A DNA stretch of 64,000 bases. Source: an uncultured Bacteroides sp. (GTDB lineage: Bacteria; Bacteroidota; Bacteroidia; Bacteroidales; GCA-2748055). The stretch spans positions 80 to 64,079 of the forward strand of contig CAZRZY010000001.1 of the NCBI GenBank assembly GCA_964604655.1, in the 5' to 3' direction. Positions 1-64,000 of the stretch are shown here, piece by piece; position 1 is the first letter of the stretch; the number at the start of each line of letters is the position of its first letter. The notes under the pieces were generated by a model, which worked only from the letters and a program-made list of their open reading frames with translations, had not been told where the DNA came from and did no database searches. The position numbers and the translations under genes are program-made.

Positions 1-72
1 TCCCGTACCTCAGACTGTAATATGAGTGACAGTTCAAATACACTTTCGACTTTCGACTTGCTGCGGGTATCG

Positions 73-1335
73 CTAGCGATACCAGTAGCGGTATCTGCGG
101 TTTTTCAGGTTATCCACCTGCTGCCTCTCCTCGGGCCTGGGTACTGCCTTCTGCTCATCGTTCTCTTCCTGGCGGGCATCCAGTTCCCGGAGCTGCATGC
201 CGCTGGCCTTCCTGACCGCATCGGACCCGAAGCGCTTGCGCATACGGTCCAGGGCCAGGTAAAGGCGGACCATCTCGGAGGTATCCTCGAAGAGGTCCAG
301 CTGCTGGGTACCCCTGATCAGGCCCGAGAAACGAACCCCTACCAGGCGTATAAGCATGCGCCGCTGGTAGAGACGGTCGAACAGCTCCCTGGCCACCGGC
401 ATAAGCACGTGATCGAAACAGGTGTAGGGAACCCGCTTCTGCAGGGTATGGGTATCGAAATTGGAGTAACGGATCTTCACGGTGACAACGGAAACCAGCT
501 TCTCTTCCTTTCGCAACTGGAAGGTCAGCTTCTCCACCATGGAGGTGAGCAGATCCCGCAGGCCGGCCACATCCATGGTATCGCGCTGGAAGGTGCGCTC
601 GCTGCCGATGGATTTGCGCTCGGAGTATTGCTCCACAGGTGTAGGGTCGATGCCGTTGGCCTTCTTCCAGATCACCATCCCGTTTTTTCCCAGCAGGCTC
701 TCCATCATCTCGACAGGGATTGCTCCCAGGGTACCGATGGTGCCGATGCCCATGGAACGGAGCAGATGGAAGGTGCGCTGGCCGATCATTGGAATCTTCC
801 GGATGGATAGGGGAGAGAGGAAGGGCTTTACCTGTCCGCCGGGGACCTCGATCTCTCCGTTGGGTTTCGCCTCCCCGGTGGCGATCTTCGAAACGGTCTT
901 GTTGACCGAGAGGCCACAGGAGATAGGGAGGCCTGTCTGCTTTATGATGCGCTGCCTCAGTTCACGGGTCCACTCCATGCACCCGAAAAAGCGGTCCATT
1001 CCGGTGATATCCAGGTAGTGTTCGTCGATGGAGGATTTTTCATATACCGGGGCCTGCTCGGAAATGATATCCGTGACCATTCTGGAGTACCTGCTGTAGG
1101 CATCCATATCCCCCCGGATCACAATGGCCTCGCTGCAAAGCGAGCGGGCCATCTTCATGGGCATGGCCGAATGAACCCCGTAACGCCTCGCCTCATAACT
1201 GCAACTGGAAACCACCCCGCGGTCCGACATGCCCCCGATGATCACCGGCTTTCCCATGAGGGTGCTGTTCATCAGCCGCTCCACCGATACAAAGAATGTA
1301 TCCAGATCCATATGCACAATATGTCGCATGATCAA
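73..1335 (-). CDS. dinB: DNA polymerase IV (Y-family translesion polymerase)
   Basis: The N-terminus MIMRHIVHMDLDTFFVSVERL carries the Y-family catalytic DxD-FF motif. SIDEHYLDIT and the little-finger region follow, and the 420-aa length is typical. Confidence 0.9.
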   Translation of the reverse strand: MIMRHIVHMDLDTFFVSVERLMNSTLMGKPVIIGGMSDRGVVSSCSYEARRYGVHSAMPMKMARSLCSEAIVIRGDMDAYSRYSRMVTDIISEQAPVYEKSSIDEHYLDITGMDRFFGCMEWTRELRQRIIKQTGLPISCGLSVNKTVSKIATGEAKPNGEIEVPGGQVKPFLSPLSIRKIPMIGQRTFHLLRSMGIGTIGTLGAIPVEMMESLLGKNGMVIWKKANGIDPTPVEQYSERKSIGSERTFQRDTMDVAGLRDLLTSMVEKLTFQLRKEEKLVSVVTVKIRYSNFDTHTLQKRVPYTCFDHVLMPVARELFDRLYQRRMLIRLVGVRFSGLIRGTQQLDLFEDTSEMVRLYLALDRMRKRFGSDAVRKASGMQLRELDARQEENDEQKAVPRPEERQQVDNLKNRRYRYWYR

Positions 1336-1372
1336 TTCGGTAATTGTGAAACTTTTATTTGTGATTCTCCGA

Positions 1373-1416
1373 TGATTAACCTAAGTTTGATTAGTTTTTA
1401 ATCATTTTATTGATTA
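1373..1416. promoter_or_regulatory. Candidate operator array in the dinB/lexA-like divergent promoter
   Basis: The hexamer TGATTA occurs at 1373-1378, 1388-1393 and 1411-1416, and its complement TAATCA at 1399-1404. This gives an inverted repeat TAATCA-N6-TGATTA (1399-1416) inside the 118-bp divergent intergenic region. Confidence 0.3.
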
Positions 1417-1453
1417 CAATATAACCATTACGAATCGTTCAAACAATAAACGG

Positions 1454-2308
1454 ATGGATTTTAACAGCTATTTTGACTCCAATATCAAGTTCCTGCGGAA
1501 ACGCAGAAAGCGCACCCAGGACGAGGTGGCCGCGCAGCTGAATATGAAGCGTTCCACCCTGAGCGGGTACGAAAACCGGGTGGCACAGCCCGGAGTGGAA
1601 GTGCTGCTGCAATTTGCAGCGTACTACCATCTGGCCATCGATACCTTACTGAAAGTGGACCTGTCCGGACTGAGCGAGACCCAGTTGCGGCAGCTGGAAA
1701 ACGGGGAGGATGTCTTCATAAGGGGTGGGAACCTGAGAATACTGGCCTCTACCGTAAATCCTTCCAACGAGGAAAATATTGAACTGGTGCCGGTAAAAGC
1801 ACAGGCCGGGTATACCCGGGGTTTTTCCGACCCGGAATATATCAGTGAACTTCAGGTATTCCAGTTGCCTTTCCTCTCCCGGGAGAAGAAGTACCGGACG
1901 TTTCAGCTGCAGGGCGATTCGATGCTCCCCATCCCCGAACGGTCATGGGTCACCGGTGAATTCGTACTCGACTGGCGAGAAGTGAAGACCGGGGAAGCGT
2001 GCATCATCCTCACCTCTGATGAAGGGATCGTCTTCAAGATCGTGGAGAACCGGATCGAAAAGGAAGGAGTGCTGATCCTCTACTCACTGAACCCCGTGTA
2101 TGAGCCCTATGAGGTAAGGGCAGGTGAAATCCGGGAAATCTGGAGGTTTGTCCACTTCATCAGTCAGGAGATCCCTGAACCCCTGGTTCCGGAAAACCAG
2201 CTGGTGAGGACAGTGGCCAGACTGAAGCAGGAAATGGACCGGTTCAAATTGAATTTCAGGGAGGGGACCGAAACGAAGGAACATAGTGATGATGCGGGGG
2301 TGGTTTAA
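1454..2308 (+). CDS. XRE/CI-type HTH fused to S24 peptidase (non-canonical LexA-like SOS repressor)
   Basis: The N-terminal HTH is FLRKRRKRTQDEVAAQLNMKRSTLSGYENR. The C-terminal S24 autopeptidase has GDSM (Ser nucleophile) and a downstream VFKIV Lys. The gene is divergent from dinB. Confidence 0.8.
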   Translation: MDFNSYFDSNIKFLRKRRKRTQDEVAAQLNMKRSTLSGYENRVAQPGVEVLLQFAAYYHLAIDTLLKVDLSGLSETQLRQLENGEDVFIRGGNLRILASTVNPSNEENIELVPVKAQAGYTRGFSDPEYISELQVFQLPFLSREKKYRTFQLQGDSMLPIPERSWVTGEFVLDWREVKTGEACIILTSDEGIVFKIVENRIEKEGVLILYSLNPVYEPYEVRAGEIREIWRFVHFISQEIPEPLVPENQLVRTVARLKQEMDRFKLNFREGTETKEHSDDAGVV

Positions 2309-2907
2309 TTCAGGCCGAAATCATTTCCCAACAGGGCCTCCTGCTTGCGGATCATCTTCAGATACCGCAGTTGTCCTGCCAGGTATCTCTCTTTCTGTTT
2401 TCCGTTGGGCATGCAGATGAACTGATATTTATCCTCGGAAGGAAGATTGAGTGCTCTCATGACATCCTGCCGTGTAATATGATCTTTTTCGCTATCCTCC
2501 AAAAACTGCCGGTCGAACTGTTCCCTGTATTCTTTGATCAATACAATCAGCTCCTGATTTTCCAGCGGGTCGGAACATGGAATCCGCCTCACGGCACCGC
2601 CTGCATAGAGTTTTCCTTCCAGCTGCTTGCTGAAGCTGATGATCTGTACCACGGCTACTGCTTCGACAGTGATCACCATTCTGCCCCCGGGATTGTCGGC
2701 CACCACCTCCTTCAGTCGCACTTCGCATCCAAATTCCTGTATTTGCTGATCTATGATAAAAGGAATGGCGAAAGATATACCAGTGGTCCTTGCATCTTCG
2801 ATCAGCTGGCGATATCTGGGCTCGAAAATACGCAGAGGTATATCCTCACCCGGCAGGAGAAATACACTCAGGGGGAAAAAAGGCAGTTTATGTTGTTTTT
2901 GTTCCAT
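2305..2907 (-). CDS. Lon protease N-terminal (substrate-binding) domain protein, stand-alone
   Basis: LPFFPLSVFLLPGEDIPLRIFEPRYRQLIEDA is the hallmark start of the LON N-domain. At 200 aa it has no AAA+ or protease domain. Its 3' end overlaps the lexA-like gene by 4 nt in convergent orientation. Confidence 0.75.
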   Translation of the reverse strand: MEQKQHKLPFFPLSVFLLPGEDIPLRIFEPRYRQLIEDARTTGISFAIPFIIDQQIQEFGCEVRLKEVVADNPGGRMVITVEAVAVVQIISFSKQLEGKLYAGGAVRRIPCSDPLENQELIVLIKEYREQFDRQFLEDSEKDHITRQDVMRALNLPSEDKYQFICMPNGKQKERYLAGQLRYLKMIRKQEALLGNDFGLN

Positions 2908-3004
2908 GTACAGAGGTATCCATCCATAAACAATTCATCTTTCACAATTGTTTAGCTGACGGATGCCGGGATGGATCCGAAGTTTACTTAATTCCACTTT
3001 TCCC

Positions 3005-3730
3005 ATGTGTTTCACCATCGAGGTTCACCTGAACAGAAAAGCCATTGAAAACAGGTTTAAGGTGGACACCTCCAGGCTTTTCGAATTCGATTTCAATTAC
3101 TTCTACAAAGCGTTCACCCATCCCGCAATCCCGGTCATTTCGCAAAAGGAACCTCATCTTGCCATTCTCATGGATTGGGGACTTATCCCGGGCTGGTCTT
3201 CCGACCGGGATAAGGCCGAGCAAATAAGAAAAGGAACCTATAATGCAAGGGCGGAAACATTGCATGAAAAACCGGCATTCCGAAAAGCTTTTCAGCAGGG
3301 GAGATGCCTGGTCATTGCACATGGTTTTTTCGAATGGCAGCATAAAGAAGGGCAAAAGATCCCCTGGTACATACGCCTGAAAAATGAAAAGCCCTTCGTT
3401 TTCGCAGGGCTTCATGATACCTGGGCCGATCCTGCTACCGGTGAGATCCTGCAAACCTTCTCCATTGTCACCACCAGAGCCAATCCCTTGATGGAGCATA
3501 TACACAATACAAAAAAGCGAATGCCGGTCATACTTCCAGAAGCTCGTGAAATGGAGTGGATCCATGAAGAGATGTCCCTGCGTCAGGCGAGGCAGTTGCT
3601 CCTTCCGTTTGATGAAAAGGAACTCCATGCGCATACCATATCGCCCATGGTTTCCTCTCCAGGGGTGAAACCCGATGATCCAGCCATAGTGGAACCTTAT
3701 TCCAATCCCCCCTCAGAGGAGTTGTTCTGA
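3005..3730 (+). CDS. SOS response-associated peptidase (SRAP/YedK/HMCES family, abasic-site DNA-protein crosslink)
   Basis: I moved the start to the ATG at 3005 so the protein begins MC (catalytic Cys2). NARAET, GFFEW, IVTTRAN and KRMPVIL match SRAP family motifs. Confidence 0.85.
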   Translation: MCFTIEVHLNRKAIENRFKVDTSRLFEFDFNYFYKAFTHPAIPVISQKEPHLAILMDWGLIPGWSSDRDKAEQIRKGTYNARAETLHEKPAFRKAFQQGRCLVIAHGFFEWQHKEGQKIPWYIRLKNEKPFVFAGLHDTWADPATGEILQTFSIVTTRANPLMEHIHNTKKRMPVILPEAREMEWIHEEMSLRQARQLLLPFDEKELHAHTISPMVSSPGVKPDDPAIVEPYSNPPSEELF

Positions 3731-3871
3731 TTCAGATATTAACAATGACTATTCAAAAAGCACAATGCTAGTTGACTGAATGGGAAATTATTACATATTT
3801 TCGTTAACACATATTTAACCTTTTGTTAATAAAATCTGTTCATTCAATGTTCACTTCTTCGGTTCGGAAAA

Positions 3872-3903
3872 TTTGGACTGAAATCTCAAAGCGTATACAT
3901 TTG
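3872..3903 (+). promoter_or_regulatory. Bacteroidetes-type promoter (-33 TTTG / -7 TAnnTTTG) with no downstream ORF
   Basis: TTTG lies at 3872-3875, followed by a 20-nt spacer and TACATTTG at 3896-3903. The predicted transcription start is near 3908-3912, at the edge of a GC-rich structured block. Confidence 0.4.
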
Positions 3904-3907
3904 ATAA

Positions 3908-4326
3908 CATCAAGTGAGCGATAAAAGGCCACTCCGTTCTTTAAATGATGTGAGTCATTGCTTCGGGTCGCCCCGAAGCCTGAACACGAGTCACATGAGC
4001 AACTAACCAGGTATTGAAGTTGCTCTGCCGGTCCTCGGACCGGGCTGACGACTCTGATGCGGGAACTTCCCCCGGGTTGTTTCCGATGTCAACGTGGAAA
4101 CCGTAGAGTACCTGAAAACGCGGTGAAAACGGTCTTCAGTTGAGCATCTATCCCTGTCTCCGGACAAATGGATGCAAGTTGTCCGATTCGTCGGGCAGCG
4201 AAGGGAAAGTGAGGTTATGCTTCACCCTCCGGTCAAAATAACCGTAGCTTGACGCGAACTGGCAGCTACGGGTGCCAGCAAGCGGAATGGGAACCAGATG
4301 AAAATTTGGCTCCCATTCGTGTTTTA
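3908..4326 (+). ncRNA. Candidate structured non-coding RNA (~0.4 kb), family unknown
   Basis: The block has no credible ORF and is GC-rich between AT-rich flanks. It has many perfect stems: 3960-3967/3972-3979, 3997-4003/4019-4025, 4028-4033/4038-4043, 4079-4084/4096-4101 and 4242-4249/4264-4271. A terminal hairpin 4285-4292/4311-4318 is followed by GTGTTTTA. Confidence 0.45.
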
Positions 4327-4620
4327 CAGCCCTTCCATTCCGATCTTTTGACCAACTCCATTTTCACGGTTGCCAACGGGGATAAACGGTCTCCCAAAGC
4401 AGTGTTTTTTGTGCGAAGAGCTTTTTATTTTACAGCATATATATCTATTCGCAATCATCGTCTAAACATCTTAATCCTCCCATTACTAATAATTTGCGTC
4501 TTTAAATTTCGGATTGTTGATATCGAAAGTTTGAACAAAATCGCAGGAATTTGATTTAACTGTAATTTTATATATGTGCAAAACGCTGCAGCGGAGAAAA
4601 GAAATTTACAGGCAATACCG

Positions 4621-5952
4621 ATGATTAAGAAAACAGGTATTTTTATATCACTCTTCTTGGTATTTTTTTTCGGGGAGACAGCCATCTCCTTCTCCGATAA
4701 GGGATACCCCTCACTGCTTCAGGATGAGGAAATTCCATTTTCATTGCTGCTGGACAACCATTTTTCAGATTACGATGAAACGGAAGTGATTGACCGGAAG
4801 GTGGAGCATTTTATTTCGAGCTGGAGGATACAGGGGGCCAGTGTTGCCATCACGAAAGATGAACGGCTTGTTTACGCCAAGGGGTTCGGGGTGGCTAACA
4901 GCGAGACCGGTGAAACCGTTCAGCCGGGCCATCTCTTTCGTATTGCATCTGTCTCGAAGCTGATCACTGCTGTGGCAGTGCTGAAATTGGTGGAAAATGA
5001 GATCCTGGATCTGGATGATCAGGTTTTTGGACCTGAAGGTATTCTAAACGACTCCATTTTCCTGGATTACAGGGATCTTCGTGTGGAGCAGATCAAAGTC
5101 AAACATCTTTTGAACCATACGGCCGGCTGGTCCCGGTATTCGGGCGATCCCATGTTCAACTCCCTTTATATAGCCAGGAAAATGGAGGTGAGTCCCCCGG
5201 CAGGACTGGAGTACATTATTGCCTTTGCACTGGCCAATAGACTGAATTACAGACCCGGAACCAGATACAGTTATTCCAATCTGGGGTATGCCATCCTTGG
5301 TAAAATTATTGAGCGTAAAAGCGGAATGCCCTATCAGGATTATGTGGTGATGAACATTCTGAAACCGCTGGATATCCATGATATGCATATCGGCAAGAGC
5401 TACTATCATGAAAAATACCCGAATGAGGTCCGATATCACAGCAGTTCAGGAAGTATGACCGCCTATGACATAGACGGGTCGGGACAAAAGGTTCCCATAT
5501 TTTACGGAGGAAACCACATTGAACTCCTGGGACCTGCAGGAGGATGGGTAGCCTCGGCTCCCGAGCTGATCAAATTTCTGACCGCTATTGATGGATTTCC
5601 CGGCCAACCCGATATTCTGGGTCAGCCAACCATCGACCAGATGGCCGATCCCCACGAAGCCGGACGGGGTTTATTCGGATGGCGGGGAAGCAACCGGTAT
5701 GGTACCTGGTGGCGAACAGGCTATCTGACCGGATCATCGGCGTTGATGGTCCGGCAGAAGGACGGCTTGAACTGGGTGGTTATGATTAATACCAGTACCT
5801 TTAAGCATTCCAGGATACACAGGTATGTCTCCGGCATGATGTTCGGAGCTGTCAGCCAGGTAGAAAGCTGGCCTTTCATTGACCTGTTTTCCATGGAATC
5901 GGAAGAGCCGGAACCCATAAGCAAAATCCCTGCAACCAATCCAAAACTTTAA
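4621..5952 (+). CDS. Serine hydrolase, beta-lactamase/PBP (class C-like) family, membrane-anchored or secreted
   Basis: The SxxK motif sits in FRIASVSKLITAVAV, and YSNLGY is the Tyr-x-Asn region. I took the start at ATG 4621 (MIKKTGIFISLFLVFFF, a hydrophobic signal) rather than the GTG at 4576. Confidence 0.8.
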   Translation: MIKKTGIFISLFLVFFFGETAISFSDKGYPSLLQDEEIPFSLLLDNHFSDYDETEVIDRKVEHFISSWRIQGASVAITKDERLVYAKGFGVANSETGETVQPGHLFRIASVSKLITAVAVLKLVENEILDLDDQVFGPEGILNDSIFLDYRDLRVEQIKVKHLLNHTAGWSRYSGDPMFNSLYIARKMEVSPPAGLEYIIAFALANRLNYRPGTRYSYSNLGYAILGKIIERKSGMPYQDYVVMNILKPLDIHDMHIGKSYYHEKYPNEVRYHSSSGSMTAYDIDGSGQKVPIFYGGNHIELLGPAGGWVASAPELIKFLTAIDGFPGQPDILGQPTIDQMADPHEAGRGLFGWRGSNRYGTWWRTGYLTGSSALMVRQKDGLNWVVMINTSTFKHSRIHRYVSGMMFGAVSQVESWPFIDLFSMESEEPEPISKIPATNPKL

Positions 5953-6012
5953 CGACTTTCCTGCGCGTAAAAGGATTTTCCTTATATCTTTGATCTACCC
6001 TTGGTGTGCCTG

Positions 6013-6942
6013 ATGGAGCTTTCTTCGGTCCAATACATAGCGTCTTCCGATCTCACTGATTTTTTACCGGACCTCTTTATCACTACCCTGGGCTATGAAT
6101 CGCGCTGCACAACCATTGCCCGGTTAATCGAAAAGGTGCCATGCCGCAAGATAGCCCTTTCACGTACAGATCATGTAAGGGGGTTTGCATTCCAGCAGAA
6201 TAAAACCTACTATGAAGCGCAGCAATACGAAATAATCGCTTTAGAAAAGAGAGTGCCGGAGATGAAAGAGATTACCGGGACCATCTCCGGACCGGGAGAA
6301 GAGTTGAATATCCTGATGGATTGCACAAGCATGTCTCCCCGATGGTATTTTGAAATATTTAGCTGGTTTGCCGATCATACGGAAGGATATTCGAGGGTTA
6401 CTTTACGGATCGCATACACGCTTGCAAAATTCACCAACCAGGACCCGGTCAGAAAGGTCCGCCGACTTCGTGAGGTGGTCAAACCCGAACGTAACAGAAA
6501 AAGCAGCAAATCGGTTCTGATCCTGGGATTGGGGCATGAAAGAAGCGTCGGAGAGGCTCTGCTGAAAAGGGTGAAGTCCGATCGGCTTTACCTGTTCTAT
6601 GCCGACCCTCCTGTCGATAAACAGTTCGTGGAGAAGGTTTTTGTAAATAATCATGCGCTGATCAATGAGGTGCCCATCAGAAATCTGATAGCTTACCCCA
6701 TCAGAAACGGGCAGCAGATATATCAAAGTCTGATCGACATCATCCTGCCCCTGCGTAAGGATCATTCCATTACTCTGATACCTCATGGTCCGAAGATCTT
6801 CTCCATAGTAGCCATGCTTATATATGTGGGATACCCCGATATTCAGATCAGCCATCCCGAATTCAAGAAGCCTCCCGATGACGACCGCCTGCCCTGGGAT
6901 GAGCCTGTAGTTATCGATGCCCTCTTCGAGGATGACGATTAA
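6013..6942 (+). CDS. Hypothetical protein, no recognisable family
   Basis: This is a long ORF with coding-like composition and an acidic C-terminus (FEDDD). It has two beta-alpha-like halves (LFITTLGYESR ... NILMDCTSMSP, and SVLILGLGHERS ... ITLIPHGPK). The start is uncertain (TTG 6001 or ATG 6013). Confidence 0.5.
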   Translation: MELSSVQYIASSDLTDFLPDLFITTLGYESRCTTIARLIEKVPCRKIALSRTDHVRGFAFQQNKTYYEAQQYEIIALEKRVPEMKEITGTISGPGEELNILMDCTSMSPRWYFEIFSWFADHTEGYSRVTLRIAYTLAKFTNQDPVRKVRRLREVVKPERNRKSSKSVLILGLGHERSVGEALLKRVKSDRLYLFYADPPVDKQFVEKVFVNNHALINEVPIRNLIAYPIRNGQQIYQSLIDIILPLRKDHSITLIPHGPKIFSIVAMLIYVGYPDIQISHPEFKKPPDDDRLPWDEPVVIDALFEDDD

Positions 6943-7010
6943 AAACATTTTAAGGGCATGCTTGTTATACCAACGAATTATAATCCACACCTCAATCAAC
7001 TAATTTTTAT

Positions 7011-8363
7011 ATGGCCAGTTTCGATATCATCATGCCGAAGATGGGTGAAAGTATTGAGGAGGCAACCATCACCAATTGGTTTGTTAAAGAGGGCGATCAG
7101 GTGGAAGAGGAAGATATTCTTCTGGAGATCGCCACAGACAAGGTTGATTCCGAAATACCCTCTCCTGTCGATGGAGTAGTCAAAAAAATCTTATTCGCAC
7201 AGGATGAAGTGGTGGCCGTCGGCACTGTCATTGCAGTGATAGACATGGATGGAGAACCCTCAACGGAAGATTCGGAAGAACCTTCGGGGGAGGAGACTAA
7301 ACCTGATGCGGAGCCTTCAGTGGATGCGGAGCCTGAGAAAGATGATCAACCAGTGTCGTCCCCGGGCGATAACATATCCTCTTCCTCCGAACGATTTTAC
7401 TCCCCCTTGGTAAAGAAAATAGCCAGGGAGGAGAACATCACCCAGGAAAAACTGGATCGCATGGAGGGAAGCGGTCTGAATGGAAGGGTTCAGAAGAATG
7501 ACATACTGCGTTATCTGGATCAAAGGCAGGGAGCAGGCGGCAAGGAGGAAATCCTCGATACCGAACCACAGAAGGAACGGCCGAAAAAAGAACAACCAGC
7601 TCCGGCAACGACGTCCGGAGAGAACAAACGGGCCACCACAGATAGTGGCGACGAGGTGGTCGAGATGTCCAGGATGCGAAAGCTCATCGCCGGGCATATG
7701 ACCCGCTCCAAACAGACTTCGGCTCATGTGACCAATATGCTCGAAGTGGATGTGACCAATGTGGTGAACTGGAGAAACCGGGTGAAGGAAGATTTCCTGA
7801 AGAGAGAAGGAGTCAAGCTTACTTACCTGCCGGTTTTCCTGGAGGCAACGGTCAAAGCTCTGAAAGAATTCCCCCAGATCAATGCATCCGTGGAGGGTGA
7901 CAGGATCATACTGAAACGAAGGATCAATCTGGGGGTGGCCGTTTCGCTGCCGGGGTATAATCTGATCGTTCCCAACATCAAGGATGCCGATACACTGAAC
8001 CTCTCCGGACTGACCAGGAAAATGAATGAGCTGGCCGATGCGGCACGCTCCAATAAGCTGAACCCGGACGACATCAGCGGCGGCACCTTTACGGTGACCA
8101 ATTTCGGTTCGTTCCAGAACGATATCGGAACACCGATTATCAATCAGCCCGAAGTGGCTATTCTGGCGGTAGGTGCCATCAAGAAAAAAACCGCCGTGAT
8201 AGAAACCAGAGAGGGAGATATGATTGGCATCCGACAGAAAATGTGGCTTTCGCTCACTTATGATCACAGAATCATAGATGGTGCCCTGGGCGGGGCTTTT
8301 CTGAAGCGTCTGAGCGATTACCTGGAATCATTCGATCCCCATTCCGGAACATTCAAACTCTGA
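7011..8363 (+). CDS. 2-oxoacid dehydrogenase E2 (dihydrolipoamide acyltransferase)
   Basis: The lipoyl domain is IMPKMGESIEEATITNW...LEIATDKV. An acidic/Pro linker and an E3-binding-like segment follow. The catalytic domain has the DHRIIDG motif. Confidence 0.9.
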   Translation: MASFDIIMPKMGESIEEATITNWFVKEGDQVEEEDILLEIATDKVDSEIPSPVDGVVKKILFAQDEVVAVGTVIAVIDMDGEPSTEDSEEPSGEETKPDAEPSVDAEPEKDDQPVSSPGDNISSSSERFYSPLVKKIAREENITQEKLDRMEGSGLNGRVQKNDILRYLDQRQGAGGKEEILDTEPQKERPKKEQPAPATTSGENKRATTDSGDEVVEMSRMRKLIAGHMTRSKQTSAHVTNMLEVDVTNVVNWRNRVKEDFLKREGVKLTYLPVFLEATVKALKEFPQINASVEGDRIILKRRINLGVAVSLPGYNLIVPNIKDADTLNLSGLTRKMNELADAARSNKLNPDDISGGTFTVTNFGSFQNDIGTPIINQPEVAILAVGAIKKKTAVIETREGDMIGIRQKMWLSLTYDHRIIDGALGGAFLKRLSDYLESFDPHSGTFKL

Positions 8364-8368
8364 TCTCA

Positions 8369-10411
8369 ATGGCAAAGGAAAAATATTACAGCATAAAAAA
8401 AACAAGTAAAGAAACACTGGCCAAATGGTTCAAGCTGATGTTGGTGGGCAGGGCGATTGACGACAGGGCCCCCAACTACCTCAAACAGGCCATCGGCTGG
8501 TCCTACCATGCTCCCTATGCGGGTCATGATGGAATTCAGCTGGCCATAGGGCAGATATTCGACAGGGAGAAAGATCATCTCTTTCCTTATTACCGGGATA
8601 TGCTGACCGCTCATTCGGCCGGCCTTTCGGCTGAAGAGCTGATCCTTAACGGGATCTCCAAGGACGCCGACGTGGCGGGTGGAGGAAGGCATATGTCCAA
8701 CCACTTCGCGAAACCGGAATGGAACATTCACAACACTTCCTCCTGCACCGGGAACCATGCCCTTCACGCAGTTGGGGTGGCCAGGGCCCTTAAAAAATAT
8801 AACGATCCCGGTATCGCCATCAGCTCTCAGGGTGAATCTTCTGTTTCGGAGGGATACGTTTACGAAGCTATTAACGGTGCCTCCACGGAAATGCTTCCGG
8901 TCATTTTCGTGTTTCAGGACAACGGTTACGGGATCTCTGTTCCGAAGTCCGACCAGACGGCCAACAGGAAAGTGGCCAATAATTTTTCGGGATTCAAGAA
9001 CCTGAAGATTTTCCATTGCAACGGAAAGGATGTGTTCGATAGTATGAATACGATGATGGAAGCCAGGGAATATATAGAGAAGTACGAAAGCCCTGTGATC
9101 GTTCAGGCCAACTGTGTAAGAATCCATTCTCATTCAAACTCGGACCGGCACGACCTTTACCGGGACGATTATGAACTCAATTATGTGCACGAATACGACC
9201 CGCTGGCCAAATTCAGAAGGTTGCTGCTGCGCTACGAACGATTTACCGGGAAGGAGATCGAAATCCTTGAAAATGAAGCCAGGGATATTGTCAAAGCCGC
9301 CCACAAGGCAGGTATGAGCTCACACGATCCGAAACCTGAATCGATCCATGATTTCGTTATTCCGGAGCCATATGTAAGTGAGAAGTACCCGGAAGGCCTT
9401 CACTCCTATGAAGGAGAACCCAGGAAATTGATCGAAGGACTCAATGAGACTCTGAAAGCAGAGTTCAGACACAATCCGGATACCTTTATCTGGGGACAGG
9501 ATGTGGCCTACAAGGAGAAGGGCGGTATCTTCAATGTCACCAAGGGCATGCAACAGGAATTTGGCCGGGAGCGGGTATTCAATGCACCCATTGCGGAAGA
9601 TTTCATCATGGGCACCGCCAACGGAATGAGCAGGTACAACGATAAACTGAGGGTCGTGGTGGAAGGAGCCGAATTTGCCGATTACTTCTGGCCTGCCATG
9701 GAACAGCTGGTGGATACTTCTCATGATTACTGGAGAACCAAAGGTCAGTTCTCGCCCAACATTACTGTCAGACTTGCATCGGGTGGTTATATCGGTGGAG
9801 GGCTCTATCACTCGCAGACCATCGAGGGTGCCCTGACCACCCTGCCCGGAATCCGTGTGGTCTATCCCAGCTATGCGGATGACGCGGCCGGGTTGCTCAG
9901 GACCAGCATCCGATCCAGGGGAGTCACTTTGTTCCTCGAGCCCAAAGCGTTGTATAATGCTCCAAAAGCTGCCGCTCCCATTCCGGACGATTTTGAGGTT
10001 CCATTCGGGAAAGCAAGGGTGCGCAGGGAAGGAGAGGACCTGAGCGTTATCACCTTTGGGAACACCACCCCCATGTGCGTGGAACTCGCCGATAAGCTCA
10101 GGGAAGAAGGTGCGGCAAGCCTGGAGGTTCTGGATCTCCGATCGCTGAGCCCGCTCGATACCAAAGCCATCCTGGCCACTGTCCGAAAGACCGGAAAAGC
10201 GCTGGTGGTCCACGAAGATAAAGTGTTTGCAGGTTTCGGGGGAGAGGTGGTCTCGGTAATTAATGAACAGGCATTTGAATACCTGGACGGACCGGTCAAA
10301 AGGGTGGGTTCCACCTTTACCCCCGTAGGATTTAACCGGATTCTGGAGGCCGCGATACTTCCGGATACAGAGCGTATCCGGAAGGCAGCATTGGAACTGA
10401 TAGCGTATTAA
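8369..10411 (+). CDS. 2-oxoacid (branched-chain type) dehydrogenase E1, fused alpha-beta subunits
   Basis: The 680-aa protein has a TPP-binding alpha part (GESSVSEGYVYEAINGA) followed by a transketolase-like beta part (FNAPIAEDFIMGTANG). It starts 6 nt after the E2 stop. Confidence 0.85.
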   Translation: MAKEKYYSIKKTSKETLAKWFKLMLVGRAIDDRAPNYLKQAIGWSYHAPYAGHDGIQLAIGQIFDREKDHLFPYYRDMLTAHSAGLSAEELILNGISKDADVAGGGRHMSNHFAKPEWNIHNTSSCTGNHALHAVGVARALKKYNDPGIAISSQGESSVSEGYVYEAINGASTEMLPVIFVFQDNGYGISVPKSDQTANRKVANNFSGFKNLKIFHCNGKDVFDSMNTMMEAREYIEKYESPVIVQANCVRIHSHSNSDRHDLYRDDYELNYVHEYDPLAKFRRLLLRYERFTGKEIEILENEARDIVKAAHKAGMSSHDPKPESIHDFVIPEPYVSEKYPEGLHSYEGEPRKLIEGLNETLKAEFRHNPDTFIWGQDVAYKEKGGIFNVTKGMQQEFGRERVFNAPIAEDFIMGTANGMSRYNDKLRVVVEGAEFADYFWPAMEQLVDTSHDYWRTKGQFSPNITVRLASGGYIGGGLYHSQTIEGALTTLPGIRVVYPSYADDAAGLLRTSIRSRGVTLFLEPKALYNAPKAAAPIPDDFEVPFGKARVRREGEDLSVITFGNTTPMCVELADKLREEGAASLEVLDLRSLSPLDTKAILATVRKTGKALVVHEDKVFAGFGGEVVSVINEQAFEYLDGPVKRVGSTFTPVGFNRILEAAILPDTERIRKAALELIAY

Positions 10412-10428
10412 GAATTAACTCCATAGCG

Positions 10429-10935
10429 ATGAAAAAAACGGCATTAATCTACAGCTTCAATACCAGGAAAACCGGGAAGATCGCAGAAAAGATCAGGGAC
10501 GAGTTCCATGAAGAGGCGGTGGAGATGGTCAACGCGGAGGACCTGACCGAATCTGTATTTCTATCCTTCGATCAGATGATCCTGGGTGTTCCAACCTGGT
10601 TCGACGGAGAGCTTCCCAATTACTGGGATGAATTTGTGCCGGCGCTGGAGGAGATGGATCTGAAAGAAAAGAAGATCGCTCTTTTTGGACTGGGAGACCA
10701 GAAAGGTTATCCAGAAAACTTTCTCGACGGAGTGGGGATCATGGCGGATCTGCTGGAGAACCGGGGCGCGACACTGGTGGGATTCACCTCCACGGAAGGC
10801 TACGAATATGAAAGTTCCAAAGCAACCAGGGGTGATCAATTTCCGGGGCTGGCTATCGATTATGAGAACCAGGGTTCCATGAATAAGGAGAGGGTAGCCG
10901 GCTGGGTGGAACAGCTGAGAAAAGCATTCGATTGA
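10429..10935 (+). CDS. fldA: Flavodoxin (long-chain)
   Basis: The FMN phosphate-binding loop is ALIYSFNTRKTGKIAE, followed by GVPTWFDGELPNYWDEF and LFGLGDQKGYPENF. Length is 168 aa. Confidence 0.85.
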   Translation: MKKTALIYSFNTRKTGKIAEKIRDEFHEEAVEMVNAEDLTESVFLSFDQMILGVPTWFDGELPNYWDEFVPALEEMDLKEKKIALFGLGDQKGYPENFLDGVGIMADLLENRGATLVGFTSTEGYEYESSKATRGDQFPGLAIDYENQGSMNKERVAGWVEQLRKAFD

Positions 10936-11076
10936 GCAGCCTTTAGGAGTTTTCCTTGGTCCCTGAAGCCCCGATTTGATCCCTCGGAGCGATTATATCA
11001 GATGTTTCGTAGCATATTTTCCGCAGAATTTGCTTTTTTTGTGTCTGGAAGGAGAAACTTCTGAAAACTCACCACT

Positions 11077-12576
11077 ATGGCAAAGGATCGTGTGTACATA
11101 TTTGATACTACCCTGAGGGACGGGGAACAGGTCCCGGGATGCCAGCTGAATACCATTGAGAAAATTGAAGTAGCCAAAGCACTGGAGACTCTGGGAGTGG
11201 ACGTTATTGAGGCAGGTTTCCCCATTTCCAGTCCGGGCGATTTCAATTCCGTGGTGGAAATCAGCAAGGCCGTGACGGAGCCGGTGATATGCGCGCTTAC
11301 CAGGGCCGTCAGGGAAGACATCAAAGTCGCGGCTGAATCACTGGAATTTGCCAAAAAGCCCCGGATCCATACCGGGATCGGGACCTCCTATTTTCATATT
11401 TACCATAAACTGAACAGCACCCCGGAAAAGATCATTGAAAGGGGAGTGGAGGCAGTGAAATATGCCAGGAGCTTCGTGGAAGATGTGGAATTCTATGCCG
11501 AAGACGCGGGCCGCACTGACAACAAGTTTCTCGCAAAGGTAATCGAGGCAATGATCGATGCCGGTGCCACCGTGGTTAACATACCCGATACTACCGGATA
11601 CACCCTTCCGGAAGAGTACGGAAAAAAAATCAAATACCTGATGGATCATGTGCCCAACATCGACAGGGCCGTTATATCCACTCATTGCCACAATGATCTG
11701 GGGATGGCTACGGCAAATACGATGAGCGGCGTGATCAACGGAGCCAGGCAGGTGGAGGTCACCGTGAACGGTATCGGAGAGCGGGCTGGAAACACCTCCC
11801 TGGAGGAGGTGGCGATGATTATAAAAAGCCGCAAGCACCTGAATCTGACCACCAACATCAATCCCCGGAGGATCTACAGAACCAGTCGCCTGGTCTCCAC
11901 GCTCATGCGGATGCCTGTGCAGCCTAACAAGGCCATAGTGGGAAGAAACGCATTTGCCCACTCCTCGGGCATCCACCAGGATGGTGTTCTGAAAAGAAGG
12001 GAGAACTACGAGATCATCAATCCCAAAACCGTGGGGATCAATGAATCCTCCATCCTGCTCACTGCCAGGAGCGGACGGGCGGCACTGAAGCATCGTCTGG
12101 AGAAACTTGGATACAAGTTTACCAAGGATGCCCTGAATTCCATTTATGAGGAGTTTGTGAAACTTGCCGATTCGAAGAAAGAGATCATCGATGAGGATCT
12201 GAAAGTGCTTGCGGGAGCCAGTGCCAGGGATATCAAAAGAAATCTTCACCTGAACCACCTGCAGGTTCTCTGCGGAAAAGGGACCACCCCGGTAGCTTCC
12301 GTGAACCTGGTATGGGACAATGTCTGCCACACAGCTACTGCTGAGGGAAATGGACCGGTCGACGCTGCCATCAATGCCGTCAAAGAGATCCTGAAAAAGA
12401 AAGTTCGTATCGAAGAGTTCCTGATCCAGGCCATCACCAGAGGAAGCGATGATTTGGGGAAGGTGCATATGCAGGTGGAATATAAGAATGTGGTTTACTA
12501 TGGATTCTCCGCTTCCACCGATATTATCACTGCCTCGGTGGAGGCATTCATCGATGCCATGAGTCAGATAGTATGA
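11077..12576 (+). CDS. leuA: 2-isopropylmalate synthase
   Basis: [15 protein letters not shown] marks the HMGL-like domain, with [15 protein letters not shown]-terminal LeuA dimer/regulatory domain is present. Length is 499 aa. Confidence 0.9.
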
Positions 12577-12612
12577 TCTGAGCAACTTTCTGGTCAATTA
12601 TTGCTCTTTTTT

Positions 12613-12645
12613 ATCCGGAATCTGACAAATTCCGGATTTGTTTGT
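12613..12645 (+). terminator. Rho-independent terminator after leuA
   Basis: A perfect 9-bp stem ATCCGGAAT (12613-12621) / ATTCCGGAT (12629-12637) is followed by TTGTTTGTTATT. Confidence 0.5.
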
Positions 12646-12657
12646 TATTCCTACCAT

Positions 12658-14991
12658 ATGATACGGTCAGGTTGTACCATTATACTGAGTTTACTGCTGG
12701 CAGGAACTGTTCTTCAGGTTTCTGCCAGGAATACAGTGAGCGGGTATGTGCGCGATGCAGAAACGGGGGAAGAGCTGATCGGTGCCACCGTGGCCATCTA
12801 TGAAACCGGAAACGGGACCATCACCAATACCTATGGCTATTATGCCCTGTCGCTGGAATCCGGTTTCTACACGCTGGTTTTTTCCTACCTGGGTTACGTG
12901 GCCGAGACGCGGCCGGTCACCCTTGGAGAGGACCTCAGCCTGAATGTGGAGCTGTTCAGAAAGACGGAACAGATCGATGAGGTAACCATTACGGCAGAGG
13001 CGGGGAATGCCAATATCACGAGACTGGAGACCGGATCCACACAGCTGCCCATCCAGTCCATCCGCCGGATCCCTGCCTTACTGGGAGAGGTGGACGTGAT
13101 TAAAGCCATTCAGTTGCTGCCAGGTGTGCAGGTAACCAGCGAGGGTTCCTCCGGATTCAGTGTCCGTGGAGGGAGTCCGGACCAGAACCTGATTCTGCTG
13201 GATGAGGCCACTGTTTACAATGCCTCCCATCTGCTCGGATTTTTCTCCGTTTTCAATAATGATGCCATCAAGGATGTAAAGCTGTACAAGGGAGATATTC
13301 CGGCTAGCTCTGGAGGACGGCTTGCTTCATTGCTGGACATCCGTATGAAGGACGGAAACAACCGAAGGTTCAGTGCCACAGGCGGAATAGGCACCATCTC
13401 CAGCAGACTTACCGTGGAGGGGCCCATCTTTTCGGAGAAGGCTTCGTTTCTGTTATCGGGAAGGCGCACCTACGCCGATATTTTTCTTCCGCTGGCACGT
13501 GATACGGCAGTGCGGGACAATTCTCTCTTCTTCTACGACCTCAATGGAAAAGTGAACTACGTGATCAATGAAAAGAACAGGATCTATCTTTCCGGGTACT
13601 ACGGCAAAGATGTTTTCGCCAATGATTTTGCGGGCCTGTATTTTGGAAACCGAACCTTTACACTGCGCTGGAACCATCTGTTCTCCCAGAAACTGTTCAG
13701 TAATTTCACTGTGGTAAACTCCCATTACTTTTATGATCTGGGGACTCCGGAAGGGGAGGTGCCATTTTTCAACTGGATCTCCTTTCTGGAGGATTACGGA
13801 TTGAAAGGGGATTTTATATGGTACTTCACTCCAGAGCATACATACCGCTTCGGGTTTTCCACAGTCTATCATATCATTAAACCAGGTACCATAACCGCAA
13901 TGGACCAGGACGAGAATAATACCGAAAGCCGGCTTTCCAATAACTATGCCCTCGAAAACGGTCTTTACCTGTCAGGTGAATCAAAATTCTTCGACCGCCT
14001 GGGACTTCGCTACGGACTCCGGTTCTCCAGTTTTCATAATATTGGCGAAGCCACTGTTTTTACCTATGGTAATTCCTATGATGTTGTTGACTCCACCCGG
14101 TATGGGAAGGGAGAATTCTTCAATACCTATATGGGCCTGGAGCCCAGGATTGCCCTGAATTTCGTTATCAACGAGAAGCAATCGGTAAAGTCCAGCTATT
14201 CCAGAACCCGGCAATACCTTCAGCTTGCAAGCAACTCTAATGCAGGCACTCCACTTGATATCTGGTTCCCTGCCTCCCCGAATATCCGTCCGCAGATTTC
14301 CGATCAGGTATCGCTGGGATATTTCAGGAATTTTTTGGACAACCGGATCGAATCCTCCCTGGAACTCTACTATAAGAAAATATCCCGGTCCATCGATTTC
14401 AGGGATCATGCGCAACTCCTTCTGAACCCCCGGCTTGAAGGTGAGTTGAGGATCGGCGACGCTACCTCTTACGGGGCGGAGGTTTATGTGAAATATGATG
14501 CCGGAGGCTTTTCCGGCTGGCTCAGTTATACCTGGTCCAGGACCATGAGAGATATTCCGGATATCAACGAAGGAAAGCCCTATCCCGCGCCCTATGACAA
14601 GCCACACGACCTGGCACTGGTTGCCAGCTACGAGCTCACTCCCCGTATTGGGGTCGCCGCCAACTGGATTTACAGTACCGGAATCCCCTTCACCCTTCCT
14701 TCGGGAAGGTACTCAGTGCTGGGCAATATCCTTCCGGTATACACCGGAAGGAACGAATACAGGCTGCCGGATTACCACCGTCTCGATCTGTCAGTGACCC
14801 TTAAAGGAAAAGAGAGACCCGACAGGCGATGGAGGGGGGAATGGAATTTCTCCGTGTATAATGCCTATGCCAGGAAAAATCCGTGGACACTCAATTTCGT
14901 TCAGGACAGCGATAATCCGGATGTTACCTATGCAGAGATGACCTACCTTTTCTCCATCATCCCTGCGATCACCTACAATTTTACCTTCTGA
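12658..14991 (+). CDS. TonB-dependent receptor with N-terminal carboxypeptidase-regulatory-like domain
   Basis: The signal MIRSGCTIILSLLLAGTVLQVSA is followed by the CarbopepD_reg motif VSGYVRDAETGEELIGATV. A plug region (LLGEVDVIKAIQLLPGV) and a C-terminal barrel ending in F are present. I took the start at ATG 12658. Confidence 0.85.
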   Translation: MIRSGCTIILSLLLAGTVLQVSARNTVSGYVRDAETGEELIGATVAIYETGNGTITNTYGYYALSLESGFYTLVFSYLGYVAETRPVTLGEDLSLNVELFRKTEQIDEVTITAEAGNANITRLETGSTQLPIQSIRRIPALLGEVDVIKAIQLLPGVQVTSEGSSGFSVRGGSPDQNLILLDEATVYNASHLLGFFSVFNNDAIKDVKLYKGDIPASSGGRLASLLDIRMKDGNNRRFSATGGIGTISSRLTVEGPIFSEKASFLLSGRRTYADIFLPLARDTAVRDNSLFFYDLNGKVNYVINEKNRIYLSGYYGKDVFANDFAGLYFGNRTFTLRWNHLFSQKLFSNFTVVNSHYFYDLGTPEGEVPFFNWISFLEDYGLKGDFIWYFTPEHTYRFGFSTVYHIIKPGTITAMDQDENNTESRLSNNYALENGLYLSGESKFFDRLGLRYGLRFSSFHNIGEATVFTYGNSYDVVDSTRYGKGEFFNTYMGLEPRIALNFVINEKQSVKSSYSRTRQYLQLASNSNAGTPLDIWFPASPNIRPQISDQVSLGYFRNFLDNRIESSLELYYKKISRSIDFRDHAQLLLNPRLEGELRIGDATSYGAEVYVKYDAGGFSGWLSYTWSRTMRDIPDINEGKPYPAPYDKPHDLALVASYELTPRIGVAANWIYSTGIPFTLPSGRYSVLGNILPVYTGRNEYRLPDYHRLDLSVTLKGKERPDRRWRGEWNFSVYNAYARKNPWTLNFVQDSDNPDVTYAEMTYLFSIIPAITYNFTF

Positions 14992-15857
14992 TGCGCAGAG
15001 ATCTGAAACCATATCCATTGCTCCTTACTCTTTTCCTGGGTCTGATCCTGATGTCCTGCACTGAGCGGATCGATATCGAGTTGGATACTACCTACCGAAG
15101 GCTGGTGGTTTATGGTACGGTTACCACCGATTCTGTCAGGCACCAGGTGAACCTGACCACCTCCAGTGATTACTTTTCCAATATGCCGCCCCCTCCCGTG
15201 AGCGACGCGCTGGTGGAACTCGTTTTTGAAGACCAGACCATCCAGATGGTGGAACAGGACAGCGCTCCGGGACTGTACATGACTCCGGAGCCATTCAGAG
15301 GAGTACCCGGGGTCAATTACTCGCTCCGGATCAATGATGTGGATGTGGATAGCAATGGGGAAAGCGAACAATACCAGGCTGAAAGCCGGATGCCCCCGGT
15401 TCCTCAACTCGATTCCATAAGGCTTACCTATTTCCGGAGCCCGTTCGTTTCAGGATACCAGGTGAGCATGTTTGCCCTGGATTCACCCGCTCGTGAATGG
15501 TACCGGTTCACGCTCCGTAAAAACAGGGAGCTCCTAACCAAGGATCTCCCTGAAATTACCGTGCAGACAGACGATCTTTTCAATGGGACTTACATATTCG
15601 GACTTCCCGTCGGCTTTCTTGCCGAGGAGGATCCCGGAGAGGCACCCCTGCCTGGTGATACGGTCACTTTTGAATTGAGCGGTATCGATCAGTCTTACTA
15701 CTATTTCGTGACCGATGCGCAGCTGGAGCTCTTCGGGAACAATCCCCTTTTCTCGGGTCCTCCTTCCAATGTACGGTCCAATATTTCCAACGAAGGAAAA
15801 GGGGTGTTCGCTGCCATTTCCGTGGCCAGAGCATCCGCCATCATCCCCGAAGAATAG
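14991..15857 (+). CDS. DUF4249-like lipoprotein partner of the TonB-dependent receptor
   Basis: It has a lipoprotein signal (LGLILMSC) and a 1-nt start/stop overlap with the receptor gene. Its size and position match the usual receptor/DUF4249 pair. Confidence 0.6.
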   Translation: MRRDLKPYPLLLTLFLGLILMSCTERIDIELDTTYRRLVVYGTVTTDSVRHQVNLTTSSDYFSNMPPPPVSDALVELVFEDQTIQMVEQDSAPGLYMTPEPFRGVPGVNYSLRINDVDVDSNGESEQYQAESRMPPVPQLDSIRLTYFRSPFVSGYQVSMFALDSPAREWYRFTLRKNRELLTKDLPEITVQTDDLFNGTYIFGLPVGFLAEEDPGEAPLPGDTVTFELSGIDQSYYYFVTDAQLELFGNNPLFSGPPSNVRSNISNEGKGVFAAISVARASAIIPEE

Positions 15858-15888
15858 AACTTCCCGCATAATTAAGGAGATGGGTATT

Positions 15889-16665
15889 CTAATAGAGTCC
15901 CACCTGCCTTTGATGCTTCACGATGACCTCCGAAATCCCGTTGAACGTGGTGATGAGTCCGGTTACAGTGACATGCTCGCCCAGAAAATATTTTTCCGGT
16001 CTCCAGCTGAATCGTCTGGCCACATGGCCTGGCAGAACGATGGTGAACTGATGGGAAGGATAGTCTCCACCGAAAAAGAGCAGGTAGTCGTCGGTCTCCC
16101 GGTTGTGCCAGGTGGCGTATACCCTGCCGTAGACCATGGCTACTTTCCCCAGGCTGTATTTGGCTTCAAAGGCTGAAATAGTCCTGATCCTGTATCCGTA
16201 ATTGTAGCGCCACCTGTATTCCGGATACCATCTGCGATAATCCCTGTACATGCTCCGAGTCCACACAATGTGGGTGTGTGCAGGATAATGAAGCACCGGA
16301 TATACATCATGGTAATGGTGCCCGCTGTAATAGCGCTTATCAGAGTATTTATTCGGTTTCCTGCGGACCGGTACCCTTCCGTCTGCGTAGACCCTGGTAT
16401 GGGCTTTTTTGTAGTCGCTGCGCGGATTCTTGGGAGTGCTGTAGCTAACAGGTTGGCGAGCCCGTGTCACCTCCCGGTGATGCTTAACCGGTTCCCGGGC
16501 GGCAGTGGCCTTGTTTTTTGTTCCCTCCCCGGAATAGGAACTGACCGGCCTTTCTCTGTCAGTCTTTTCCCGGGTTGAGCTCCTCTGGGTGGTTTGTGCT
16601 TCCATTACTGTGGAACCCAAAAACAGAGCGAGCAGTAAAACGGTGGTGTATGGTATAGTTTTCAT
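15889..16665 (-). CDS. Secreted hypothetical protein, Arg/Tyr/His-rich
   Basis: The start at the internal ATG gives a clear signal peptide MKTIPYTTVLLLALFLGSTVMEA. The middle is strongly basic with Tyr/Arg/His repeats, and the C-terminal ~100 aa look globular. Confidence 0.5.
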   Translation of the reverse strand: MKTIPYTTVLLLALFLGSTVMEAQTTQRSSTREKTDRERPVSSYSGEGTKNKATAAREPVKHHREVTRARQPVSYSTPKNPRSDYKKAHTRVYADGRVPVRRKPNKYSDKRYYSGHHYHDVYPVLHYPAHTHIVWTRSMYRDYRRWYPEYRWRYNYGYRIRTISAFEAKYSLGKVAMVYGRVYATWHNRETDDYLLFFGGDYPSHQFTIVLPGHVARRFSWRPEKYFLGEHVTVTGLITTFNGISEVIVKHQRQVGLY

Positions 16666-16797
16666 GATTTCCCGGTTTAAACTGTTAAACGTGTTCGCCT
16701 GGTAAAGTTCAAATTCAGTGCCAAAAACAGTAAGTGTATCTGACACACCCACTGAGAGAGCCGGTCAATTCATTGACTATGAAAGATTAAATAATAA

Positions 16798-16830
16798 GAA
16801 AGTCCCCGCCTTTTTGCAGACGGGGACTTT
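16798..16830 (-). terminator. Rho-independent terminator (minus strand) downstream of the AmmeMemoRadiSam operon
   Basis: The stem is AAAGTCCCCG (16798-16808 region) / CGGGGACTTT (16821-16830). On the minus strand it is followed by CTTATTATTT. It lies about 207 nt after the AMMECR1 stop. Confidence 0.45.
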
Positions 16831-17036
16831 CAGACACAGATTCAACTTTAGGGTTAGTGACTATGTGATGTAGTCTGTAACAATCCTCTTACCAGCAAAT
16901 ATATGGCATTATCCCTAAAATACAAATTTCGACGGCAGATCTTTCCTGCCTCAGTTTCATGGTATTCATGCGAAAAACGTCACGGTGAATGTTTGGAATC
17001 TCTGATGTTTGAAGAAAGATTCATTGCGGAAAGGAC

Positions 17037-17600
17037 TCATGTAAACGGAGGATAGGTGACGGAGTTAAACACAGTGGCTTCATAGGTGAACACATCGGCA
17101 GTTTTCCAGCCGTCCCATCCGATACCTGCCTTGTACTCGGAGCAGTTGCCAAGGAACTGTTCCAGATCCCACCCCTGTTTCAGGGGCACCTGGGGCAGCA
17201 AGGTGCCTCTGAATGATCCTTTTTCAATGAAAATCCCATGCTTTCCCAGTTCAATTTGTGATGGATCATCCATTCTCTGCCTGGGCGAGAGAACGCTTAA
17301 TTCAATGGTCATCTCATCCAGATCTTCCCGGTGAACAGGTTCGAACCTGTTATCATACAGGGCCGCCGACACGGACATCTCTCTGATGTTCTTTACCAGT
17401 AGCTCTTCCTCCGAAAAGGTGCCGATGCATCCTCTCAGCATCTTTCCGGTGTAGACAGATACAAAAACACCACACTTCAGGGAGCCCAGCGGATGTTCCT
17501 TCACCAGCGGCACTGCTCTTGCTCTCTTACCCAGTCTTTCCTCGATGGTGACAAAGGCGAGCGTGATCAGCATCCCTTTTTCCGTATGATTCAATTTCAT
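17037..17600 (-). CDS. amrA: AMMECR1 domain protein (AmmeMemoRadiSam system protein A)
   Basis: CGVFVSVYTGKMLRGCIGTF and LLPQV are AMMECR1 hallmarks. It overlaps the upstream gene by 4 nt. Confidence 0.85.
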   Translation of the reverse strand: MKLNHTEKGMLITLAFVTIEERLGKRARAVPLVKEHPLGSLKCGVFVSVYTGKMLRGCIGTFSEEELLVKNIREMSVSAALYDNRFEPVHREDLDEMTIELSVLSPRQRMDDPSQIELGKHGIFIEKGSFRGTLLPQVPLKQGWDLEQFLGNCSEYKAGIGWDGWKTADVFTYEATVFNSVTYPPFT

Positions 17601-18424
17601 TGATAAACCATCATGGAGATGTAGTCCACTACCTCAGGGGATGGCATGACCTCCCCCGAATGCCCTCTCGCAAGCACATGGAGGCGGTATTCAGGCAGTT
17701 GGGATCCCGCATACTCCATCAGAGTCATGATGGGTCCGTAGCCGCATACTGAAATTCGTTCTTCCCTGACCACCGATTCCACTCCGCGGGGGTCCCTGTC
17801 CAGGATTTTATCCATCACCAGGTCATCTCTCCGGCGTCCTTCCTCAGGGGTGATAAAATGAGAGAAATCGCAGGATGCCAGGACCATTACCTCCCTTTTT
17901 GTTCGAGTCGCCGCTTCGTTAATCCTCCGGGCTACCTTTTGTGCATTTTCATAGGTCTGTTCTCTCATGCATATGGGCACGATGGAAAACTCCTTCCGAA
18001 GGAAGTACTGCATGAACGGTATGATCACCTCTGCAGAATGCTCCCTGACATGGGCCATACTGTCCATGGGAAGATCCATGATGGCAGCCAGTTCCAGATC
18101 GACGGGGACCCTGCCGGCCGAGTTGACCCAAAATTTGGAATCATCGATGGCGATGGGTTCTCCGAATCCGGAATGGTTCGGATGGAGAATGAGGTAGGTA
18201 TCCGGCTGCTGCTCCAGCCCCTGAATAAATTTGAAAAACGGGACCGTCTGATGCCCGGAATATACATGCCCGGCGTGGGGAATCACCCCCCCAAAGACTC
18301 TGGTGGGCTTCATATCCGGAACGGAGTAGCGTTGCTCACGCTCCATCAGTCGGATCTGATCGAAGATCTCAGATTTAGAGGAGGGATAGAACCTTCCTTC
18401 CACTGCTGCATGACGTACATTCAT
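17597..18424 (-). CDS. amrB: MEMO1-like protein (AmmeMemoRadiSam system protein B)
   Basis: AAVEGRFYPSSKSEI, VIPHAGHVYSG and EHSAEVIIPFMQY are Memo-family His-rich site motifs. Confidence 0.85.
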   Translation of the reverse strand: MNVRHAAVEGRFYPSSKSEIFDQIRLMEREQRYSVPDMKPTRVFGGVIPHAGHVYSGHQTVPFFKFIQGLEQQPDTYLILHPNHSGFGEPIAIDDSKFWVNSAGRVPVDLELAAIMDLPMDSMAHVREHSAEVIIPFMQYFLRKEFSIVPICMREQTYENAQKVARRINEAATRTKREVMVLASCDFSHFITPEEGRRRDDLVMDKILDRDPRGVESVVREERISVCGYGPIMTLMEYAGSQLPEYRLHVLARGHSGEVMPSPEVVDYISMMVYQ

Positions 18425-18430
18425 AAGCGG

Positions 18431-19441
18431 TTAATTAACGAAAACACCTTTTATCTTCAGACCGCACTTTTTACAGGTACCATTACTGCCGATTCCGCTG
18501 ACCTCGGACTGGTATAAATTTCTGCTCACAAGCATATTCCCGCACCCGGGACAGAGTGTATGGCTTTCGAGCTGGGGAGTGTTGCCCGGGTAGACATACC
18601 GTATCTTCTCCCTTGCCATTGCCACAAAACGCTCAATAGTTTTCAGCGGTGTAGGCGGATTATTCATCCTGTGCCTCGGAAAATACCGGCTCACGTGCAG
18701 GATAGTATCTGTTCCGCAATGGTCGGAGATCCAGGAGATCATCTCCTTCCATTCTTGATCGTTGTCGTTATATCCGGGAATGATCAGGAAGGTCAGCTCC
18801 AGGTGTGTTCCATTGGACACAATCCGGCTGATAGTATCAAGGACAGGCTGGAGTCGTGATCCCGTGCGCCTCACGTAGAACCGGTTTGAAAAGGCTTTCA
18901 GATCAACGTTGAGTGCGTCCATAAGCGGCAGAAGCATCTCCAGCGGTTCCCGGTTAATGTAGCCATTGGTAACCATTACATTCTTCATACCACGCTCTCT
19001 GACCTGTCTGGCACATTCCAGCATAAACTCATAGAAGATGACCGGTTCATTATAGGTATAGGCCAGACCGATATTGTCTCTGTGAAGCTCCGCTTTCTGA
19101 ACTAAATCGCCAGGATCCCTGAAGGGGCTATTTGCCAGTATTCCCTGACAAACCTGAGAAATCTCGCTGTTCTGACAAAAATCGCACGACATGTTGCAGC
19201 CATAACTGCCGATAGAGAGGATCGATCGACCCGGATAGAAATGATACAGCGGTTTCTTCTCTAACGGATCGGTTGCTACAGCCGACAGGACTCCGAAATT
19301 CTCGGTGACCAGTTTTCCGTCCCTGTTCACCCGGACATGACACTTGCCGTACTGGTCAGTTTTGAGAATACAGTAGTGAGGGCACAATTGGCATTGAACC
19401 TTTGAATCCTCACGCGATCTGAAGAATAAAGCCGGATACAT
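18431..19441 (-). CDS. amrS: AmmeMemoRadiSam system radical SAM enzyme
   Basis: The N-terminal Cys cluster is VQCQLCPHYCILKTDQYGKCHVR. The radical SAM motif CNMSCDFCQN is present, and there is a C-terminal CPGCG...CKKCG. Confidence 0.85.
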   Translation of the reverse strand: MYPALFFRSREDSKVQCQLCPHYCILKTDQYGKCHVRVNRDGKLVTENFGVLSAVATDPLEKKPLYHFYPGRSILSIGSYGCNMSCDFCQNSEISQVCQGILANSPFRDPGDLVQKAELHRDNIGLAYTYNEPVIFYEFMLECARQVRERGMKNVMVTNGYINREPLEMLLPLMDALNVDLKAFSNRFYVRRTGSRLQPVLDTISRIVSNGTHLELTFLIIPGYNDNDQEWKEMISWISDHCGTDTILHVSRYFPRHRMNNPPTPLKTIERFVAMAREKIRYVYPGNTPQLESHTLCPGCGNMLVSRNLYQSEVSGIGSNGTCKKCGLKIKGVFVN

Positions 19442-19538
19442 CCTTCTAAAGTTACAATTTATAATACTGCAAAACCAGCCTCAAACAAAAGCGCTATCCA
19501 CGGGTTTATAACATAAGGATGAGGAAAAACAGAGGAAA

Positions 19539-20156
19539 ATGGATAAAAAGTTTTTGGTCATTGCAGCAACAATATTAAATACGTTCACCATGAAAGGGTT
19601 TGATGCCAGTGAAGGAACCACGGAGAAGGCCACCTTCGGAGGGGGGTGCTTCTGGTGCGTGGAAGCTATTTTTGAAAGAGTGGAAGGAGTCCATAAGGTC
19701 GTTTCCGGCTACTCCGGTGGAGATGTGAAGAATCCCGCTTACAGAGAAGTGACCACAGGCCGTACAGGTCATGCGGAGGTGGTGCATATCGTTTATGATC
19801 CCCGGGAGGTGAGCTACCTGGAGCTCTTGGAAATATTCTTTAAAACACACGATCCCACCACTCTGAACCGGCAGGGAGCGGATGTGGGCACCCAGTACCG
19901 CTCCATTATTCTGTATCACACCGATTCGCAGAAGCAGGAAGCCAGACAGGTTATCCAGGATCTGGATGCAGCAAATATCTGGGAGGATCCCATTGTTACT
20001 CAGGTCGAGCCGTTCGAAGCGTTCTATGAAGCAGAGCGGTACCACCAGGAGTACTTTGAAAACAATCCGAACCAGGGATACTGCCGTTTGGTGATACAGC
20101 CCAAGGTGGAGAAATTTGAAAAACTATTCCGGGATAAATTGAAGGAATCCAGCTAA
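19539..20156 (+). CDS. msrA: Peptide methionine (S)-sulfoxide reductase
   Basis: The GGGCFWCVEAIF active-site motif is present, with HAEVV and QYRS. Confidence 0.9.
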   Translation: MDKKFLVIAATILNTFTMKGFDASEGTTEKATFGGGCFWCVEAIFERVEGVHKVVSGYSGGDVKNPAYREVTTGRTGHAEVVHIVYDPREVSYLELLEIFFKTHDPTTLNRQGADVGTQYRSIILYHTDSQKQEARQVIQDLDAANIWEDPIVTQVEPFEAFYEAERYHQEYFENNPNQGYCRLVIQPKVEKFEKLFRDKLKESS

Positions 20157-20165
20157 GCAGCAGCT

Positions 20166-22154
20166 CTATACGGGTAAATGGACATGGAAGGCGGCTCCTT
20201 TACCGGGTTCGCTTTCCACCTCGATCTTTCCCTGATTTTTCTCCACGAATTCTTTACATATTAAAAGGCCAAGGCCTGAGCCTGCTTCGCCGGCTGTACC
20301 GGGTGTGGTCACCATCTCACCGGTATCAAACAGCTTTTCCTGTATTTCCTGCTGGATGCCGATCCCTTCGTCTGCTACCGATATCACGCATTCATCCTTC
20401 AAATGTTTCGCTGAGATATGAACCTTTCCACCGGGGAAGCTGAATTTCACGGCATTCATAATCAGGTTTCGTATGACCATGTGGATCATCGATCTGTCGG
20501 CAGTAACCACACACCGGCGGTCGATCTTCAGTGTAAACTCGATTCGCTTATGGGTGAGATTGGGCTTCAACTCTTTCAGGCACTCCTCCAACACCTCCTT
20601 CATCCGGAGTTCTTCCGGTTGGAATCTGACCGTTTGCATCTGCGACCTTGCCCACACCAGCAAGTTCTCCAGCAGATCCTGGATCCGTTGCGTGCCCTGA
20701 AGGATCTGGAGAAGATACTCCTTCTGGGTATCCCGGGAAAACTGATCGAAATTGCTGAAAAGCAACTCGGAAAAACCCGCAACGGCCGAAACAGGATTTC
20801 TCAGATCGTGTGCGACTACGGAAAAAATACGGTCCTTGGAACTATTCAGTCGCTTCAGTTCCTTTTCAGACTCACTCAATCGCTGAAGCGTACTGGATAT
20901 CTGGCGATTGCTCTCTTCAAGCATCAGATTGGTGCGCTTCTTGTTCCGGAGGTTGACCGCGATAATGATCATCAGGACCACCGTCAGCCCGATAAAAATG
21001 ATGAAGACCAGATTCAATGTCCGCTGGATCTGCGACTCCGATTGCAGCTGTTCGATTTCCCGGTCCTTGATCTCCTGTTCGTATCTTGCCCTGAGCTGTG
21101 CGATTTGCTCCGACTGGGTTTCGTTAAACAGATTTTTATACAGGGTGTCATACCTGAGCTGCCAGTTATAGGCCGAGGCATAGTTACCAGCGGAGTAGTG
21201 CAACCGGGCCAGTTCGTCATAGGTATCCAGCATCAGTTGCAGAAATCCCCGTTCATTGGAAATACGCAGCGCCCGGTGGAGATAATAGAGTGCCGAGTCC
21301 TGCCGGTCCATCTTGCCATAGAGGGATCCCAGGTTCATATAGACCGATCCGGTCCGGAAAGGATCCTTCAGGGATCGTGAAATTTGCAGGCCTTTTAGCA
21401 GGCAGCCCAGGGCCTCCTTGTTTTTCCCCAAAGCCGAATAGACCCTTGCCGTGTTGCTGTATACCTCAGGAAGAACGGAAGAGGAGAGAAGCCGGATGGA
21501 CGAATCGGACTCCAGGATCTCCATAGCTTCCTGAAAATAGGTAAGGGAGGAATCGTACTGCTGTTTATCATAAAGGATCAGCCCTATGCGGTTCATGGAA
21601 CTGGATTTCTCCGCAGGCTGGTCCATCTGCTTAAAAATCTCCAGGGCGTTCAGGTAATGGATTTCCGCCTCTTCCAGATTTCCCATCTCATGAGCCACCA
21701 TGCCCAAGCTGTTCTCCATGCAGGCAATTCCCCGGTTGTCCTCATCACGCTCATATGCATTCAGGCTTTGCAGGTAATGGAAATATGCCTCGCTGAAATT
21801 GGCCATTTCATAATAGATGTTTCCCAGCTCACGGGCGCAGACAGCTATCTCCTGATAATCTTCCAGTTTGATGAATTCCTCATAGGCCCTCTTATAGTAA
21901 AGCAGGCTTTGCTCCGATGCGCCCTTCAACTGGTAAATCCTGCCTTTGGTCCTGAAAAGGTGGGGCAGCCGGTTATCCGGGTCACTCTTCATAAGGATCA
22001 GCTCAGCCTGGTTGGCCATACCAAGGGCACTGTCAGGAAAGGTTTCCCGGATGCGGACCGAGGCTTCCATCAGGATTTCGGCTTTTTCAGGCTGGGCCAC
22101 CGCGGAATGGACTGCAAGGATAGCGAGGAATATATATAAGAGCAGGCGTTTCAT
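20166..22154 (-). CDS. Sensor histidine kinase with periplasmic/extracytoplasmic TPR repeats (orphan, no adjacent response regulator)
   Basis: A signal peptide is followed by multiple TPR-like repeats, one TM segment (LVFIIFIGLTVVLMIIIAV), a HisKA domain (FSVVAHDLRNP) and a HATPase_c domain (GSGLGLLICKEF). Confidence 0.85.
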   Translation of the reverse strand: MKRLLLYIFLAILAVHSAVAQPEKAEILMEASVRIRETFPDSALGMANQAELILMKSDPDNRLPHLFRTKGRIYQLKGASEQSLLYYKRAYEEFIKLEDYQEIAVCARELGNIYYEMANFSEAYFHYLQSLNAYERDEDNRGIACMENSLGMVAHEMGNLEEAEIHYLNALEIFKQMDQPAEKSSSMNRIGLILYDKQQYDSSLTYFQEAMEILESDSSIRLLSSSVLPEVYSNTARVYSALGKNKEALGCLLKGLQISRSLKDPFRTGSVYMNLGSLYGKMDRQDSALYYLHRALRISNERGFLQLMLDTYDELARLHYSAGNYASAYNWQLRYDTLYKNLFNETQSEQIAQLRARYEQEIKDREIEQLQSESQIQRTLNLVFIIFIGLTVVLMIIIAVNLRNKKRTNLMLEESNRQISSTLQRLSESEKELKRLNSSKDRIFSVVAHDLRNPVSAVAGFSELLFSNFDQFSRDTQKEYLLQILQGTQRIQDLLENLLVWARSQMQTVRFQPEELRMKEVLEECLKELKPNLTHKRIEFTLKIDRRCVVTADRSMIHMVIRNLIMNAVKFSFPGGKVHISAKHLKDECVISVADEGIGIQQEIQEKLFDTGEMVTTPGTAGEAGSGLGLLICKEFVEKNQGKIEVESEPGKGAAFHVHLPV

Positions 22155-22284
22155 GAGATTGTAATGCAGTTCGCCCGGTTCGGGTAAGGTAAAGATACTT
22201 ATTTTGGGATGAAATCATCCATACAGGGATTCCTGATTCCTTCACTCATGGAGGTCTCCATACCTTTGGATCAAAACACTCCGT

Positions 22285-22941
22285 ATGGCGACTGCAGCAA
22301 AATTCACAAAAGGGGAGGAACTGGCCAATGCCCTTTCTCATCTGACAGGTACGTTACTTGCGGTGGCCGGACTGGTGCTGTTGCTGAACCGCTCCATTCA
22401 TGAAGGGGATGGCTGGCATATCATCAGTTCAGCTATTTTTGGTGCATCCATGATCATCCTCTATCTCTCCTCCACCATGACTCACTCCCTGCCCATGGGA
22501 AAATGGAAGGACTTCTTTTTTAATATGGACCGGGTGGCCATCTATATACTTATAGCAGGCACCTACACTCCCATTACCCTGGTAACACTCAGAGGTCCTG
22601 TTGGCTGGGTTCTCTTCGGAATCGAATGGGGGCTGGCTCTGGTGGGGACGTTCATGATCGTTTACCGGCCGGGCAAGTTTAACAAGGGAGTCAACGGATT
22701 TTACGTGCTCTCGTATGCAGTCATGGGCTGGCTGATCCTTGCTGCCATCGTTCCGGTGTGCAATTCCCTTTCCATGATGGGATGCCTCTGGATCCTCATC
22801 GGGGGTATTTGCTATACTCTTGGCATATACTTTTTTAAACGTACCCACTTCCGTTATCACCACCTGGTGTGGCATTTGCTGGTCATGGCGGGGACCCTTT
22901 CCCACTTTTTTGCCGTGTTTTTCTATATTATTCCGGGCTAG
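22285..22941 (+). CDS. Hemolysin III / PAQR family membrane protein
   Basis: It has seven predicted TM segments, N-terminal EELANALSH, and HxxxH-type motifs near the C-terminus (FRYHHLVWH). Confidence 0.8.
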   Translation: MATAAKFTKGEELANALSHLTGTLLAVAGLVLLLNRSIHEGDGWHIISSAIFGASMIILYLSSTMTHSLPMGKWKDFFFNMDRVAIYILIAGTYTPITLVTLRGPVGWVLFGIEWGLALVGTFMIVYRPGKFNKGVNGFYVLSYAVMGWLILAAIVPVCNSLSMMGCLWILIGGICYTLGIYFFKRTHFRYHHLVWHLLVMAGTLSHFFAVFFYIIPG

Positions 22942-23024
22942 TGTTATGGAATGTGTGGATACAATTGGTGCATTTGGTTTTTTTTTATACTACCTTTGTA
23001 CCGTTAATCATTTTAACTATTACA

Positions 23025-23216
23025 ATGAAAGAAGGTAAAGTAAAATTTTTTAATGAATCCAAAGGGTATGGCTTCATTAAGGACGTAGAGTCCGAAGAAG
23101 AGTATTTCGTACATGTTTCCGGTCTGATCGACAAGGTCAAGGAGGATGATGACGTGACTTTTGAACTCACAGAAGGGCGCAAAGGATTAAATGCAGTGAA
23201 TGTCAAACTGATATAG
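23025..23216 (+). CDS. Cold-shock protein (CspA family)
   Basis: MKEGKVKFFNESKGYGFI is the RNP1 motif and FVHVS is RNP2. Length is 63 aa. The longer track ORF from 22869 is an artefact of upstream read-through. Confidence 0.9.
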   Translation: MKEGKVKFFNESKGYGFIKDVESEEEYFVHVSGLIDKVKEDDDVTFELTEGRKGLNAVNVKLI

Positions 23217-23245
23217 TTGACCAGCTCATTACGTGTTAATCTGTG

Positions 23246-23274
23246 CCCCCCGGATTTTCCGGGGGGTTTTTTTT
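23246..23274 (+). terminator. Rho-independent terminator after csp
   Basis: The stem CCCCCCGG (23246-23253) / CCGGGGGG (23259-23266) is followed by T8. Confidence 0.7.
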
Positions 23275-23317
23275 GCCCTTATTTTTTTTCCGTATACTTT
23301 TAGAAAAATTCTTGGTC

Positions 23318-24154
23318 ATGAACTATAATCGAAGGAAATTCATCGCCGGCTCCGCTGCAGCCGCACTAGGTGTAGCCATGGATCTGAATGCCGGGCCCCG
23401 CCGTCCCGGGCTGTCCACTGTCAGTGGAACAGCACCGGAAATAAATCAACTGCCTTCCCTGGAAGGGAGAAAAATACTCTACACCTACGGAGGATGGGAA
23501 GGCCATGAACCTGAGCAGTCGGTCTCCCTGTTCAAACCATGGATGGAGCAGGAGGGAGCCGCCGTGGAGGTCTTCCCTTCCCTGGATCCATACGCCGATG
23601 AAGCGTATATGAAAGGGGTCGACCTGGTGATCCAGATATTTACCATGGCTCAAATTTCAGGGGAACAGGAGAAAGGGCTGCTCCAGGCCTTACGCAACGG
23701 CACCGGTATCGCCGGATGGCACGGAGGTCTCTGTGACTCATTCAGAAACAATGTGGCTTACCAGTTTATGACCGGGGGGCAATGGGTAGCCCACCCGGGT
23801 GGGGTGATCGATTATAGCGTGCAGCCGGTGGACCAGGAGGATCCTGTCACCAGGGGACTGGAGGAGTTTCATATGCACAGTGAGCAGTACTATATGCACG
23901 TGGATCCCAATATGAAGGTGCTTGCCACTACCACCTTCAGCGATGAGCATGCCAGCTGGATAGACGGGTGCACCATGCCGGTGGTCTGGAAAAAAATGTA
24001 CGGGAAAGGCAGGGTCTTTTACAGCTCACTGGGACATGTGATGAAGGATTTTGAGGTGCCAGAGGCACTGGAAATCATGAAAAGAGGGATCCGGTGGGCC
24101 TCTGCAAGCAAGTATGCACCCCCCGAATCCTGGATCCATCCGGTATATGGATAA
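23318..24154 (+). CDS. ThuA-like (trehalose-utilisation-type) domain protein with Tat signal
   Basis: The start at ATG 23318 gives MNYNRRKFIAGSAAAALGVA, a twin-arginine signal. The body resembles ThuA-family proteins (GGWEGHEP ... GWHGG ... VFYSSLGH). Confidence 0.65.
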   Translation: MNYNRRKFIAGSAAAALGVAMDLNAGPRRPGLSTVSGTAPEINQLPSLEGRKILYTYGGWEGHEPEQSVSLFKPWMEQEGAAVEVFPSLDPYADEAYMKGVDLVIQIFTMAQISGEQEKGLLQALRNGTGIAGWHGGLCDSFRNNVAYQFMTGGQWVAHPGGVIDYSVQPVDQEDPVTRGLEEFHMHSEQYYMHVDPNMKVLATTTFSDEHASWIDGCTMPVVWKKMYGKGRVFYSSLGHVMKDFEVPEALEIMKRGIRWASASKYAPPESWIHPVYG

Positions 24155-24218
24155 AATTGTTTGGAGAGATCGATTTATTTCCTAATTTCGGAGCATCTGT
24201 TGTATAACATAATTTGAC

Positions 24219-24305
24219 ATGAACTCATCACACCGTAACAGAATCTGGCGATGGCGCTGGTGGCATTCACGGGAAGTTGCTTCGCTGGCTGTGATGAATA
24301 TGTAA
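24219..24305 (+). CDS. Trp-rich leader peptide (28 aa) of a transcription attenuator
   Basis: The peptide MNSSHRNRIWRWRWWHSREVASLAVMNM has four TGG codons within 6 codons (24246-24263). It sits directly upstream of a strong terminator and a Trp-synthesis gene. Confidence 0.6.
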   Translation: MNSSHRNRIWRWRWWHSREVASLAVMNM

Positions 24306-24330
24306 ATTGATAAAATCATCATGATTGATG

Positions 24331-24365
24331 CGGGGCAGGTCCAATGACACTGCCCCGTTTTTTTT
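24331..24365 (+). terminator. Attenuator terminator of the trp leader
   Basis: The stem CGGGGCAG (24331-24338) / CTGCCCCG (24350-24357) is followed by T8 (24358-24365). It ends only 19 nt before the trpB2 ATG. Confidence 0.7.
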
Positions 24366-24384
24366 AATCCATAAAACCAAAGCA

Positions 24385-25761
24385 ATGAGCAAACTGAAGA
24401 AGATTACTCTGGAAGAGCATGAAATGCCCCGCCAGTGGTATAACCTGGCAGCAGACCTCCCCGGGGCAATGAATCCTCCCCTGGGTCCGGACGGGAAGCC
24501 GATCGGTCCGGAAGCACTGGCCCCCGTGTTTCCTATGAACCTGATCGAGCAGGAGGTGAGCATGGAGCGATGGATCGATATCCCTGAAAAGGTCATGGAA
24601 CTGCTCAGCATCTGGCGACCTGCTCCGCTGGTCAGGGCCTATGCGCTGGAAGAAGTACTGGGGACTCCTGCAAGGATCTATTACAAGAATGAAAGCCTGT
24701 CACCCGCCGGCAGCCACAAACCCAATACCGCTATACCGCAGGCTTACTACAACCGGGAATTCGGGATACGGAAACTGACCACCGAGACCGGTGCCGGTCA
24801 GTGGGGTAGTGCGCTCTCCTTCGCATGCTCTTTGCTTGGAATGGAGTGTAAAGTATTCATGGTCCGGGTCAGCTTCGACCAGAAACCGTTCCGAAAGCTG
24901 ATGATGCAGGCCTGGGGAGGAAAATGCGTGGCAAGTCCCAGCCTGGAGACGCAGGCCGGAAGGGCAGTTTTGGAAAAGGATCCTGACACTCCTGGCAGTC
25001 TGGGTATCGCGATCAGTGAGGCAGTGGAGGCTGCAGTGACCGATGAGACCGGTCAGACGCGATACTCTCTGGGAAGTGTGCTGAACCATGTGATGCTTCA
25101 CCAGACCATCATTGGCCTGGAGGCCAAGAAACAGCTGGAAAAGATCCAGGAAAGGACCCCGGATGTGGTGATCGGTTGTGCCGGAGGGGGAAGCAATTTT
25201 GCCGGACTGAGCTTCCCGTTCATGCTCGATAAGATCCATGGTGCAGAGATCGATATCATCCCGGTGGAACCGGCCAGCTGCCCGACGCTTACCAAAGCAC
25301 CCTTTGTTTATGACCACGGAGACCTGGCCAGGATGACACCCTTGCTGGCCATGAATTCACTGGGTCATGAATTTATTCCTCCCCCCATTCATGCGGGTGG
25401 ACTGAGGTATCACGGTATCGCTCCCATGATCAGTCATGCCGTCAACCACGGTCTCGCCAGGCCGGAGTCGATCCAGCAGCTGGAATGCTACCATGCTGGA
25501 GTCACCTTTGCCCGGTCCGAAGGGATCATTCCGGCGCCTGAAACCACTCACGCCATCGCTTCGGCCATCCGGGAAGCCAATAAGGCTAAAGAGGAGGGGA
25601 AGGAGAAGGTGATCCTTTTCAATTTCAGCGGGCACGGATTAATGGACCTGGTGGGCTATGATAAATATCTGACTGGCCAGCTCACCGATCACGAGTTGTC
25701 CGATGAAGACTTTGCCAGGTTTACGGAAATCCTCAAGGACCATCCGGTGCCAACTATATAA
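24385..25761 (+). CDS. trpB2: TrpB-like PLP-dependent enzyme (tryptophan synthase beta, TrpB2 class)
   Basis: The start at ATG 24385 gives [26 protein letters not shown], a TrpB2-type N-terminal extension. The PLP lysine region is [13 protein letters not shown], followed by [12 protein letters not shown]. There is no trpA neighbour. Confidence 0.85.
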
Positions 25762-26173
25762 GTTTGGCTTTCAGCTTAACAGGAGTGGGGGAGACCAGCC
25801 TTGAAACAGGACACTTTTCCTTGGAAGCAGCGGTAAGTTCGTTGAATTTATCCTCTGAAAGTCCTTCGCATTCCACCTCACACTCCAGTTCTATGGAGGT
25901 AATAACCGGACCGGTGTCATCGCTTCCCAGGTGAACGTTGGCATCGGTCTTAACCGATTCCGGTACCAGGTTCTCCTCACTGATCAGAGCGGAGAGGAAC
26001 ATGGAGAAGCACCCGGACAATGCTGCTCCGATCAACTCCTCCGGATTGGTACCTTTGCCTTCCTGAAACCGGGATGCAAAGGTAAAAGGCCCTTCATAAT
26101 CACTGAATTTCATGGTCCCTTTGCCCTGCTTGAGGGTTCCGGACCAGATAGCACTTGCGTTTCTTGTAGACAT
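25754..26173 (-). CDS. OsmC family peroxiredoxin
   Basis: The start at the internal ATG gives [19 protein letters not shown]. The conserved Cys motifs are AALSGCFSM and KEKCPVS. Length is 139 aa. Confidence 0.85.
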
Positions 26174-26317
26174 AATTTTCGATTTAAATATACCGTTACG
26201 TTTCTTTACTTTTTTTATTAACCTGCCGGGAAGTCGAATGTTCGAGCAACATGTCCGATGATTTGACTTTCGGACCACGGGAATGTAACTTTATGGAAAC
26301 CCCTATAATTCGCCACC

Positions 26318-27085
26318 ATGAACCCATATATCTACCTTTCGGCAACCCCGGAGTCGTTGATTGCTTCTCATCTGCCACCCTTTGAATTCGGGAACTACCT
26401 GGCCGTAGGAACCAAAAAACGCACCCGTGGCCAGGCCATCTATTTCGATGTGGATCCTGATAAGGTCAGCACCCTTCCCAAAGAATACATTAAAAGGAAG
26501 CTGGTTCCCTATGAAAGCGGCGAACCGAAACGCTCCGTCTATCTCTCCATTTACCGTTCCCTGGAGCAGACCCCTCTGGATGCGCTGAAGAGTCTCTACC
26601 TGGTTACCGACGACGGAAAAGTACTGCGACTTGAAGGCACCACATGGGAACCGGATGAAGAGACCCTGATTTACCTGTACCAGCAATTTATCCCCATATC
26701 CACCCGTGTGGCCAGCAAGCTTACTCCACCGGAATTCATTGGATTTCTCACCGATCCGGAAAAACCGGTATTTGCCCCCAGAATTTTCATGGCCGACCTG
26801 AAACTGAACAAACTGGCCAGGCACCCCGATGCACCCATTCATGACCTTCCATACCCCAACCCCGATCATCTGAGGGACTGCCTCACCAGGCTGATGGCCT
26901 CCGAAGCGCGGCTGACCAAAACGGTGATCAGGCAATTCAAATCCGAATTGTCGTACAGAACGCTAAAGAAAGGATTCTACGTGGGTGACCAGGAAGGGTA
27001 TAAATATTATCCGATGCCATCCACCAAGGAGCTGGAGAGCACCCATTACTCCTGGTGGCGTTCGGCACTCACCCAGGGATTCTAG
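26318..27085 (+). CDS. Hypothetical protein (255 aa), no recognisable domain
   Basis: It is a clean ORF with coding-like composition and no signal peptide. I recognised no motifs. Confidence 0.5.
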   Translation: MNPYIYLSATPESLIASHLPPFEFGNYLAVGTKKRTRGQAIYFDVDPDKVSTLPKEYIKRKLVPYESGEPKRSVYLSIYRSLEQTPLDALKSLYLVTDDGKVLRLEGTTWEPDEETLIYLYQQFIPISTRVASKLTPPEFIGFLTDPEKPVFAPRIFMADLKLNKLARHPDAPIHDLPYPNPDHLRDCLTRLMASEARLTKTVIRQFKSELSYRTLKKGFYVGDQEGYKYYPMPSTKELESTHYSWWRSALTQGF

Positions 27086-27413
27086 CTTTGCTTTTTGACT
27101 GGAGTTTCCATTTGATTACCGTTTTCTACCAATAGTTTTTATATTTTAGTGTCATATTCGGAAGCTCCATGCGCTTTTCGCTCCATCCGCAACAGAGGCC
27201 TGAATTCAGGTTCAGGAGCCTGAGTATTCATGAGATCCTGGATATTTGCGAACATTCGCTCCCCTCCCTGGCCGAAGCTTTCGGAAGGTCCATCGTCATA
27301 CCGTCTTTTTTTTCTTTCTCCGACAAGAAACTGGTGGCATTCTATCGAAGCGCAACACCCAGAATCTGCTACCGTGCGGCCATACCCAGTGAACTCACCT
27401 GACCTTTCACCAT

Positions 27414-28919
27414 ATGAAAAATCTACGAATTCCTGTTATTCTTGCCCTCATGGTATCTACTGCCCATTTAAATGCACAATTCCAGGGCCCCGGTATCGGT
27501 TTCCTTGAAGTGCTTTCCGATATTGGCTCTCCCGGCCTGCCAGGGACTGCAGCATATGCAGAGCCCTCCCAGGAATACACGCTATCAGGCTCGGGAGAGA
27601 ATATCTGGTTTCGAACGGATCAATTTTCTTTTCTATCGAAAAGGATGAGTGGGGATTTTATCCTGCAGGGGCGGCTATCATGGATAGGTGAGGGGGAGGA
27701 TCCTCACAGGAAGGCCGGGATCATGTTCCGCAAAGGTCTCACCTCCGATGCACCCCACATCAGCTGCGTCGTACACGGAGATGGTCTTACCTCGTTGCAG
27801 TACCGCGAATCTCCGGGAGATGAAACCAGGGAGATACGGTTTCAGCTTACTGCTGCCGATGTGCTGCAGCTGGAGAAAAAAGGAGACTATTACACCATGT
27901 CGGTAGCCCGGTCAGGAGATTTGTATACTACCCGGGGAATCCAGTTGTCTCTGGGCAACGAGCTCCATGCCGGCCTGTTCATCTGTTCCCATAAAGACGG
28001 GGTAGTGGAAAAAGCCCGGTTCACCAATGTCAGGCTACTCGGAACCGCCCCGGATGACCTGGAACCCTATGCCGGATACATCGGGAGCCTCCTGGAGGTG
28101 ATGGAGGTGGAGACGGGACACCGCGTGATACTGGACGGATCGCCGGGCTCGTGGCAGGCACCCAACTGGACTCCCGACGGGAGCAAACTGATCTATAACT
28201 CGGATGGGCTTCTATACAATTACGACCTTCTCAAACGCTCCTCCGGTGTGCTCCCCACCGGTTTTGCCGACCGGAACAATAACGACCATGTGATCTCCTT
28301 CGACGGGACCCGGCTGGCCATCAGTCACCACCCGGAAGAGGATGACGGACAGTCGGTGGTCTATACCCTTCCCCTGGAGGGAGGCACCCCCGAAAGAGTC
28401 ACCCCGAACAGCCCCTCCTACCTGCATGGCTGGTCGGCCGACGACCGGTTTCTGGTCTACACCGGCAGAAGAAACGGAGTCTATAATATCTTCCGGATCC
28501 CGGTGGAGGGAGGTGAGGAGGTGCAGCTGACCGACGAAGAGTGTCTCGATGACGGTCCCGAATACAGCCCGGACGGGAACTACATCTACTTCAACTCCTG
28601 TCGCACCGGAACCATGCAGCTATGGCGGATGGATCCTGACGGAGGGAACCAGACCCAGCTTACCTTCGATGAATACCACGACTGGTTCCCCCATATTTCT
28701 CCCGACAACCGGTGGATCGTATTTATCTCCTATCCTCCCGAAGTGGCGGCCGATGCCCATCCCTTTTACAAGCGGGTTTTTCTCCGGATCATGTCGGTGG
28801 AGGAAATGAAGCCCAGAGTGATCGGATACCTTTACGGCGGACAGGGCAGCATGAACGTACCCAGCTGGTCACCCGACAGCAGAAAAATCGCCTTTGTCAG
28901 CAACGGAATTTTCCATTAA
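27414..28919 (+). CDS. Secreted protein: N-terminal lectin/jelly-roll-like domain plus TolB-type (PD40) beta-propeller
   Basis: It has the signal peptide MKNLRIPVILALMVSTAHLNA. Repeated PD40 signatures are present (WTPDGSKLIY, YSPDGNYIYFNS, ISPDNRWIVFIS, WSPDSRKIAFVS). Confidence 0.7.
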   Translation: MKNLRIPVILALMVSTAHLNAQFQGPGIGFLEVLSDIGSPGLPGTAAYAEPSQEYTLSGSGENIWFRTDQFSFLSKRMSGDFILQGRLSWIGEGEDPHRKAGIMFRKGLTSDAPHISCVVHGDGLTSLQYRESPGDETREIRFQLTAADVLQLEKKGDYYTMSVARSGDLYTTRGIQLSLGNELHAGLFICSHKDGVVEKARFTNVRLLGTAPDDLEPYAGYIGSLLEVMEVETGHRVILDGSPGSWQAPNWTPDGSKLIYNSDGLLYNYDLLKRSSGVLPTGFADRNNNDHVISFDGTRLAISHHPEEDDGQSVVYTLPLEGGTPERVTPNSPSYLHGWSADDRFLVYTGRRNGVYNIFRIPVEGGEEVQLTDEECLDDGPEYSPDGNYIYFNSCRTGTMQLWRMDPDGGNQTQLTFDEYHDWFPHISPDNRWIVFISYPPEVAADAHPFYKRVFLRIMSVEEMKPRVIGYLYGGQGSMNVPSWSPDSRKIAFVSNGIFH

Positions 28920-28934
28920 ATTTTGAAAAAACGC

Positions 28935-29615
28935 ATGTATTTCCTTCATAAACCCTGCAGTTTTTCTTCTCTAAGGGGGATCTTCCCCTCCATCATTATC
29001 ATGTCCGGCTTGCTGCTGCCCCACTCCTATTCCATGGCCCAGGAGGAAGGCTACAGGCCCGGACTTGCCTTCCGGGAGGACTGGAAGGAGATACCCGCGC
29101 ACATCCCTGTTAACCAGGAGCATATCAATAATCCGCAGCTCATACTGCAGACCTACGGACCGGGTAGGGACAGTATTAAAAAGAGTCATCACGACAATCC
29201 ACCCGATGATCCCTGGTACATCTGGTCGGGCCTTTGTGAGGGGAACTGGGCGGTTTCCCTCCGGCACCGGGAGTCGGACATCGACCTCTCCACCTATGCT
29301 AAAATACGTTGGCGCACCAAACAGGCCGGTATGCGGCGGCTCCATATCCTTTTGAAACTGTCGGATGGAACCTGGCTGGTCAGCAGGGAGAGCGACCCTT
29401 CATCGGTGGACTGGCGCATCAGGGAATTCAACCTTTCCGAAACTCAATGGTACCGGCTGGATATCCATCAGGTGATTGAAAGATCCCCCGTCCCCAATCC
29501 CGATCTGTCCAGGGTGGAGGAGATCGGTTTCACCGACCTGACCAGGGGAGGAAGCAGCCAGGCCTGTTCCAGGCTTGACTGGATCGAAGTATATGGTTAT
29601 CTTGTTGAACGGTAG
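28935..29615 (+). CDS. Hypothetical protein
   Basis: The ORF starts within ~15 nt of the propeller gene stop. The start is uncertain (TTG 28923, ATG 28935 or a later Met). I recognised no motifs. Confidence 0.4.
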   Translation: MYFLHKPCSFSSLRGIFPSIIIMSGLLLPHSYSMAQEEGYRPGLAFREDWKEIPAHIPVNQEHINNPQLILQTYGPGRDSIKKSHHDNPPDDPWYIWSGLCEGNWAVSLRHRESDIDLSTYAKIRWRTKQAGMRRLHILLKLSDGTWLVSRESDPSSVDWRIREFNLSETQWYRLDIHQVIERSPVPNPDLSRVEEIGFTDLTRGGSSQACSRLDWIEVYGYLVER

Positions 29616-29634
29616 TAATCCTGAACTGACCCAT

Positions 29635-30645
29635 ATGAAACCGATGAAAAAGAAACTGACCCGAAGAGAATTTGTACAGACCACCGGTGCCGCGGCAGCT
29701 GGTCTGGCCATCGCTCCTGCGGCCGGATGTTCAGCCAACCGCACCCCGTTCGATCCGAAGGGACTTCCCACTGTCAAACTGGGAACCACAGGAGTGGAGG
29801 TCCCGTTCATGGGCGTCGGCTGCGGAAGCAGATGGATGTCCATCGAAAACGATGATCAGGCCCTTGAGATACTGGAATATGCACTGAATAACGGTCTGTA
29901 TTACTGGGATACAGCCGCATCGTACGGCAATGACCGGATATCCAGTGAGGAGCGGATCGGAAAGATCCTGCCGGACCAAAGGGAAAAGGTCTTTCTCGTT
30001 TCCAAGACCGGAGACCGGGGAGCAGACCTGGCCAAAGAGAGCATTGAACGCAGCCTCCGGCGGCTGGGAACTGATTACATCGACCTGATGCATGTCCACT
30101 CCATCTCTTCGGTAGAGGATGCGGAGCAATTGGGAGAGAAGGGGAAAGTGCTGGAGGTCCTTCACCGGTATAAAAGCGAGGGCGTCATACGTCACATCGG
30201 TTTTACCGGGCATACTACGGCCGAAGGGATGAAACGGGCTGCTGAGCTCTATGATTTCGAAGCGATGATGATCGCGCTGAATCACCAGTCTTCCGACCGC
30301 TCGGAAAAGTTCGAAGAACTTCCTGTTCCCGTTGCCAGAAAGAAGGGGATGGGGGTTATCGCCATGAAAGTGATCAGGCCCAGGGAAACGGTGAATGGCC
30401 TTGCAGCTGCGGACCTGGTCCGTTACGCTCTGAGCCTGGAGGAATTTCACATGATCAATGTGGGGATCGACAGCCTGGAGGTTCTGAAGTCCAACCTGGA
30501 TGTCTTCAGGGACTTCAAGCCGCTGGAAGAAGAAAAAATGGAGGAGATCCGGCTTGCTCTTCAGCCCTTCTACAGGGGAAAAGGGGTTGCCTGGATGGAA
30601 CCCTCCTATGTGGATGGCTGGCAGCCACTCACCTACCGTGCATAA
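29635..30645 (+). CDS. Aldo/keto reductase with Tat signal
   Basis: The start at ATG 29635 gives MKPMKKKLTRREFVQTTGAAAAGLAIAPAAG, a twin-arginine signal. The AKR body has YWDTAASYG, SKTGDR, YIDLMHVH and GFTGH. Confidence 0.8.
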   Translation: MKPMKKKLTRREFVQTTGAAAAGLAIAPAAGCSANRTPFDPKGLPTVKLGTTGVEVPFMGVGCGSRWMSIENDDQALEILEYALNNGLYYWDTAASYGNDRISSEERIGKILPDQREKVFLVSKTGDRGADLAKESIERSLRRLGTDYIDLMHVHSISSVEDAEQLGEKGKVLEVLHRYKSEGVIRHIGFTGHTTAEGMKRAAELYDFEAMMIALNHQSSDRSEKFEELPVPVARKKGMGVIAMKVIRPRETVNGLAAADLVRYALSLEEFHMINVGIDSLEVLKSNLDVFRDFKPLEEEKMEEIRLALQPFYRGKGVAWMEPSYVDGWQPLTYRA

Positions 30646-30651
30646 CAGAAT

Positions 30652-32046
30652 CTATTCCGTTTCGGAATAGAAGCGGTTTCTGTGCTTTTCGGCTATTCCT
30701 AATAACTCATCGGCCACCTCCCGGTGTTCCTGCAGCACATTGGTGGTCTCGAACGGATCACTGACCATATCGAAGAGCGCCGTATCGATGCTTTGCATGT
30801 CGTACTTTCCTGGTAATCCGTCTTTCCCTGGGGTGCGCAACGTTCGATAGGGGTGGGGGAGGTGAAGCTTCCATTTTCCGTCACCGCTCATCACTCCCTC
30901 AAAATTACTTCCGTTGGAAAAGGCATAATAGGTGTGTGGATTAGTGGCTTCATCGTCGCCCCGTATCCAATCCCAGACATTTTTTCCGTCGATCTCGTTC
31001 CCGGGAACCTCGATCCCTGCAAGGTGACAGAGCGTCGGCAGCAGGTCCACCGATCCGAAGGTCCTCTCCGATACCGTACCGGCCTCAATATGAGGGGGGT
31101 ATCTGATAATGCATGCCGAACGCACGCCCCCGTCGAAGGAGGTCCCTTTGGCTTCCCGGTACGGAGTGATCCCGGCATGGTTCCCGTAGGATACCCAGGG
31201 TCCGTTGTCGGAGGTAAAAACCACCACCGTCCGCCGGTCCAACCCCTGATCCTTTAAGGCCTGCTGTATCTGCCCAACGCTCCAGTCGATCTCCAGCATC
31301 ACATCCCAGTAAAGTCCTTTGCCCGATTTTCCTTCGAATTCTTCCGAACAGAACAGGGGAACATGGGGCATACTGTGGGGTACATAGAGCAGGAAAGGCT
31401 TTTCGCTGTGGTCTTTGATGAATTTTACCGCCCGCTCGGTATACCATCGCGTCAGGTGGGTCTGGTCCTCCGGGGTCATCTCCCCGATGGTCACCTGCCC
31501 ATCCTCCCAGTATCGCAGGGGCCACTGGCTCCAGTACTCCGGGTTGCCGGGATGGTATTTCCACATATCGTTGGAGTACATCAGTCCGCAGGTTTCGCCA
31601 AAACCACGGTCATGGGATCTCCTGCCGGGCTGATCCCCGCAATGCCACTTCCCGAAGCAGGCGGTGGCATATCCCGCACGGGAGAAGACCTCTCCCATGG
31701 TGGCAAAAGCAGTATCCAGACCCGGAGCCTCGGGCGGATGGGCATTGAAAACCCTGGTCCTTCCCGGATAACAACCAGTTAGCAACGCTGCCCTTGAAGC
31801 GGAGCAGACAGCCTGAGGCACATAGAAATTGTGATAGGCGCACCCTTCTGCGGCAAGCCGGGTGACATGGGGGGTCTCCAGAACCTTCTCTCCGAAAGGT
31901 TCAAAATCGGCCCATCCGGAGTCATCGAGGAAAATGACGACCACGTTGGGAGGTAATTCCTCTGTTTTTGACTGGCAGGAAAAAAGAGAGATGCCGGCAA
32001 GTATGACGATAACAACAGAAATGGGATTCATGATTTTCAGTAGCAT
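30652..32046 (-). CDS. Sulfatase (formylglycine-dependent, Cys-type)
   Basis: It has a lipoprotein signal, VVVIFLDDSGWADF and the signature CSASRAALLTGCYPGR (a C-x-A-x-R variant), followed by GKWHCG. Confidence 0.85.
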   Translation of the reverse strand: MLLKIMNPISVVIVILAGISLFSCQSKTEELPPNVVVIFLDDSGWADFEPFGEKVLETPHVTRLAAEGCAYHNFYVPQAVCSASRAALLTGCYPGRTRVFNAHPPEAPGLDTAFATMGEVFSRAGYATACFGKWHCGDQPGRRSHDRGFGETCGLMYSNDMWKYHPGNPEYWSQWPLRYWEDGQVTIGEMTPEDQTHLTRWYTERAVKFIKDHSEKPFLLYVPHSMPHVPLFCSEEFEGKSGKGLYWDVMLEIDWSVGQIQQALKDQGLDRRTVVVFTSDNGPWVSYGNHAGITPYREAKGTSFDGGVRSACIIRYPPHIEAGTVSERTFGSVDLLPTLCHLAGIEVPGNEIDGKNVWDWIRGDDEATNPHTYYAFSNGSNFEGVMSGDGKWKLHLPHPYRTLRTPGKDGLPGKYDMQSIDTALFDMVSDPFETTNVLQEHREVADELLGIAEKHRNRFYSETE

Positions 32047-32115
32047 GATGTTGGTTGTTTAATGATCTGAAGATTAGTTCGGTCAAAGTTCGATTAATAC
32101 TAGTGGCAATAAAGG

Positions 32116-34935
32116 TCACCGATGACGGGTGCGAAAATCGAAGGTCAGGGAAACAGAGAGGGCTTCTCCTTCCACTCTGCGGGGCAGGTACTGGTAGGGC
32201 CGGGAAAGAGGCCCCAGATGGCGGGGCTCCTTGAACTTGGTCCCGATGGCAGGTATGCCCCGCATGAAGGAAAGATCGCCTTTTGGGTGGCTCACCGTGG
32301 TGCGTGCCGGCTGCGGAGCCTCTCCCGGCGTGAAAAGCCGCAGAAACAGGTCCCTGGTGTGGCTGTAAACAGTGAAGTCAACTCCTTCTTCCCGGTAAAA
32401 CCTGGCCCAGTAAAGCTCCGAGTAATACCCCTTGAATTCCGGATACTCATAACCGGAATGCCCGGTGATGGTCTCATTGAACGGCTTCTCCCAGACATGG
32501 AACTGCACTCCTTTCATCCGATTCTTCCAGACCCGGTAGGGTCCGTTGCCCATGTAGCTAACCGAAGTGATCCCCTCCTCCGGGTAGGTGAAGGAAGCGC
32601 CTGTGTAAGGAATCGTGCCCCCTTCCGGCTGGTAGGAGAGCTCCATATCTACCAGTCCGTTCCTGTGAATGGTCCAGGTCAGACTTCCGCTGGCGCCATA
32701 ATCGGCCACTGCCACATGTGCATCTTCCCGGGCGAAATGGCGAAAGCTTTTCAGTTCCGGATCATCCCGCCGAAAAAGAGGGCCGTTGGTCAGGGGAATC
32801 ACACTTCCGTTTGACTCCACCTTCACCAGCCGCCCATCCCTCCTGGAAATTTCCAGCACCACTCCCCCGGCTTCCAGCTCCAGGCCGGATGCATTCTCCC
32901 TGACCTTAACGGGCTGCATATTCGCTTCCATGGTTTCAGGAAACTCGCTCTCCAGTTCTTCTGTGGAAATCGATGCCGGACTTTTTACCGGCCAGCTCCA
33001 GAGGTGGATGAGCCTTCCATGGGGGTCCACCGCCTCCAGGGTGAGGACATCGGCATGCCGCCACCCTTCGGTCAGGGGTACGGCCAACTCTCCCCACTGT
33101 CCGGGAGAAAGGGGGTCGACAAGGGGGCTCCCGAAATCGAGGATCCTGGCCGATTCGATCTCATCCGGGTATCTGGAGCCTCTGTTCCCCGGTCCGGGAA
33201 GATCGAGCCAGTGGTAACGGAAGGTGCACTGATCGAGTCCGGTATAATGAAACCGGTTCTGCACCCGGAAGATACCGTTGAATTCAGGAGTGATATACCG
33301 CTCCTCCAGATGGACCGGGGACCAGATGTGGCGAATGGTATAATAACTCCCTTCCTTCTGATGGTAGGGACCCAGGATCCCGTCAGGAGCATGGTTCCCG
33401 TCTGTATCCAGTTCTCCCGTGTCGGTCCTTCGGATGGCCTCATCGGCAAAGACCCAGAGAAAGCAACCGGCCGCCAGCGGGTGTTCCCATATCCGCAGCC
33501 AGTAGTCCTCCAGCCCCGCACCGTGTCCGCCGTCATAGAGTCCGTGAATCAATTCTGTGGGAAAGAAGACTTTGCGGGGGGCAAAATGATCCATCGACAG
33601 GTGATCATAGTTCATATAGTGGGCCGTATTGGTACTGCCGTGGACCGCCCAGGGATGATTCACCTCCCGCTGCTGGATATCCATCTCCCTGAAATCGGAA
33701 TCGTAGGCGGTGTTCCATCCCCCCTCGTTTCCATTGTCCCACATCACCACCGAAGGATGGTTCACATCCCTGGCAATCATCTCCCCCAGGAGCTTCCTGC
33801 CGACCACCGAATCGTAGGGGGGACGCTGCCATCCGGCCAGTTCATCCAGCACGAACAGGCCCAGGGAATCACACACTTCCAGGAAGTGCTTGTCGGGCGG
33901 GTAGTGAGACATCCTTACCGCGTTCATGTTCATATCCTTGATCAGGTTAACCACCTGGATGCTGAACTCCCTGGAGGAAGTCCGTCCATGGTCCGGATGG
34001 AAGGAGTGGCGGTTCACTCCTTTAAACTTGATGCGCCGGCCGTTCACGTAGATTCCATCCTGGGCGCGTACCTCCACGGTACGGAACCCTGTCTTTTCCC
34101 GGTGTCGATGAAGCACTTCTCCCTTCCTGTCGAGAAGGACGAACTCTGCCTGATACAGGGCAGGAAACTCCGGGTTCCAGGGTTGAATCCCCTCGACAAC
34201 GCCCTCCAGCCTGTGCACCCTTCCATCCCCGGTCTCTGCAGTGAAGCTTGATTTCTCCTGTCCGTCCGCCTCCAGCACCTCTACCCGGAGGGAAGATCCT
34301 TTTCTCAGATTCGAAGTGTAGACATCGGCCCGAAAGCTCCCGTCGGCACGGGCATCGATGGCCACCCGCCGGATGTGCTCCTTCGGCCGGGCCACCAGGT
34401 ATACCGGCCGGAAGATCCCTCCGAAAATCCAGTAATCGGCTTTCCGCTCCGCCTGATTGACCGACATGTTACCGGAGAATTTTTTCACAAATACTTCCAG
34501 GGTATTCTCCTTTCCATAATGCAGCAGTTCCGATATCTCATAGCTGAACCGGTAAAACGCTCCCTGATGGACCTCTCCGGCCTGCCGGCCGTTCAGCACC
34601 ACCCGGCAATCAGTCATTACCCCTTCGAATACCACATCAACGGACATCCCCTCCCAATCATCCGGTACGTTGAAGAGGTGACGGTAATGGCCCTCCTCCT
34701 TCAGTCGTTCCTCAAAGGGTACATGGCCGTAGTGATACTCCCCGAATCCCTGCTGCTCCCAGCAGGAGGGAACCTGGATGGTCGTCCACTGACCGCTGTT
34801 CCTGCCTGCCGTGCAGTAGAACTCCCACGTGGCGGTCCGGTCAAAACCGGTGCCGGAAAGATAACGCACCTGACTCTCCTGGGAATGTAAAATAAACGGA
34901 CCGATTATCAGAATAAGAGAAAATAATCGTTTCAT
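32116..34935 (-). CDS. Glycoside hydrolase family 2 (beta-galactosidase/beta-glucuronidase-like)
   Basis: The start at the internal ATG gives the signal MKRLFSLILIIGPFILHS. GH2 motifs are NAVRMSHYPP and the acid/base region VVMWDNGNEGG. The sugar-binding, Ig-like and TIM domain order fits the ~940-aa length. Confidence 0.85.
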   Translation of the reverse strand: MKRLFSLILIIGPFILHSQESQVRYLSGTGFDRTATWEFYCTAGRNSGQWTTIQVPSCWEQQGFGEYHYGHVPFEERLKEEGHYRHLFNVPDDWEGMSVDVVFEGVMTDCRVVLNGRQAGEVHQGAFYRFSYEISELLHYGKENTLEVFVKKFSGNMSVNQAERKADYWIFGGIFRPVYLVARPKEHIRRVAIDARADGSFRADVYTSNLRKGSSLRVEVLEADGQEKSSFTAETGDGRVHRLEGVVEGIQPWNPEFPALYQAEFVLLDRKGEVLHRHREKTGFRTVEVRAQDGIYVNGRRIKFKGVNRHSFHPDHGRTSSREFSIQVVNLIKDMNMNAVRMSHYPPDKHFLEVCDSLGLFVLDELAGWQRPPYDSVVGRKLLGEMIARDVNHPSVVMWDNGNEGGWNTAYDSDFREMDIQQREVNHPWAVHGSTNTAHYMNYDHLSMDHFAPRKVFFPTELIHGLYDGGHGAGLEDYWLRIWEHPLAAGCFLWVFADEAIRRTDTGELDTDGNHAPDGILGPYHQKEGSYYTIRHIWSPVHLEERYITPEFNGIFRVQNRFHYTGLDQCTFRYHWLDLPGPGNRGSRYPDEIESARILDFGSPLVDPLSPGQWGELAVPLTEGWRHADVLTLEAVDPHGRLIHLWSWPVKSPASISTEELESEFPETMEANMQPVKVRENASGLELEAGGVVLEISRRDGRLVKVESNGSVIPLTNGPLFRRDDPELKSFRHFAREDAHVAVADYGASGSLTWTIHRNGLVDMELSYQPEGGTIPYTGASFTYPEEGITSVSYMGNGPYRVWKNRMKGVQFHVWEKPFNETITGHSGYEYPEFKGYYSELYWARFYREEGVDFTVYSHTRDLFLRLFTPGEAPQPARTTVSHPKGDLSFMRGIPAIGTKFKEPRHLGPLSRPYQYLPRRVEGEALSVSLTFDFRTRHR

Positions 34936-35020
34936 TGGATGTTCCATAAAATAAAATGATGAAGTAGCTTCTGGTTCCAAGATCGCAATTTTTTTTCCGG
35001 ATCCAATCATTCTTCAAGGA

Positions 35021-35230
35021 TCAAACGGTACCCTGTATTCTCACCCGGAGTGCTGCCGGCAAAGTCCTCTTACCGGGACCCTCCAGAAACTGATGCAGCG
35101 GGAACCCGTTGGCACAGTGCCGGAAGGTGATACCGCTGATACGGATATAACCCATCCCGTACTCCTCCGGCACGAAAAACTGCTCCCGGATGGCTCTTTC
35201 AAAGGATGTTTCAGAGCAAATGTAGCAGTT
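35021..35230 (-). pseudogene. Possible remnant of a right-handed beta-helix (pectate-lyase-fold) protein gene
   Basis: The minus-strand open frame has no start codon: ...FERAIREQFFVPEEYGMGYIRISGITFRHCANGFPLHQFLEGPGK...*. The I-x-G-I-T-F-R-H-x-A-N pattern resembles beta-helix repeat proteins. It lies in the GC-rich part of a ~400-bp intergenic region. Confidence 0.25.
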
Positions 35231-35343
35231 TCAGCAGCCCGTTACCATGTACCCGTGTCCCGAATCCGGGGCATAATGAGACGTATTTACACCTGCAGCA
35301 AATCAAAACCTTTTAAATTTACATCAAAATCAAATATTCGTCC

Positions 35344-36657
35344 ATGTTTCATTCCCATCGCTCTTTAATACGTTATCACACCCTGCTGCTTCTCCTGGGG
35401 ATCTCTGTTGCTTCTATGGCTCAGAACAGGCCGGAAAGAGAACAATGGCTGCAGGATAATGGATTCGGAATGTTCATCCACTGGAGTTTCGACTCGCAGC
35501 TGGGAATCGTCATCAGCCATTCGGCAGTAGGGGCCTCCGAATCATATACCGACCGGTACTTCCATCAGCTTCCAACCACTTTCAATCCCACTGCTTTCGA
35601 TCCGGACAGAATCGCCTACCTGGCAAAGATGGCGGGCATGAAATATATGGTCTTCACGGCCAAGCACCATTCGGGTTACTGCATGTGGGACACACGCACC
35701 ACCGATTTCAATATCATGGAAACATCCTATGGAAAAGATGTAGTCCGGGCATATGTGGAGGCGTGCAGAGCGCACGGACTGGCCGTGGGGCTCTATTTCT
35801 CCCCGGAGGATTTTCATTTTCTTTTCTCGGAGGACCAGGTGATCCGGCGCACCCGGATCCAGGAGATCCCGGCAGAGGTCAAAGAGCGTTATATCCGCCT
35901 TTTGAAGGAACAGTGCAGGGAGCTGCTCACCGGCTATGGACCCGTCGATATCATGTTCTTTGACGGGGGAGAGAATTTCCTGGTCGAAGATCTGAAGCCT
36001 TATTGCTGGGAGCTCCAACCCAACCTGCTGATTACCCGCGGCGAGATCGAGACCCCCGAGCAACACCTCCGGGAGCATCCTTCCGAGAGGGTCTGGGAAG
36101 CCTGTATGACCATGGGAACCCAGTGGCAGTTCAAACCCACCAACGAAAACTATAAAAGCGGAGGGGAGATCCTTAGATATCTGGTGGAGACTCGCGCCAA
36201 GGGGGGATCCCTGCTGATGAACGTCGGTCCAGACGCTTTTGGTACCCTGCCCCACGAACAGGAACGGATACTCACGGAGATTGCCGCATGGAATTTCATC
36301 AACGGAGAGTGCCTTCAGGAGGTGAGGCCCTGGAGGGTGACCAACGACGGCCCCGTCTGGTACACCTGGCATCCCGGTGAAAAGATCTTATATGCAGTTC
36401 TTTTTGGACAGGAGGAGTGGGAGAGAGGCGAACGCAGGGAGATCCTGCTCCCCTCGGTCCGTTCCACCGACCAGACCAGGATCAGCGTGCTGGGACAGTC
36501 GGGCGAGCTGGTGGAATACCAGCCGGAGGTGGCGGCAGATACACGATTTGAACAAGCCGGCCGGGGACTCAGGGTTTCCCTGGTCCGGGCGCAGCGTATG
36601 TACAACAATCACCGCTGGCCACATCCCCTGGTATTAAAACTGGAACATATAAACTAA
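35344..36657 (+). CDS. Alpha-L-fucosidase (GH29)
   Basis: It has a signal peptide. FGMFIHWSFDSQLG and KYMVFTAKHHSGYCMWDT are classic GH29 motifs. Confidence 0.85.
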   Translation: MFHSHRSLIRYHTLLLLLGISVASMAQNRPEREQWLQDNGFGMFIHWSFDSQLGIVISHSAVGASESYTDRYFHQLPTTFNPTAFDPDRIAYLAKMAGMKYMVFTAKHHSGYCMWDTRTTDFNIMETSYGKDVVRAYVEACRAHGLAVGLYFSPEDFHFLFSEDQVIRRTRIQEIPAEVKERYIRLLKEQCRELLTGYGPVDIMFFDGGENFLVEDLKPYCWELQPNLLITRGEIETPEQHLREHPSERVWEACMTMGTQWQFKPTNENYKSGGEILRYLVETRAKGGSLLMNVGPDAFGTLPHEQERILTEIAAWNFINGECLQEVRPWRVTNDGPVWYTWHPGEKILYAVLFGQEEWERGERREILLPSVRSTDQTRISVLGQSGELVEYQPEVAADTRFEQAGRGLRVSLVRAQRMYNNHRWPHPLVLKLEHIN

Positions 36658-36668
36658 ATCATATCCTT

Positions 36669-38339
36669 ATGAAACCCAACCGCACCATCTCTTTCCTGCT
36701 CCTCACTTTCCTGGCACTCCTCGGATCCTGCCGTAATACTTCTCAAACGGCTTCTCCGGATAGTTTCAATGCCGATGTAATTGTCTATGGAGGAACCTCT
36801 GCAGCGGTCACCTCGGCTATCCAGGTGGCCCGGATGGGAAAGAGTGTCATCATGGTCTCACCCGATAAACACCTGGGAGGATTGACCGCCTCGGGTCTGG
36901 GTTGGACCGATACAGGAAACAAGGCGGTCATCGGCGGGCTATCCCGAAACTTCTACCACCGCCTTTTCAATCACTACCAGGAGGAATCGGCCTGGATGTG
37001 GGAGGACAGGAGCGAATATGGCAATGTGGGGCAGGGAAATGTAGCCATCGACGGAGAGTTCCGAACCATGTGGATCTTTGAACCCAGCGCCGCCGAAAAG
37101 ATATTCGATGCCATGATAGCCGAATTTGAAGTTCCCGTCTACCGGGAGGAACTTCTGGACCGGAACGGGGGAGTAGTCACCAAAAACGGAGGGATCCGCT
37201 CCTTTCGAACCCTCAGCGGAAAGGTGTTTTCCGGAGAGGTGTTCATCGATGCCACCTATGAAGGAGACCTGATGGCAGCAGCCGGGGTCAGTTACCATGT
37301 GGGCAGGGAAGCCAACTCCGTATATAACGAGGAGTGGAACGGTGTTCAAACCGGAGTGCTCCACCACAGCCATCACTTTAAAACAGATATCAGTCCTTAC
37401 GTGGTGCCGGGAGATCCCTCCAGTGGTGTATTGCCCAGGATTTCCACCGAAAATCCCGGTGAATACGGGGAAGGTGACCACAGGGTCCAGGCCTACTGTT
37501 TCCGGATGTGCCTGACCCATGTACCGGAAAACCGGGTGGAGATCACCCGCCCGGAGAATTACGATTCTACCCAGTATGAACTGTTGGTCCGTATCTTCGA
37601 TTCGGGCTGGCGAGATGTATTTCACAAGTTCGATCCCATCCCCAACGGAAAAACCGATGTGAATAACCACGGCCCCTTCAGCTTTGACAATATTGGTATG
37701 AACTTTGATTATCCGGAGGCCGGATACGAACGCCGGAAGGAGATCATTGCCGAACATACCAGCTACCAGAAAGGATTGCTCTGGTTCCTGAAGTCCGATA
37801 CCAGGGTGCCTGAAGAGATAAGGACAGAGATGTCCCGGTGGGGCTTTCCGAAGGACGAGTTCACCGATAACGGTCACTGGCCACATCAGATCTACGTCAG
37901 GGAGGCCAGACGAATGATCGGTGAATACGTGATGACCGAGAACGAAGTTCTGGGCAGGCGTCCGGTGGAAGAATCGGTCGGTATGGGTTCCTATACCATG
38001 GATTCACACAATACCCAGCGTTACATCAAACCCGACGGGTTCGTGCAGAACGAAGGAGATATCGGGGTGAAGGCCCCCCGTCCCTACCAGATCGACCGCC
38101 GTTCACTGCTGCCTGTCAGGGAGGAGTGTGACAACCTCCTGGTCCCGGTATGCCTCTCCTGCTCTCACATCGCTTTCGGCTCCATCCGGATGGAACCGGT
38201 TTTCATGATCCTGGGACAGAGTGTCGCCACACTGGCCGTACTGGCCCTCGAATCGGATGCGCCCCCCCATGATGTTCCTTATGCTGTTCTGAGGCAGCAG
38301 CTGCTGGAGGATGGCCAGGTACTGGAGTATCAAGAATAG
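36669..38339 (+). CDS. FAD-dependent oxidoreductase (FAD_oxidored family common in polysaccharide loci), lipoprotein
   Basis: LLGSC is a lipobox. The dinucleotide-binding motif is DVIVYGGTSAAVTSAIQVARMGKSVIMVSPDKHLGGLTASGLG. Confidence 0.75.
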   Translation: MKPNRTISFLLLTFLALLGSCRNTSQTASPDSFNADVIVYGGTSAAVTSAIQVARMGKSVIMVSPDKHLGGLTASGLGWTDTGNKAVIGGLSRNFYHRLFNHYQEESAWMWEDRSEYGNVGQGNVAIDGEFRTMWIFEPSAAEKIFDAMIAEFEVPVYREELLDRNGGVVTKNGGIRSFRTLSGKVFSGEVFIDATYEGDLMAAAGVSYHVGREANSVYNEEWNGVQTGVLHHSHHFKTDISPYVVPGDPSSGVLPRISTENPGEYGEGDHRVQAYCFRMCLTHVPENRVEITRPENYDSTQYELLVRIFDSGWRDVFHKFDPIPNGKTDVNNHGPFSFDNIGMNFDYPEAGYERRKEIIAEHTSYQKGLLWFLKSDTRVPEEIRTEMSRWGFPKDEFTDNGHWPHQIYVREARRMIGEYVMTENEVLGRRPVEESVGMGSYTMDSHNTQRYIKPDGFVQNEGDIGVKAPRPYQIDRRSLLPVREECDNLLVPVCLSCSHIAFGSIRMEPVFMILGQSVATLAVLALESDAPPHDVPYAVLRQQLLEDGQVLEYQE

Positions 38340-38479
38340 GACTGGAGGGGTGCTTTCTGCTGCAGGTATCAGGCATTTCAGGGACTCCGGCGGTATAAAA
38401 ACCCCCTTAATTTGAAACATTCCTACACTTCTGGCAACCTCAGTTTTGTAGCTTAGCTGAATAGAAAAACACCCTTGCT

Positions 38480-39166
38480 ATGAAAAGATCGGAGATCAAC
38501 CGGCTCATTGAAGAGGCCCTCGGTTTTTTTGAGGATATGAACTTCAAACTCCCACCCTGGGGATACTGGTCCCCCGAAAAATGGATGGAAAGCACCGATA
38601 ATTTGGAAGAGATTGTCGAAAACCAGCTGGGTTGGGACCTGACCGATTTCGGTTCGGGTGATTTTAAAGAGACCGGACTCCTGCTCTTCACCATTCGAAA
38701 CGGTAATCTGAAACGGAATCAAAAGAGCTATGCGGAGAAGATCATGATCGTGGAGGAGGATCAGGTGACTCCCATGCATTTCCACTGGTCTAAAATGGAG
38801 GATATCATCAACAGGGGAGGAGGGAACCTGATGCTTCAGCTCTATCCATCGGATGAGGAGGAGGAGCCGGCCCATTTCCCCTTCGAGGTAAGCCTCGATG
38901 GCATCCGCAGGAGGTGCCATCCCGGTGATGTGATCAGGCTCCGGCCGGGTGAAAGCATCACCCTCTACCAGGGACTCTATCACAAGTTCTACGGCGAAAC
39001 AGGTAATGGAAGAGTATTGGTGGGAGAGGTCAGTGCGGTGAACGACGATCATTCCGACAACCGGTTCCATTTTGAGGTGGGAAGGTTCCCGAACATTGAG
39101 GAGGATGTAGCCCCATCCCATCTTCTGGTGGGGGATTACGAAACTTATCTGGCATCGAAAACATGA
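38480..39166 (+). CDS. D-lyxose/D-mannose ketol-isomerase-like cupin
   Basis: The N-terminal MKRSEINRLIEEALGFFEDMNFKLPPWGYWSPEKW pattern and the cupin His cluster (TPMHFHWSKMEDIINRGGG) resemble the D-lyxose isomerase family. Confidence 0.7.
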   Translation: MKRSEINRLIEEALGFFEDMNFKLPPWGYWSPEKWMESTDNLEEIVENQLGWDLTDFGSGDFKETGLLLFTIRNGNLKRNQKSYAEKIMIVEEDQVTPMHFHWSKMEDIINRGGGNLMLQLYPSDEEEEPAHFPFEVSLDGIRRRCHPGDVIRLRPGESITLYQGLYHKFYGETGNGRVLVGEVSAVNDDHSDNRFHFEVGRFPNIEEDVAPSHLLVGDYETYLASKT

Positions 39167-39212
39167 AGGGGTGGCTCCGTGGGGAGAACTGACCGGCCAA
39201 ACAAAATAGTTC

Positions 39213-40571
39213 ATGAGAGGGATCCATATTATCATAACGGCCATCTTGCTGATGGTCTCCTGCAGGGAGCAGGAGCAACAATGGCCCAATGTATTGCTGA
39301 TACTGGCCGATGACATGGGATGGAACCAGCTGGGCTGCTACGGAGGCCCCTACCATACCCCTCATATCGACTCTCTCGCAGCCACCGGGATGCGGTTCAC
39401 CCAGGCCTACTCGGCCGCGGCGGTCTGCAGTCCCACCAGGGCGGCCCTGATGACCGGGAAATACCCGGCCCGGCTTCATCTGACCGATTTTATCAAAGGG
39501 CAGGAATTCCCCGATAGTCTTCTTTCTCAGCCGGACTGGCAGAAGTACCTGCCCCTCCAGGAAATCACCCTGGCGGAGGTGTTCAGGGAAAACGGTTACC
39601 GGACGGCCCTTTTCGGAAAATGGCACCTGAGCCGGGAAAAGCAACCCCCGGGTTCTCTGCCTTTCAATCCCGATAAACAGGGATTTGACGAGTATATGAT
39701 CACCTATAAACCGGTTCGGGGAAAGACCGATCCCGACCACGATCCTCATAACATCGACTCCATAACCCGCCGGTCGGTACAATTTATGGAACAGCACCGG
39801 AACAGACCTTTTCTGCTGGTGGTATCCCACAATGCCATTCATGATCCGATCATGGAGAGTGAGATCCGAGTGGAGCGATATGAACGGCAGTTCACCGGTT
39901 CCCGGTACCGGGTGGACCCGCGGCTTGGAGCCATGGTTTCCAGGCTGGACCAGTCCACGGGTGTTATTCTGCGTACCCTGGATCAACTGGGCCTGACCGG
40001 CCACACCCTGATCCTGTTCTGCTCAGACAACGGAGGGAAAGAACATTACGCCAGCCAACACCCCTTCCGGCGAGGAAAGGGATGGCTCTATGAAGGGGGG
40101 ATCAGGGTTCCCATGATCGCCAGCTGGCCGGGCCGGATTCCCGCAGGCAGGGAGAATAATGTGATCACCTCCACCATCGACCTCTTTCCCACCATTCTGG
40201 AAATGACCGGCCTTTACGGCCTTGCGGACGGGATGGACGGGATCTCCATGGTTGGGGAGTTCAGGGGAGAAGATCCGCCCCTGGAACCGAGAAACCTGTA
40301 TTGGCATTACCCTCACTACCACCGGGGTTCGGGCATGAAACCGGCCTCCGCCATCCGGGTGGGTGACCTGAAACTGATCGAATGGCATGAGGAATTTATG
40401 CTGCATGAACATGCCTGGGAACTATACGACCTTTCGGCCGATCCAGGTGAGGAGAGGGACCTTTCCCTTGAAGATCCCTCCACCCTGGATGAGATGCGAA
40501 AAGCACTCTACCTCTGGCGAAACGAAATGGATGCACAGATGCCCGTTGTGAAAACCCGGACCTACCCATGA
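39213..40571 (+). CDS. Sulfatase (Cys-type)
   Basis: It has a lipoprotein signal, NVLLILADDMGWNQLGCYGG, the signature CSPTRAALMTGKYPAR, and GKWHL. Confidence 0.85.
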   Translation: MRGIHIIITAILLMVSCREQEQQWPNVLLILADDMGWNQLGCYGGPYHTPHIDSLAATGMRFTQAYSAAAVCSPTRAALMTGKYPARLHLTDFIKGQEFPDSLLSQPDWQKYLPLQEITLAEVFRENGYRTALFGKWHLSREKQPPGSLPFNPDKQGFDEYMITYKPVRGKTDPDHDPHNIDSITRRSVQFMEQHRNRPFLLVVSHNAIHDPIMESEIRVERYERQFTGSRYRVDPRLGAMVSRLDQSTGVILRTLDQLGLTGHTLILFCSDNGGKEHYASQHPFRRGKGWLYEGGIRVPMIASWPGRIPAGRENNVITSTIDLFPTILEMTGLYGLADGMDGISMVGEFRGEDPPLEPRNLYWHYPHYHRGSGMKPASAIRVGDLKLIEWHEEFMLHEHAWELYDLSADPGEERDLSLEDPSTLDEMRKALYLWRNEMDAQMPVVKTRTYP

Positions 40572-41605
40572 AAAAGTACCATGGTGCGCTGACAACGCTT
40601 TTACTGGCTCTCTTTACGGGAACCTTTGCACCGGCACCGTCAAAGGGGTACCGCTCCGGTCCCGACCAAATAATCAGGAAACAACTGCTCACCCGGCTGG
40701 GGATCGACCTTCCCCTGACGCCGGAGAATATGCAAGCCATCCAGGAACATCCTGCCATGAGGGAATACCAGGCGGAGAGTTGGCACAAAAGGGTCGACCG
40801 GATGAAGGAGAAGCCCCCGAGGCCCAGGGGAATGGGTGAACCGGGCAGAAACAATCCGTGGATGCCGGAACGACTCATTCCTTATTTTACAGAATGGCTA
40901 AAAAATGAATACAATACGCTGGAAAACCTGAAGCAGGCATGGATTTGCTTAAGGGTACGGTGCTACCCCCGGGGGCGTAATCGCCGCAATTACGGCCGCC
41001 AATCAAGGTTTGTCGGTAATGCTCATCGAACCCATGTCCGTGATAGGGGGAATGTACAGCAGCGGGCTGAACTTCAACAAGGTGGCCCTGGCGGGAGTAT
41101 CCTACACATTCGGACGCGAGTCGGTTGCAGAGTATAATGAATCTCTTGCCGGGGTGAGACTCATTGACGATACGTTGAAAGGACGAACGGTGGATGAACA
41201 AGGTGCTCTACTTCCATATTTCAACTGCTATGACACCCTGATTCCCGGCAGTGGCGATGAACGGGTGATGAATTACAATTTCAGGCCGACCATGACTAAA
41301 GACTCGGCTAATTTCGTAGCGGATTACCTTCAAAGCAGTCCTGCACTGAAACCTGGGGATCTCATTGGAATTTTCCCGCGCGGATCAGGAAAATATGAGT
41401 TTAATAACCAGCAGAGATCGTTGATATCCCTGGGAATGTTCGGGGCCAATGCCGGTTATACGAACGGGGATCAGAAGACCTGGACGCTGATTTGATCAGA
41501 GAGTATGACGATTATGATTGGCTGAACGGACACCGCAGATTCGGTGACCGGTTTAAAAGATTATATTCCCATTATGGTGTCGATCCGGAGGATTCTAAAT
41601 CTTAG
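40568..41605 (+). pseudogene. Fragmented coding region: signal-peptide N-terminal piece plus frame-shifted, internally deleted FAD-dependent oxidoreductase
   Basis: Three reading frames are needed. Frame A (from 40568) gives a signal peptide and ...YFTEWLKNEYNTLENLKQAW. From 40953, frame C gives GYGATPGGVIAAITAANQGLSVMLIEPMSVIGGMYSSG, a dinucleotide-binding motif paralogous to 36669..38339. That frame stops after ~180 aa (41495), and a further frame continues to 41605. Confidence 0.6.
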
Positions 41606-41642
41606 TATCCGTGCCGGCAATTGATTATCATTGTAAAAAATT

Positions 41643-43448
41643 ATGATGATGAACCGTATCTCAGCTGTACTTCTTCTTACATCTTCTTTGCTCTTCCTTT
41701 CGGGATGTGTGAAGGAGGTTTTTGTGGAATGTGAATCTTTCGAAGAACATGGCGGATGGGTGGTCGATCCCCAGTTTGTGGAACAGATGGGCTCCCCCTA
41801 TCTGATGGCCCATGGCATGGGGGAACCAGTGGAAAATGCCCGGACAACCATCGAGATTCCGGCAGGCGGAACCTACCATGTCTGGGCCCGGACAAGAGAC
41901 TGGGCTCCCGGAAGATGGGAGGCACCCGGGCGGTTTCATGTACTCCTGGACGGGGCCGCATTGCCTGAGACTCTCGGCGACCAGATGGGAGGCTGGGGGT
42001 GGAATTATGCCGGTAAGACAAAAGCAATAAAAGGAAGCGCCACATTGGAAGTGGAGGATCTGACGGGATTCAACGGCCGGTGTGATGCCATCTATATCTC
42101 CAACCGGTACCGGACCCCCACTAACGAACCGGGATACCTTCGCGACATGCGCGAAACCCTCACCGGAAAGAGGGAGTTACCCGGGAAGGTCCTGGATTTC
42201 GACCTGGTGGTGGTAGGAGGGGGGATCGCCGGTTGTGCTGCAGCCATTGCTGCGGCCGAAGAAGGAATGGAAGTGGCCCTGGTTCACGACCGGCCCGTCC
42301 TGGGTGGGAACGCCAGCAGCGAGATCCGCGTCCATACCCTTGGCATATACGGGCACTTTGAAAGGATCCTGAAAATGCTCGACACCGAACACTACCCCAA
42401 CGGTTCCCCCGATGCCTTCCTGGACGAGGAGAAAAGGCATAAAAACATCCAACAGTACGACCGGATATCCCTTTTGTTGGAGACCAGGGCTTACCGGGTG
42501 GACACGCTGAACGGGGAGATCACGGCAGTGGATGCGCGGCACACCCGGACCGGTGAAACGATCCGGCTCCGGGCCCCTTACTTTGCTGACTGTACGGGGG
42601 ATGGGTGGATCGGATACTGGGCAGGTGCGGAATACATGTATGGCCGTGAACCAGTGGACCAATACGGAGAGCAGTGGGAGGAGTTCGGCGAGCTTTGGAG
42701 CCCTGATGAGGCGGACGACAAGGTGATGGGCTCTTCGGTACTGTGGCGGACCCGTGAAGCGGATACCATCTCCCCTTTTCCCGAAGTACCTTGGGCCATG
42801 GAGGTGGCCGGAAGCCATGCCGCCAGAAAGGGAACCTGGCACTGGGAGCTGATCAGCGAGGAGTGGAACCAGGCGGAACAGGGGGAACAGATCAGGGACC
42901 ACATGCTGAAAGCGATCTACGGTTCCTTCTACAATGAAAAGCAGAAAACGGGCTCCGACAGCCTGGAGCTGGAATGGGTCTCTTACCTGCTCGGAAAACG
43001 GGAGTCGAGGCGACTGGTGGGAGATTACATCTATACGTTTAACGATGAGAGGGAGTCCCGTACTTTTCCCGATGCAGTGGTCATGGAGGACAGGGCGGTG
43101 GATGTACACTACCGTCAGGATGAGCTGGATGATTCGAAGCCGGGATTTCTGACCGAAGCCATGTTTTACCTCGCCGAACGCTACTACATCCCTTACCGCT
43201 CGCTCTACACCCGTGATATCGGTAACCTGTTTATGGCAGGACGATGCTTCAGTTGCAGCCACGTGGGACTGGGAGGACCCCGGGTGATGCGCACCACGGG
43301 CCAGATGGGAGCAGCGGTGGGGTATGCATCTGCTGTGTGCCACAGGAACGATTGTACGCCCCGCCAACTCTACGAAGACCATCTGGAGGAGTACATGGAG
43401 CTGGTGCGCTCTTCCGATGACCGGAACCGGCAAACGACCCATCCATGA
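41643..43448 (+). CDS. FAD-dependent oxidoreductase with ~170-aa N-terminal extra domain, lipoprotein
   Basis: The lipobox is LFLSGC. The N-terminal domain is rich in W/G (GGWGWNYAG). The FAD motif is FDLVVVGGGIAGCAAAIAAAEEGMEVALVHDRPVLGGNASSE. Confidence 0.8.
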   Translation: MMMNRISAVLLLTSSLLFLSGCVKEVFVECESFEEHGGWVVDPQFVEQMGSPYLMAHGMGEPVENARTTIEIPAGGTYHVWARTRDWAPGRWEAPGRFHVLLDGAALPETLGDQMGGWGWNYAGKTKAIKGSATLEVEDLTGFNGRCDAIYISNRYRTPTNEPGYLRDMRETLTGKRELPGKVLDFDLVVVGGGIAGCAAAIAAAEEGMEVALVHDRPVLGGNASSEIRVHTLGIYGHFERILKMLDTEHYPNGSPDAFLDEEKRHKNIQQYDRISLLLETRAYRVDTLNGEITAVDARHTRTGETIRLRAPYFADCTGDGWIGYWAGAEYMYGREPVDQYGEQWEEFGELWSPDEADDKVMGSSVLWRTREADTISPFPEVPWAMEVAGSHAARKGTWHWELISEEWNQAEQGEQIRDHMLKAIYGSFYNEKQKTGSDSLELEWVSYLLGKRESRRLVGDYIYTFNDERESRTFPDAVVMEDRAVDVHYRQDELDDSKPGFLTEAMFYLAERYYIPYRSLYTRDIGNLFMAGRCFSCSHVGLGGPRVMRTTGQMGAAVGYASAVCHRNDCTPRQLYEDHLEEYMELVRSSDDRNRQTTHP

Positions 43449-45907
43449 GACAGAAACATTGGTTTACCTTCCTGCTCCCCGCCGTCCTCCTGGCATGGCT
43501 CCTGTCAGGTTGCCTGCCTGACGAAAAAGTGATGCTCAGCGGGATCTATCCACACCTGGCATATTACAACCACGAAGGGGAATGCGGTACCGGGGCGGTG
43601 GTACCCTGGGCAGACCGGCTGTGGGTGGTGACCTACGGACCCCATCTGCCACATGGATCCTCCGACAAACTTTACGAAATAACCAGGGATCTGGAGAAGA
43701 TCACCCGGCCGGAGAGCATCGGGGGAACTCCGGCCAACCGGATGATCCACCGCGAGAGTAACCAGCTGTTTATAGGCCCCTACGCCATCAGCGGAGAGGG
43801 GAAGGTGCAGGTGATCCCCTACGACCGGATGCCGGGACGGCATACCGGCAATGCCCGGCATCTGGCCGATCCCGAAGGAAAGATCTATTATGCTACCATG
43901 GAAGAAGGATTTTACGAAGTGGACGTGGCGAGCCTCCGGGTTACCACCCTGGTACCTGACGCCCACCAGCTTCCTGAGGATCCATACGGCAAATTTCTTC
44001 CCGGCGCACACGGCAAGGGATTGTACTCCGGACAGGGCGTACTGGTCTACTCCAATAACGGAGAAGCTTCCCGCGAGGCACGTACCCGGTTCGATGCGGA
44101 ATCGGGGGCGTTGGTGGAATGGAATGGAAGCGATTGGAAATTGATCCGCAGAAACCAGTTTGTGGAAGTAACCGGTCCGGGAGGGATCTATGGGAACTCC
44201 CATCCGGCCACCGATCCCATTTGGGCCACGGGATGGGACCAGAAATCCCTGTTGCTGGGAGTAAGGGATGCGAAAACCAATGACTGGCGATTCTACCGCC
44301 TTCCCAAAGCAAGCCACAGTTACGACGGTGCGCACGGCTGGAATACCGAATGGCCCAGGATCAGGGATGTGGGCACCCCGGGCTCTCCCGACTACCTGAT
44401 GACCATGCATGGGATGTTCTGGCGTTTCCCGGAAAACTGGAACCCCTCGGGCAGCGGGGGGATCAGGCCCCGTTCGGCCTACCTGAAGGTGATCGGTGAT
44501 TTCGCCAGGTGGGGAGACCGGCTCGTAATGGGATGTGACGATTCAGCCCAGCGGGAATTCCTCAATAAACGGAAGGTCAAAGGTTCTATTGAAGGGCCGG
44601 GACAATCCAACTCTAACCTCTGGTTTATGGACCCGGAAATGCCCGGCCTGCTGGGACCTGCCACTGCCGAAGGCGGGGTCTGGTTGAAGGAACGGGTAAC
44701 CGCCGGAGTTCCATCCGAGCCTTTCCTGTTTACCGGGTGGACTCACCGAACCTGTTGGATTCAGCAACATGGTGAACATCCGGTGGAGTTAATCCTCGAG
44801 ACCGACCTGATTGGAGACGATACCTGGACCGAGTTGCAGAGGGTAGTGGTCGCTGGTGGTGAAAGCCTTCAGCTTCCGTTCAGTGAAACGGATCGCGGGG
44901 AGTGGATCCGGGCCATCCCGCAGGATTCTGCAAGGGTGACACTCCATTTCTGCTACACGGACCCCGATCTCAGGGATACTATTCCGGAAGATCTTTTCCG
45001 GGGTATCTCCTTTTCTTCGGATCACGCTTCGATTGGTGGTCTTCTCTATGGTCTGGGTGACGATCAGGAAAAGCTGGGTCTGGCCGTCAGCCGTTTTGAA
45101 GGAGACCAATCCGCACCGGGAGGGTATTATGAACTGGATGAATCACTGCAACTGGTTCGGACAGAGGAACCCGGAAAGGAAGAGTTTATCAGAGAGAAAT
45201 TTGCCATTCCGGAAGGATTGGTCTCCGTAGAGTCCTCGTCGGTTCTGGTGATCGATGACAGCGGCAGAAGATGGAGGCTGCCGCCTGGCGAAACACCACT
45301 GGATCTGCTGACCGAAAGCGGTACCCTCAGAATTTCCCGTGAAGTGGCCACCGAGCGGGATCTGTTCAGCTGCCACGGGACCTTCTATGAACTGCCTGCC
45401 GAAAATGCAGACGGATTCGCCAAGATCCGCCCGGTGGCTTCCCATCCCTTCCGGATTCATGATTATGCCAGTTATCGGGGACTGCTGGTCATGACGGGGA
45501 TCGATCCGGAATATGCCGGGACAAATCCACACGTGATCACCTCTGAGGATAGGAAAGCAGCCGTTTGGGCCGGTGTGATCGACGATCTCTGGAAACTGGG
45601 CAAACCCACCGGCAGGGGCGGACCATGGCACCGGACTCTGGCAGAGGCAGGGGAGCCTTCCGATCCCTACCTGATCGGGTTCTATGACCGGAAACATTTG
45701 ATGATCACCCACGATTCCCCGGGTGCCGTTACCATCGCAGTGGAAATCGATCCTACGGGACATGGTCCCTGGATGAAATACAGGGAGGTGACCCTGGATC
45801 CCGGAGAGACCTTCAATTATCTGTTTCCCGCTCATTTCCAGGCGCGATGGATCCGGTTCCGGAGCCATCAAAGTGCACGGATAACCACGCTGCTGACCTA
45901 CGAATAA
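43445..45907 (+). CDS. Large lipoprotein of unknown function (820 aa)
   Basis: An ATGA start/stop overlap links it to the upstream oxidoreductase gene. The lipobox is WLLSGC. I saw no catalytic motif, and the repetitive beta-rich composition suggests a propeller/sandwich architecture (inference). Confidence 0.6.
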   Translation: MRQKHWFTFLLPAVLLAWLLSGCLPDEKVMLSGIYPHLAYYNHEGECGTGAVVPWADRLWVVTYGPHLPHGSSDKLYEITRDLEKITRPESIGGTPANRMIHRESNQLFIGPYAISGEGKVQVIPYDRMPGRHTGNARHLADPEGKIYYATMEEGFYEVDVASLRVTTLVPDAHQLPEDPYGKFLPGAHGKGLYSGQGVLVYSNNGEASREARTRFDAESGALVEWNGSDWKLIRRNQFVEVTGPGGIYGNSHPATDPIWATGWDQKSLLLGVRDAKTNDWRFYRLPKASHSYDGAHGWNTEWPRIRDVGTPGSPDYLMTMHGMFWRFPENWNPSGSGGIRPRSAYLKVIGDFARWGDRLVMGCDDSAQREFLNKRKVKGSIEGPGQSNSNLWFMDPEMPGLLGPATAEGGVWLKERVTAGVPSEPFLFTGWTHRTCWIQQHGEHPVELILETDLIGDDTWTELQRVVVAGGESLQLPFSETDRGEWIRAIPQDSARVTLHFCYTDPDLRDTIPEDLFRGISFSSDHASIGGLLYGLGDDQEKLGLAVSRFEGDQSAPGGYYELDESLQLVRTEEPGKEEFIREKFAIPEGLVSVESSSVLVIDDSGRRWRLPPGETPLDLLTESGTLRISREVATERDLFSCHGTFYELPAENADGFAKIRPVASHPFRIHDYASYRGLLVMTGIDPEYAGTNPHVITSEDRKAAVWAGVIDDLWKLGKPTGRGGPWHRTLAEAGEPSDPYLIGFYDRKHLMITHDSPGAVTIAVEIDPTGHGPWMKYREVTLDPGETFNYLFPAHFQARWIRFRSHQSARITTLLTYE

Positions 45908-45985
45908 TGAGTATAACAGAGCAATTTAATCGAATATAAATAATCTGACAAGCTATTTTTAGAATCGATTATAATGTGTGCTATA

Positions 45986-47905
45986 ATGAAATTAAATTAT
46001 ATAATACCGGGCTTTAAGTATCGATCTTTTTTCCCTATCCTGGCTCTCATACTCCTAACAGGTTTTACTGCCTGTAACAAGAAAGACCAATTCAGGGCTG
46101 ACTTTCAAATGATTGATCCTGACCGCATCACGGATACTACCGAGAACGTGGGCGTGTTCGGAGGATCCACCCGCATTACCCGGAAACCGGTGGAAGCCGG
46201 TGGAGCCACCTGGAATGTGGAATCAGGAAGGCTTTATCTTGATTTTGAAGAGCTTGGCTATTTCAGCATCACCCCCGAGGTGATTGGTCTGCCCGGATCA
46301 TGGAAAGGACTGGAGACCTTGCATGTAAAGTTGCATTCCGATACCATTGCCACCCTGATCCTGGAGATATACGGGCGCCGCTCCCGGATCAGGGATACAC
46401 TGTCCGTTAAGAAAGGGCGTTCCCGGCATGAAATGGATATTCGTGAAACAGCGTTGCTTGGAGGACTGGATGTGATGCCGGACCGGATACGGATCACATC
46501 AGCAGATCCCTCCCGCGTGCAAATAAGTCATTTGAGGCTTCAGAAGGGGGAGGAGCAGCTCTTTCTGATCGATCGCTGGGGTCAGCGGGCATTATCCCAT
46601 TGGCCGGGTAAAGTGCAATCGAAGGAGCAGTTGATCGATCTCACCGGAGAAACCGCGTTCCTGGATTCTCTGACCTCCATTGACGAGAAGGGATCGCTGG
46701 ATCCCTATGGCGGATATGCCGGCAGGGAGCTGTTATTTGATGCAACGGGCTTTTTCCGGGTGGATAAAAGGGACGGCCGTTGGTGGCTGGTGACCCCCCT
46801 GGGCAATCCGTTCTACAGCCTCGGGGTGAACGGAGTCCGGATCAAATCGTTCAGGAGTACGGCCGATGTTACCCGGATTCAGGGAAGAGAGGAGCTCTTT
46901 GCGGAGGTTCCTGAATTCGAACAATGTCCCCTGTGCTTCATGGAAGATTCCACCTATTTCTCATTCTACAGCTGGAATATCCGGAAGAAATACCCCACCA
47001 TCGAAAAATGGAAGGATCAGACTGAGAGGAGGTTACGGACGACAGGATTCAATACCATCGGGAACTGGAGCGACACCCTTTACTATCTGGAACCGAAAAT
47101 GCCCTATACGTATACCCTGGACAGCCGGAGGAATCCGGAGGTGATGATGTCCAACGGCATGCCGGATGTGTTCCATCCGGGCTGGGAGGAACATCTGTCA
47201 GTTGCATTCTCTATGATCACTGATTTCAGAGTGGATCCCTTTTTGCTGGGATATTTTGTGGACAATGAAATGGGATGGGGTGCCATCAACCGCCCCGATT
47301 CTTCCAGTCACACCTTCCCCGTACTGGAACGCTATGAAACGGAGGAAGAAAAGCGGGCGGTCTATGCCGAACGCTATTTTTCTACCGTCAGACAGGCCAT
47401 ACGGTTACATGATCCCAACCACCTCTACATGGGGTGCCGGTTTACCCGGAACTTCAGACGAATGGCCCCCATTGCAGAGGCTGCGGGAAGGCATGTGGAT
47501 ATTTTGTCCATCAATGTCTATTCGGCTCATCCCATCAAACAGCAGATGGACCAGTGGTACCGGGCAGCCAGAAGACCCATGCTCATCGGGGAACATCACA
47601 TTCCGCCCCGAACTGCCAGACAACTCTGGCCCAGGTATCCCAATTTTCCTCTGCCGGAACGCGATTCGATGCTGTCAAACTATATCTCCACCTGGGCCGG
47701 TTACCCGTATGCTGTAGGAAGCCATTGGTACCAGTATAAGGACCAGGAAGTGGCCGGCAGGGGAGATGGTGGTGAGAACCAGCCGATCGGACTTGTTACC
47801 GTGGCCGACCAGCCCAACTATCCGCTTCTGGAAACCTACCATTGGATCGCCAACCAGCTGCCGGATTGGCTGGGAGTGGGCTATTCGATGATTGCCGGCA
47901 AATAA
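45986..47905 (+). CDS. Putative glycoside hydrolase, clan GH-A-like TIM barrel (family not assignable by eye), lipoprotein
   Basis: The lipobox is LLTGFTAC. GFNTIGNWSD, YFVDNEMGWG (NE acid/base-like) and PMLIGEHHI (candidate nucleophile Glu) follow the GH-A pattern. The start is at ATG 45986. Confidence 0.55.
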   Translation: MKLNYIIPGFKYRSFFPILALILLTGFTACNKKDQFRADFQMIDPDRITDTTENVGVFGGSTRITRKPVEAGGATWNVESGRLYLDFEELGYFSITPEVIGLPGSWKGLETLHVKLHSDTIATLILEIYGRRSRIRDTLSVKKGRSRHEMDIRETALLGGLDVMPDRIRITSADPSRVQISHLRLQKGEEQLFLIDRWGQRALSHWPGKVQSKEQLIDLTGETAFLDSLTSIDEKGSLDPYGGYAGRELLFDATGFFRVDKRDGRWWLVTPLGNPFYSLGVNGVRIKSFRSTADVTRIQGREELFAEVPEFEQCPLCFMEDSTYFSFYSWNIRKKYPTIEKWKDQTERRLRTTGFNTIGNWSDTLYYLEPKMPYTYTLDSRRNPEVMMSNGMPDVFHPGWEEHLSVAFSMITDFRVDPFLLGYFVDNEMGWGAINRPDSSSHTFPVLERYETEEEKRAVYAERYFSTVRQAIRLHDPNHLYMGCRFTRNFRRMAPIAEAAGRHVDILSINVYSAHPIKQQMDQWYRAARRPMLIGEHHIPPRTARQLWPRYPNFPLPERDSMLSNYISTWAGYPYAVGSHWYQYKDQEVAGRGDGGENQPIGLVTVADQPNYPLLETYHWIANQLPDWLGVGYSMIAGK

Positions 47906-47932
47906 ACATTATCAATTATAAATTTCTAAATA

Positions 47933-48783
47933 ATGAGAAATGTGATTGGCGTTACAATAGTTACATTCATATTCATTAGCTGCTCATCACCAATTAATAA
48001 CAACGATCACCTAAAGCCAAATGTTATATATATCATGGTGGATGATATGGGGTATGCCGGATCGCCTGTCTGTGCCCCTTCGCGCAGCACATTGATGACC
48101 GGGATGCATACCGGCCACACGACGGTGCGTGGTAATAAATCACAGATCCCGCTGGATCTTCCCAATCCCGATCGTGTTCCGCTCAGGAATGAGGATTTTA
48201 CGCTGGCGGAGCTGTTCAAAAATGCCGGGTATGTGACCGGTATGACCGGCAAATGGGGACTGGGGGAGCCCGGAACCACCGGCGAATTCAATGCCCAGGG
48301 ATTCGACCAATGGATGGGGTTCCTGAATCAACGGAGAGCCCATAACCACTTTGCCGAATACATCTGTAGATCCGGATCCCAATGATCGCCTGGATGCCAG
48401 GAGCCGTTCCGGAAGGAAGCACCAGTGATTTTCCCTGGTAATTCCCGGATGTTTTACCCACCATGGCCGAGTTCATCGGTGAGCAACCCCCAACAGGGAT
48501 AGACGGGATCAGCGTGCTTCCGGAGATCCTGGGAAATGATATGTTACCCGGGAATCGATTTATGTACTGGGAGTTCCATGAAGGGGACTTTTTCCAGGCA
48601 GTCCGCTGGAAGGACTGGAAAGCGGTCAGAAAAGGCCTGGAAGGCCCCCTGGAACTTTACGACCTTTCTATCGATCCTTCCGAGACCACCGATCGGATCC
48701 TGGATTTTCCTGAGGTGAGAGAAACCATACTTCACTACCTGGATACAGCCAGAACAGAATCAGACTACTGGATCGCCAGATAG
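47933..48783 (+). pseudogene. Decayed sulfatase gene (three lesions)
   Basis: In NVIYIMVDDMGYAGSPVCAPSRSTLMTGMHTGH, about 30 aa normally found between DDMGY and the CxPSR signature are missing. The central ~170 aa are missing with a frame change near 48370-48385. The C-terminal frame IRIPMIAWMPGAVPEGSTSDFPW*FPDVLPTMAEF has an in-frame TAA at 48439-48441. Confidence 0.75.
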
Positions 48784-48809
48784 AGGTTAGGTGGGGACGG
48801 ATCCTGCCC

Positions 48810-49463
48810 CTATACCATCCACCGATCCATCTGGAAGAGATCGAAAAAGATGACCCCCTGCAGTATAAACCTGATAAGGCGGGAAAGAGCAAACAACAGA
48901 AAGGCCCTGAAGGGATATTTCATCATACTGAGGGCGATCACCACCAGGGAAAAGGGAGTAAACGGGAAGAGTGCTGCAATGATAATGAATGCTCCTCCCC
49001 ATTTTCTGACGAAATCGATGTAACGGTAAAGCTTCCTCTCCAGAAAGGCCCTCACATTGGGCCATCTGGAGACCCAGGTACCAATCCCGTAGGAGATGAT
49101 CCCGCCGGTGTAGGAGAGTGCCCCGAGCAATGCCAGGTAGGAGAGTGGACGGGAAAATTTCTGGGTCCAGACCAGGAACAGGTCTACAGGAATCATCCCG
49201 GTGAACGATTCCGATATAAAGAACAGAAGGATCACCAGTCTGTCTGATAATCTGCCAACAAGGCTGCTGAAAAGACTATTGAAATCAACCAGGTACCGGC
49301 CGATCAGAAATACGATCACCACCAGTGCCAGGTAAACTCCTGCAATCCAGAGAATACTCCGGCCCATGTAGCGGAAAAACCCTCTCTTCTGCAGATCTCT
49401 GTACCGTTTTCCCCATCTTTCCAGCATTCCTGAAAAGGAGTGCTGACCGCTTCGACTTGACAT
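48810..49463 (-). CDS. YqaA/DedA-like (VTT/SNARE-associated domain) membrane protein
   Basis: It has 5-6 hydrophobic segments. FISESFTGMIPVDLFLVW resembles the DedA/YqaA core motif. Confidence 0.5.
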   Translation of the reverse strand: MSSRSGQHSFSGMLERWGKRYRDLQKRGFFRYMGRSILWIAGVYLALVVIVFLIGRYLVDFNSLFSSLVGRLSDRLVILLFFISESFTGMIPVDLFLVWTQKFSRPLSYLALLGALSYTGGIISYGIGTWVSRWPNVRAFLERKLYRYIDFVRKWGGAFIIIAALFPFTPFSLVVIALSMMKYPFRAFLLFALSRLIRFILQGVIFFDLFQMDRWMV

Positions 49464-49548
49464 TTATTGATATCTCAACAGGATATGTAATTTATGTAAA
49501 AAAACTTTAATGTCGTACTGCAGCACAGGAGCAACTGATTATATATTT

Positions 49549-50814
49549 TTATGGTTTTATTTCAGGATTATTATCCACTCTGAAGGCCATCAGAACATCT
49601 CCCCGCCGCAGATATAGGATGCCCCGGTGGATCACCGGGTGGGAAAAGTGCTGTTTGGTGCCTTTTGTGATCCTGAAGGAGCTGATCTCCTTCAGCTGTC
49701 CATCTTTCGGTTGGACAAGATGCAGGATGCCGCGCCAGTTATAGAAATAGAGCATGCTGTCTGCCGCAATGACAGCCCCGGTGCCAATTTCCAGGGAATC
49801 GGTCCACTCACCGGAATGCCTGTTCAGGGCCTTCAGGTACCGGTTTTTCGTACCCGCCCCGTACAGGAAATCCCCAAACCTCACAATTCCCCCCATAAAG
49901 CTGTCGAACCCGGGATTCCTCCAGACCTCCCCGATGCCTGAACCATCCTTAGAGAGTTGGAGCTTTACCCCCCCGTTCCCGTCTCCTGCCGCATAATAGA
50001 TGCCGCCATCTTCATACAGGGTCGTATTGGCATGGGTATCCCCATAGCCCAGTTTCCGCTCCTCAAGGGGCAGGTTATCCTGCTCGTGCGACCATAGCAT
50101 CTCACCGGTTTCTGCATCGAACCCCATCAGATGATATGCGGAGAAGGTGACCAGTATGGGTCTTCCGTTGTGAAGGATCAACCTGGGAGGATGGTATGCA
50201 GAACGCTCGCTGAAGCCTGGATGGCTCCATATCAGTTCTCCGGTCATTCGGTCGAGTGCCACCACATTATTCTCCTTACCTCCGGGGGTCCAGAATACCC
50301 GGTCGCGGTACATCAGTGCCGATTCGGAATGCCCGTGCAGGGGATATTGGCCTTGAAAGTCCTCTGAAAAAGAGCGTCTCCACTGCAATTCGCCGGAGTC
50401 CTTTCCCAGGCAGTATAGATCTCCCTTGCCGGTACCCACATAGATCCTGTCCCCAGCAATGGTGGGTGCGGAGCGGGAACCGGGAAAGCTGGTGACCCAT
50501 TCAGGGCCAAGAGCGGTTTCCCATTGTTTGACACCCGCAAGATCATAACAGTAGAGCCATGCCACGCTATCTTTTTCCCCGGTGATGTAGAAACGGTCTT
50601 CCGTAAATACCGGGGAACTAAACCCGTTTCCAAGTCCTTCAATGGTCCTTAGCTCTTCAGGTCCCTCTTCGGGCCATGCTTTCAAAAGGCCCGTATCCGG
50701 ATAGATCCCGGACCGGTCCGGGCCGCGCCACTGGTAAATGGTATAGTTTTCCTTGCTGCAGGATGTAACGAAAAAGTAAAGGAAGGGGATGATTATCCAC
50801 TTCATGGATCGCAA
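49549..50814 (-). CDS. PQQ-like (BamB-type) beta-propeller repeat lipoprotein
   Basis: The lipobox is FFVTSC. There are repeated W-x-G/aromatic blades (GELQWRRSF, GELIWSHPGF, GEMLWSHEQ). Confidence 0.7.
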   Translation of the reverse strand: MRSMKWIIIPFLYFFVTSCSKENYTIYQWRGPDRSGIYPDTGLLKAWPEEGPEELRTIEGLGNGFSSPVFTEDRFYITGEKDSVAWLYCYDLAGVKQWETALGPEWVTSFPGSRSAPTIAGDRIYVGTGKGDLYCLGKDSGELQWRRSFSEDFQGQYPLHGHSESALMYRDRVFWTPGGKENNVVALDRMTGELIWSHPGFSERSAYHPPRLILHNGRPILVTFSAYHLMGFDAETGEMLWSHEQDNLPLEERKLGYGDTHANTTLYEDGGIYYAAGDGNGGVKLQLSKDGSGIGEVWRNPGFDSFMGGIVRFGDFLYGAGTKNRYLKALNRHSGEWTDSLEIGTGAVIAADSMLYFYNWRGILHLVQPKDGQLKEISSFRITKGTKQHFSHPVIHRGILYLRRGDVLMAFRVDNNPEIKP

Positions 50815-50867
50815 ATTTTCAAAATGAAATCCTGAAGATAGGACTTTTTAGCGATCACTCTTTAGTT

Positions 50868-52001
50868 CTATTCTACGAAAGTAAGAGCCTTTCCGGATTT
50901 ACCGGCACGACCGGTACGTCCGATCCGGTGAATGTAACTGTCATGTGTTCGGGGAACCTGGTAATTGATCACATGAGATACATCCGAAATATCCAGTCCC
51001 CGTGATGCCACATCGGTGGCAACCAGCACGCGCACCTTGCCCTGCTTGAAATCGTTCAGCGCCCTCTGTCTGGCATTCTGGCTCTTATCCCCATGGATCT
51101 GATCCACAGGTATACCTGCCCTGCTGAGTTTCTGGGCGAGTCTCTGAACCCGGTGTCGAGTCTCTTCGAATAGCAGAACTTTCTCATATTCCTTCTGATT
51201 CAGAAGATCCATCAGAACCCGGAACTTTTGTTCCGTGGAACCGAATTTGATCACATCCTGCTCGATCTGTTCGGCAGGACGATCCCCCGAGCTCACCTTT
51301 ACTGTAACCGGATCTTTCAGGATCTGGTCAATAATGGATTGTTGGGACCTGTTATGAGTGGCCGAGAACAGCATGGTCTGCTTTCGGGCGCTCATTTTGG
51401 AAATGATACGATTCACATCGTGAATGAATCCCATATCCAGCATCCGGTCAAATTCATCCAGGACCAGTACCTGGAATGAATGAAGCTTCAGCGCCCCCCG
51501 GTTGACCAGGTCATTGAGTCTGCCGGGGGTGCCGATGATGATATGGGAAGAACGTCTGAGCGCATGAAGGTCCCTGTTGATAGCGGTTCCACCAATAAAA
51601 CAGGCGCTGTAAAGACCCAATCCCCGGGTCATGCTTTTAAACTCCTCTTCTACCTGATTGGCCAGTTCTCGGGTGGGTACCACCACCAGGGCATAGGAGG
51701 CGGACCGATGATCAAGCAGGTTCTCGATGATTGGAAAAAGGAATGCCCCCGTTTTTCCAGTACCTGTTTGGGCGATTCCAAGCAGGTTCCTGCCGTCCAG
51801 AAGCCTTTCCAGTGTCCGGTCCTGGATTTCAGTAGGGGTTTGGAACCCTTTGCCGGAAAGCCGTTTCTTCAGATCTTTGCTGATAGGTAAATCGCTTATA
51901 TGACGATGGGAACGGTAGGAATTCTCAGGTTTCAGATCCGCTTTTCTCACCAGAAGTGAGGGATCCATGGTAGAGGGTACTTTAATCTTATGATGATTCA
52001 T
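50868..52001 (-). CDS. DEAD-box ATP-dependent RNA helicase (motif II variant DEFD)
   Basis: The Q-motif region is TPTEIQ, motif I is AQTGTGKTGAF, and motif II reads VLDEFDRM. SAT and HRIGRTGRAG are also present. Confidence 0.9.
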   Translation of the reverse strand: MNHHKIKVPSTMDPSLLVRKADLKPENSYRSHRHISDLPISKDLKKRLSGKGFQTPTEIQDRTLERLLDGRNLLGIAQTGTGKTGAFLFPIIENLLDHRSASYALVVVPTRELANQVEEEFKSMTRGLGLYSACFIGGTAINRDLHALRRSSHIIIGTPGRLNDLVNRGALKLHSFQVLVLDEFDRMLDMGFIHDVNRIISKMSARKQTMLFSATHNRSQQSIIDQILKDPVTVKVSSGDRPAEQIEQDVIKFGSTEQKFRVLMDLLNQKEYEKVLLFEETRHRVQRLAQKLSRAGIPVDQIHGDKSQNARQRALNDFKQGKVRVLVATDVASRGLDISDVSHVINYQVPRTHDSYIHRIGRTGRAGKSGKALTFVE

Positions 52002-52194
52002 GAATAGTGTATATCGACCTTTTGGGGCCGTTGTTAGTAAATAATCTGCCCCGTGTGGGTCAGATAGAAATAAGTTTGTAGCTGAATTGTTATTGGAAAG
52101 GTAAAAAGCCGGCTAAAACCGTGGCAAAGGTAATCAAATAATTGAACAGGCATCAGTCCTTTAATTTTTTGGTATATTTATTTCCTTCTCGCAC

Positions 52195-53106
52195 ATGACC
52201 TTCGATGTGGCCAATATTGCAGATATCTTCGCCGATTTGGTGATTACCGGACCGGATAAACCCTCCTTCGGGCAGGTGGAGACACTGGCCGACAGCTATG
52301 AGGTGGAACTGGGGGGCTCTGGCCCTATCTTTGCATCCCAGTATGCCAAACTGGGAGGTAGCATCAGTGTGATTACCGTCGTTGGTAAGGATCGGATGGG
52401 GGACTTCGTAACGGATCGAATGCGGGAACTGGGGATCGACACCCGCTATGTCAGGCAAAGTGAAAACCACAGGACCCCCCTTGGGCTCAATATCTCCGTG
52501 GAAGGGGACCGGTCCATGCTCACGGTGCTCGGAACCCTGCAGGAGATCAATCCCGGCCTGGTCCCCGGAGATATTCTGGACTTTGTTCGTCACTGGCACA
52601 TTTCCGGTTATTTCCTACTCCCGGAACTGTTCGATTTCTGGCCGGGCTTTTTAATGCAAGCCCGGGAAAAAGGCATCACTACCTCTCTGGATACCAACTG
52701 GTCACCGGAAGGAAACTGGGACAGGGTTCAGGAGATTCTTCCCCTGGTCGACCTGTTCCTTCCCAATGAAGAGGAGGCCATGGCCATCACCGGCAGCAGT
52801 GATCCCTCTATGGCAGGAAGGCTCCTCTCCCAAAAGATTCCCATGGTGATCATGAAACGGGGTGCAAAAGGGGCTACCATTTTCAAAGAAAAAGAAGAAA
52901 TACACCTGCCCGTTGAAACCGTAGTCCCGGGCCCCTTAGAGGTGGTGGATACCACCGGAGCCGGGGATAGTTTCGATGCGGGCTTTATTTACGAGTGGCT
53001 GAAAGGAGGTTCCCCTGAAGGCTGCCTGCAGAAAGCCATACGGTGCGGGTCCAGCAATGTGCAGGGTATCGGGGGCATCCGCTCCCAGTATATACCGGAT
53101 CCATAG
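52195..53106 (+). CDS. PfkB-family carbohydrate kinase
   Basis: The C-terminal signature is DTTGAGDSFDAGFIY, with an N-terminal GGSG region. Length is 303 aa. Confidence 0.85.
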   Translation: MTFDVANIADIFADLVITGPDKPSFGQVETLADSYEVELGGSGPIFASQYAKLGGSISVITVVGKDRMGDFVTDRMRELGIDTRYVRQSENHRTPLGLNISVEGDRSMLTVLGTLQEINPGLVPGDILDFVRHWHISGYFLLPELFDFWPGFLMQAREKGITTSLDTNWSPEGNWDRVQEILPLVDLFLPNEEEAMAITGSSDPSMAGRLLSQKIPMVIMKRGAKGATIFKEKEEIHLPVETVVPGPLEVVDTTGAGDSFDAGFIYEWLKGGSPEGCLQKAIRCGSSNVQGIGGIRSQYIPDP

Positions 53107-53133
53107 ATATTGAATCCCTAAATATCAGATTAA

Positions 53134-54219
53134 ATGAAGAACAAAATTGGAGTTGGACTGATCGGTTCTCAGTTCGTCACTACCATCCATGCGGAGGCAC
53201 TCCGGTCAGTAGCCGATGCGGAGGTACTTGCCGTCATGTCCCCCACAGGGGGTCACGCCAGGGATTTTGCCACTAAGAACGAAATCCCCCGCCATTTCAC
53301 AAAGCTGGATGAGATGCTGGCCTTGGATGAGATCGATATGGTCGTTATCGGAGCACCAAACCATGTGCACTGCGAGATTACCGAAAAAGCCGCAAAGGCG
53401 GGTAAAAACATCGTTGTTGAAAAACCTTTCTGTCTGAACCTGGCCGAAGCAGACCGGATGATCGAGTCATGCCGAAGTGCGGGAGTGAAGCTGATGTATG
53501 CCGAAGAGCTCTGTTTTGCCCCCAAATATGTTCGGTTAAAAGAGTTGCTGGATGAGGGTGCCCTGGGAAAGCCCGTGCTGTTTAAGCAATCTGAAAAGCA
53601 CGACGGACCCCATTCCGATCATTTCTGGGATGTGGACCGTTCGGGTGGAGGAGTGACCATGGATATGGGTTGCCATGCCTTTGAGTTCTTCCGGTGGTTG
53701 AACGAACGAAAACCGGTCAAGTCGGTATATGCCCACATGACCACCAGCGTGCATGGTCAGCTGACCAGAGGAGATGATAACGCCGTGATCATTCTTGAGT
53801 TTGAGGATGGGGTGACTGCCATTGCCGAGGAAAGCTGGACCAAACTGGGAGGAATGGACGACCGTGCAGAGATCCACGGTTCGGAAGGAGTGGCATACGC
53901 CGATGTACTCCAGGGGAATTCCATCCAGACATACAGTGCAAAAGGAGTGGGATATGCTGTGGAAAAGGCAGGAAATACGGCGGGCTGGAGCTATACTATG
54001 TATGAGGAGGTTTGGAACTACGGATTTCCCCAGGAGTTCGCTCATTTTGTCGATTGTGTAAAAAATAACCGGCAACCGTTGGTGACCGGAGAGGATGGGA
54101 AAGCGGTGCTGGAGATCATCTTCGCCGCCTATGAATCTGCAGGAACCGGCAAGAAGGTGATGCTGCCGTTCTCTACCGATGCAAAAAAGCCATACGACCT
54201 CTGGAAGAACCGGGAATAA
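53134..54219 (+). CDS. Gfo/Idh/MocA family NAD(P)-dependent oxidoreductase
   Basis: The N-terminal Rossmann fold is IGVGLIGSQFVTTIHAEAL, followed by the VVVEKPFCLNLAEADRM (EKP) motif. There is no signal peptide. Confidence 0.85.
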   Translation: MKNKIGVGLIGSQFVTTIHAEALRSVADAEVLAVMSPTGGHARDFATKNEIPRHFTKLDEMLALDEIDMVVIGAPNHVHCEITEKAAKAGKNIVVEKPFCLNLAEADRMIESCRSAGVKLMYAEELCFAPKYVRLKELLDEGALGKPVLFKQSEKHDGPHSDHFWDVDRSGGGVTMDMGCHAFEFFRWLNERKPVKSVYAHMTTSVHGQLTRGDDNAVIILEFEDGVTAIAEESWTKLGGMDDRAEIHGSEGVAYADVLQGNSIQTYSAKGVGYAVEKAGNTAGWSYTMYEEVWNYGFPQEFAHFVDCVKNNRQPLVTGEDGKAVLEIIFAAYESAGTGKKVMLPFSTDAKKPYDLWKNRE

Positions 54220-54226
54220 GGGGATC

Positions 54227-54931
54227 ATGAGGTTTGAAGCTTTTACCAATTCTGCCGGACTGGACGAAAGTGCGGCGGCACGGGTGGCCGAAGAGGTGGC
54301 CGCGAAACCGAATCTGCTGATGTGCACCGCCACAGGGTCCTCTCCTATGGGCCTTTACAGGCGGCTTGATCATTGGCAACGACAGCAACCCGGATTATTC
54401 GGGGAAATCCGGATCATCAAACTGGATGAATGGCTGGGAATGCCCGACAGCAGTGCAGGAACCTGTGAGCAGTACCTGAAGAAATGGCTGGTGAAACCCC
54501 TGCGCATTACCCCTGACCGCTTTATCTCCTTCTCCTCCGATCCGCCTGTTCCGGTGGAAGAGGCCGGGAGAATCCAGTCCTATCTCATCCGGCATGGACC
54601 CATCGACCTCAGCATCCTGGGGCTGGGAAGGAATGGCCATCTGGGACTCAATGAACCCGGTCCCGCTCTTCAGCCGGATTGTCACGTAGCTACTCTGAGT
54701 CCGGAATCCCGGCAGCACGAAATGGTGACCCATCTGGGAATGGTCCCGGAACGCGGACTGACTCTGGGAATGCGCCATCTCCTGAATTCCAGGCATATCA
54801 TTCTGATTGTTGCCGGCAGCGGAAAGCAAAAAGCATTGAAAACCCTGGAGTCGGGCCGGATTACCACCTTATGCCCCGCCTCCTTTCTGTGGCTTCACCC
54901 CCGGGTAGATTGCCTGATCCTGAAGGATTAG
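54227..54931 (+). CDS. Glucosamine-6-phosphate deaminase / galactosamine-6-phosphate isomerase (NagB/AgaI) family protein
   Basis: The start is at ATG 54227. CTATGSSPMGLY and LGLGRNGHLGLNEPG match the NagB/AgaI/6-phosphogluconolactonase fold signatures. Confidence 0.75.
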   Translation: MRFEAFTNSAGLDESAAARVAEEVAAKPNLLMCTATGSSPMGLYRRLDHWQRQQPGLFGEIRIIKLDEWLGMPDSSAGTCEQYLKKWLVKPLRITPDRFISFSSDPPVPVEEAGRIQSYLIRHGPIDLSILGLGRNGHLGLNEPGPALQPDCHVATLSPESRQHEMVTHLGMVPERGLTLGMRHLLNSRHIILIVAGSGKQKALKTLESGRITTLCPASFLWLHPRVDCLILKD

Positions 54932-54932
54932 G

Positions 54933-55685
54933 TCAAGCCATTATCAGATCCACACCGGCTTCGGTGAAAATTTCCCGGTAATGGGGGGCCAGATCTGTAT
55001 TGGTGGCCAGATGCCGGATGTCTTCCGGGTGGCAGATGGTAGTCAGTGCACTTCTGCCGAACTTGGTGGAATCCGATACCAGGAATACATCTTCTGCCTT
55101 TTCGATGATGAACCGGGAGATCTCCGCCCTGAACAGATCCCGGATCATAAAACCCTTTTCTCTGGTAAATCCGTCCATTCCTATGAAGGCCTTGTCGATA
55201 TGGATCTGTTCAATGCAACTTTTCGTGATATCGCCCACAAGCGTCTCACTATCGTGTTGATAGATCCCGCCCAGAAGTATAATGGTGGCCTGTGGATTCT
55301 TTCTGAACTGCCTGGCTATAAAAACATTGGTAGTGATGATCGTTACCCGCTCGATCCGTGCAAGTTCCCGTGCCAGTAACGCGTTGACCGAGCCCGATTC
55401 GATCAGGACCGTTTCCCCTTCCCGGACCCGGGAAGAGAGTTTCCGGGCGATACGCAGCTTTTTATCATAATGGACCCCTAACCTGTTGTCCAAATCGTCG
55501 GCATCCTTCAGCACCGCACCTCCATGGATGCGCCTCAGGAGGCCTTCACCCTCCAGGTAACGCAGATCCTGACGAATGGTGACTGCCGATACTCCCAGCT
55601 TATGGGAAAGGGAGGCCACCGTGGCCTTGTCATCCTCTCCCAGTATTTTCAGAATCTGTTTCTGCCTGTCATTCAACATCGTCAC
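54933..55685 (-). CDS. DeoR/GlpR(AgaR)-family transcriptional repressor
   Basis: The HTH is LNDRQKQILKILGEDDKATVASLSHKLGVSAVTIRQDLRYLE. It has a C-terminal sugar-phosphate sensor domain. Confidence 0.9.
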   Translation of the reverse strand: MTMLNDRQKQILKILGEDDKATVASLSHKLGVSAVTIRQDLRYLEGEGLLRRIHGGAVLKDADDLDNRLGVHYDKKLRIARKLSSRVREGETVLIESGSVNALLARELARIERVTIITTNVFIARQFRKNPQATIILLGGIYQHDSETLVGDITKSCIEQIHIDKAFIGMDGFTREKGFMIRDLFRAEISRFIIEKAEDVFLVSDSTKFGRSALTTICHPEDIRHLATNTDLAPHYREIFTEAGVDLIMA

Positions 55686-55695
55686 TTATCAGTTT

Positions 55696-56688
55696 CTATT
55701 CAAGAGACAAAGCCGCAGCGCCAATGACTCCCGCATCGCTGGCTATCTCCGACAGCACGATCCGGACCGGATCGAAAATCATCTCCCTGATCAAACTGTA
55801 GAAGGTTTCCCGGATATGGTTCAGATAAAAATCTCCCCAATTGGTCAGTCCACCACCGATCACGATCAGGGGTGGATTCAATACCTGGAAAAGGTTATAA
55901 AGGCCTATTCCCACATAGCGAGCGCTGTCGGCAATCACTGCCCTGGAAAGAGGATCGCCCATATCAAGCCCCTTTTTCAGGGTCTGCCCGTTAATCTTCG
56001 AGAGATCAAAATGTGCGGGGATATGTAATTTGGTTATTACCCCCTCCTCCAGCTTCTTCCGGAAAAGATGGGGAAGGGCCATTCCACAAGCGCAGGCCAT
56101 CAGGCAACCCCGGTTTCCGCAGGTACAGACCAATTCGCTCTGCGGTTCCACAATGGTGTGACCAAATTCTCCGGCGGTTCCGGTCATTCCCCGGTAGAGC
56201 TTCCCCTCCAGAATGATACCCGCACCGATTCCGGTGCTGACCGTGACAAAAATCATATCGTTGAAGCCTCTCCCGGCCCCGAACCTGAACTCCCCATAGG
56301 CTTGTGCGTTGGCATCGTTGTCGAGAATCACAGGAATGTTGAAATGATGCTGCAGCTCACTTCTCAACGGATAATTACGAAATCCTTTCAGGTTGGAGCT
56401 GGTGATCATAATCCCCTCGCGGAACCGGATATGTCCTGCCGATCCCACTCCGATGGCGGGAAGGTCTTTTTCCTGCAACCTGTTCCTGTGAAGGATCTCC
56501 TTCACCTTTCCGGCCACCATTGCGATCACCTCCTCCTCCTTTCGGTCCACGTGGGCACAGGTCTGTATCTTGTCAAGGAGGAAACCGTGCTCATTGATCA
56601 GGCCGATGGCTACTTTGGTCCCTCCGATGTCTACACCGCAGAGTATTTGTTGAGCGTCCTTAACCGATGGTGTGTTCTGTTCGTGCAA
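55696..56688 (-). CDS. ROK-family sugar kinase
   Basis: The ATP-binding motif is CGVDIGGTKVAIG, and the ROK Zn motif region is CTCGNRGCLMACACG. The only ATG (56829) lies deep inside the upstream GRE gene, so I propose a TTG start at 56688. The exact start is uncertain. Confidence 0.75.
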   Translation of the reverse strand: MHEQNTPSVKDAQQILCGVDIGGTKVAIGLINEHGFLLDKIQTCAHVDRKEEEVIAMVAGKVKEILHRNRLQEKDLPAIGVGSAGHIRFREGIMITSSNLKGFRNYPLRSELQHHFNIPVILDNDANAQAYGEFRFGAGRGFNDMIFVTVSTGIGAGIILEGKLYRGMTGTAGEFGHTIVEPQSELVCTCGNRGCLMACACGMALPHLFRKKLEEGVITKLHIPAHFDLSKINGQTLKKGLDMGDPLSRAVIADSARYVGIGLYNLFQVLNPPLIVIGGGLTNWGDFYLNHIRETFYSLIREMIFDPVRIVLSEIASDAGVIGAAALSLE

Positions 56689-59077
56689 TGATATCGTCCT
56701 GAGTATCGGGAGACAAGGTCGTAAAAAAAGCGGAATATCCCGCAATCCGAACCACCAGGTCACGGTAAGCCTCCGGGTTCTTCTGTGCGGCCAGCAGCGT
56801 CTCCCTGGAGACGATATTATACTGAACATGCCAGCCCTTCAGATCAGCAAAGAAAGTACGGATAATGGATATCAGTTTCTCCCTGTCACTTTCCGTGCGA
56901 AGGGCAGAAGGGGAGAGCTTCTGGTTCAGCAGCACACCTCCCATAATCTGGTGGGCAGGAAGTTTAGCTACAGATTTGAAAACAGCGGTCGGTCCAAGAC
57001 AGTCGGTCCCGGAAGAGGGAGAGCTCCCCTCAGCCACCGGCTTGAATGCCTTCCTGCCGTCAGGGGTGGCCGGGACCACCGCCCCACTGGGTACATTGGC
57101 CGAGATGCTGGAAGTTCCAGCATAGTATCGGCATCCGATGGGTCCCCGACCATAGCGGGTGGTATGGTATTTCTCCAGTTGCTTGATAAACTCCATATAG
57201 GCATCCCTGAGCAGCAGGTCTACATAGTCATCGTCGTTGCCATATTTGGGAGCAAAGTTGAGCAGCAACTGCCGGATCTTCTCCCGCTCCACCCCTTCAA
57301 AATCATGCTCTATGGCATCCAGCAATTGATCTTTGGAGATACGGCCCTCCTCAAAAACAAGCTTCTTTATGGCGGCCAGTGCATTCCCCAGATTGGCAAT
57401 CCCCACCTGGAGGCCCGAGATGAAATCATACTTGGAGCCTCCCTCTTTAATGGTCTTTCCGCGGGGGATGCAATTGTCCACAAAGGCGGAACAGAGAATA
57501 TCCGGAACATTCTCTTCCAATGCGGTGTCTGCCGCTGTGTCGATTTCCACCGTTTTCTGGGTATAATAGGTGATCTGGCGCTTCCATGCGCTGAAAAGAT
57601 CCTCATAGGAGCTAAACGTGCGGAAATGGCCGGTCCCTTTATGAAAGGTCTTGCCGGACTGGCCATCCAGTCCGTCGTACATGGCAGCAAGGAAGACCCG
57701 CATAAGGTTCAGGAAACTCATTCCCGTGCATCGGTATCCCCATTTGCCGGGTACTGCGATCTCGATACATCCGATGGCCGAGTAATTGTATGCATCCTGT
57801 TTTTCAACGCCCAAACCGATCAACTCCGGGATGACGATCTCGTCATTATTGAATGACGGCATCCCGAATCCCATTTCGATCACCCTTATACATTCATGCA
57901 TAAATTCCTGACTCATTCCCTGATGAAACCTGACGGAAAGATTGGGCTGGGTAAGACGCATCCTGCCCACTGAACGAAGAATCAGAAAACTCAGTTCATT
58001 CACGGCATCCCTCCCGTCGGGTGTCTGACCGCCGATGGTCACATTCTGGTAAAGGGGTCCGCCTGCCGAAAACCTGGTATGGGACCAGGGGCGTATCTTA
58101 TTGATAGATAATAGTTTAATCCATGTATTCTCCAACAATTCCGAGGCCAGTTCCTCACTGATCGTGCCGTTCAGCCTGTCCGTTACAAAGAAGGGGAGGA
58201 GATACTGGTCCATTCTTCCAAGAGAGACCGAATGGCCATTGCTTTCGATCTGGAGCACCAGCTGAATGAAATAGGTAAGCTGCAATGCCTGGTAAAAATC
58301 CTTCGGGGGCCTGGTGGCGATGCGTTCACAGTTACCGGCAATCCGTTCCAGTTCATGGATGCGGACCGGGTCCTTTTCTTCTTTGCTCAGATAAATGGCC
58401 AGATCCCGGTACCTGAGAATAAAATCCTGAAGGGCCACCAGCGCCAGGGTAACAGCCTGGTAGAAATGATCTTTTCGGACCCCGTCCTGTCGAAACCGTT
58501 CCACCTGCCGGTGGAAATGACCCACCTCCTTCAGGTACCCATCCAGACCGACGGAGAGGATCTTTTCGAACTCCACCGCAATATGGGCATCCCCCGAGGT
58601 CAGGTTACCGGTGGCTTTGATGATGGCAGAATCCTGCAGGTCCCGCAGTTCCTGAGACATCAGGGCGCGGCCCCTGTCCCAGAGCACTTTTCCTTTCCAC
58701 CATTGGGCAATATCCCGCAGCTCCTTCTTGTGCTCGTAGGTGATATAGAAGGCGTCCCCCGGTCTTTTATCCAGTTCGTCCATCTCCGCAGGCAGCCAGT
58801 CCACTGCATATTCGGGAAATATAGGTGCGGCCCTGTGGGAAGAGGACTGATTTCCAACGATCAGCTCACCCTCGTCGATGTAGATGGTCATCTCCCTGAG
58901 CGTTTTCTGCAGCGCCAGGGCACGCTTGATAATGACCGGCCGATCTTCATTGTTCCGGTAGACTTCGGTATAAAACCTGGCTCTTTCGGTACATACCGAC
59001 GGTTTGGCGCTCAGGACCCGTTCTCTCAGACCGGCAATTCTTTCTGTGACCTGCTGTTCCTTCATTGTGCTGATCAT
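56660..59077 (-). CDS. Glycyl radical enzyme, PFL2/glycerol-dehydratase (1,2-eliminase) clade, substrate unknown
   Basis: The 805-aa protein has the C-terminal glycyl radical motif VVRIAGYSAFFTTL. The thiyl loop is AIGCIEIAVPG (Cys-x-Glu, as in the dehydratase/lyase GREs, not the Cys-Cys of pyruvate formate-lyase). Confidence 0.9.
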   Translation of the reverse strand: MISTMKEQQVTERIAGLRERVLSAKPSVCTERARFYTEVYRNNEDRPVIIKRALALQKTLREMTIYIDEGELIVGNQSSSHRAAPIFPEYAVDWLPAEMDELDKRPGDAFYITYEHKKELRDIAQWWKGKVLWDRGRALMSQELRDLQDSAIIKATGNLTSGDAHIAVEFEKILSVGLDGYLKEVGHFHRQVERFRQDGVRKDHFYQAVTLALVALQDFILRYRDLAIYLSKEEKDPVRIHELERIAGNCERIATRPPKDFYQALQLTYFIQLVLQIESNGHSVSLGRMDQYLLPFFVTDRLNGTISEELASELLENTWIKLLSINKIRPWSHTRFSAGGPLYQNVTIGGQTPDGRDAVNELSFLILRSVGRMRLTQPNLSVRFHQGMSQEFMHECIRVIEMGFGMPSFNNDEIVIPELIGLGVEKQDAYNYSAIGCIEIAVPGKWGYRCTGMSFLNLMRVFLAAMYDGLDGQSGKTFHKGTGHFRTFSSYEDLFSAWKRQITYYTQKTVEIDTAADTALEENVPDILCSAFVDNCIPRGKTIKEGGSKYDFISGLQVGIANLGNALAAIKKLVFEEGRISKDQLLDAIEHDFEGVEREKIRQLLLNFAPKYGNDDDYVDLLLRDAYMEFIKQLEKYHTTRYGRGPIGCRYYAGTSSISANVPSGAVVPATPDGRKAFKPVAEGSSPSSGTDCLGPTAVFKSVAKLPAHQIMGGVLLNQKLSPSALRTESDREKLISIIRTFFADLKGWHVQYNIVSRETLLAAQKNPEAYRDLVVRIAGYSAFFTTLSPDTQDDIIARTEHTIG

Positions 59078-59989
59078 TTATCCTCCAATTTTAGTGCGGT
59101 AACCCAATGATTCCGCCATTTCGGTGAAGGGATTCAGCTCCTCGTAGGTAACCTGCTTTCTTTCCGGATGGGGATAGGCTCTCCCCAGCATACGATATTT
59201 TTCTACCCCCAGGGTATGATAGGGAAGAAAGTGTATGACACTGATCCCGTCCAGGGAGGACACGAACCGGAGGATCTGGCTCATATCCTCCATGGAATTA
59301 TTGAACCCGGGGATAACCGGTATCCGTATGGTGACAGGAGCTCCCGTAAAGGTCAGTCGCCGCAGGTTCTCCATGACCAGCCTGGCATCTCCTCCGGTGT
59401 ATTGCCTGAGCCTGAACGGATCCACATGTTTCAGATCGGCTAGAAACAGATCCGCAAGACCCAGACATGTGCGGATCTTGCCCCATTCCACATGCAGGGA
59501 GGTTTCAATGGCTACGTGTATCCTCCTAGCTCTTAATTGTTTGAGCAAAGAAAGCAGTTCAGTTCCCTGTGCAAGAGGTTCACCGCCCGTCAGGGTCACT
59601 CCTCCATCATTCCCGTAAAAAGCCACATCTTTGTCGATCTCCTGTAAGATGTTCCGGCAATCCATCGATTCACCACAGAGGGTCAGCGCCCTGGACGCAC
59701 AAATATCCTTTAGAGCCAATGGATCACCTACAAGATCGCGATTGATCTTCACACCTCCTTCACACTCCAGATGGATCGCTTCAGGGGCCACCACCATGCA
59801 ATCGCCAAAACGCTTACACAAACGGGAATCATACATCAGATCATACCCAAAACTCTGGCTTTCCGGATTGCAGCACCAGCTGCATCGCAATGGGCATCCC
59901 TTGAAAAAGACCAGGGTCCGCACACCTTCGCCATCATGGGTAGAATATCGTTGAATATGGAAGATCATCCGGTTCCTGCAAGTTTTCAA
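59078..59989 (-). CDS. Glycyl radical enzyme activating enzyme (radical SAM)
   Basis: The CPLRCSWCCNPES CX3CX2C motif follows GEGVRTLVFFKGC. There is an extra Cys-rich ferredoxin-like insert. It directly abuts the GRE start codon. Confidence 0.9.
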   Translation of the reverse strand: MKTCRNRMIFHIQRYSTHDGEGVRTLVFFKGCPLRCSWCCNPESQSFGYDLMYDSRLCKRFGDCMVVAPEAIHLECEGGVKINRDLVGDPLALKDICASRALTLCGESMDCRNILQEIDKDVAFYGNDGGVTLTGGEPLAQGTELLSLLKQLRARRIHVAIETSLHVEWGKIRTCLGLADLFLADLKHVDPFRLRQYTGGDARLVMENLRRLTFTGAPVTIRIPVIPGFNNSMEDMSQILRFVSSLDGISVIHFLPYHTLGVEKYRMLGRAYPHPERKQVTYEELNPFTEMAESLGYRTKIGG

Positions 59990-60213
59990 TGTAAAGATAA
60001 TAAACTTTCATGTGAAATCAATATTGCCTTCGTTAAGAATTAGTAATCATATTTCCGGGCTTATTCCTCTAAGGAAGGCCGGATGCCGTGCAGGTTCAGG
60101 TGAAAGAAGAAGACCTGGAGCGTTCCATACAGCACCTGTTCAAAACGGTTCTGCAGGAATCGAATATTCCCGTACGCATATTCCCTCGGTAGGTGTGATT
60201 TTTCACAGGACAG

Positions 60214-60594
60214 CTACACAGTCATCTCCAGCCAGCTGAATAATTCCCTGGAGCGCTGCAGGTACTCCTTTGCCTGATCGGCAGTGGGCTGCTCCAGACC
60301 ATGATCGGGGTGCCTGATCTCCAGCCTTGATTCCATCAGCACCTCCAGCAGTTCCATATCCTCCTCATTGACCTTGATATTGGCCATTTTCATAAGCAAT
60401 TTCGGGTCATCCTGCCGGGGAGGATAATCCCTGGTATTCCTTATCACATGAGCATTCAGAATCTTTTCGATGGCCAAATAGCAGAAAAAAAGCCCCTCAA
60501 CCGGCCGGGCCTCATCAATTAGAAGTGCTCCGGTCACCAGGTCCGACCTGCCTGACCGGATCCAGCTGATAATGTTTATCTCAAGGTCTTTCAC
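60214..60594 (-). CDS. HEPN domain protein (no adjacent nucleotidyltransferase partner)
   Basis: The 126-aa helical protein has LFFCYLAIEKILNAHVI and an R-x4-H motif in RLEIRHPDH. This pattern is typical of small Bacteroidetes HEPN proteins. Confidence 0.6.
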   Translation of the reverse strand: MKDLEINIISWIRSGRSDLVTGALLIDEARPVEGLFFCYLAIEKILNAHVIRNTRDYPPRQDDPKLLMKMANIKVNEEDMELLEVLMESRLEIRHPDHGLEQPTADQAKEYLQRSRELFSWLEMTV

Positions 60595-60733
60595 TGCTAT
60601 ACAAATTTAATACAATTACCGGAATTCGACTGGTCCGGCTATTTTCCCGTTTCATCGGCCGGAAACTACCATTCGGCGATTTTCTTTTTTAAAGATACCA
60701 GAACTGATGGAAATTCGCAGAGTGATTAAATGA

Positions 60734-62965
60734 TTGAAAGATATGTTCACATACATACGAATCGAGTTGATGCTGATATTCTTTACACTCCTTGCTTCCG
60801 GACTTCTCGGGCGAAGCAATGATCTGTCTTTCCCGGAGACCGGTCCGCAGGACAGGAGTATGGTCCGCGGAAAAGTGCAGGATGGAAACGGAGCTGGGCT
60901 GCCGGGGGCCAATATATATCTGGCAGGTACCTATGACGGCACCTCCAGTGATTCTGAAGGTACCTTCTCCCTGGAAACCGGGCATGTGGGAATCCGCACG
61001 CTAAAAATCGAGTTCGTTGGGTTTAAATCCTATACTCAGGACCTGGATCTGAACGGTCAGATACTGGACCTGGGGACCATTCGGCTGAAAGAGGAGATCA
61101 ACGACCTTACCGCGGTGACCATTACCGCAGGAACCTTTGAGGCTGGGGATAATAGAAAATCGATTGCACTCAGTTCACTGGACATGGTTACTACTGCAGG
61201 AGCTTCAGGGGATGTATTCGGCGCATTAAAATCGCTTCCGGGGACCACTCCGGTGGGAGAGTCGGGAAAACTGTTTGTCAAAGGGGGAGATAGCCGGGAG
61301 TCTGCCACTTACATTGACGGAAACCTGGTCTATGTTCCCTACAGCTCGTCCACTCCCAATCAATCGGTCAGGGGTAGATTCAATCCTTTCATGTTCAGTG
61401 GAATGATGTTCAGTACAGGGGGGTATTCCGCTGAATACGGACAGGCGCTCTCCTCCGTCCTGGCCCTGCAGACCAACGCCATGCCGGTACAGGACCAGTT
61501 AAATTTATCTTTGCTCACGGTAGGTGCTGAACTGGGAGGAAGCAAAACCTGGGAAAGTGTCTCCGTCTCGTCCACCCTCAGCTATTATAATCTCTCCCCT
61601 TACATGAAGCTGGTTCCCCAGTTCACCCGCTGGGAAACAGAGCCCAGGTCCTTTTCGGGTGACCTGAGTCTTCGCTGGAGGACCGGGAAGTCCGGTATGC
61701 TGAAGGTCTACGCTACCGCCAACCGTTCCCGCCTTTCTGCACTGGAGAGGAGCCTCGATCGTTCAGATACTTATCTCAATTACAAGCTATTAAATGATAA
61801 CATCTTTATAAACACTTCCTGGGCTGGTGAGCTTAAGGAAAACTGGATACTATCCACAGGATTCTCCTATACGCACAATGCCGATCATATTCAGTTCGAC
61901 ACGGCAAAACATATGGAAGAACTGGTCGGAACACATGCAAAAGTCACCCTGAAACACCGGATAAATGACCATATCCGGATCCTGGCCGGAGGTGAGCATT
62001 TTTATAAACAATACGGGTTCCGTTTCCCTTCCATGGAGATGCCCGATCTGCCAGGTTTCAGTAACCATCTGGCCGGAATCTTCATCGAAAGTGAACTATA
62101 CGCCTCGACCCGGTTTGTCACCAGGGTGGGCATCCGTGGTGAGTATTCCTTCCACCTAAACCGGACCAGCCTGGCTCCCAGGCTGTCCACGGCTTACAAG
62201 CTCTCCGGACAGAGCCAGGTTTCCATGGCCTATGGATGGTTCTTCCAGGATCCGGCGGATGAATTCCTGCTCTATACGAACCGCCTGAAGTCCGAGCGTG
62301 CCGATCACCTGACATTCAATTACATGTTCAAAGAAGATCAGAGAGTGCTGAGAACCGAGCTGTTCTACAAGGACTATAAGAACCTGGTCAGGTATTCCGG
62401 TCAGCAGAACGGTCCATATGAAGGTCTCAACAATGGCGGAGAAGGTCATGCATACGGTCTGGACCTGTTCTGGAGAGACCGGCGCTCCATTCCTTCCGCA
62501 GAATACTGGATATCCTATTCATATATCGATGCCCGACGGCTCTATCTCCACTATCCCCATGAATCCATACCCGGATTTTCCAGCAAACATAACCTGTCGC
62601 TTGTTTACAAACACTGGATCGACAGACTTCGCTCTCAGCTAGGTGCTACCTTTCATATCTCCTCACCCCGTTATTACCATAATCCGAATTCATCCGAGTT
62701 CAACGGAGAGAAAACACAACCCTACCAGTCACTGGACCTGAACTGGAGTTTTCTGCCCGCCCAGAATGTAATCCTGTATGCCTCCGTCTCCAATGTGCTG
62801 GGATTGGATCAGTCATTTGGCCGCAGGTATTCGAACATGCCTGACGAGAACGGATTCTACCAGAGCGCTCCCATTCTCCCGGCTGCCAGAAGATTCTTTC
62901 TGCTGGGTTGCTTTATCACCCTCTCCAGAAATGGGGAGCTGAACCAGCTGGATAAAATCAATTGA
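60734..62965 (+). CDS. TonB-dependent receptor with carboxypeptidase-regulatory-like domain
   Basis: The CarbopepD_reg motif is VRGKVQDGNGAGLPGANIYL, followed by a plug region (SLDMVTTAGASGDVFGALKSLPG) and a long beta-barrel. Confidence 0.8.
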   Translation: MKDMFTYIRIELMLIFFTLLASGLLGRSNDLSFPETGPQDRSMVRGKVQDGNGAGLPGANIYLAGTYDGTSSDSEGTFSLETGHVGIRTLKIEFVGFKSYTQDLDLNGQILDLGTIRLKEEINDLTAVTITAGTFEAGDNRKSIALSSLDMVTTAGASGDVFGALKSLPGTTPVGESGKLFVKGGDSRESATYIDGNLVYVPYSSSTPNQSVRGRFNPFMFSGMMFSTGGYSAEYGQALSSVLALQTNAMPVQDQLNLSLLTVGAELGGSKTWESVSVSSTLSYYNLSPYMKLVPQFTRWETEPRSFSGDLSLRWRTGKSGMLKVYATANRSRLSALERSLDRSDTYLNYKLLNDNIFINTSWAGELKENWILSTGFSYTHNADHIQFDTAKHMEELVGTHAKVTLKHRINDHIRILAGGEHFYKQYGFRFPSMEMPDLPGFSNHLAGIFIESELYASTRFVTRVGIRGEYSFHLNRTSLAPRLSTAYKLSGQSQVSMAYGWFFQDPADEFLLYTNRLKSERADHLTFNYMFKEDQRVLRTELFYKDYKNLVRYSGQQNGPYEGLNNGGEGHAYGLDLFWRDRRSIPSAEYWISYSYIDARRLYLHYPHESIPGFSSKHNLSLVYKHWIDRLRSQLGATFHISSPRYYHNPNSSEFNGEKTQPYQSLDLNWSFLPAQNVILYASVSNVLGLDQSFGRRYSNMPDENGFYQSAPILPAARRFFLLGCFITLSRNGELNQLDKIN

Positions 62966-63011
62966 ACAAAATATTATATAGTCAATTATAAACCCTTAAT
63001 AGCATATTATT

Positions 63012-63653
63012 ATGAAAACTATTGCATTCATTTTCTTAACAGTCATCTCACTGAATCTTTTTGGTGAAAACGATCCCTACACCAAAAAAATGAAGGAGAG
63101 CATCGAACGGTTTCATTCCTGTACCCGTGCGGAGGAGTTCAATGAAGTGGCCAACCAGTTCAGAATAATTTCCGCAATGGAGTCCCGGAAGTGGCTACCG
63201 CTCTACTATGAAGCACACTGCTATATTCTCATGAATTTTATGGATCAAAGCGGGCCTGAAACCAAAGATGCCTACCTGGACCGGGCCGGGGAAGCGATCG
63301 ACAAAATGCTGGAACTGGCACCGGAAGAGTCGGAAGTACATGCCCTTCATGCATTTTGCCTGACCGGCAGAATGGTAGTGAATCCCCCTGCCCGTGCCCA
63401 AACCTATGCTCCACAGATTGGAGCGGCCATCGGAAAATCGCTTGCCCTTGAACCTGACAATCCGCGTGCCCGGTATATCAAGCTTTCCAATGATATGGGA
63501 ACCGCACAGTTTTTCGGCAGTGACATTACTACTTATTGCGGGGAAGCAAAAAATCTGCTGGAAGCATGGGATTCCTATCCCATCAAATCCCAATTCCATC
63601 CCATTTGGGGAAAAGAGCTGGTGCAGGGGCTGGCCAATTCCTGCAGTGACTGA
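63012..63653 (+). CDS. Secreted hypothetical protein, helical (TPR-like by composition)
   Basis: It has the signal peptide MKTIAFIFLTVISLNLFG. I recognised no family motif. Confidence 0.5.
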   Translation: MKTIAFIFLTVISLNLFGENDPYTKKMKESIERFHSCTRAEEFNEVANQFRIISAMESRKWLPLYYEAHCYILMNFMDQSGPETKDAYLDRAGEAIDKMLELAPEESEVHALHAFCLTGRMVVNPPARAQTYAPQIGAAIGKSLALEPDNPRARYIKLSNDMGTAQFFGSDITTYCGEAKNLLEAWDSYPIKSQFHPIWGKELVQGLANSCSD

Positions 63654-63685
63654 ATCTCAAAGAAACTACTAATTTTAAGGTCCAA

Positions 63686-64000
63686 ATGAAAAAATATCTC
63701 CGACCGGTCGGTGGAAGTGCGATCCTGGCCCTCCTGTTGGCATTGCTCATTTTCAGGGGATACAAGGACAATTGGGGGGAATTCCTGATATCCTATGCCT
63801 GGTCGTTTGCCCTCTGCATCACCCAGTGGCTGGGCCATGATTACATCTATGACCTGTTGGACCGCAGGATCAGTTGGAGGGAAAAACCGGTGAAGCGTGC
63901 GGCCTACGGAAGTCTGGCCATCATCCTCTATGCTGTTGCTGCTTTTATGGTGGTCCATACCCTGATGTACCGTATAGTTTACGGAGCTTTTCCGGAGAAT
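63686..64000 (+). CDS. Membrane protein, 5' part only (runs off window); possibly the TM sensor domain of a LytS/YehU-type histidine kinase
   Basis: The frame opens at ATG 63686 and stays open to the window end (105 codons). It has at least three hydrophobic segments (ILALLLALLIF, ISYAWSFALCITQW, LAIILYAVAAFMVV). The kinase assignment is a guess from typical Bacteroidetes architecture. Confidence 0.4.
   Translation, partial: MKKYLRPVGGSAILALLLALLIFRGYKDNWGEFLISYAWSFALCITQWLGHDYIYDLLDRRISWREKPVKRAAYGSLAIILYAVAAFMVVHTLMYRIVYGAFPEN

Follow-up and report, generated by a model that had tools for sequence, protein, structure and literature searches.

The glycyl radical enzyme (GRE) of this locus is predicted from its sequence to be the Bacteroidota counterpart of E. 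coli YbiW, i.e., a 1,5-anhydroglucitol-6-phosphate (AG6P) C-O lyase/isomerase. The conserved unit around it comprises four genes (activase, GRE, ROK kinase and DeoR regulator) and not seven. Taken as a whole, it appears probable that these genes form a self-contained, repressor-controlled cassette for a kinase-coupled YbiW/YbiY branch of "anhydroglycolysis", and that the three neighboring plus-strand genes are separate. The substrate assignment rests on homology.

Organization of the locus

Seven open reading frames (ORFs) had been proposed for this part of the window (the whole 64-kb stretch of DNA that was analyzed). Their positions and order held, and Pfam and NCBIfam back every assignment:

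52195-53106, plus strand: PfkB-family sugar kinase (Pfam PfkB, 146 bits)
53134-54219, plus strand: Gfo/Idh/MocA NAD(P) sugar oxidoreductase (Pfam)
54179-54931 (ORF; likely coding sequence 54227-54931), plus strand: AgaI/NagB-like sugar-6-phosphate deaminase/isomerase (NF007291 AgaI)
54933-55685, minus strand: DeoR-family transcriptional regulator, last gene of the cassette (HTH_DeoR and DeoRC domains)
55696-56829 (ORF; 55696-56688 from TTG), minus strand: ROK-family sugar kinase (Pfam ROK, 223 bits)
56660-59077, minus strand: GRE of the YbiW type, 805 aa (PFL-like, 652 bits; Gly_radical, 112 bits)
59078-59989, minus strand: GRE activase, radical SAM, YbiY type (TIGR02494, 312 bits)

The junctions claimed before were also found on the sequence: the activase stop codon directly abuts the GRE ATG (0 nt), the ROK ORF overlaps the 3' end of the GRE gene, the ROK and DeoR genes are spaced by 10 nt, and 1 nt separates the stop codons of the DeoR and AgaI-like genes. 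No ATG, GTG or TTG is present between the GRE stop codon and the DIGGT motif of the ROK kinase, and therefore its start is either TTG 56688 or ATG 56829; with the TTG the overlap with the GRE gene is 29 nt, the same as in a related contig (L002). The AgaI-like protein most likely starts at ATG 54227, which yields 234 aa and matches its homologs, and the activase most likely at ATG 59968. A sigma-70 promoter and terminator scan, which does not model Bacteroidota promoters, returned sites that were not above those in shuffled sequences.

The GRE resembles YbiW

Both motifs previously noted in the GRE are borne out by the translation:

56732-56749, minus strand: glycyl radical loop RIAGYS, residues 777-782 (Gly780)
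57761-57772, minus strand: cysteine loop GCIE, residues 436-439 (Cys437, Glu439)
57722-57772, minus strand: GCIE followed by the YbiW-specific WGYRCTG segment (Arg449-Gly452)

Gly780 aligns with Gly763 of glycerol dehydratase and Gly786 of YbiW, and Cys437 and Glu439 align with Cys441 and Glu443 of YbiW, given in the YbiW section of PMC13450708 as the thiyl cysteine and the base for the C2-OH. The RCTG residues, invariant in 77 relatives, take the place of His446-Asp447 of glycerol dehydratase. In the PDB the closest structures are an Enterobacter homolog (6xs4, 1020 bits) and YbiW (8id7/8yjn, 1010 bits), with glycerol dehydratase (607 bits) and PflD (501 bits) further down. The GRE is 57.2% identical to YbiW over 803 aa, compared to 39% for glycerol dehydratase and 38% for PflD.

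To compare the active sites, the pocket residues of glycerol dehydratase were mapped onto the GRE and combined with the YbiW-specific insertion, giving 13 positions that reflect homology to glycerol dehydratase and not YbiW-AG6P coordinates. All 13 are identical between the GRE and YbiW and invariant in the 77 relatives, whereas 8 of them are different in PflD and 6 in glycerol dehydratase. Among 267 columns invariant in the clade, 243 (91%) are identical in YbiW, 163 in glycerol dehydratase and 147 in PflD. The signature HHSYCERCTGSIG was also surveyed in those of the 53 best 50%-identity representatives that are full-length; it is kept only in the nearest two, at 55 and 50% identity, and is gone at 46% identity or below. 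The residue after the catalytic Glu is Ile440 in the GRE and Thr444 in YbiW, and a few nearby positions differ as well.

The sequence-only reading had described a GRE of unknown substrate, and had named tight clustering with a characterized GRE, together with common substrate-binding residues, as the outcome that would speak against it. This is what was found, with YbiW as the characterized enzyme, and a substrate can probably be assigned. The placement in the Cys-x-Glu eliminase/lyase branch, and not with pyruvate formate-lyase, stands. A phosphosugar as the likely type of substrate holds as well, and anhydro-sugars, one of the classes suggested for testing, are the best-supported class. The net dehydration or deamination that had been predicted does not fit, as the chemistry of YbiW is an isomerizing, ring-opening C-O cleavage (PMC13450708).

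The paralog PflD (with PflC), a 1,5-anhydromannitol-6-phosphate C-O lyase of E. coli, belongs to the same GRE isomerase class and forms the same product, 1-deoxyfructose-6-phosphate. However, at the signature positions in which it differs His282 is replaced by Ser, Tyr343 by Gly and Ser656 by Tyr, and the RCTG segment is missing. In addition, pflD is located among frw PTS genes, fsaB and gldA, which is not the case for the cassette in the window.

That the enzyme is instead a B12-independent glycerol/1,2-propanediol dehydratase, or another eliminase of small molecules such as choline, hydroxyproline or isethionate, is hardly to be expected. It is in the TIGR01774 subfamily, as is the Clostridium butyricum glycerol dehydratase (1r8w/1r9d), and has the GCxE loop. 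Besides Cys433, Glu435 and Gly763, also His164, His281, Ser282 and Tyr339 of that enzyme are conserved, as His165, His282, Ser283 and Tyr343. However, Asp447 and Tyr640 are exchanged for Gly452 (with the Arg-Cys-Thr insertion) and Ser656, and with none of the NCBIfam equivalog models does the GRE come anywhere near the cut-off. Glycerol dehydratase carries out the net dehydration of a small diol and not the opening of a sugar-phosphate ring, and the invariant partner of the GRE here is a sugar kinase. Homologs of microcompartment shell proteins (EutM/K/L/N/S), of the acylating aldehyde dehydrogenase EutE and of Fe-alcohol dehydrogenase were found neither in the window nor in the 80 related loci. 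The earlier view that this is no microcompartment-type diol or choline enzyme stands.

The activase resembles YbiY in the same way. It is 45% identical to the E. coli protein over 273 aa, and three further conserved cysteines, in addition to those of its motif, align with YbiY:

59873-59896, minus strand: activase motif CPLRCSWC (translation)

Conservation of the cassette

The order and strand of activase, GRE, ROK and, in part, DeoR are kept in about 80 species, mostly metagenome-assembled genomes of Bacteroidota from sediments, fens and digesters rather than gut bacteria. When 81 GRE loci were compared (window included), the activase was present in 79, the ROK kinase in 75 and DeoR in 53; ROK directly follows the GRE, and DeoR, where present, directly follows ROK. 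Co-conservation was restricted to these genes in the neighborhood check, and the proposed seven-gene unit was therefore abandoned. Genes for a GH4 glycosidase, a DUF4432 protein and an oligosaccharide-type ABC transporter are inserted between GRE and ROK in Candidatus Vecturithrix (L080).

The gene order activase-GRE is also that of E. coli ybiY-ybiW. However, E. coli makes AG6P by a PTS, and fsaA (aldolase) and ybiV (sugar phosphatase) adjoin ybiW, whereas here ROK and DeoR follow the GRE and an aldolase, phosphatase or PTS is not linked. Homologs of FsaA/FsaB aldolase, GldA, YbiV phosphatase, PTS and transporter were absent from the 64-kb window and, in the 80 loci, from the 10 kb on either side of the GRE.

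The plus-strand genes

The PfkB gene lies beside the cassette in the window and in three other contigs (L002, L044 and L084) but nowhere else, and the protein stays under the cut-off of every NCBIfam equivalog. Of the 80 cassette loci that the genome scan turned up, 76 lack the trio. The four loci that have it group in a single small branch of the GRE tree, and the adjacency is thus explained by descent. More than 560 relatives of the Gfo protein were found in metagenomes, and 80 of these (69-81% identical) were kept; the Gfo/AgaI-like pair was present in 52 of these 80 loci and the GRE in one, i.e., the pair occurs without the GRE. Its neighbors there are a GMC oxidoreductase, gluconate-2-dehydrogenase subunit 3 and a 3-keto-disaccharide hydrolase. 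The AgaI-like protein reaches 266.9 bits with the AgaI model NF007291, just under the equivalog cut-off of 271, and its best PDB match is B. subtilis NagB (2bkv, 114 bits). In difference to E. coli AgaI and NagB, deaminases/isomerases of galactosamine- or glucosamine-6-phosphate, its usual partner is the highly conserved Gfo/Idh/MocA protein and not aga or nag genes, and it has no relation to the GRE cassette. The trio is an independent module beside the cassette and would serve a different sugar, which may be an amino or keto sugar.

A single seven-gene pathway, in which the GRE would dehydrate or deaminate by radical chemistry an amino or phospho sugar that the trio provides or uses up, is quite improbable given this distribution. 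The tight packing and the one layout in all four contigs would fit such a pathway, as would the Gfo gene alone beside the cassette in L047. The weak likeness of Gfo to 1,5-anhydro-D-fructose reductase (2glx, only the fourth PDB match, 99.6 bits) makes it conceivable that Gfo acts as a feeder by converting anhydrofructose to anhydroglucitol. Against it stand the distribution of the trio and of the pair, the isomerization chemistry of YbiW, which is not a deamination, and the palindrome of the cassette, which was not found upstream of PfkB in any of the four loci. No link was found to the neighboring sulfatase/fucosidase island, whose glycans had been suggested as a possible source of the substrate.

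The ROK kinase and its methionine

The ROK kinase has about 330 aa from TTG 56688, and ROK is its only significant Pfam domain, with no DNA-binding domain; a size of about 320 aa and the lack of an HTH domain are common to it, the ROK glucokinases and NagK. The closest solved structures are the ROK glucokinases 3vgk (S. griseus GlkA) and 2qm1 (E. faecalis), but with 215.6 bits it remains under the NCBIfam glucokinase cut-off of 260.35. The zinc motif ends in an unusual residue:

56098-56127, minus strand: ROK zinc motif CTCGNRGCLM, ending in Met (translation)

As in the glucokinases and NagK, the DxGGT, NDxN (catalytic Asp) and ExGH motifs and the zinc cysteines are retained in the GRE-linked ROK proteins. 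However, where the CxCGxxGCx(E/D) motif of reference ROK kinases ends in Glu or Asp, every one of the 75 linked proteins has Met. In NagK of P. shigelloides the residue at this position, Asp187, interacts with the 1'-OH of the sugar (PMC10031466), and replacement of this residue by Met fits a substrate without a 1-OH. The kinase is predicted to be a 1,5-anhydrohexitol 6-kinase.

The Met speaks for a missing or altered 1-OH and not for the gluco configuration. A YbiW-like ring opening of a different substrate has a small but real probability, with the phosphate of another 1,5-anhydro- or 1-deoxy-hexitol, or an anhydro-sugar that stems from a glycoside, as candidates. Such a compound may matter more in anoxic sediments than 1,5-anhydroglucitol, and the hosts are from sediment, fen and digester. 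The identity to YbiW is short of near-identity, Ile440 replaces Thr444 beside the catalytic Glu, and the genes inserted in L080 hint at a glycosidic precursor. On the other hand, the pocket-homologous positions all agree with YbiW, including those that separate it from the C2-epimer-specific PflD, as do 91% of the clade-invariant columns. AG6P remains the predicted substrate.

A candidate operator for DeoR

The 224 nt ahead of the activase gene contain two palindromes:

60006-60017, no strand assigned: candidate DeoR operator, palindrome TTTCATGTGAAA, 17 nt upstream of the activase ORF
60094-60105, no strand assigned: second, imperfect copy GTTCAGGTGAAA, same intergenic region

TTTCATGTGAAA is the sole exact match to TTTCA-N2-TGAAA in the 64-kb window, and GTTCAGGTGAAA is all that is added when one mismatch is tolerated; a repeat search paired the two as well. 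With up to one mismatch allowed (background 0.05 per 260 nt), the consensus precedes the activase in 41 of the 49 loci with DeoR, but only in 3 of 25 without it. The methionine of the ROK kinase and this palindrome that tracks with DeoR are two new observations, and they agree with an anhydro-sugar as substrate and with an operon that stands on its own.

Proposed pathway

The function and mechanism of YbiW are treated in section 5.7 of PMC13450708 and section 5.1 of PMC12441222, and according to these sections the opening of the AG6P ring by YbiW was demonstrated in 2024 (Ma et al., JACS, doi 10.1021/jacs.4c07718). By analogy, 1,5-anhydro-D-glucitol would be taken up by an unlinked transporter and phosphorylated at C6 by the ROK kinase, yielding AG6P; the kinase would thus stand in for the PTS of E. 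coli. The activase, judged by its family, would place the radical on Gly780, from where it would move to Cys437. As in YbiW, Cys437 would take the hydrogen from C2 of AG6P, Glu439 would take the proton of the C2-OH, and the ring would open at the C1-O5 bond; return of the hydrogen by Cys437 would give 1-deoxyfructose-6-phosphate. A putative unlinked aldolase of the Fsa/transaldolase type could then cleave this product to glyceraldehyde-3-phosphate and hydroxyacetone. DeoR probably represses the operon via TTTCA-N2-TGAAA, with a sugar phosphate probably causing its release.

At the locus of a Firmicutes relative (L076) a divergent monosaccharide-type ABC transporter is encoded, which fits import of the free sugar followed by the action of the kinase.

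Gene organization of the cassette

Seven ORFs were found at the positions assigned to them by the sequence-only reading, and each of its labels was backed by domain searches (Pfam/NCBIfam): on the minus strand a radical-SAM activase, a glycyl radical enzyme (GRE), a ROK kinase and a DeoR protein (the cassette), and on the plus strand PfkB, Gfo/Idh/MocA and AgaI/NagB-like proteins (the trio). The junctions were confirmed as well, with the activase stop abutting the GRE start (0 nt), an overlap of ROK with the 3' end of the GRE gene, 10 nt between ROK and DeoR, and 1 nt between the two converging stop codons. Both the RIAGYS and the GCIE motif (residues 436-439 for the latter) were confirmed in the GRE by translation.

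Minus strand, 805-aa PFL-like GRE: RIAGYS at residues 777-782, C-terminal; Gly_radical 112 bits, PFL-like 652 bits

In the window sequence no ATG, GTG or TTG codon is present between the GRE stop and the DIGGT motif of ROK. Since this motif is essential, the ROK start lies inside the GRE coding region and must be TTG 56688, giving a 29-nt overlap with the GRE (56660-56688), or a codon farther upstream. The 29-nt overlap was also found in L002, the closest species representative (85% identical, a Bacteroidota genome assembled from a metagenome), whereas in most other related loci the ROK match starts about 25 nt past the end of the GRE match. The activase probably starts at 59968 and the AgaI-like gene at 54227.

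Directly upstream of the activase and on the same strand lies a gene for a 126-aa HEPN-domain protein (60214-60594, minus strand), which L002 and a second related locus, L044, have at the same place. Being a HEPN-domain protein, it was ruled out as a pathway enzyme.

Comparison of the GRE with characterized enzymes

According to section 5.7 of PMC13450708 and section 5.1 of PMC12441222, YbiW and PflD of E. coli, characterized in 2024, are C-O lyases that open a ring ("GRE isomerases"). In these sections YbiW acts on 1,5-anhydroglucitol-6-phosphate (AG6P) and PflD on 1,5-anhydromannitol-6-phosphate (AM6P), both substrates are phosphorylated by the PTS in E. coli, and the common product, 1-deoxyfructose-6-phosphate, is cleaved by FsaA or FsaB.

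When compared with solved structures, the window GRE scored 1020 bits against the Enterobacter homologue 6xs4 and 1010 bits against E. coli YbiW (8id7/8yjn), followed at a distance by glycerol dehydratase (607 bits) and PflD (501 bits). It shares 57.2% identity with YbiW over 803 residues, against 39% with glycerol dehydratase and 38% with PflD; the YbiW and PflD sequences were drawn from the E. coli K-12 record. YbiW is thus the nearest characterized GRE by a clear margin (1010 bits and 57%, against 607 bits and 39% for the next characterized enzyme). Cys437 and Glu439 of the GCIE loop align with Cys441 and Glu443 of YbiW, and the published YbiW numbering of these two residues was recovered by the alignment.

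The pocket of glycerol dehydratase we take to be formed by His164, His281, Ser282, Tyr339, Cys433, Glu435, Asp447, Tyr640 and Gly763, and all nine residue types were verified in the 1r8w sequence. The mapped pocket residues together with a YbiW-specific insertion gave a signature of 13 positions, chosen by homology and not by ligand contacts. At these homology-chosen positions the window GRE equals YbiW in 13 of 13 cases, and none of them varies among 77 relatives; 8 of the 13 are different in PflD and 6 in glycerol dehydratase. Of the 267 columns that do not vary within the clade, YbiW has the identical residue in 243, glycerol dehydratase in 163 and PflD in 147. In addition, 1.84 billion 50%-identity representatives were searched and the full-length sequences among the best 53 matches examined. 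Identity falls steeply past the two nearest representatives (55% and 50%), and among these full-length sequences only those two retain the signature HHSYCERCTGSIG, whereas each representative at 46% identity or less lacks part of it. The nearest one, in which the signature is complete, shares 53% identity with E. coli YbiW.

The sequence-only reading had described a GRE of unknown substrate. Because the enzyme clusters tightly with the characterized YbiW and shares its pocket-homologous residues, this headline appears superseded as far as sequence comparison reaches. A PflD-type AM6P lyase was also considered and rejected, given the 8 of 13 differing signature positions, the 38% identity and the model NF007437, which scored 593 bits on the window GRE against a cut-off of 1109.

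The GRE is unlikely to be a B12-independent glycerol/diol dehydratase, as Asp447 of glycerol dehydratase is replaced by Gly452 (with an RCT insertion) and Tyr640 by Ser656. The absence of microcompartment genes noticed earlier held up also beyond the window, and argues against a diol dehydratase as well: homologues of Eut-type shell proteins, of aldehyde dehydrogenase (EutE) or of Fe-alcohol dehydrogenase (EutG) were found neither in the window nor in 80 related loci.

Genes conserved around the GRE

The related loci come from a genome scan with one genome per species, which yielded 80 loci with a GRE 68-85% identical to that of the window. Nearly all of them lie in metagenome-assembled Bacteroidota genomes (Bacteroidales, Draconibacterium, Mariniphaga, Prolixibacteraceae); one belongs to the isolate Maribellus maritimus 5E3 (L015) and a few others to Firmicutes and Candidatus Vecturithrix. 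For presence counts all ORFs of the window and the 80 loci (81 in total) were clustered, and some absences are due to contig ends.

The activase, which is 45% identical to the E. coli activase YbiY, sits directly beside the GRE (0 nt) and was found in 79 of the 81 loci. ROK follows directly 3' of the GRE in 75/81 and DeoR comes directly after ROK in 53/81. Beyond these three, no other gene is broadly conserved around the GRE in the 81 loci. Homologues of FsaA, FsaB, GldA, YbiV and FrwC were found neither in the 64-kb window nor in the 80 loci up to 10 kb to either side of the GRE, and in 80 metagenomic Gfo loci the sole match was an unrelated Fsa-like gene in one of them (L115). Instead of a PTS homologue (FrwC), which was found neither in the window nor in the 80 loci, the ROK kinase is the invariant partner.

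A Firmicutes relative has a divergent monosaccharide-type ABC transporter. In the Candidatus Vecturithrix locus (L080, 12512-18622) GRE and ROK are separated by inserted genes for a GH4 glycosidase, a DUF4432 protein and an oligosaccharide-type ABC transporter, which suggests that in this organism a glycoside is the source of the anhydro-sugar. A subclade of 15 loci within L053-L078 has glycogen-type genes 7-10 kb upstream of the activase, encoding a GT4/GT5 starch-synthase-like transferase, a GDE_N/GDE_C debranching enzyme and a GH57 enzyme. This proximity may be plain synteny. In E. coli, 1,5-anhydroglucitol is reportedly linked to glycogen breakdown, going by the titles of cited papers.

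The partner ROK kinase

The ROK domain is the sole significant Pfam domain of the protein, which has no DNA-binding (HTH) domain, and its nearest solved relatives are ROK glucokinases. The family motifs are kept as GVDIGGT (DxGGT), DNDAN (NDxN), GEFGH (ExGH) and CTCGNRGC with its three zinc cysteines. However, the zinc motif CTCGNRGCLM ends in Met, which is Met197 when counted from TTG 56688, and not in the Glu/Asp of the family, for which PMC5458393 gives CxCGxxGCx(E/D) as the consensus. The same Met is present in 75 of 75 GRE-linked ROKs, whereas all reference kinases (three glucokinases, the human ManNAc kinase and three NagKs) keep the acid. In P. shigelloides NagK Asp187 engages the 1'-OH (PMC10031466). 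This residue occupies the end position of the zinc motif and corresponds to Glu186 of E. coli NagK, the P. shigelloides enzyme having a one-residue insertion before the motif. As a hydrophobic Met replaces the acid that binds the 1-OH, we infer a substrate without an anomeric hydroxyl, i.e., a 1,5-anhydrohexitol. The kinase points to such a substrate independently of the GRE comparison.

A palindrome upstream of the activase

Counting k-mers in the 260 nt that precede the activase brought out the palindrome TTTCA-N2-TGAAA, in many cases CTTTCATATGAAAG. With at most one mismatch it is present in 41 of 49 DeoR-bearing loci but only in 3 of 25 DeoR-less loci, against a background of 0.05 sites per 260 nt, and in DeoR-bearing loci it lies at a median of 60 nt ahead of the conserved IQR codons. 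At this threshold the 64-kb window holds only two copies, both located in the 224-nt stretch ahead of the activase:

60006-60017, palindrome, exact copy TTTCATGTGAAA, upstream of the activase
60094-60105, palindrome, second copy (at most one mismatch), upstream of the activase

The palindrome is a promising candidate for the operator of the DeoR protein. A scan for sigma-70 promoters and terminators gave no more sites than were found in shuffled sequence.

The converging trio

The sequence-only reading had joined all seven genes into one sugar locus around the GRE. For this model speaks the close packing of the two operons, although a convergent gap of 1 nt is no evidence for a common pathway. 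It is an unlikely explanation, since the two operons are not co-conserved and have no palindrome in common. The complete trio adjoins the cassette only in four related loci, namely the window, L002, L044 and the metagenomic contig L084, and in L047 Gfo alone does so. As the trio-adjoining loci are grouped in one small branch of a neighbour-joining tree of the GREs, their adjacency is explained by descent. The palindrome was not found upstream of PfkB in any of the four trio-bearing loci.

A metagenome scan with the Gfo protein gave more than 560 relatives from soil, marine and sediment samples, of which 80 loci (L083-L162, 69-81% identical) were kept. Here the AgaI-like gene lies beside Gfo in 52 loci, PfkB in 12 and a GRE in one (L084). 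Elsewhere the Gfo/AgaI-like pair has as neighbours a GMC oxidoreductase, a gluconate-2-dehydrogenase subunit-3, a 3-keto-disaccharide-hydrolase-domain protein, a sugar transporter or an unrelated ROK. Owing to this GRE-free spread of the pair, the adjacency by descent and the absence of the palindrome upstream of PfkB, the trio is an independent module.

The AgaI-like protein scored 266.9 bits against the AgaI model NF007291 (cut-off 271). The 1,5-anhydro-D-fructose reductase 2glx, to which Gfo is weakly similar, was its fourth PDB match (99.6 bits). With this rank and score, and with usual neighbours unrelated to GREs, 1,5-anhydrofructose reductase was rejected as a confident assignment for Gfo; a role of Gfo as feeder of the cassette is conceivable but unsupported. 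Gfo/Idh/MocA is unusually conserved, and together with the AgaI/NagB-like gene (the pair at 53134-54931) it looks like a widespread two-gene module.

Proposed function of the cassette

The best explanation, and in our view a probable one on the comparisons made here, is a four-gene cassette in which a YbiW-type GRE and a dedicated ROK kinase are under DeoR control. The ROK kinase would make AG6P, the YbiY-type activase would switch on the GRE, and the activated GRE would open the AG6P ring to 1-deoxyfructose-6-phosphate. DeoR would repress the operon, whereas the aldolase step and the transporter would be encoded away from the cassette. The main rival keeps the same ring-opening chemistry with a related anhydro- or deoxy-sugar phosphate as substrate, and we give it a small chance only.

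From anhydroglycolysis of E. coli the cassette departs in three ways: a kinase takes the place of the PTS, there is a repressor gene together with a candidate operator, and an aldolase gene is not linked. Tentatively, it might provide an entry into anhydroglycolysis that needs no PTS and has not been described before, with a new ROK class and its own DeoR regulon, although we consider this rather doubtful. If true, ROK would represent a class of 1,5-anhydrohexitol 6-kinases marked by the exchange of Glu to Met at the 1-OH-binding position, and TTTCA-N2-TGAAA would be the operator of the regulon. The spread among sediment and digester Bacteroidota would then imply that anoxic environments really offer 1,5-anhydroglucitol or anhydrofructose, derived from the starch of algae or the glycogen of bacteria, as a carbon source. 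In the lineage of the window the adjacent Gfo, PfkB and AgaI-like genes might widen such a pathway so that it also covers 1,5-anhydrofructose or an amino counterpart.

The AG6P assignment offers a likely function for a large unnamed group of proteins of environmental Bacteroidota annotated as "glycyl radical protein" or "formate C-acetyltransferase". By this assignment, the route for anhydro-sugars described in gut Enterobacteria would seem to occur beyond the gut too, in a form that does without the phosphotransferase. Two cheap markers are at hand, the Met-for-Glu exchange in the partner kinase and the 12-bp palindrome that tracks the repressor gene.

Other features of the window

No link was found between the cassette and the upstream sulfatase/fucosidase/GH2 island. 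Two ORFs of 820 and 643 aa without a Pfam match (43445-45907 and 45974-47905, plus strand) lie inside the sulfatase/fucosidase/FAD-oxidoreductase island. A 150-aa ORF (47933-48385, plus strand) has a sulfatase domain of which just the N-terminal part is present, and is followed by a 106-aa ORF without domain match (48463-48783, plus strand); the two give the appearance of a disrupted sulfatase gene or a misassembly. On the minus strand 17037-19441 holds a triplet of AMMECR1, Memo-like and radical-SAM genes, a conserved three-gene set.
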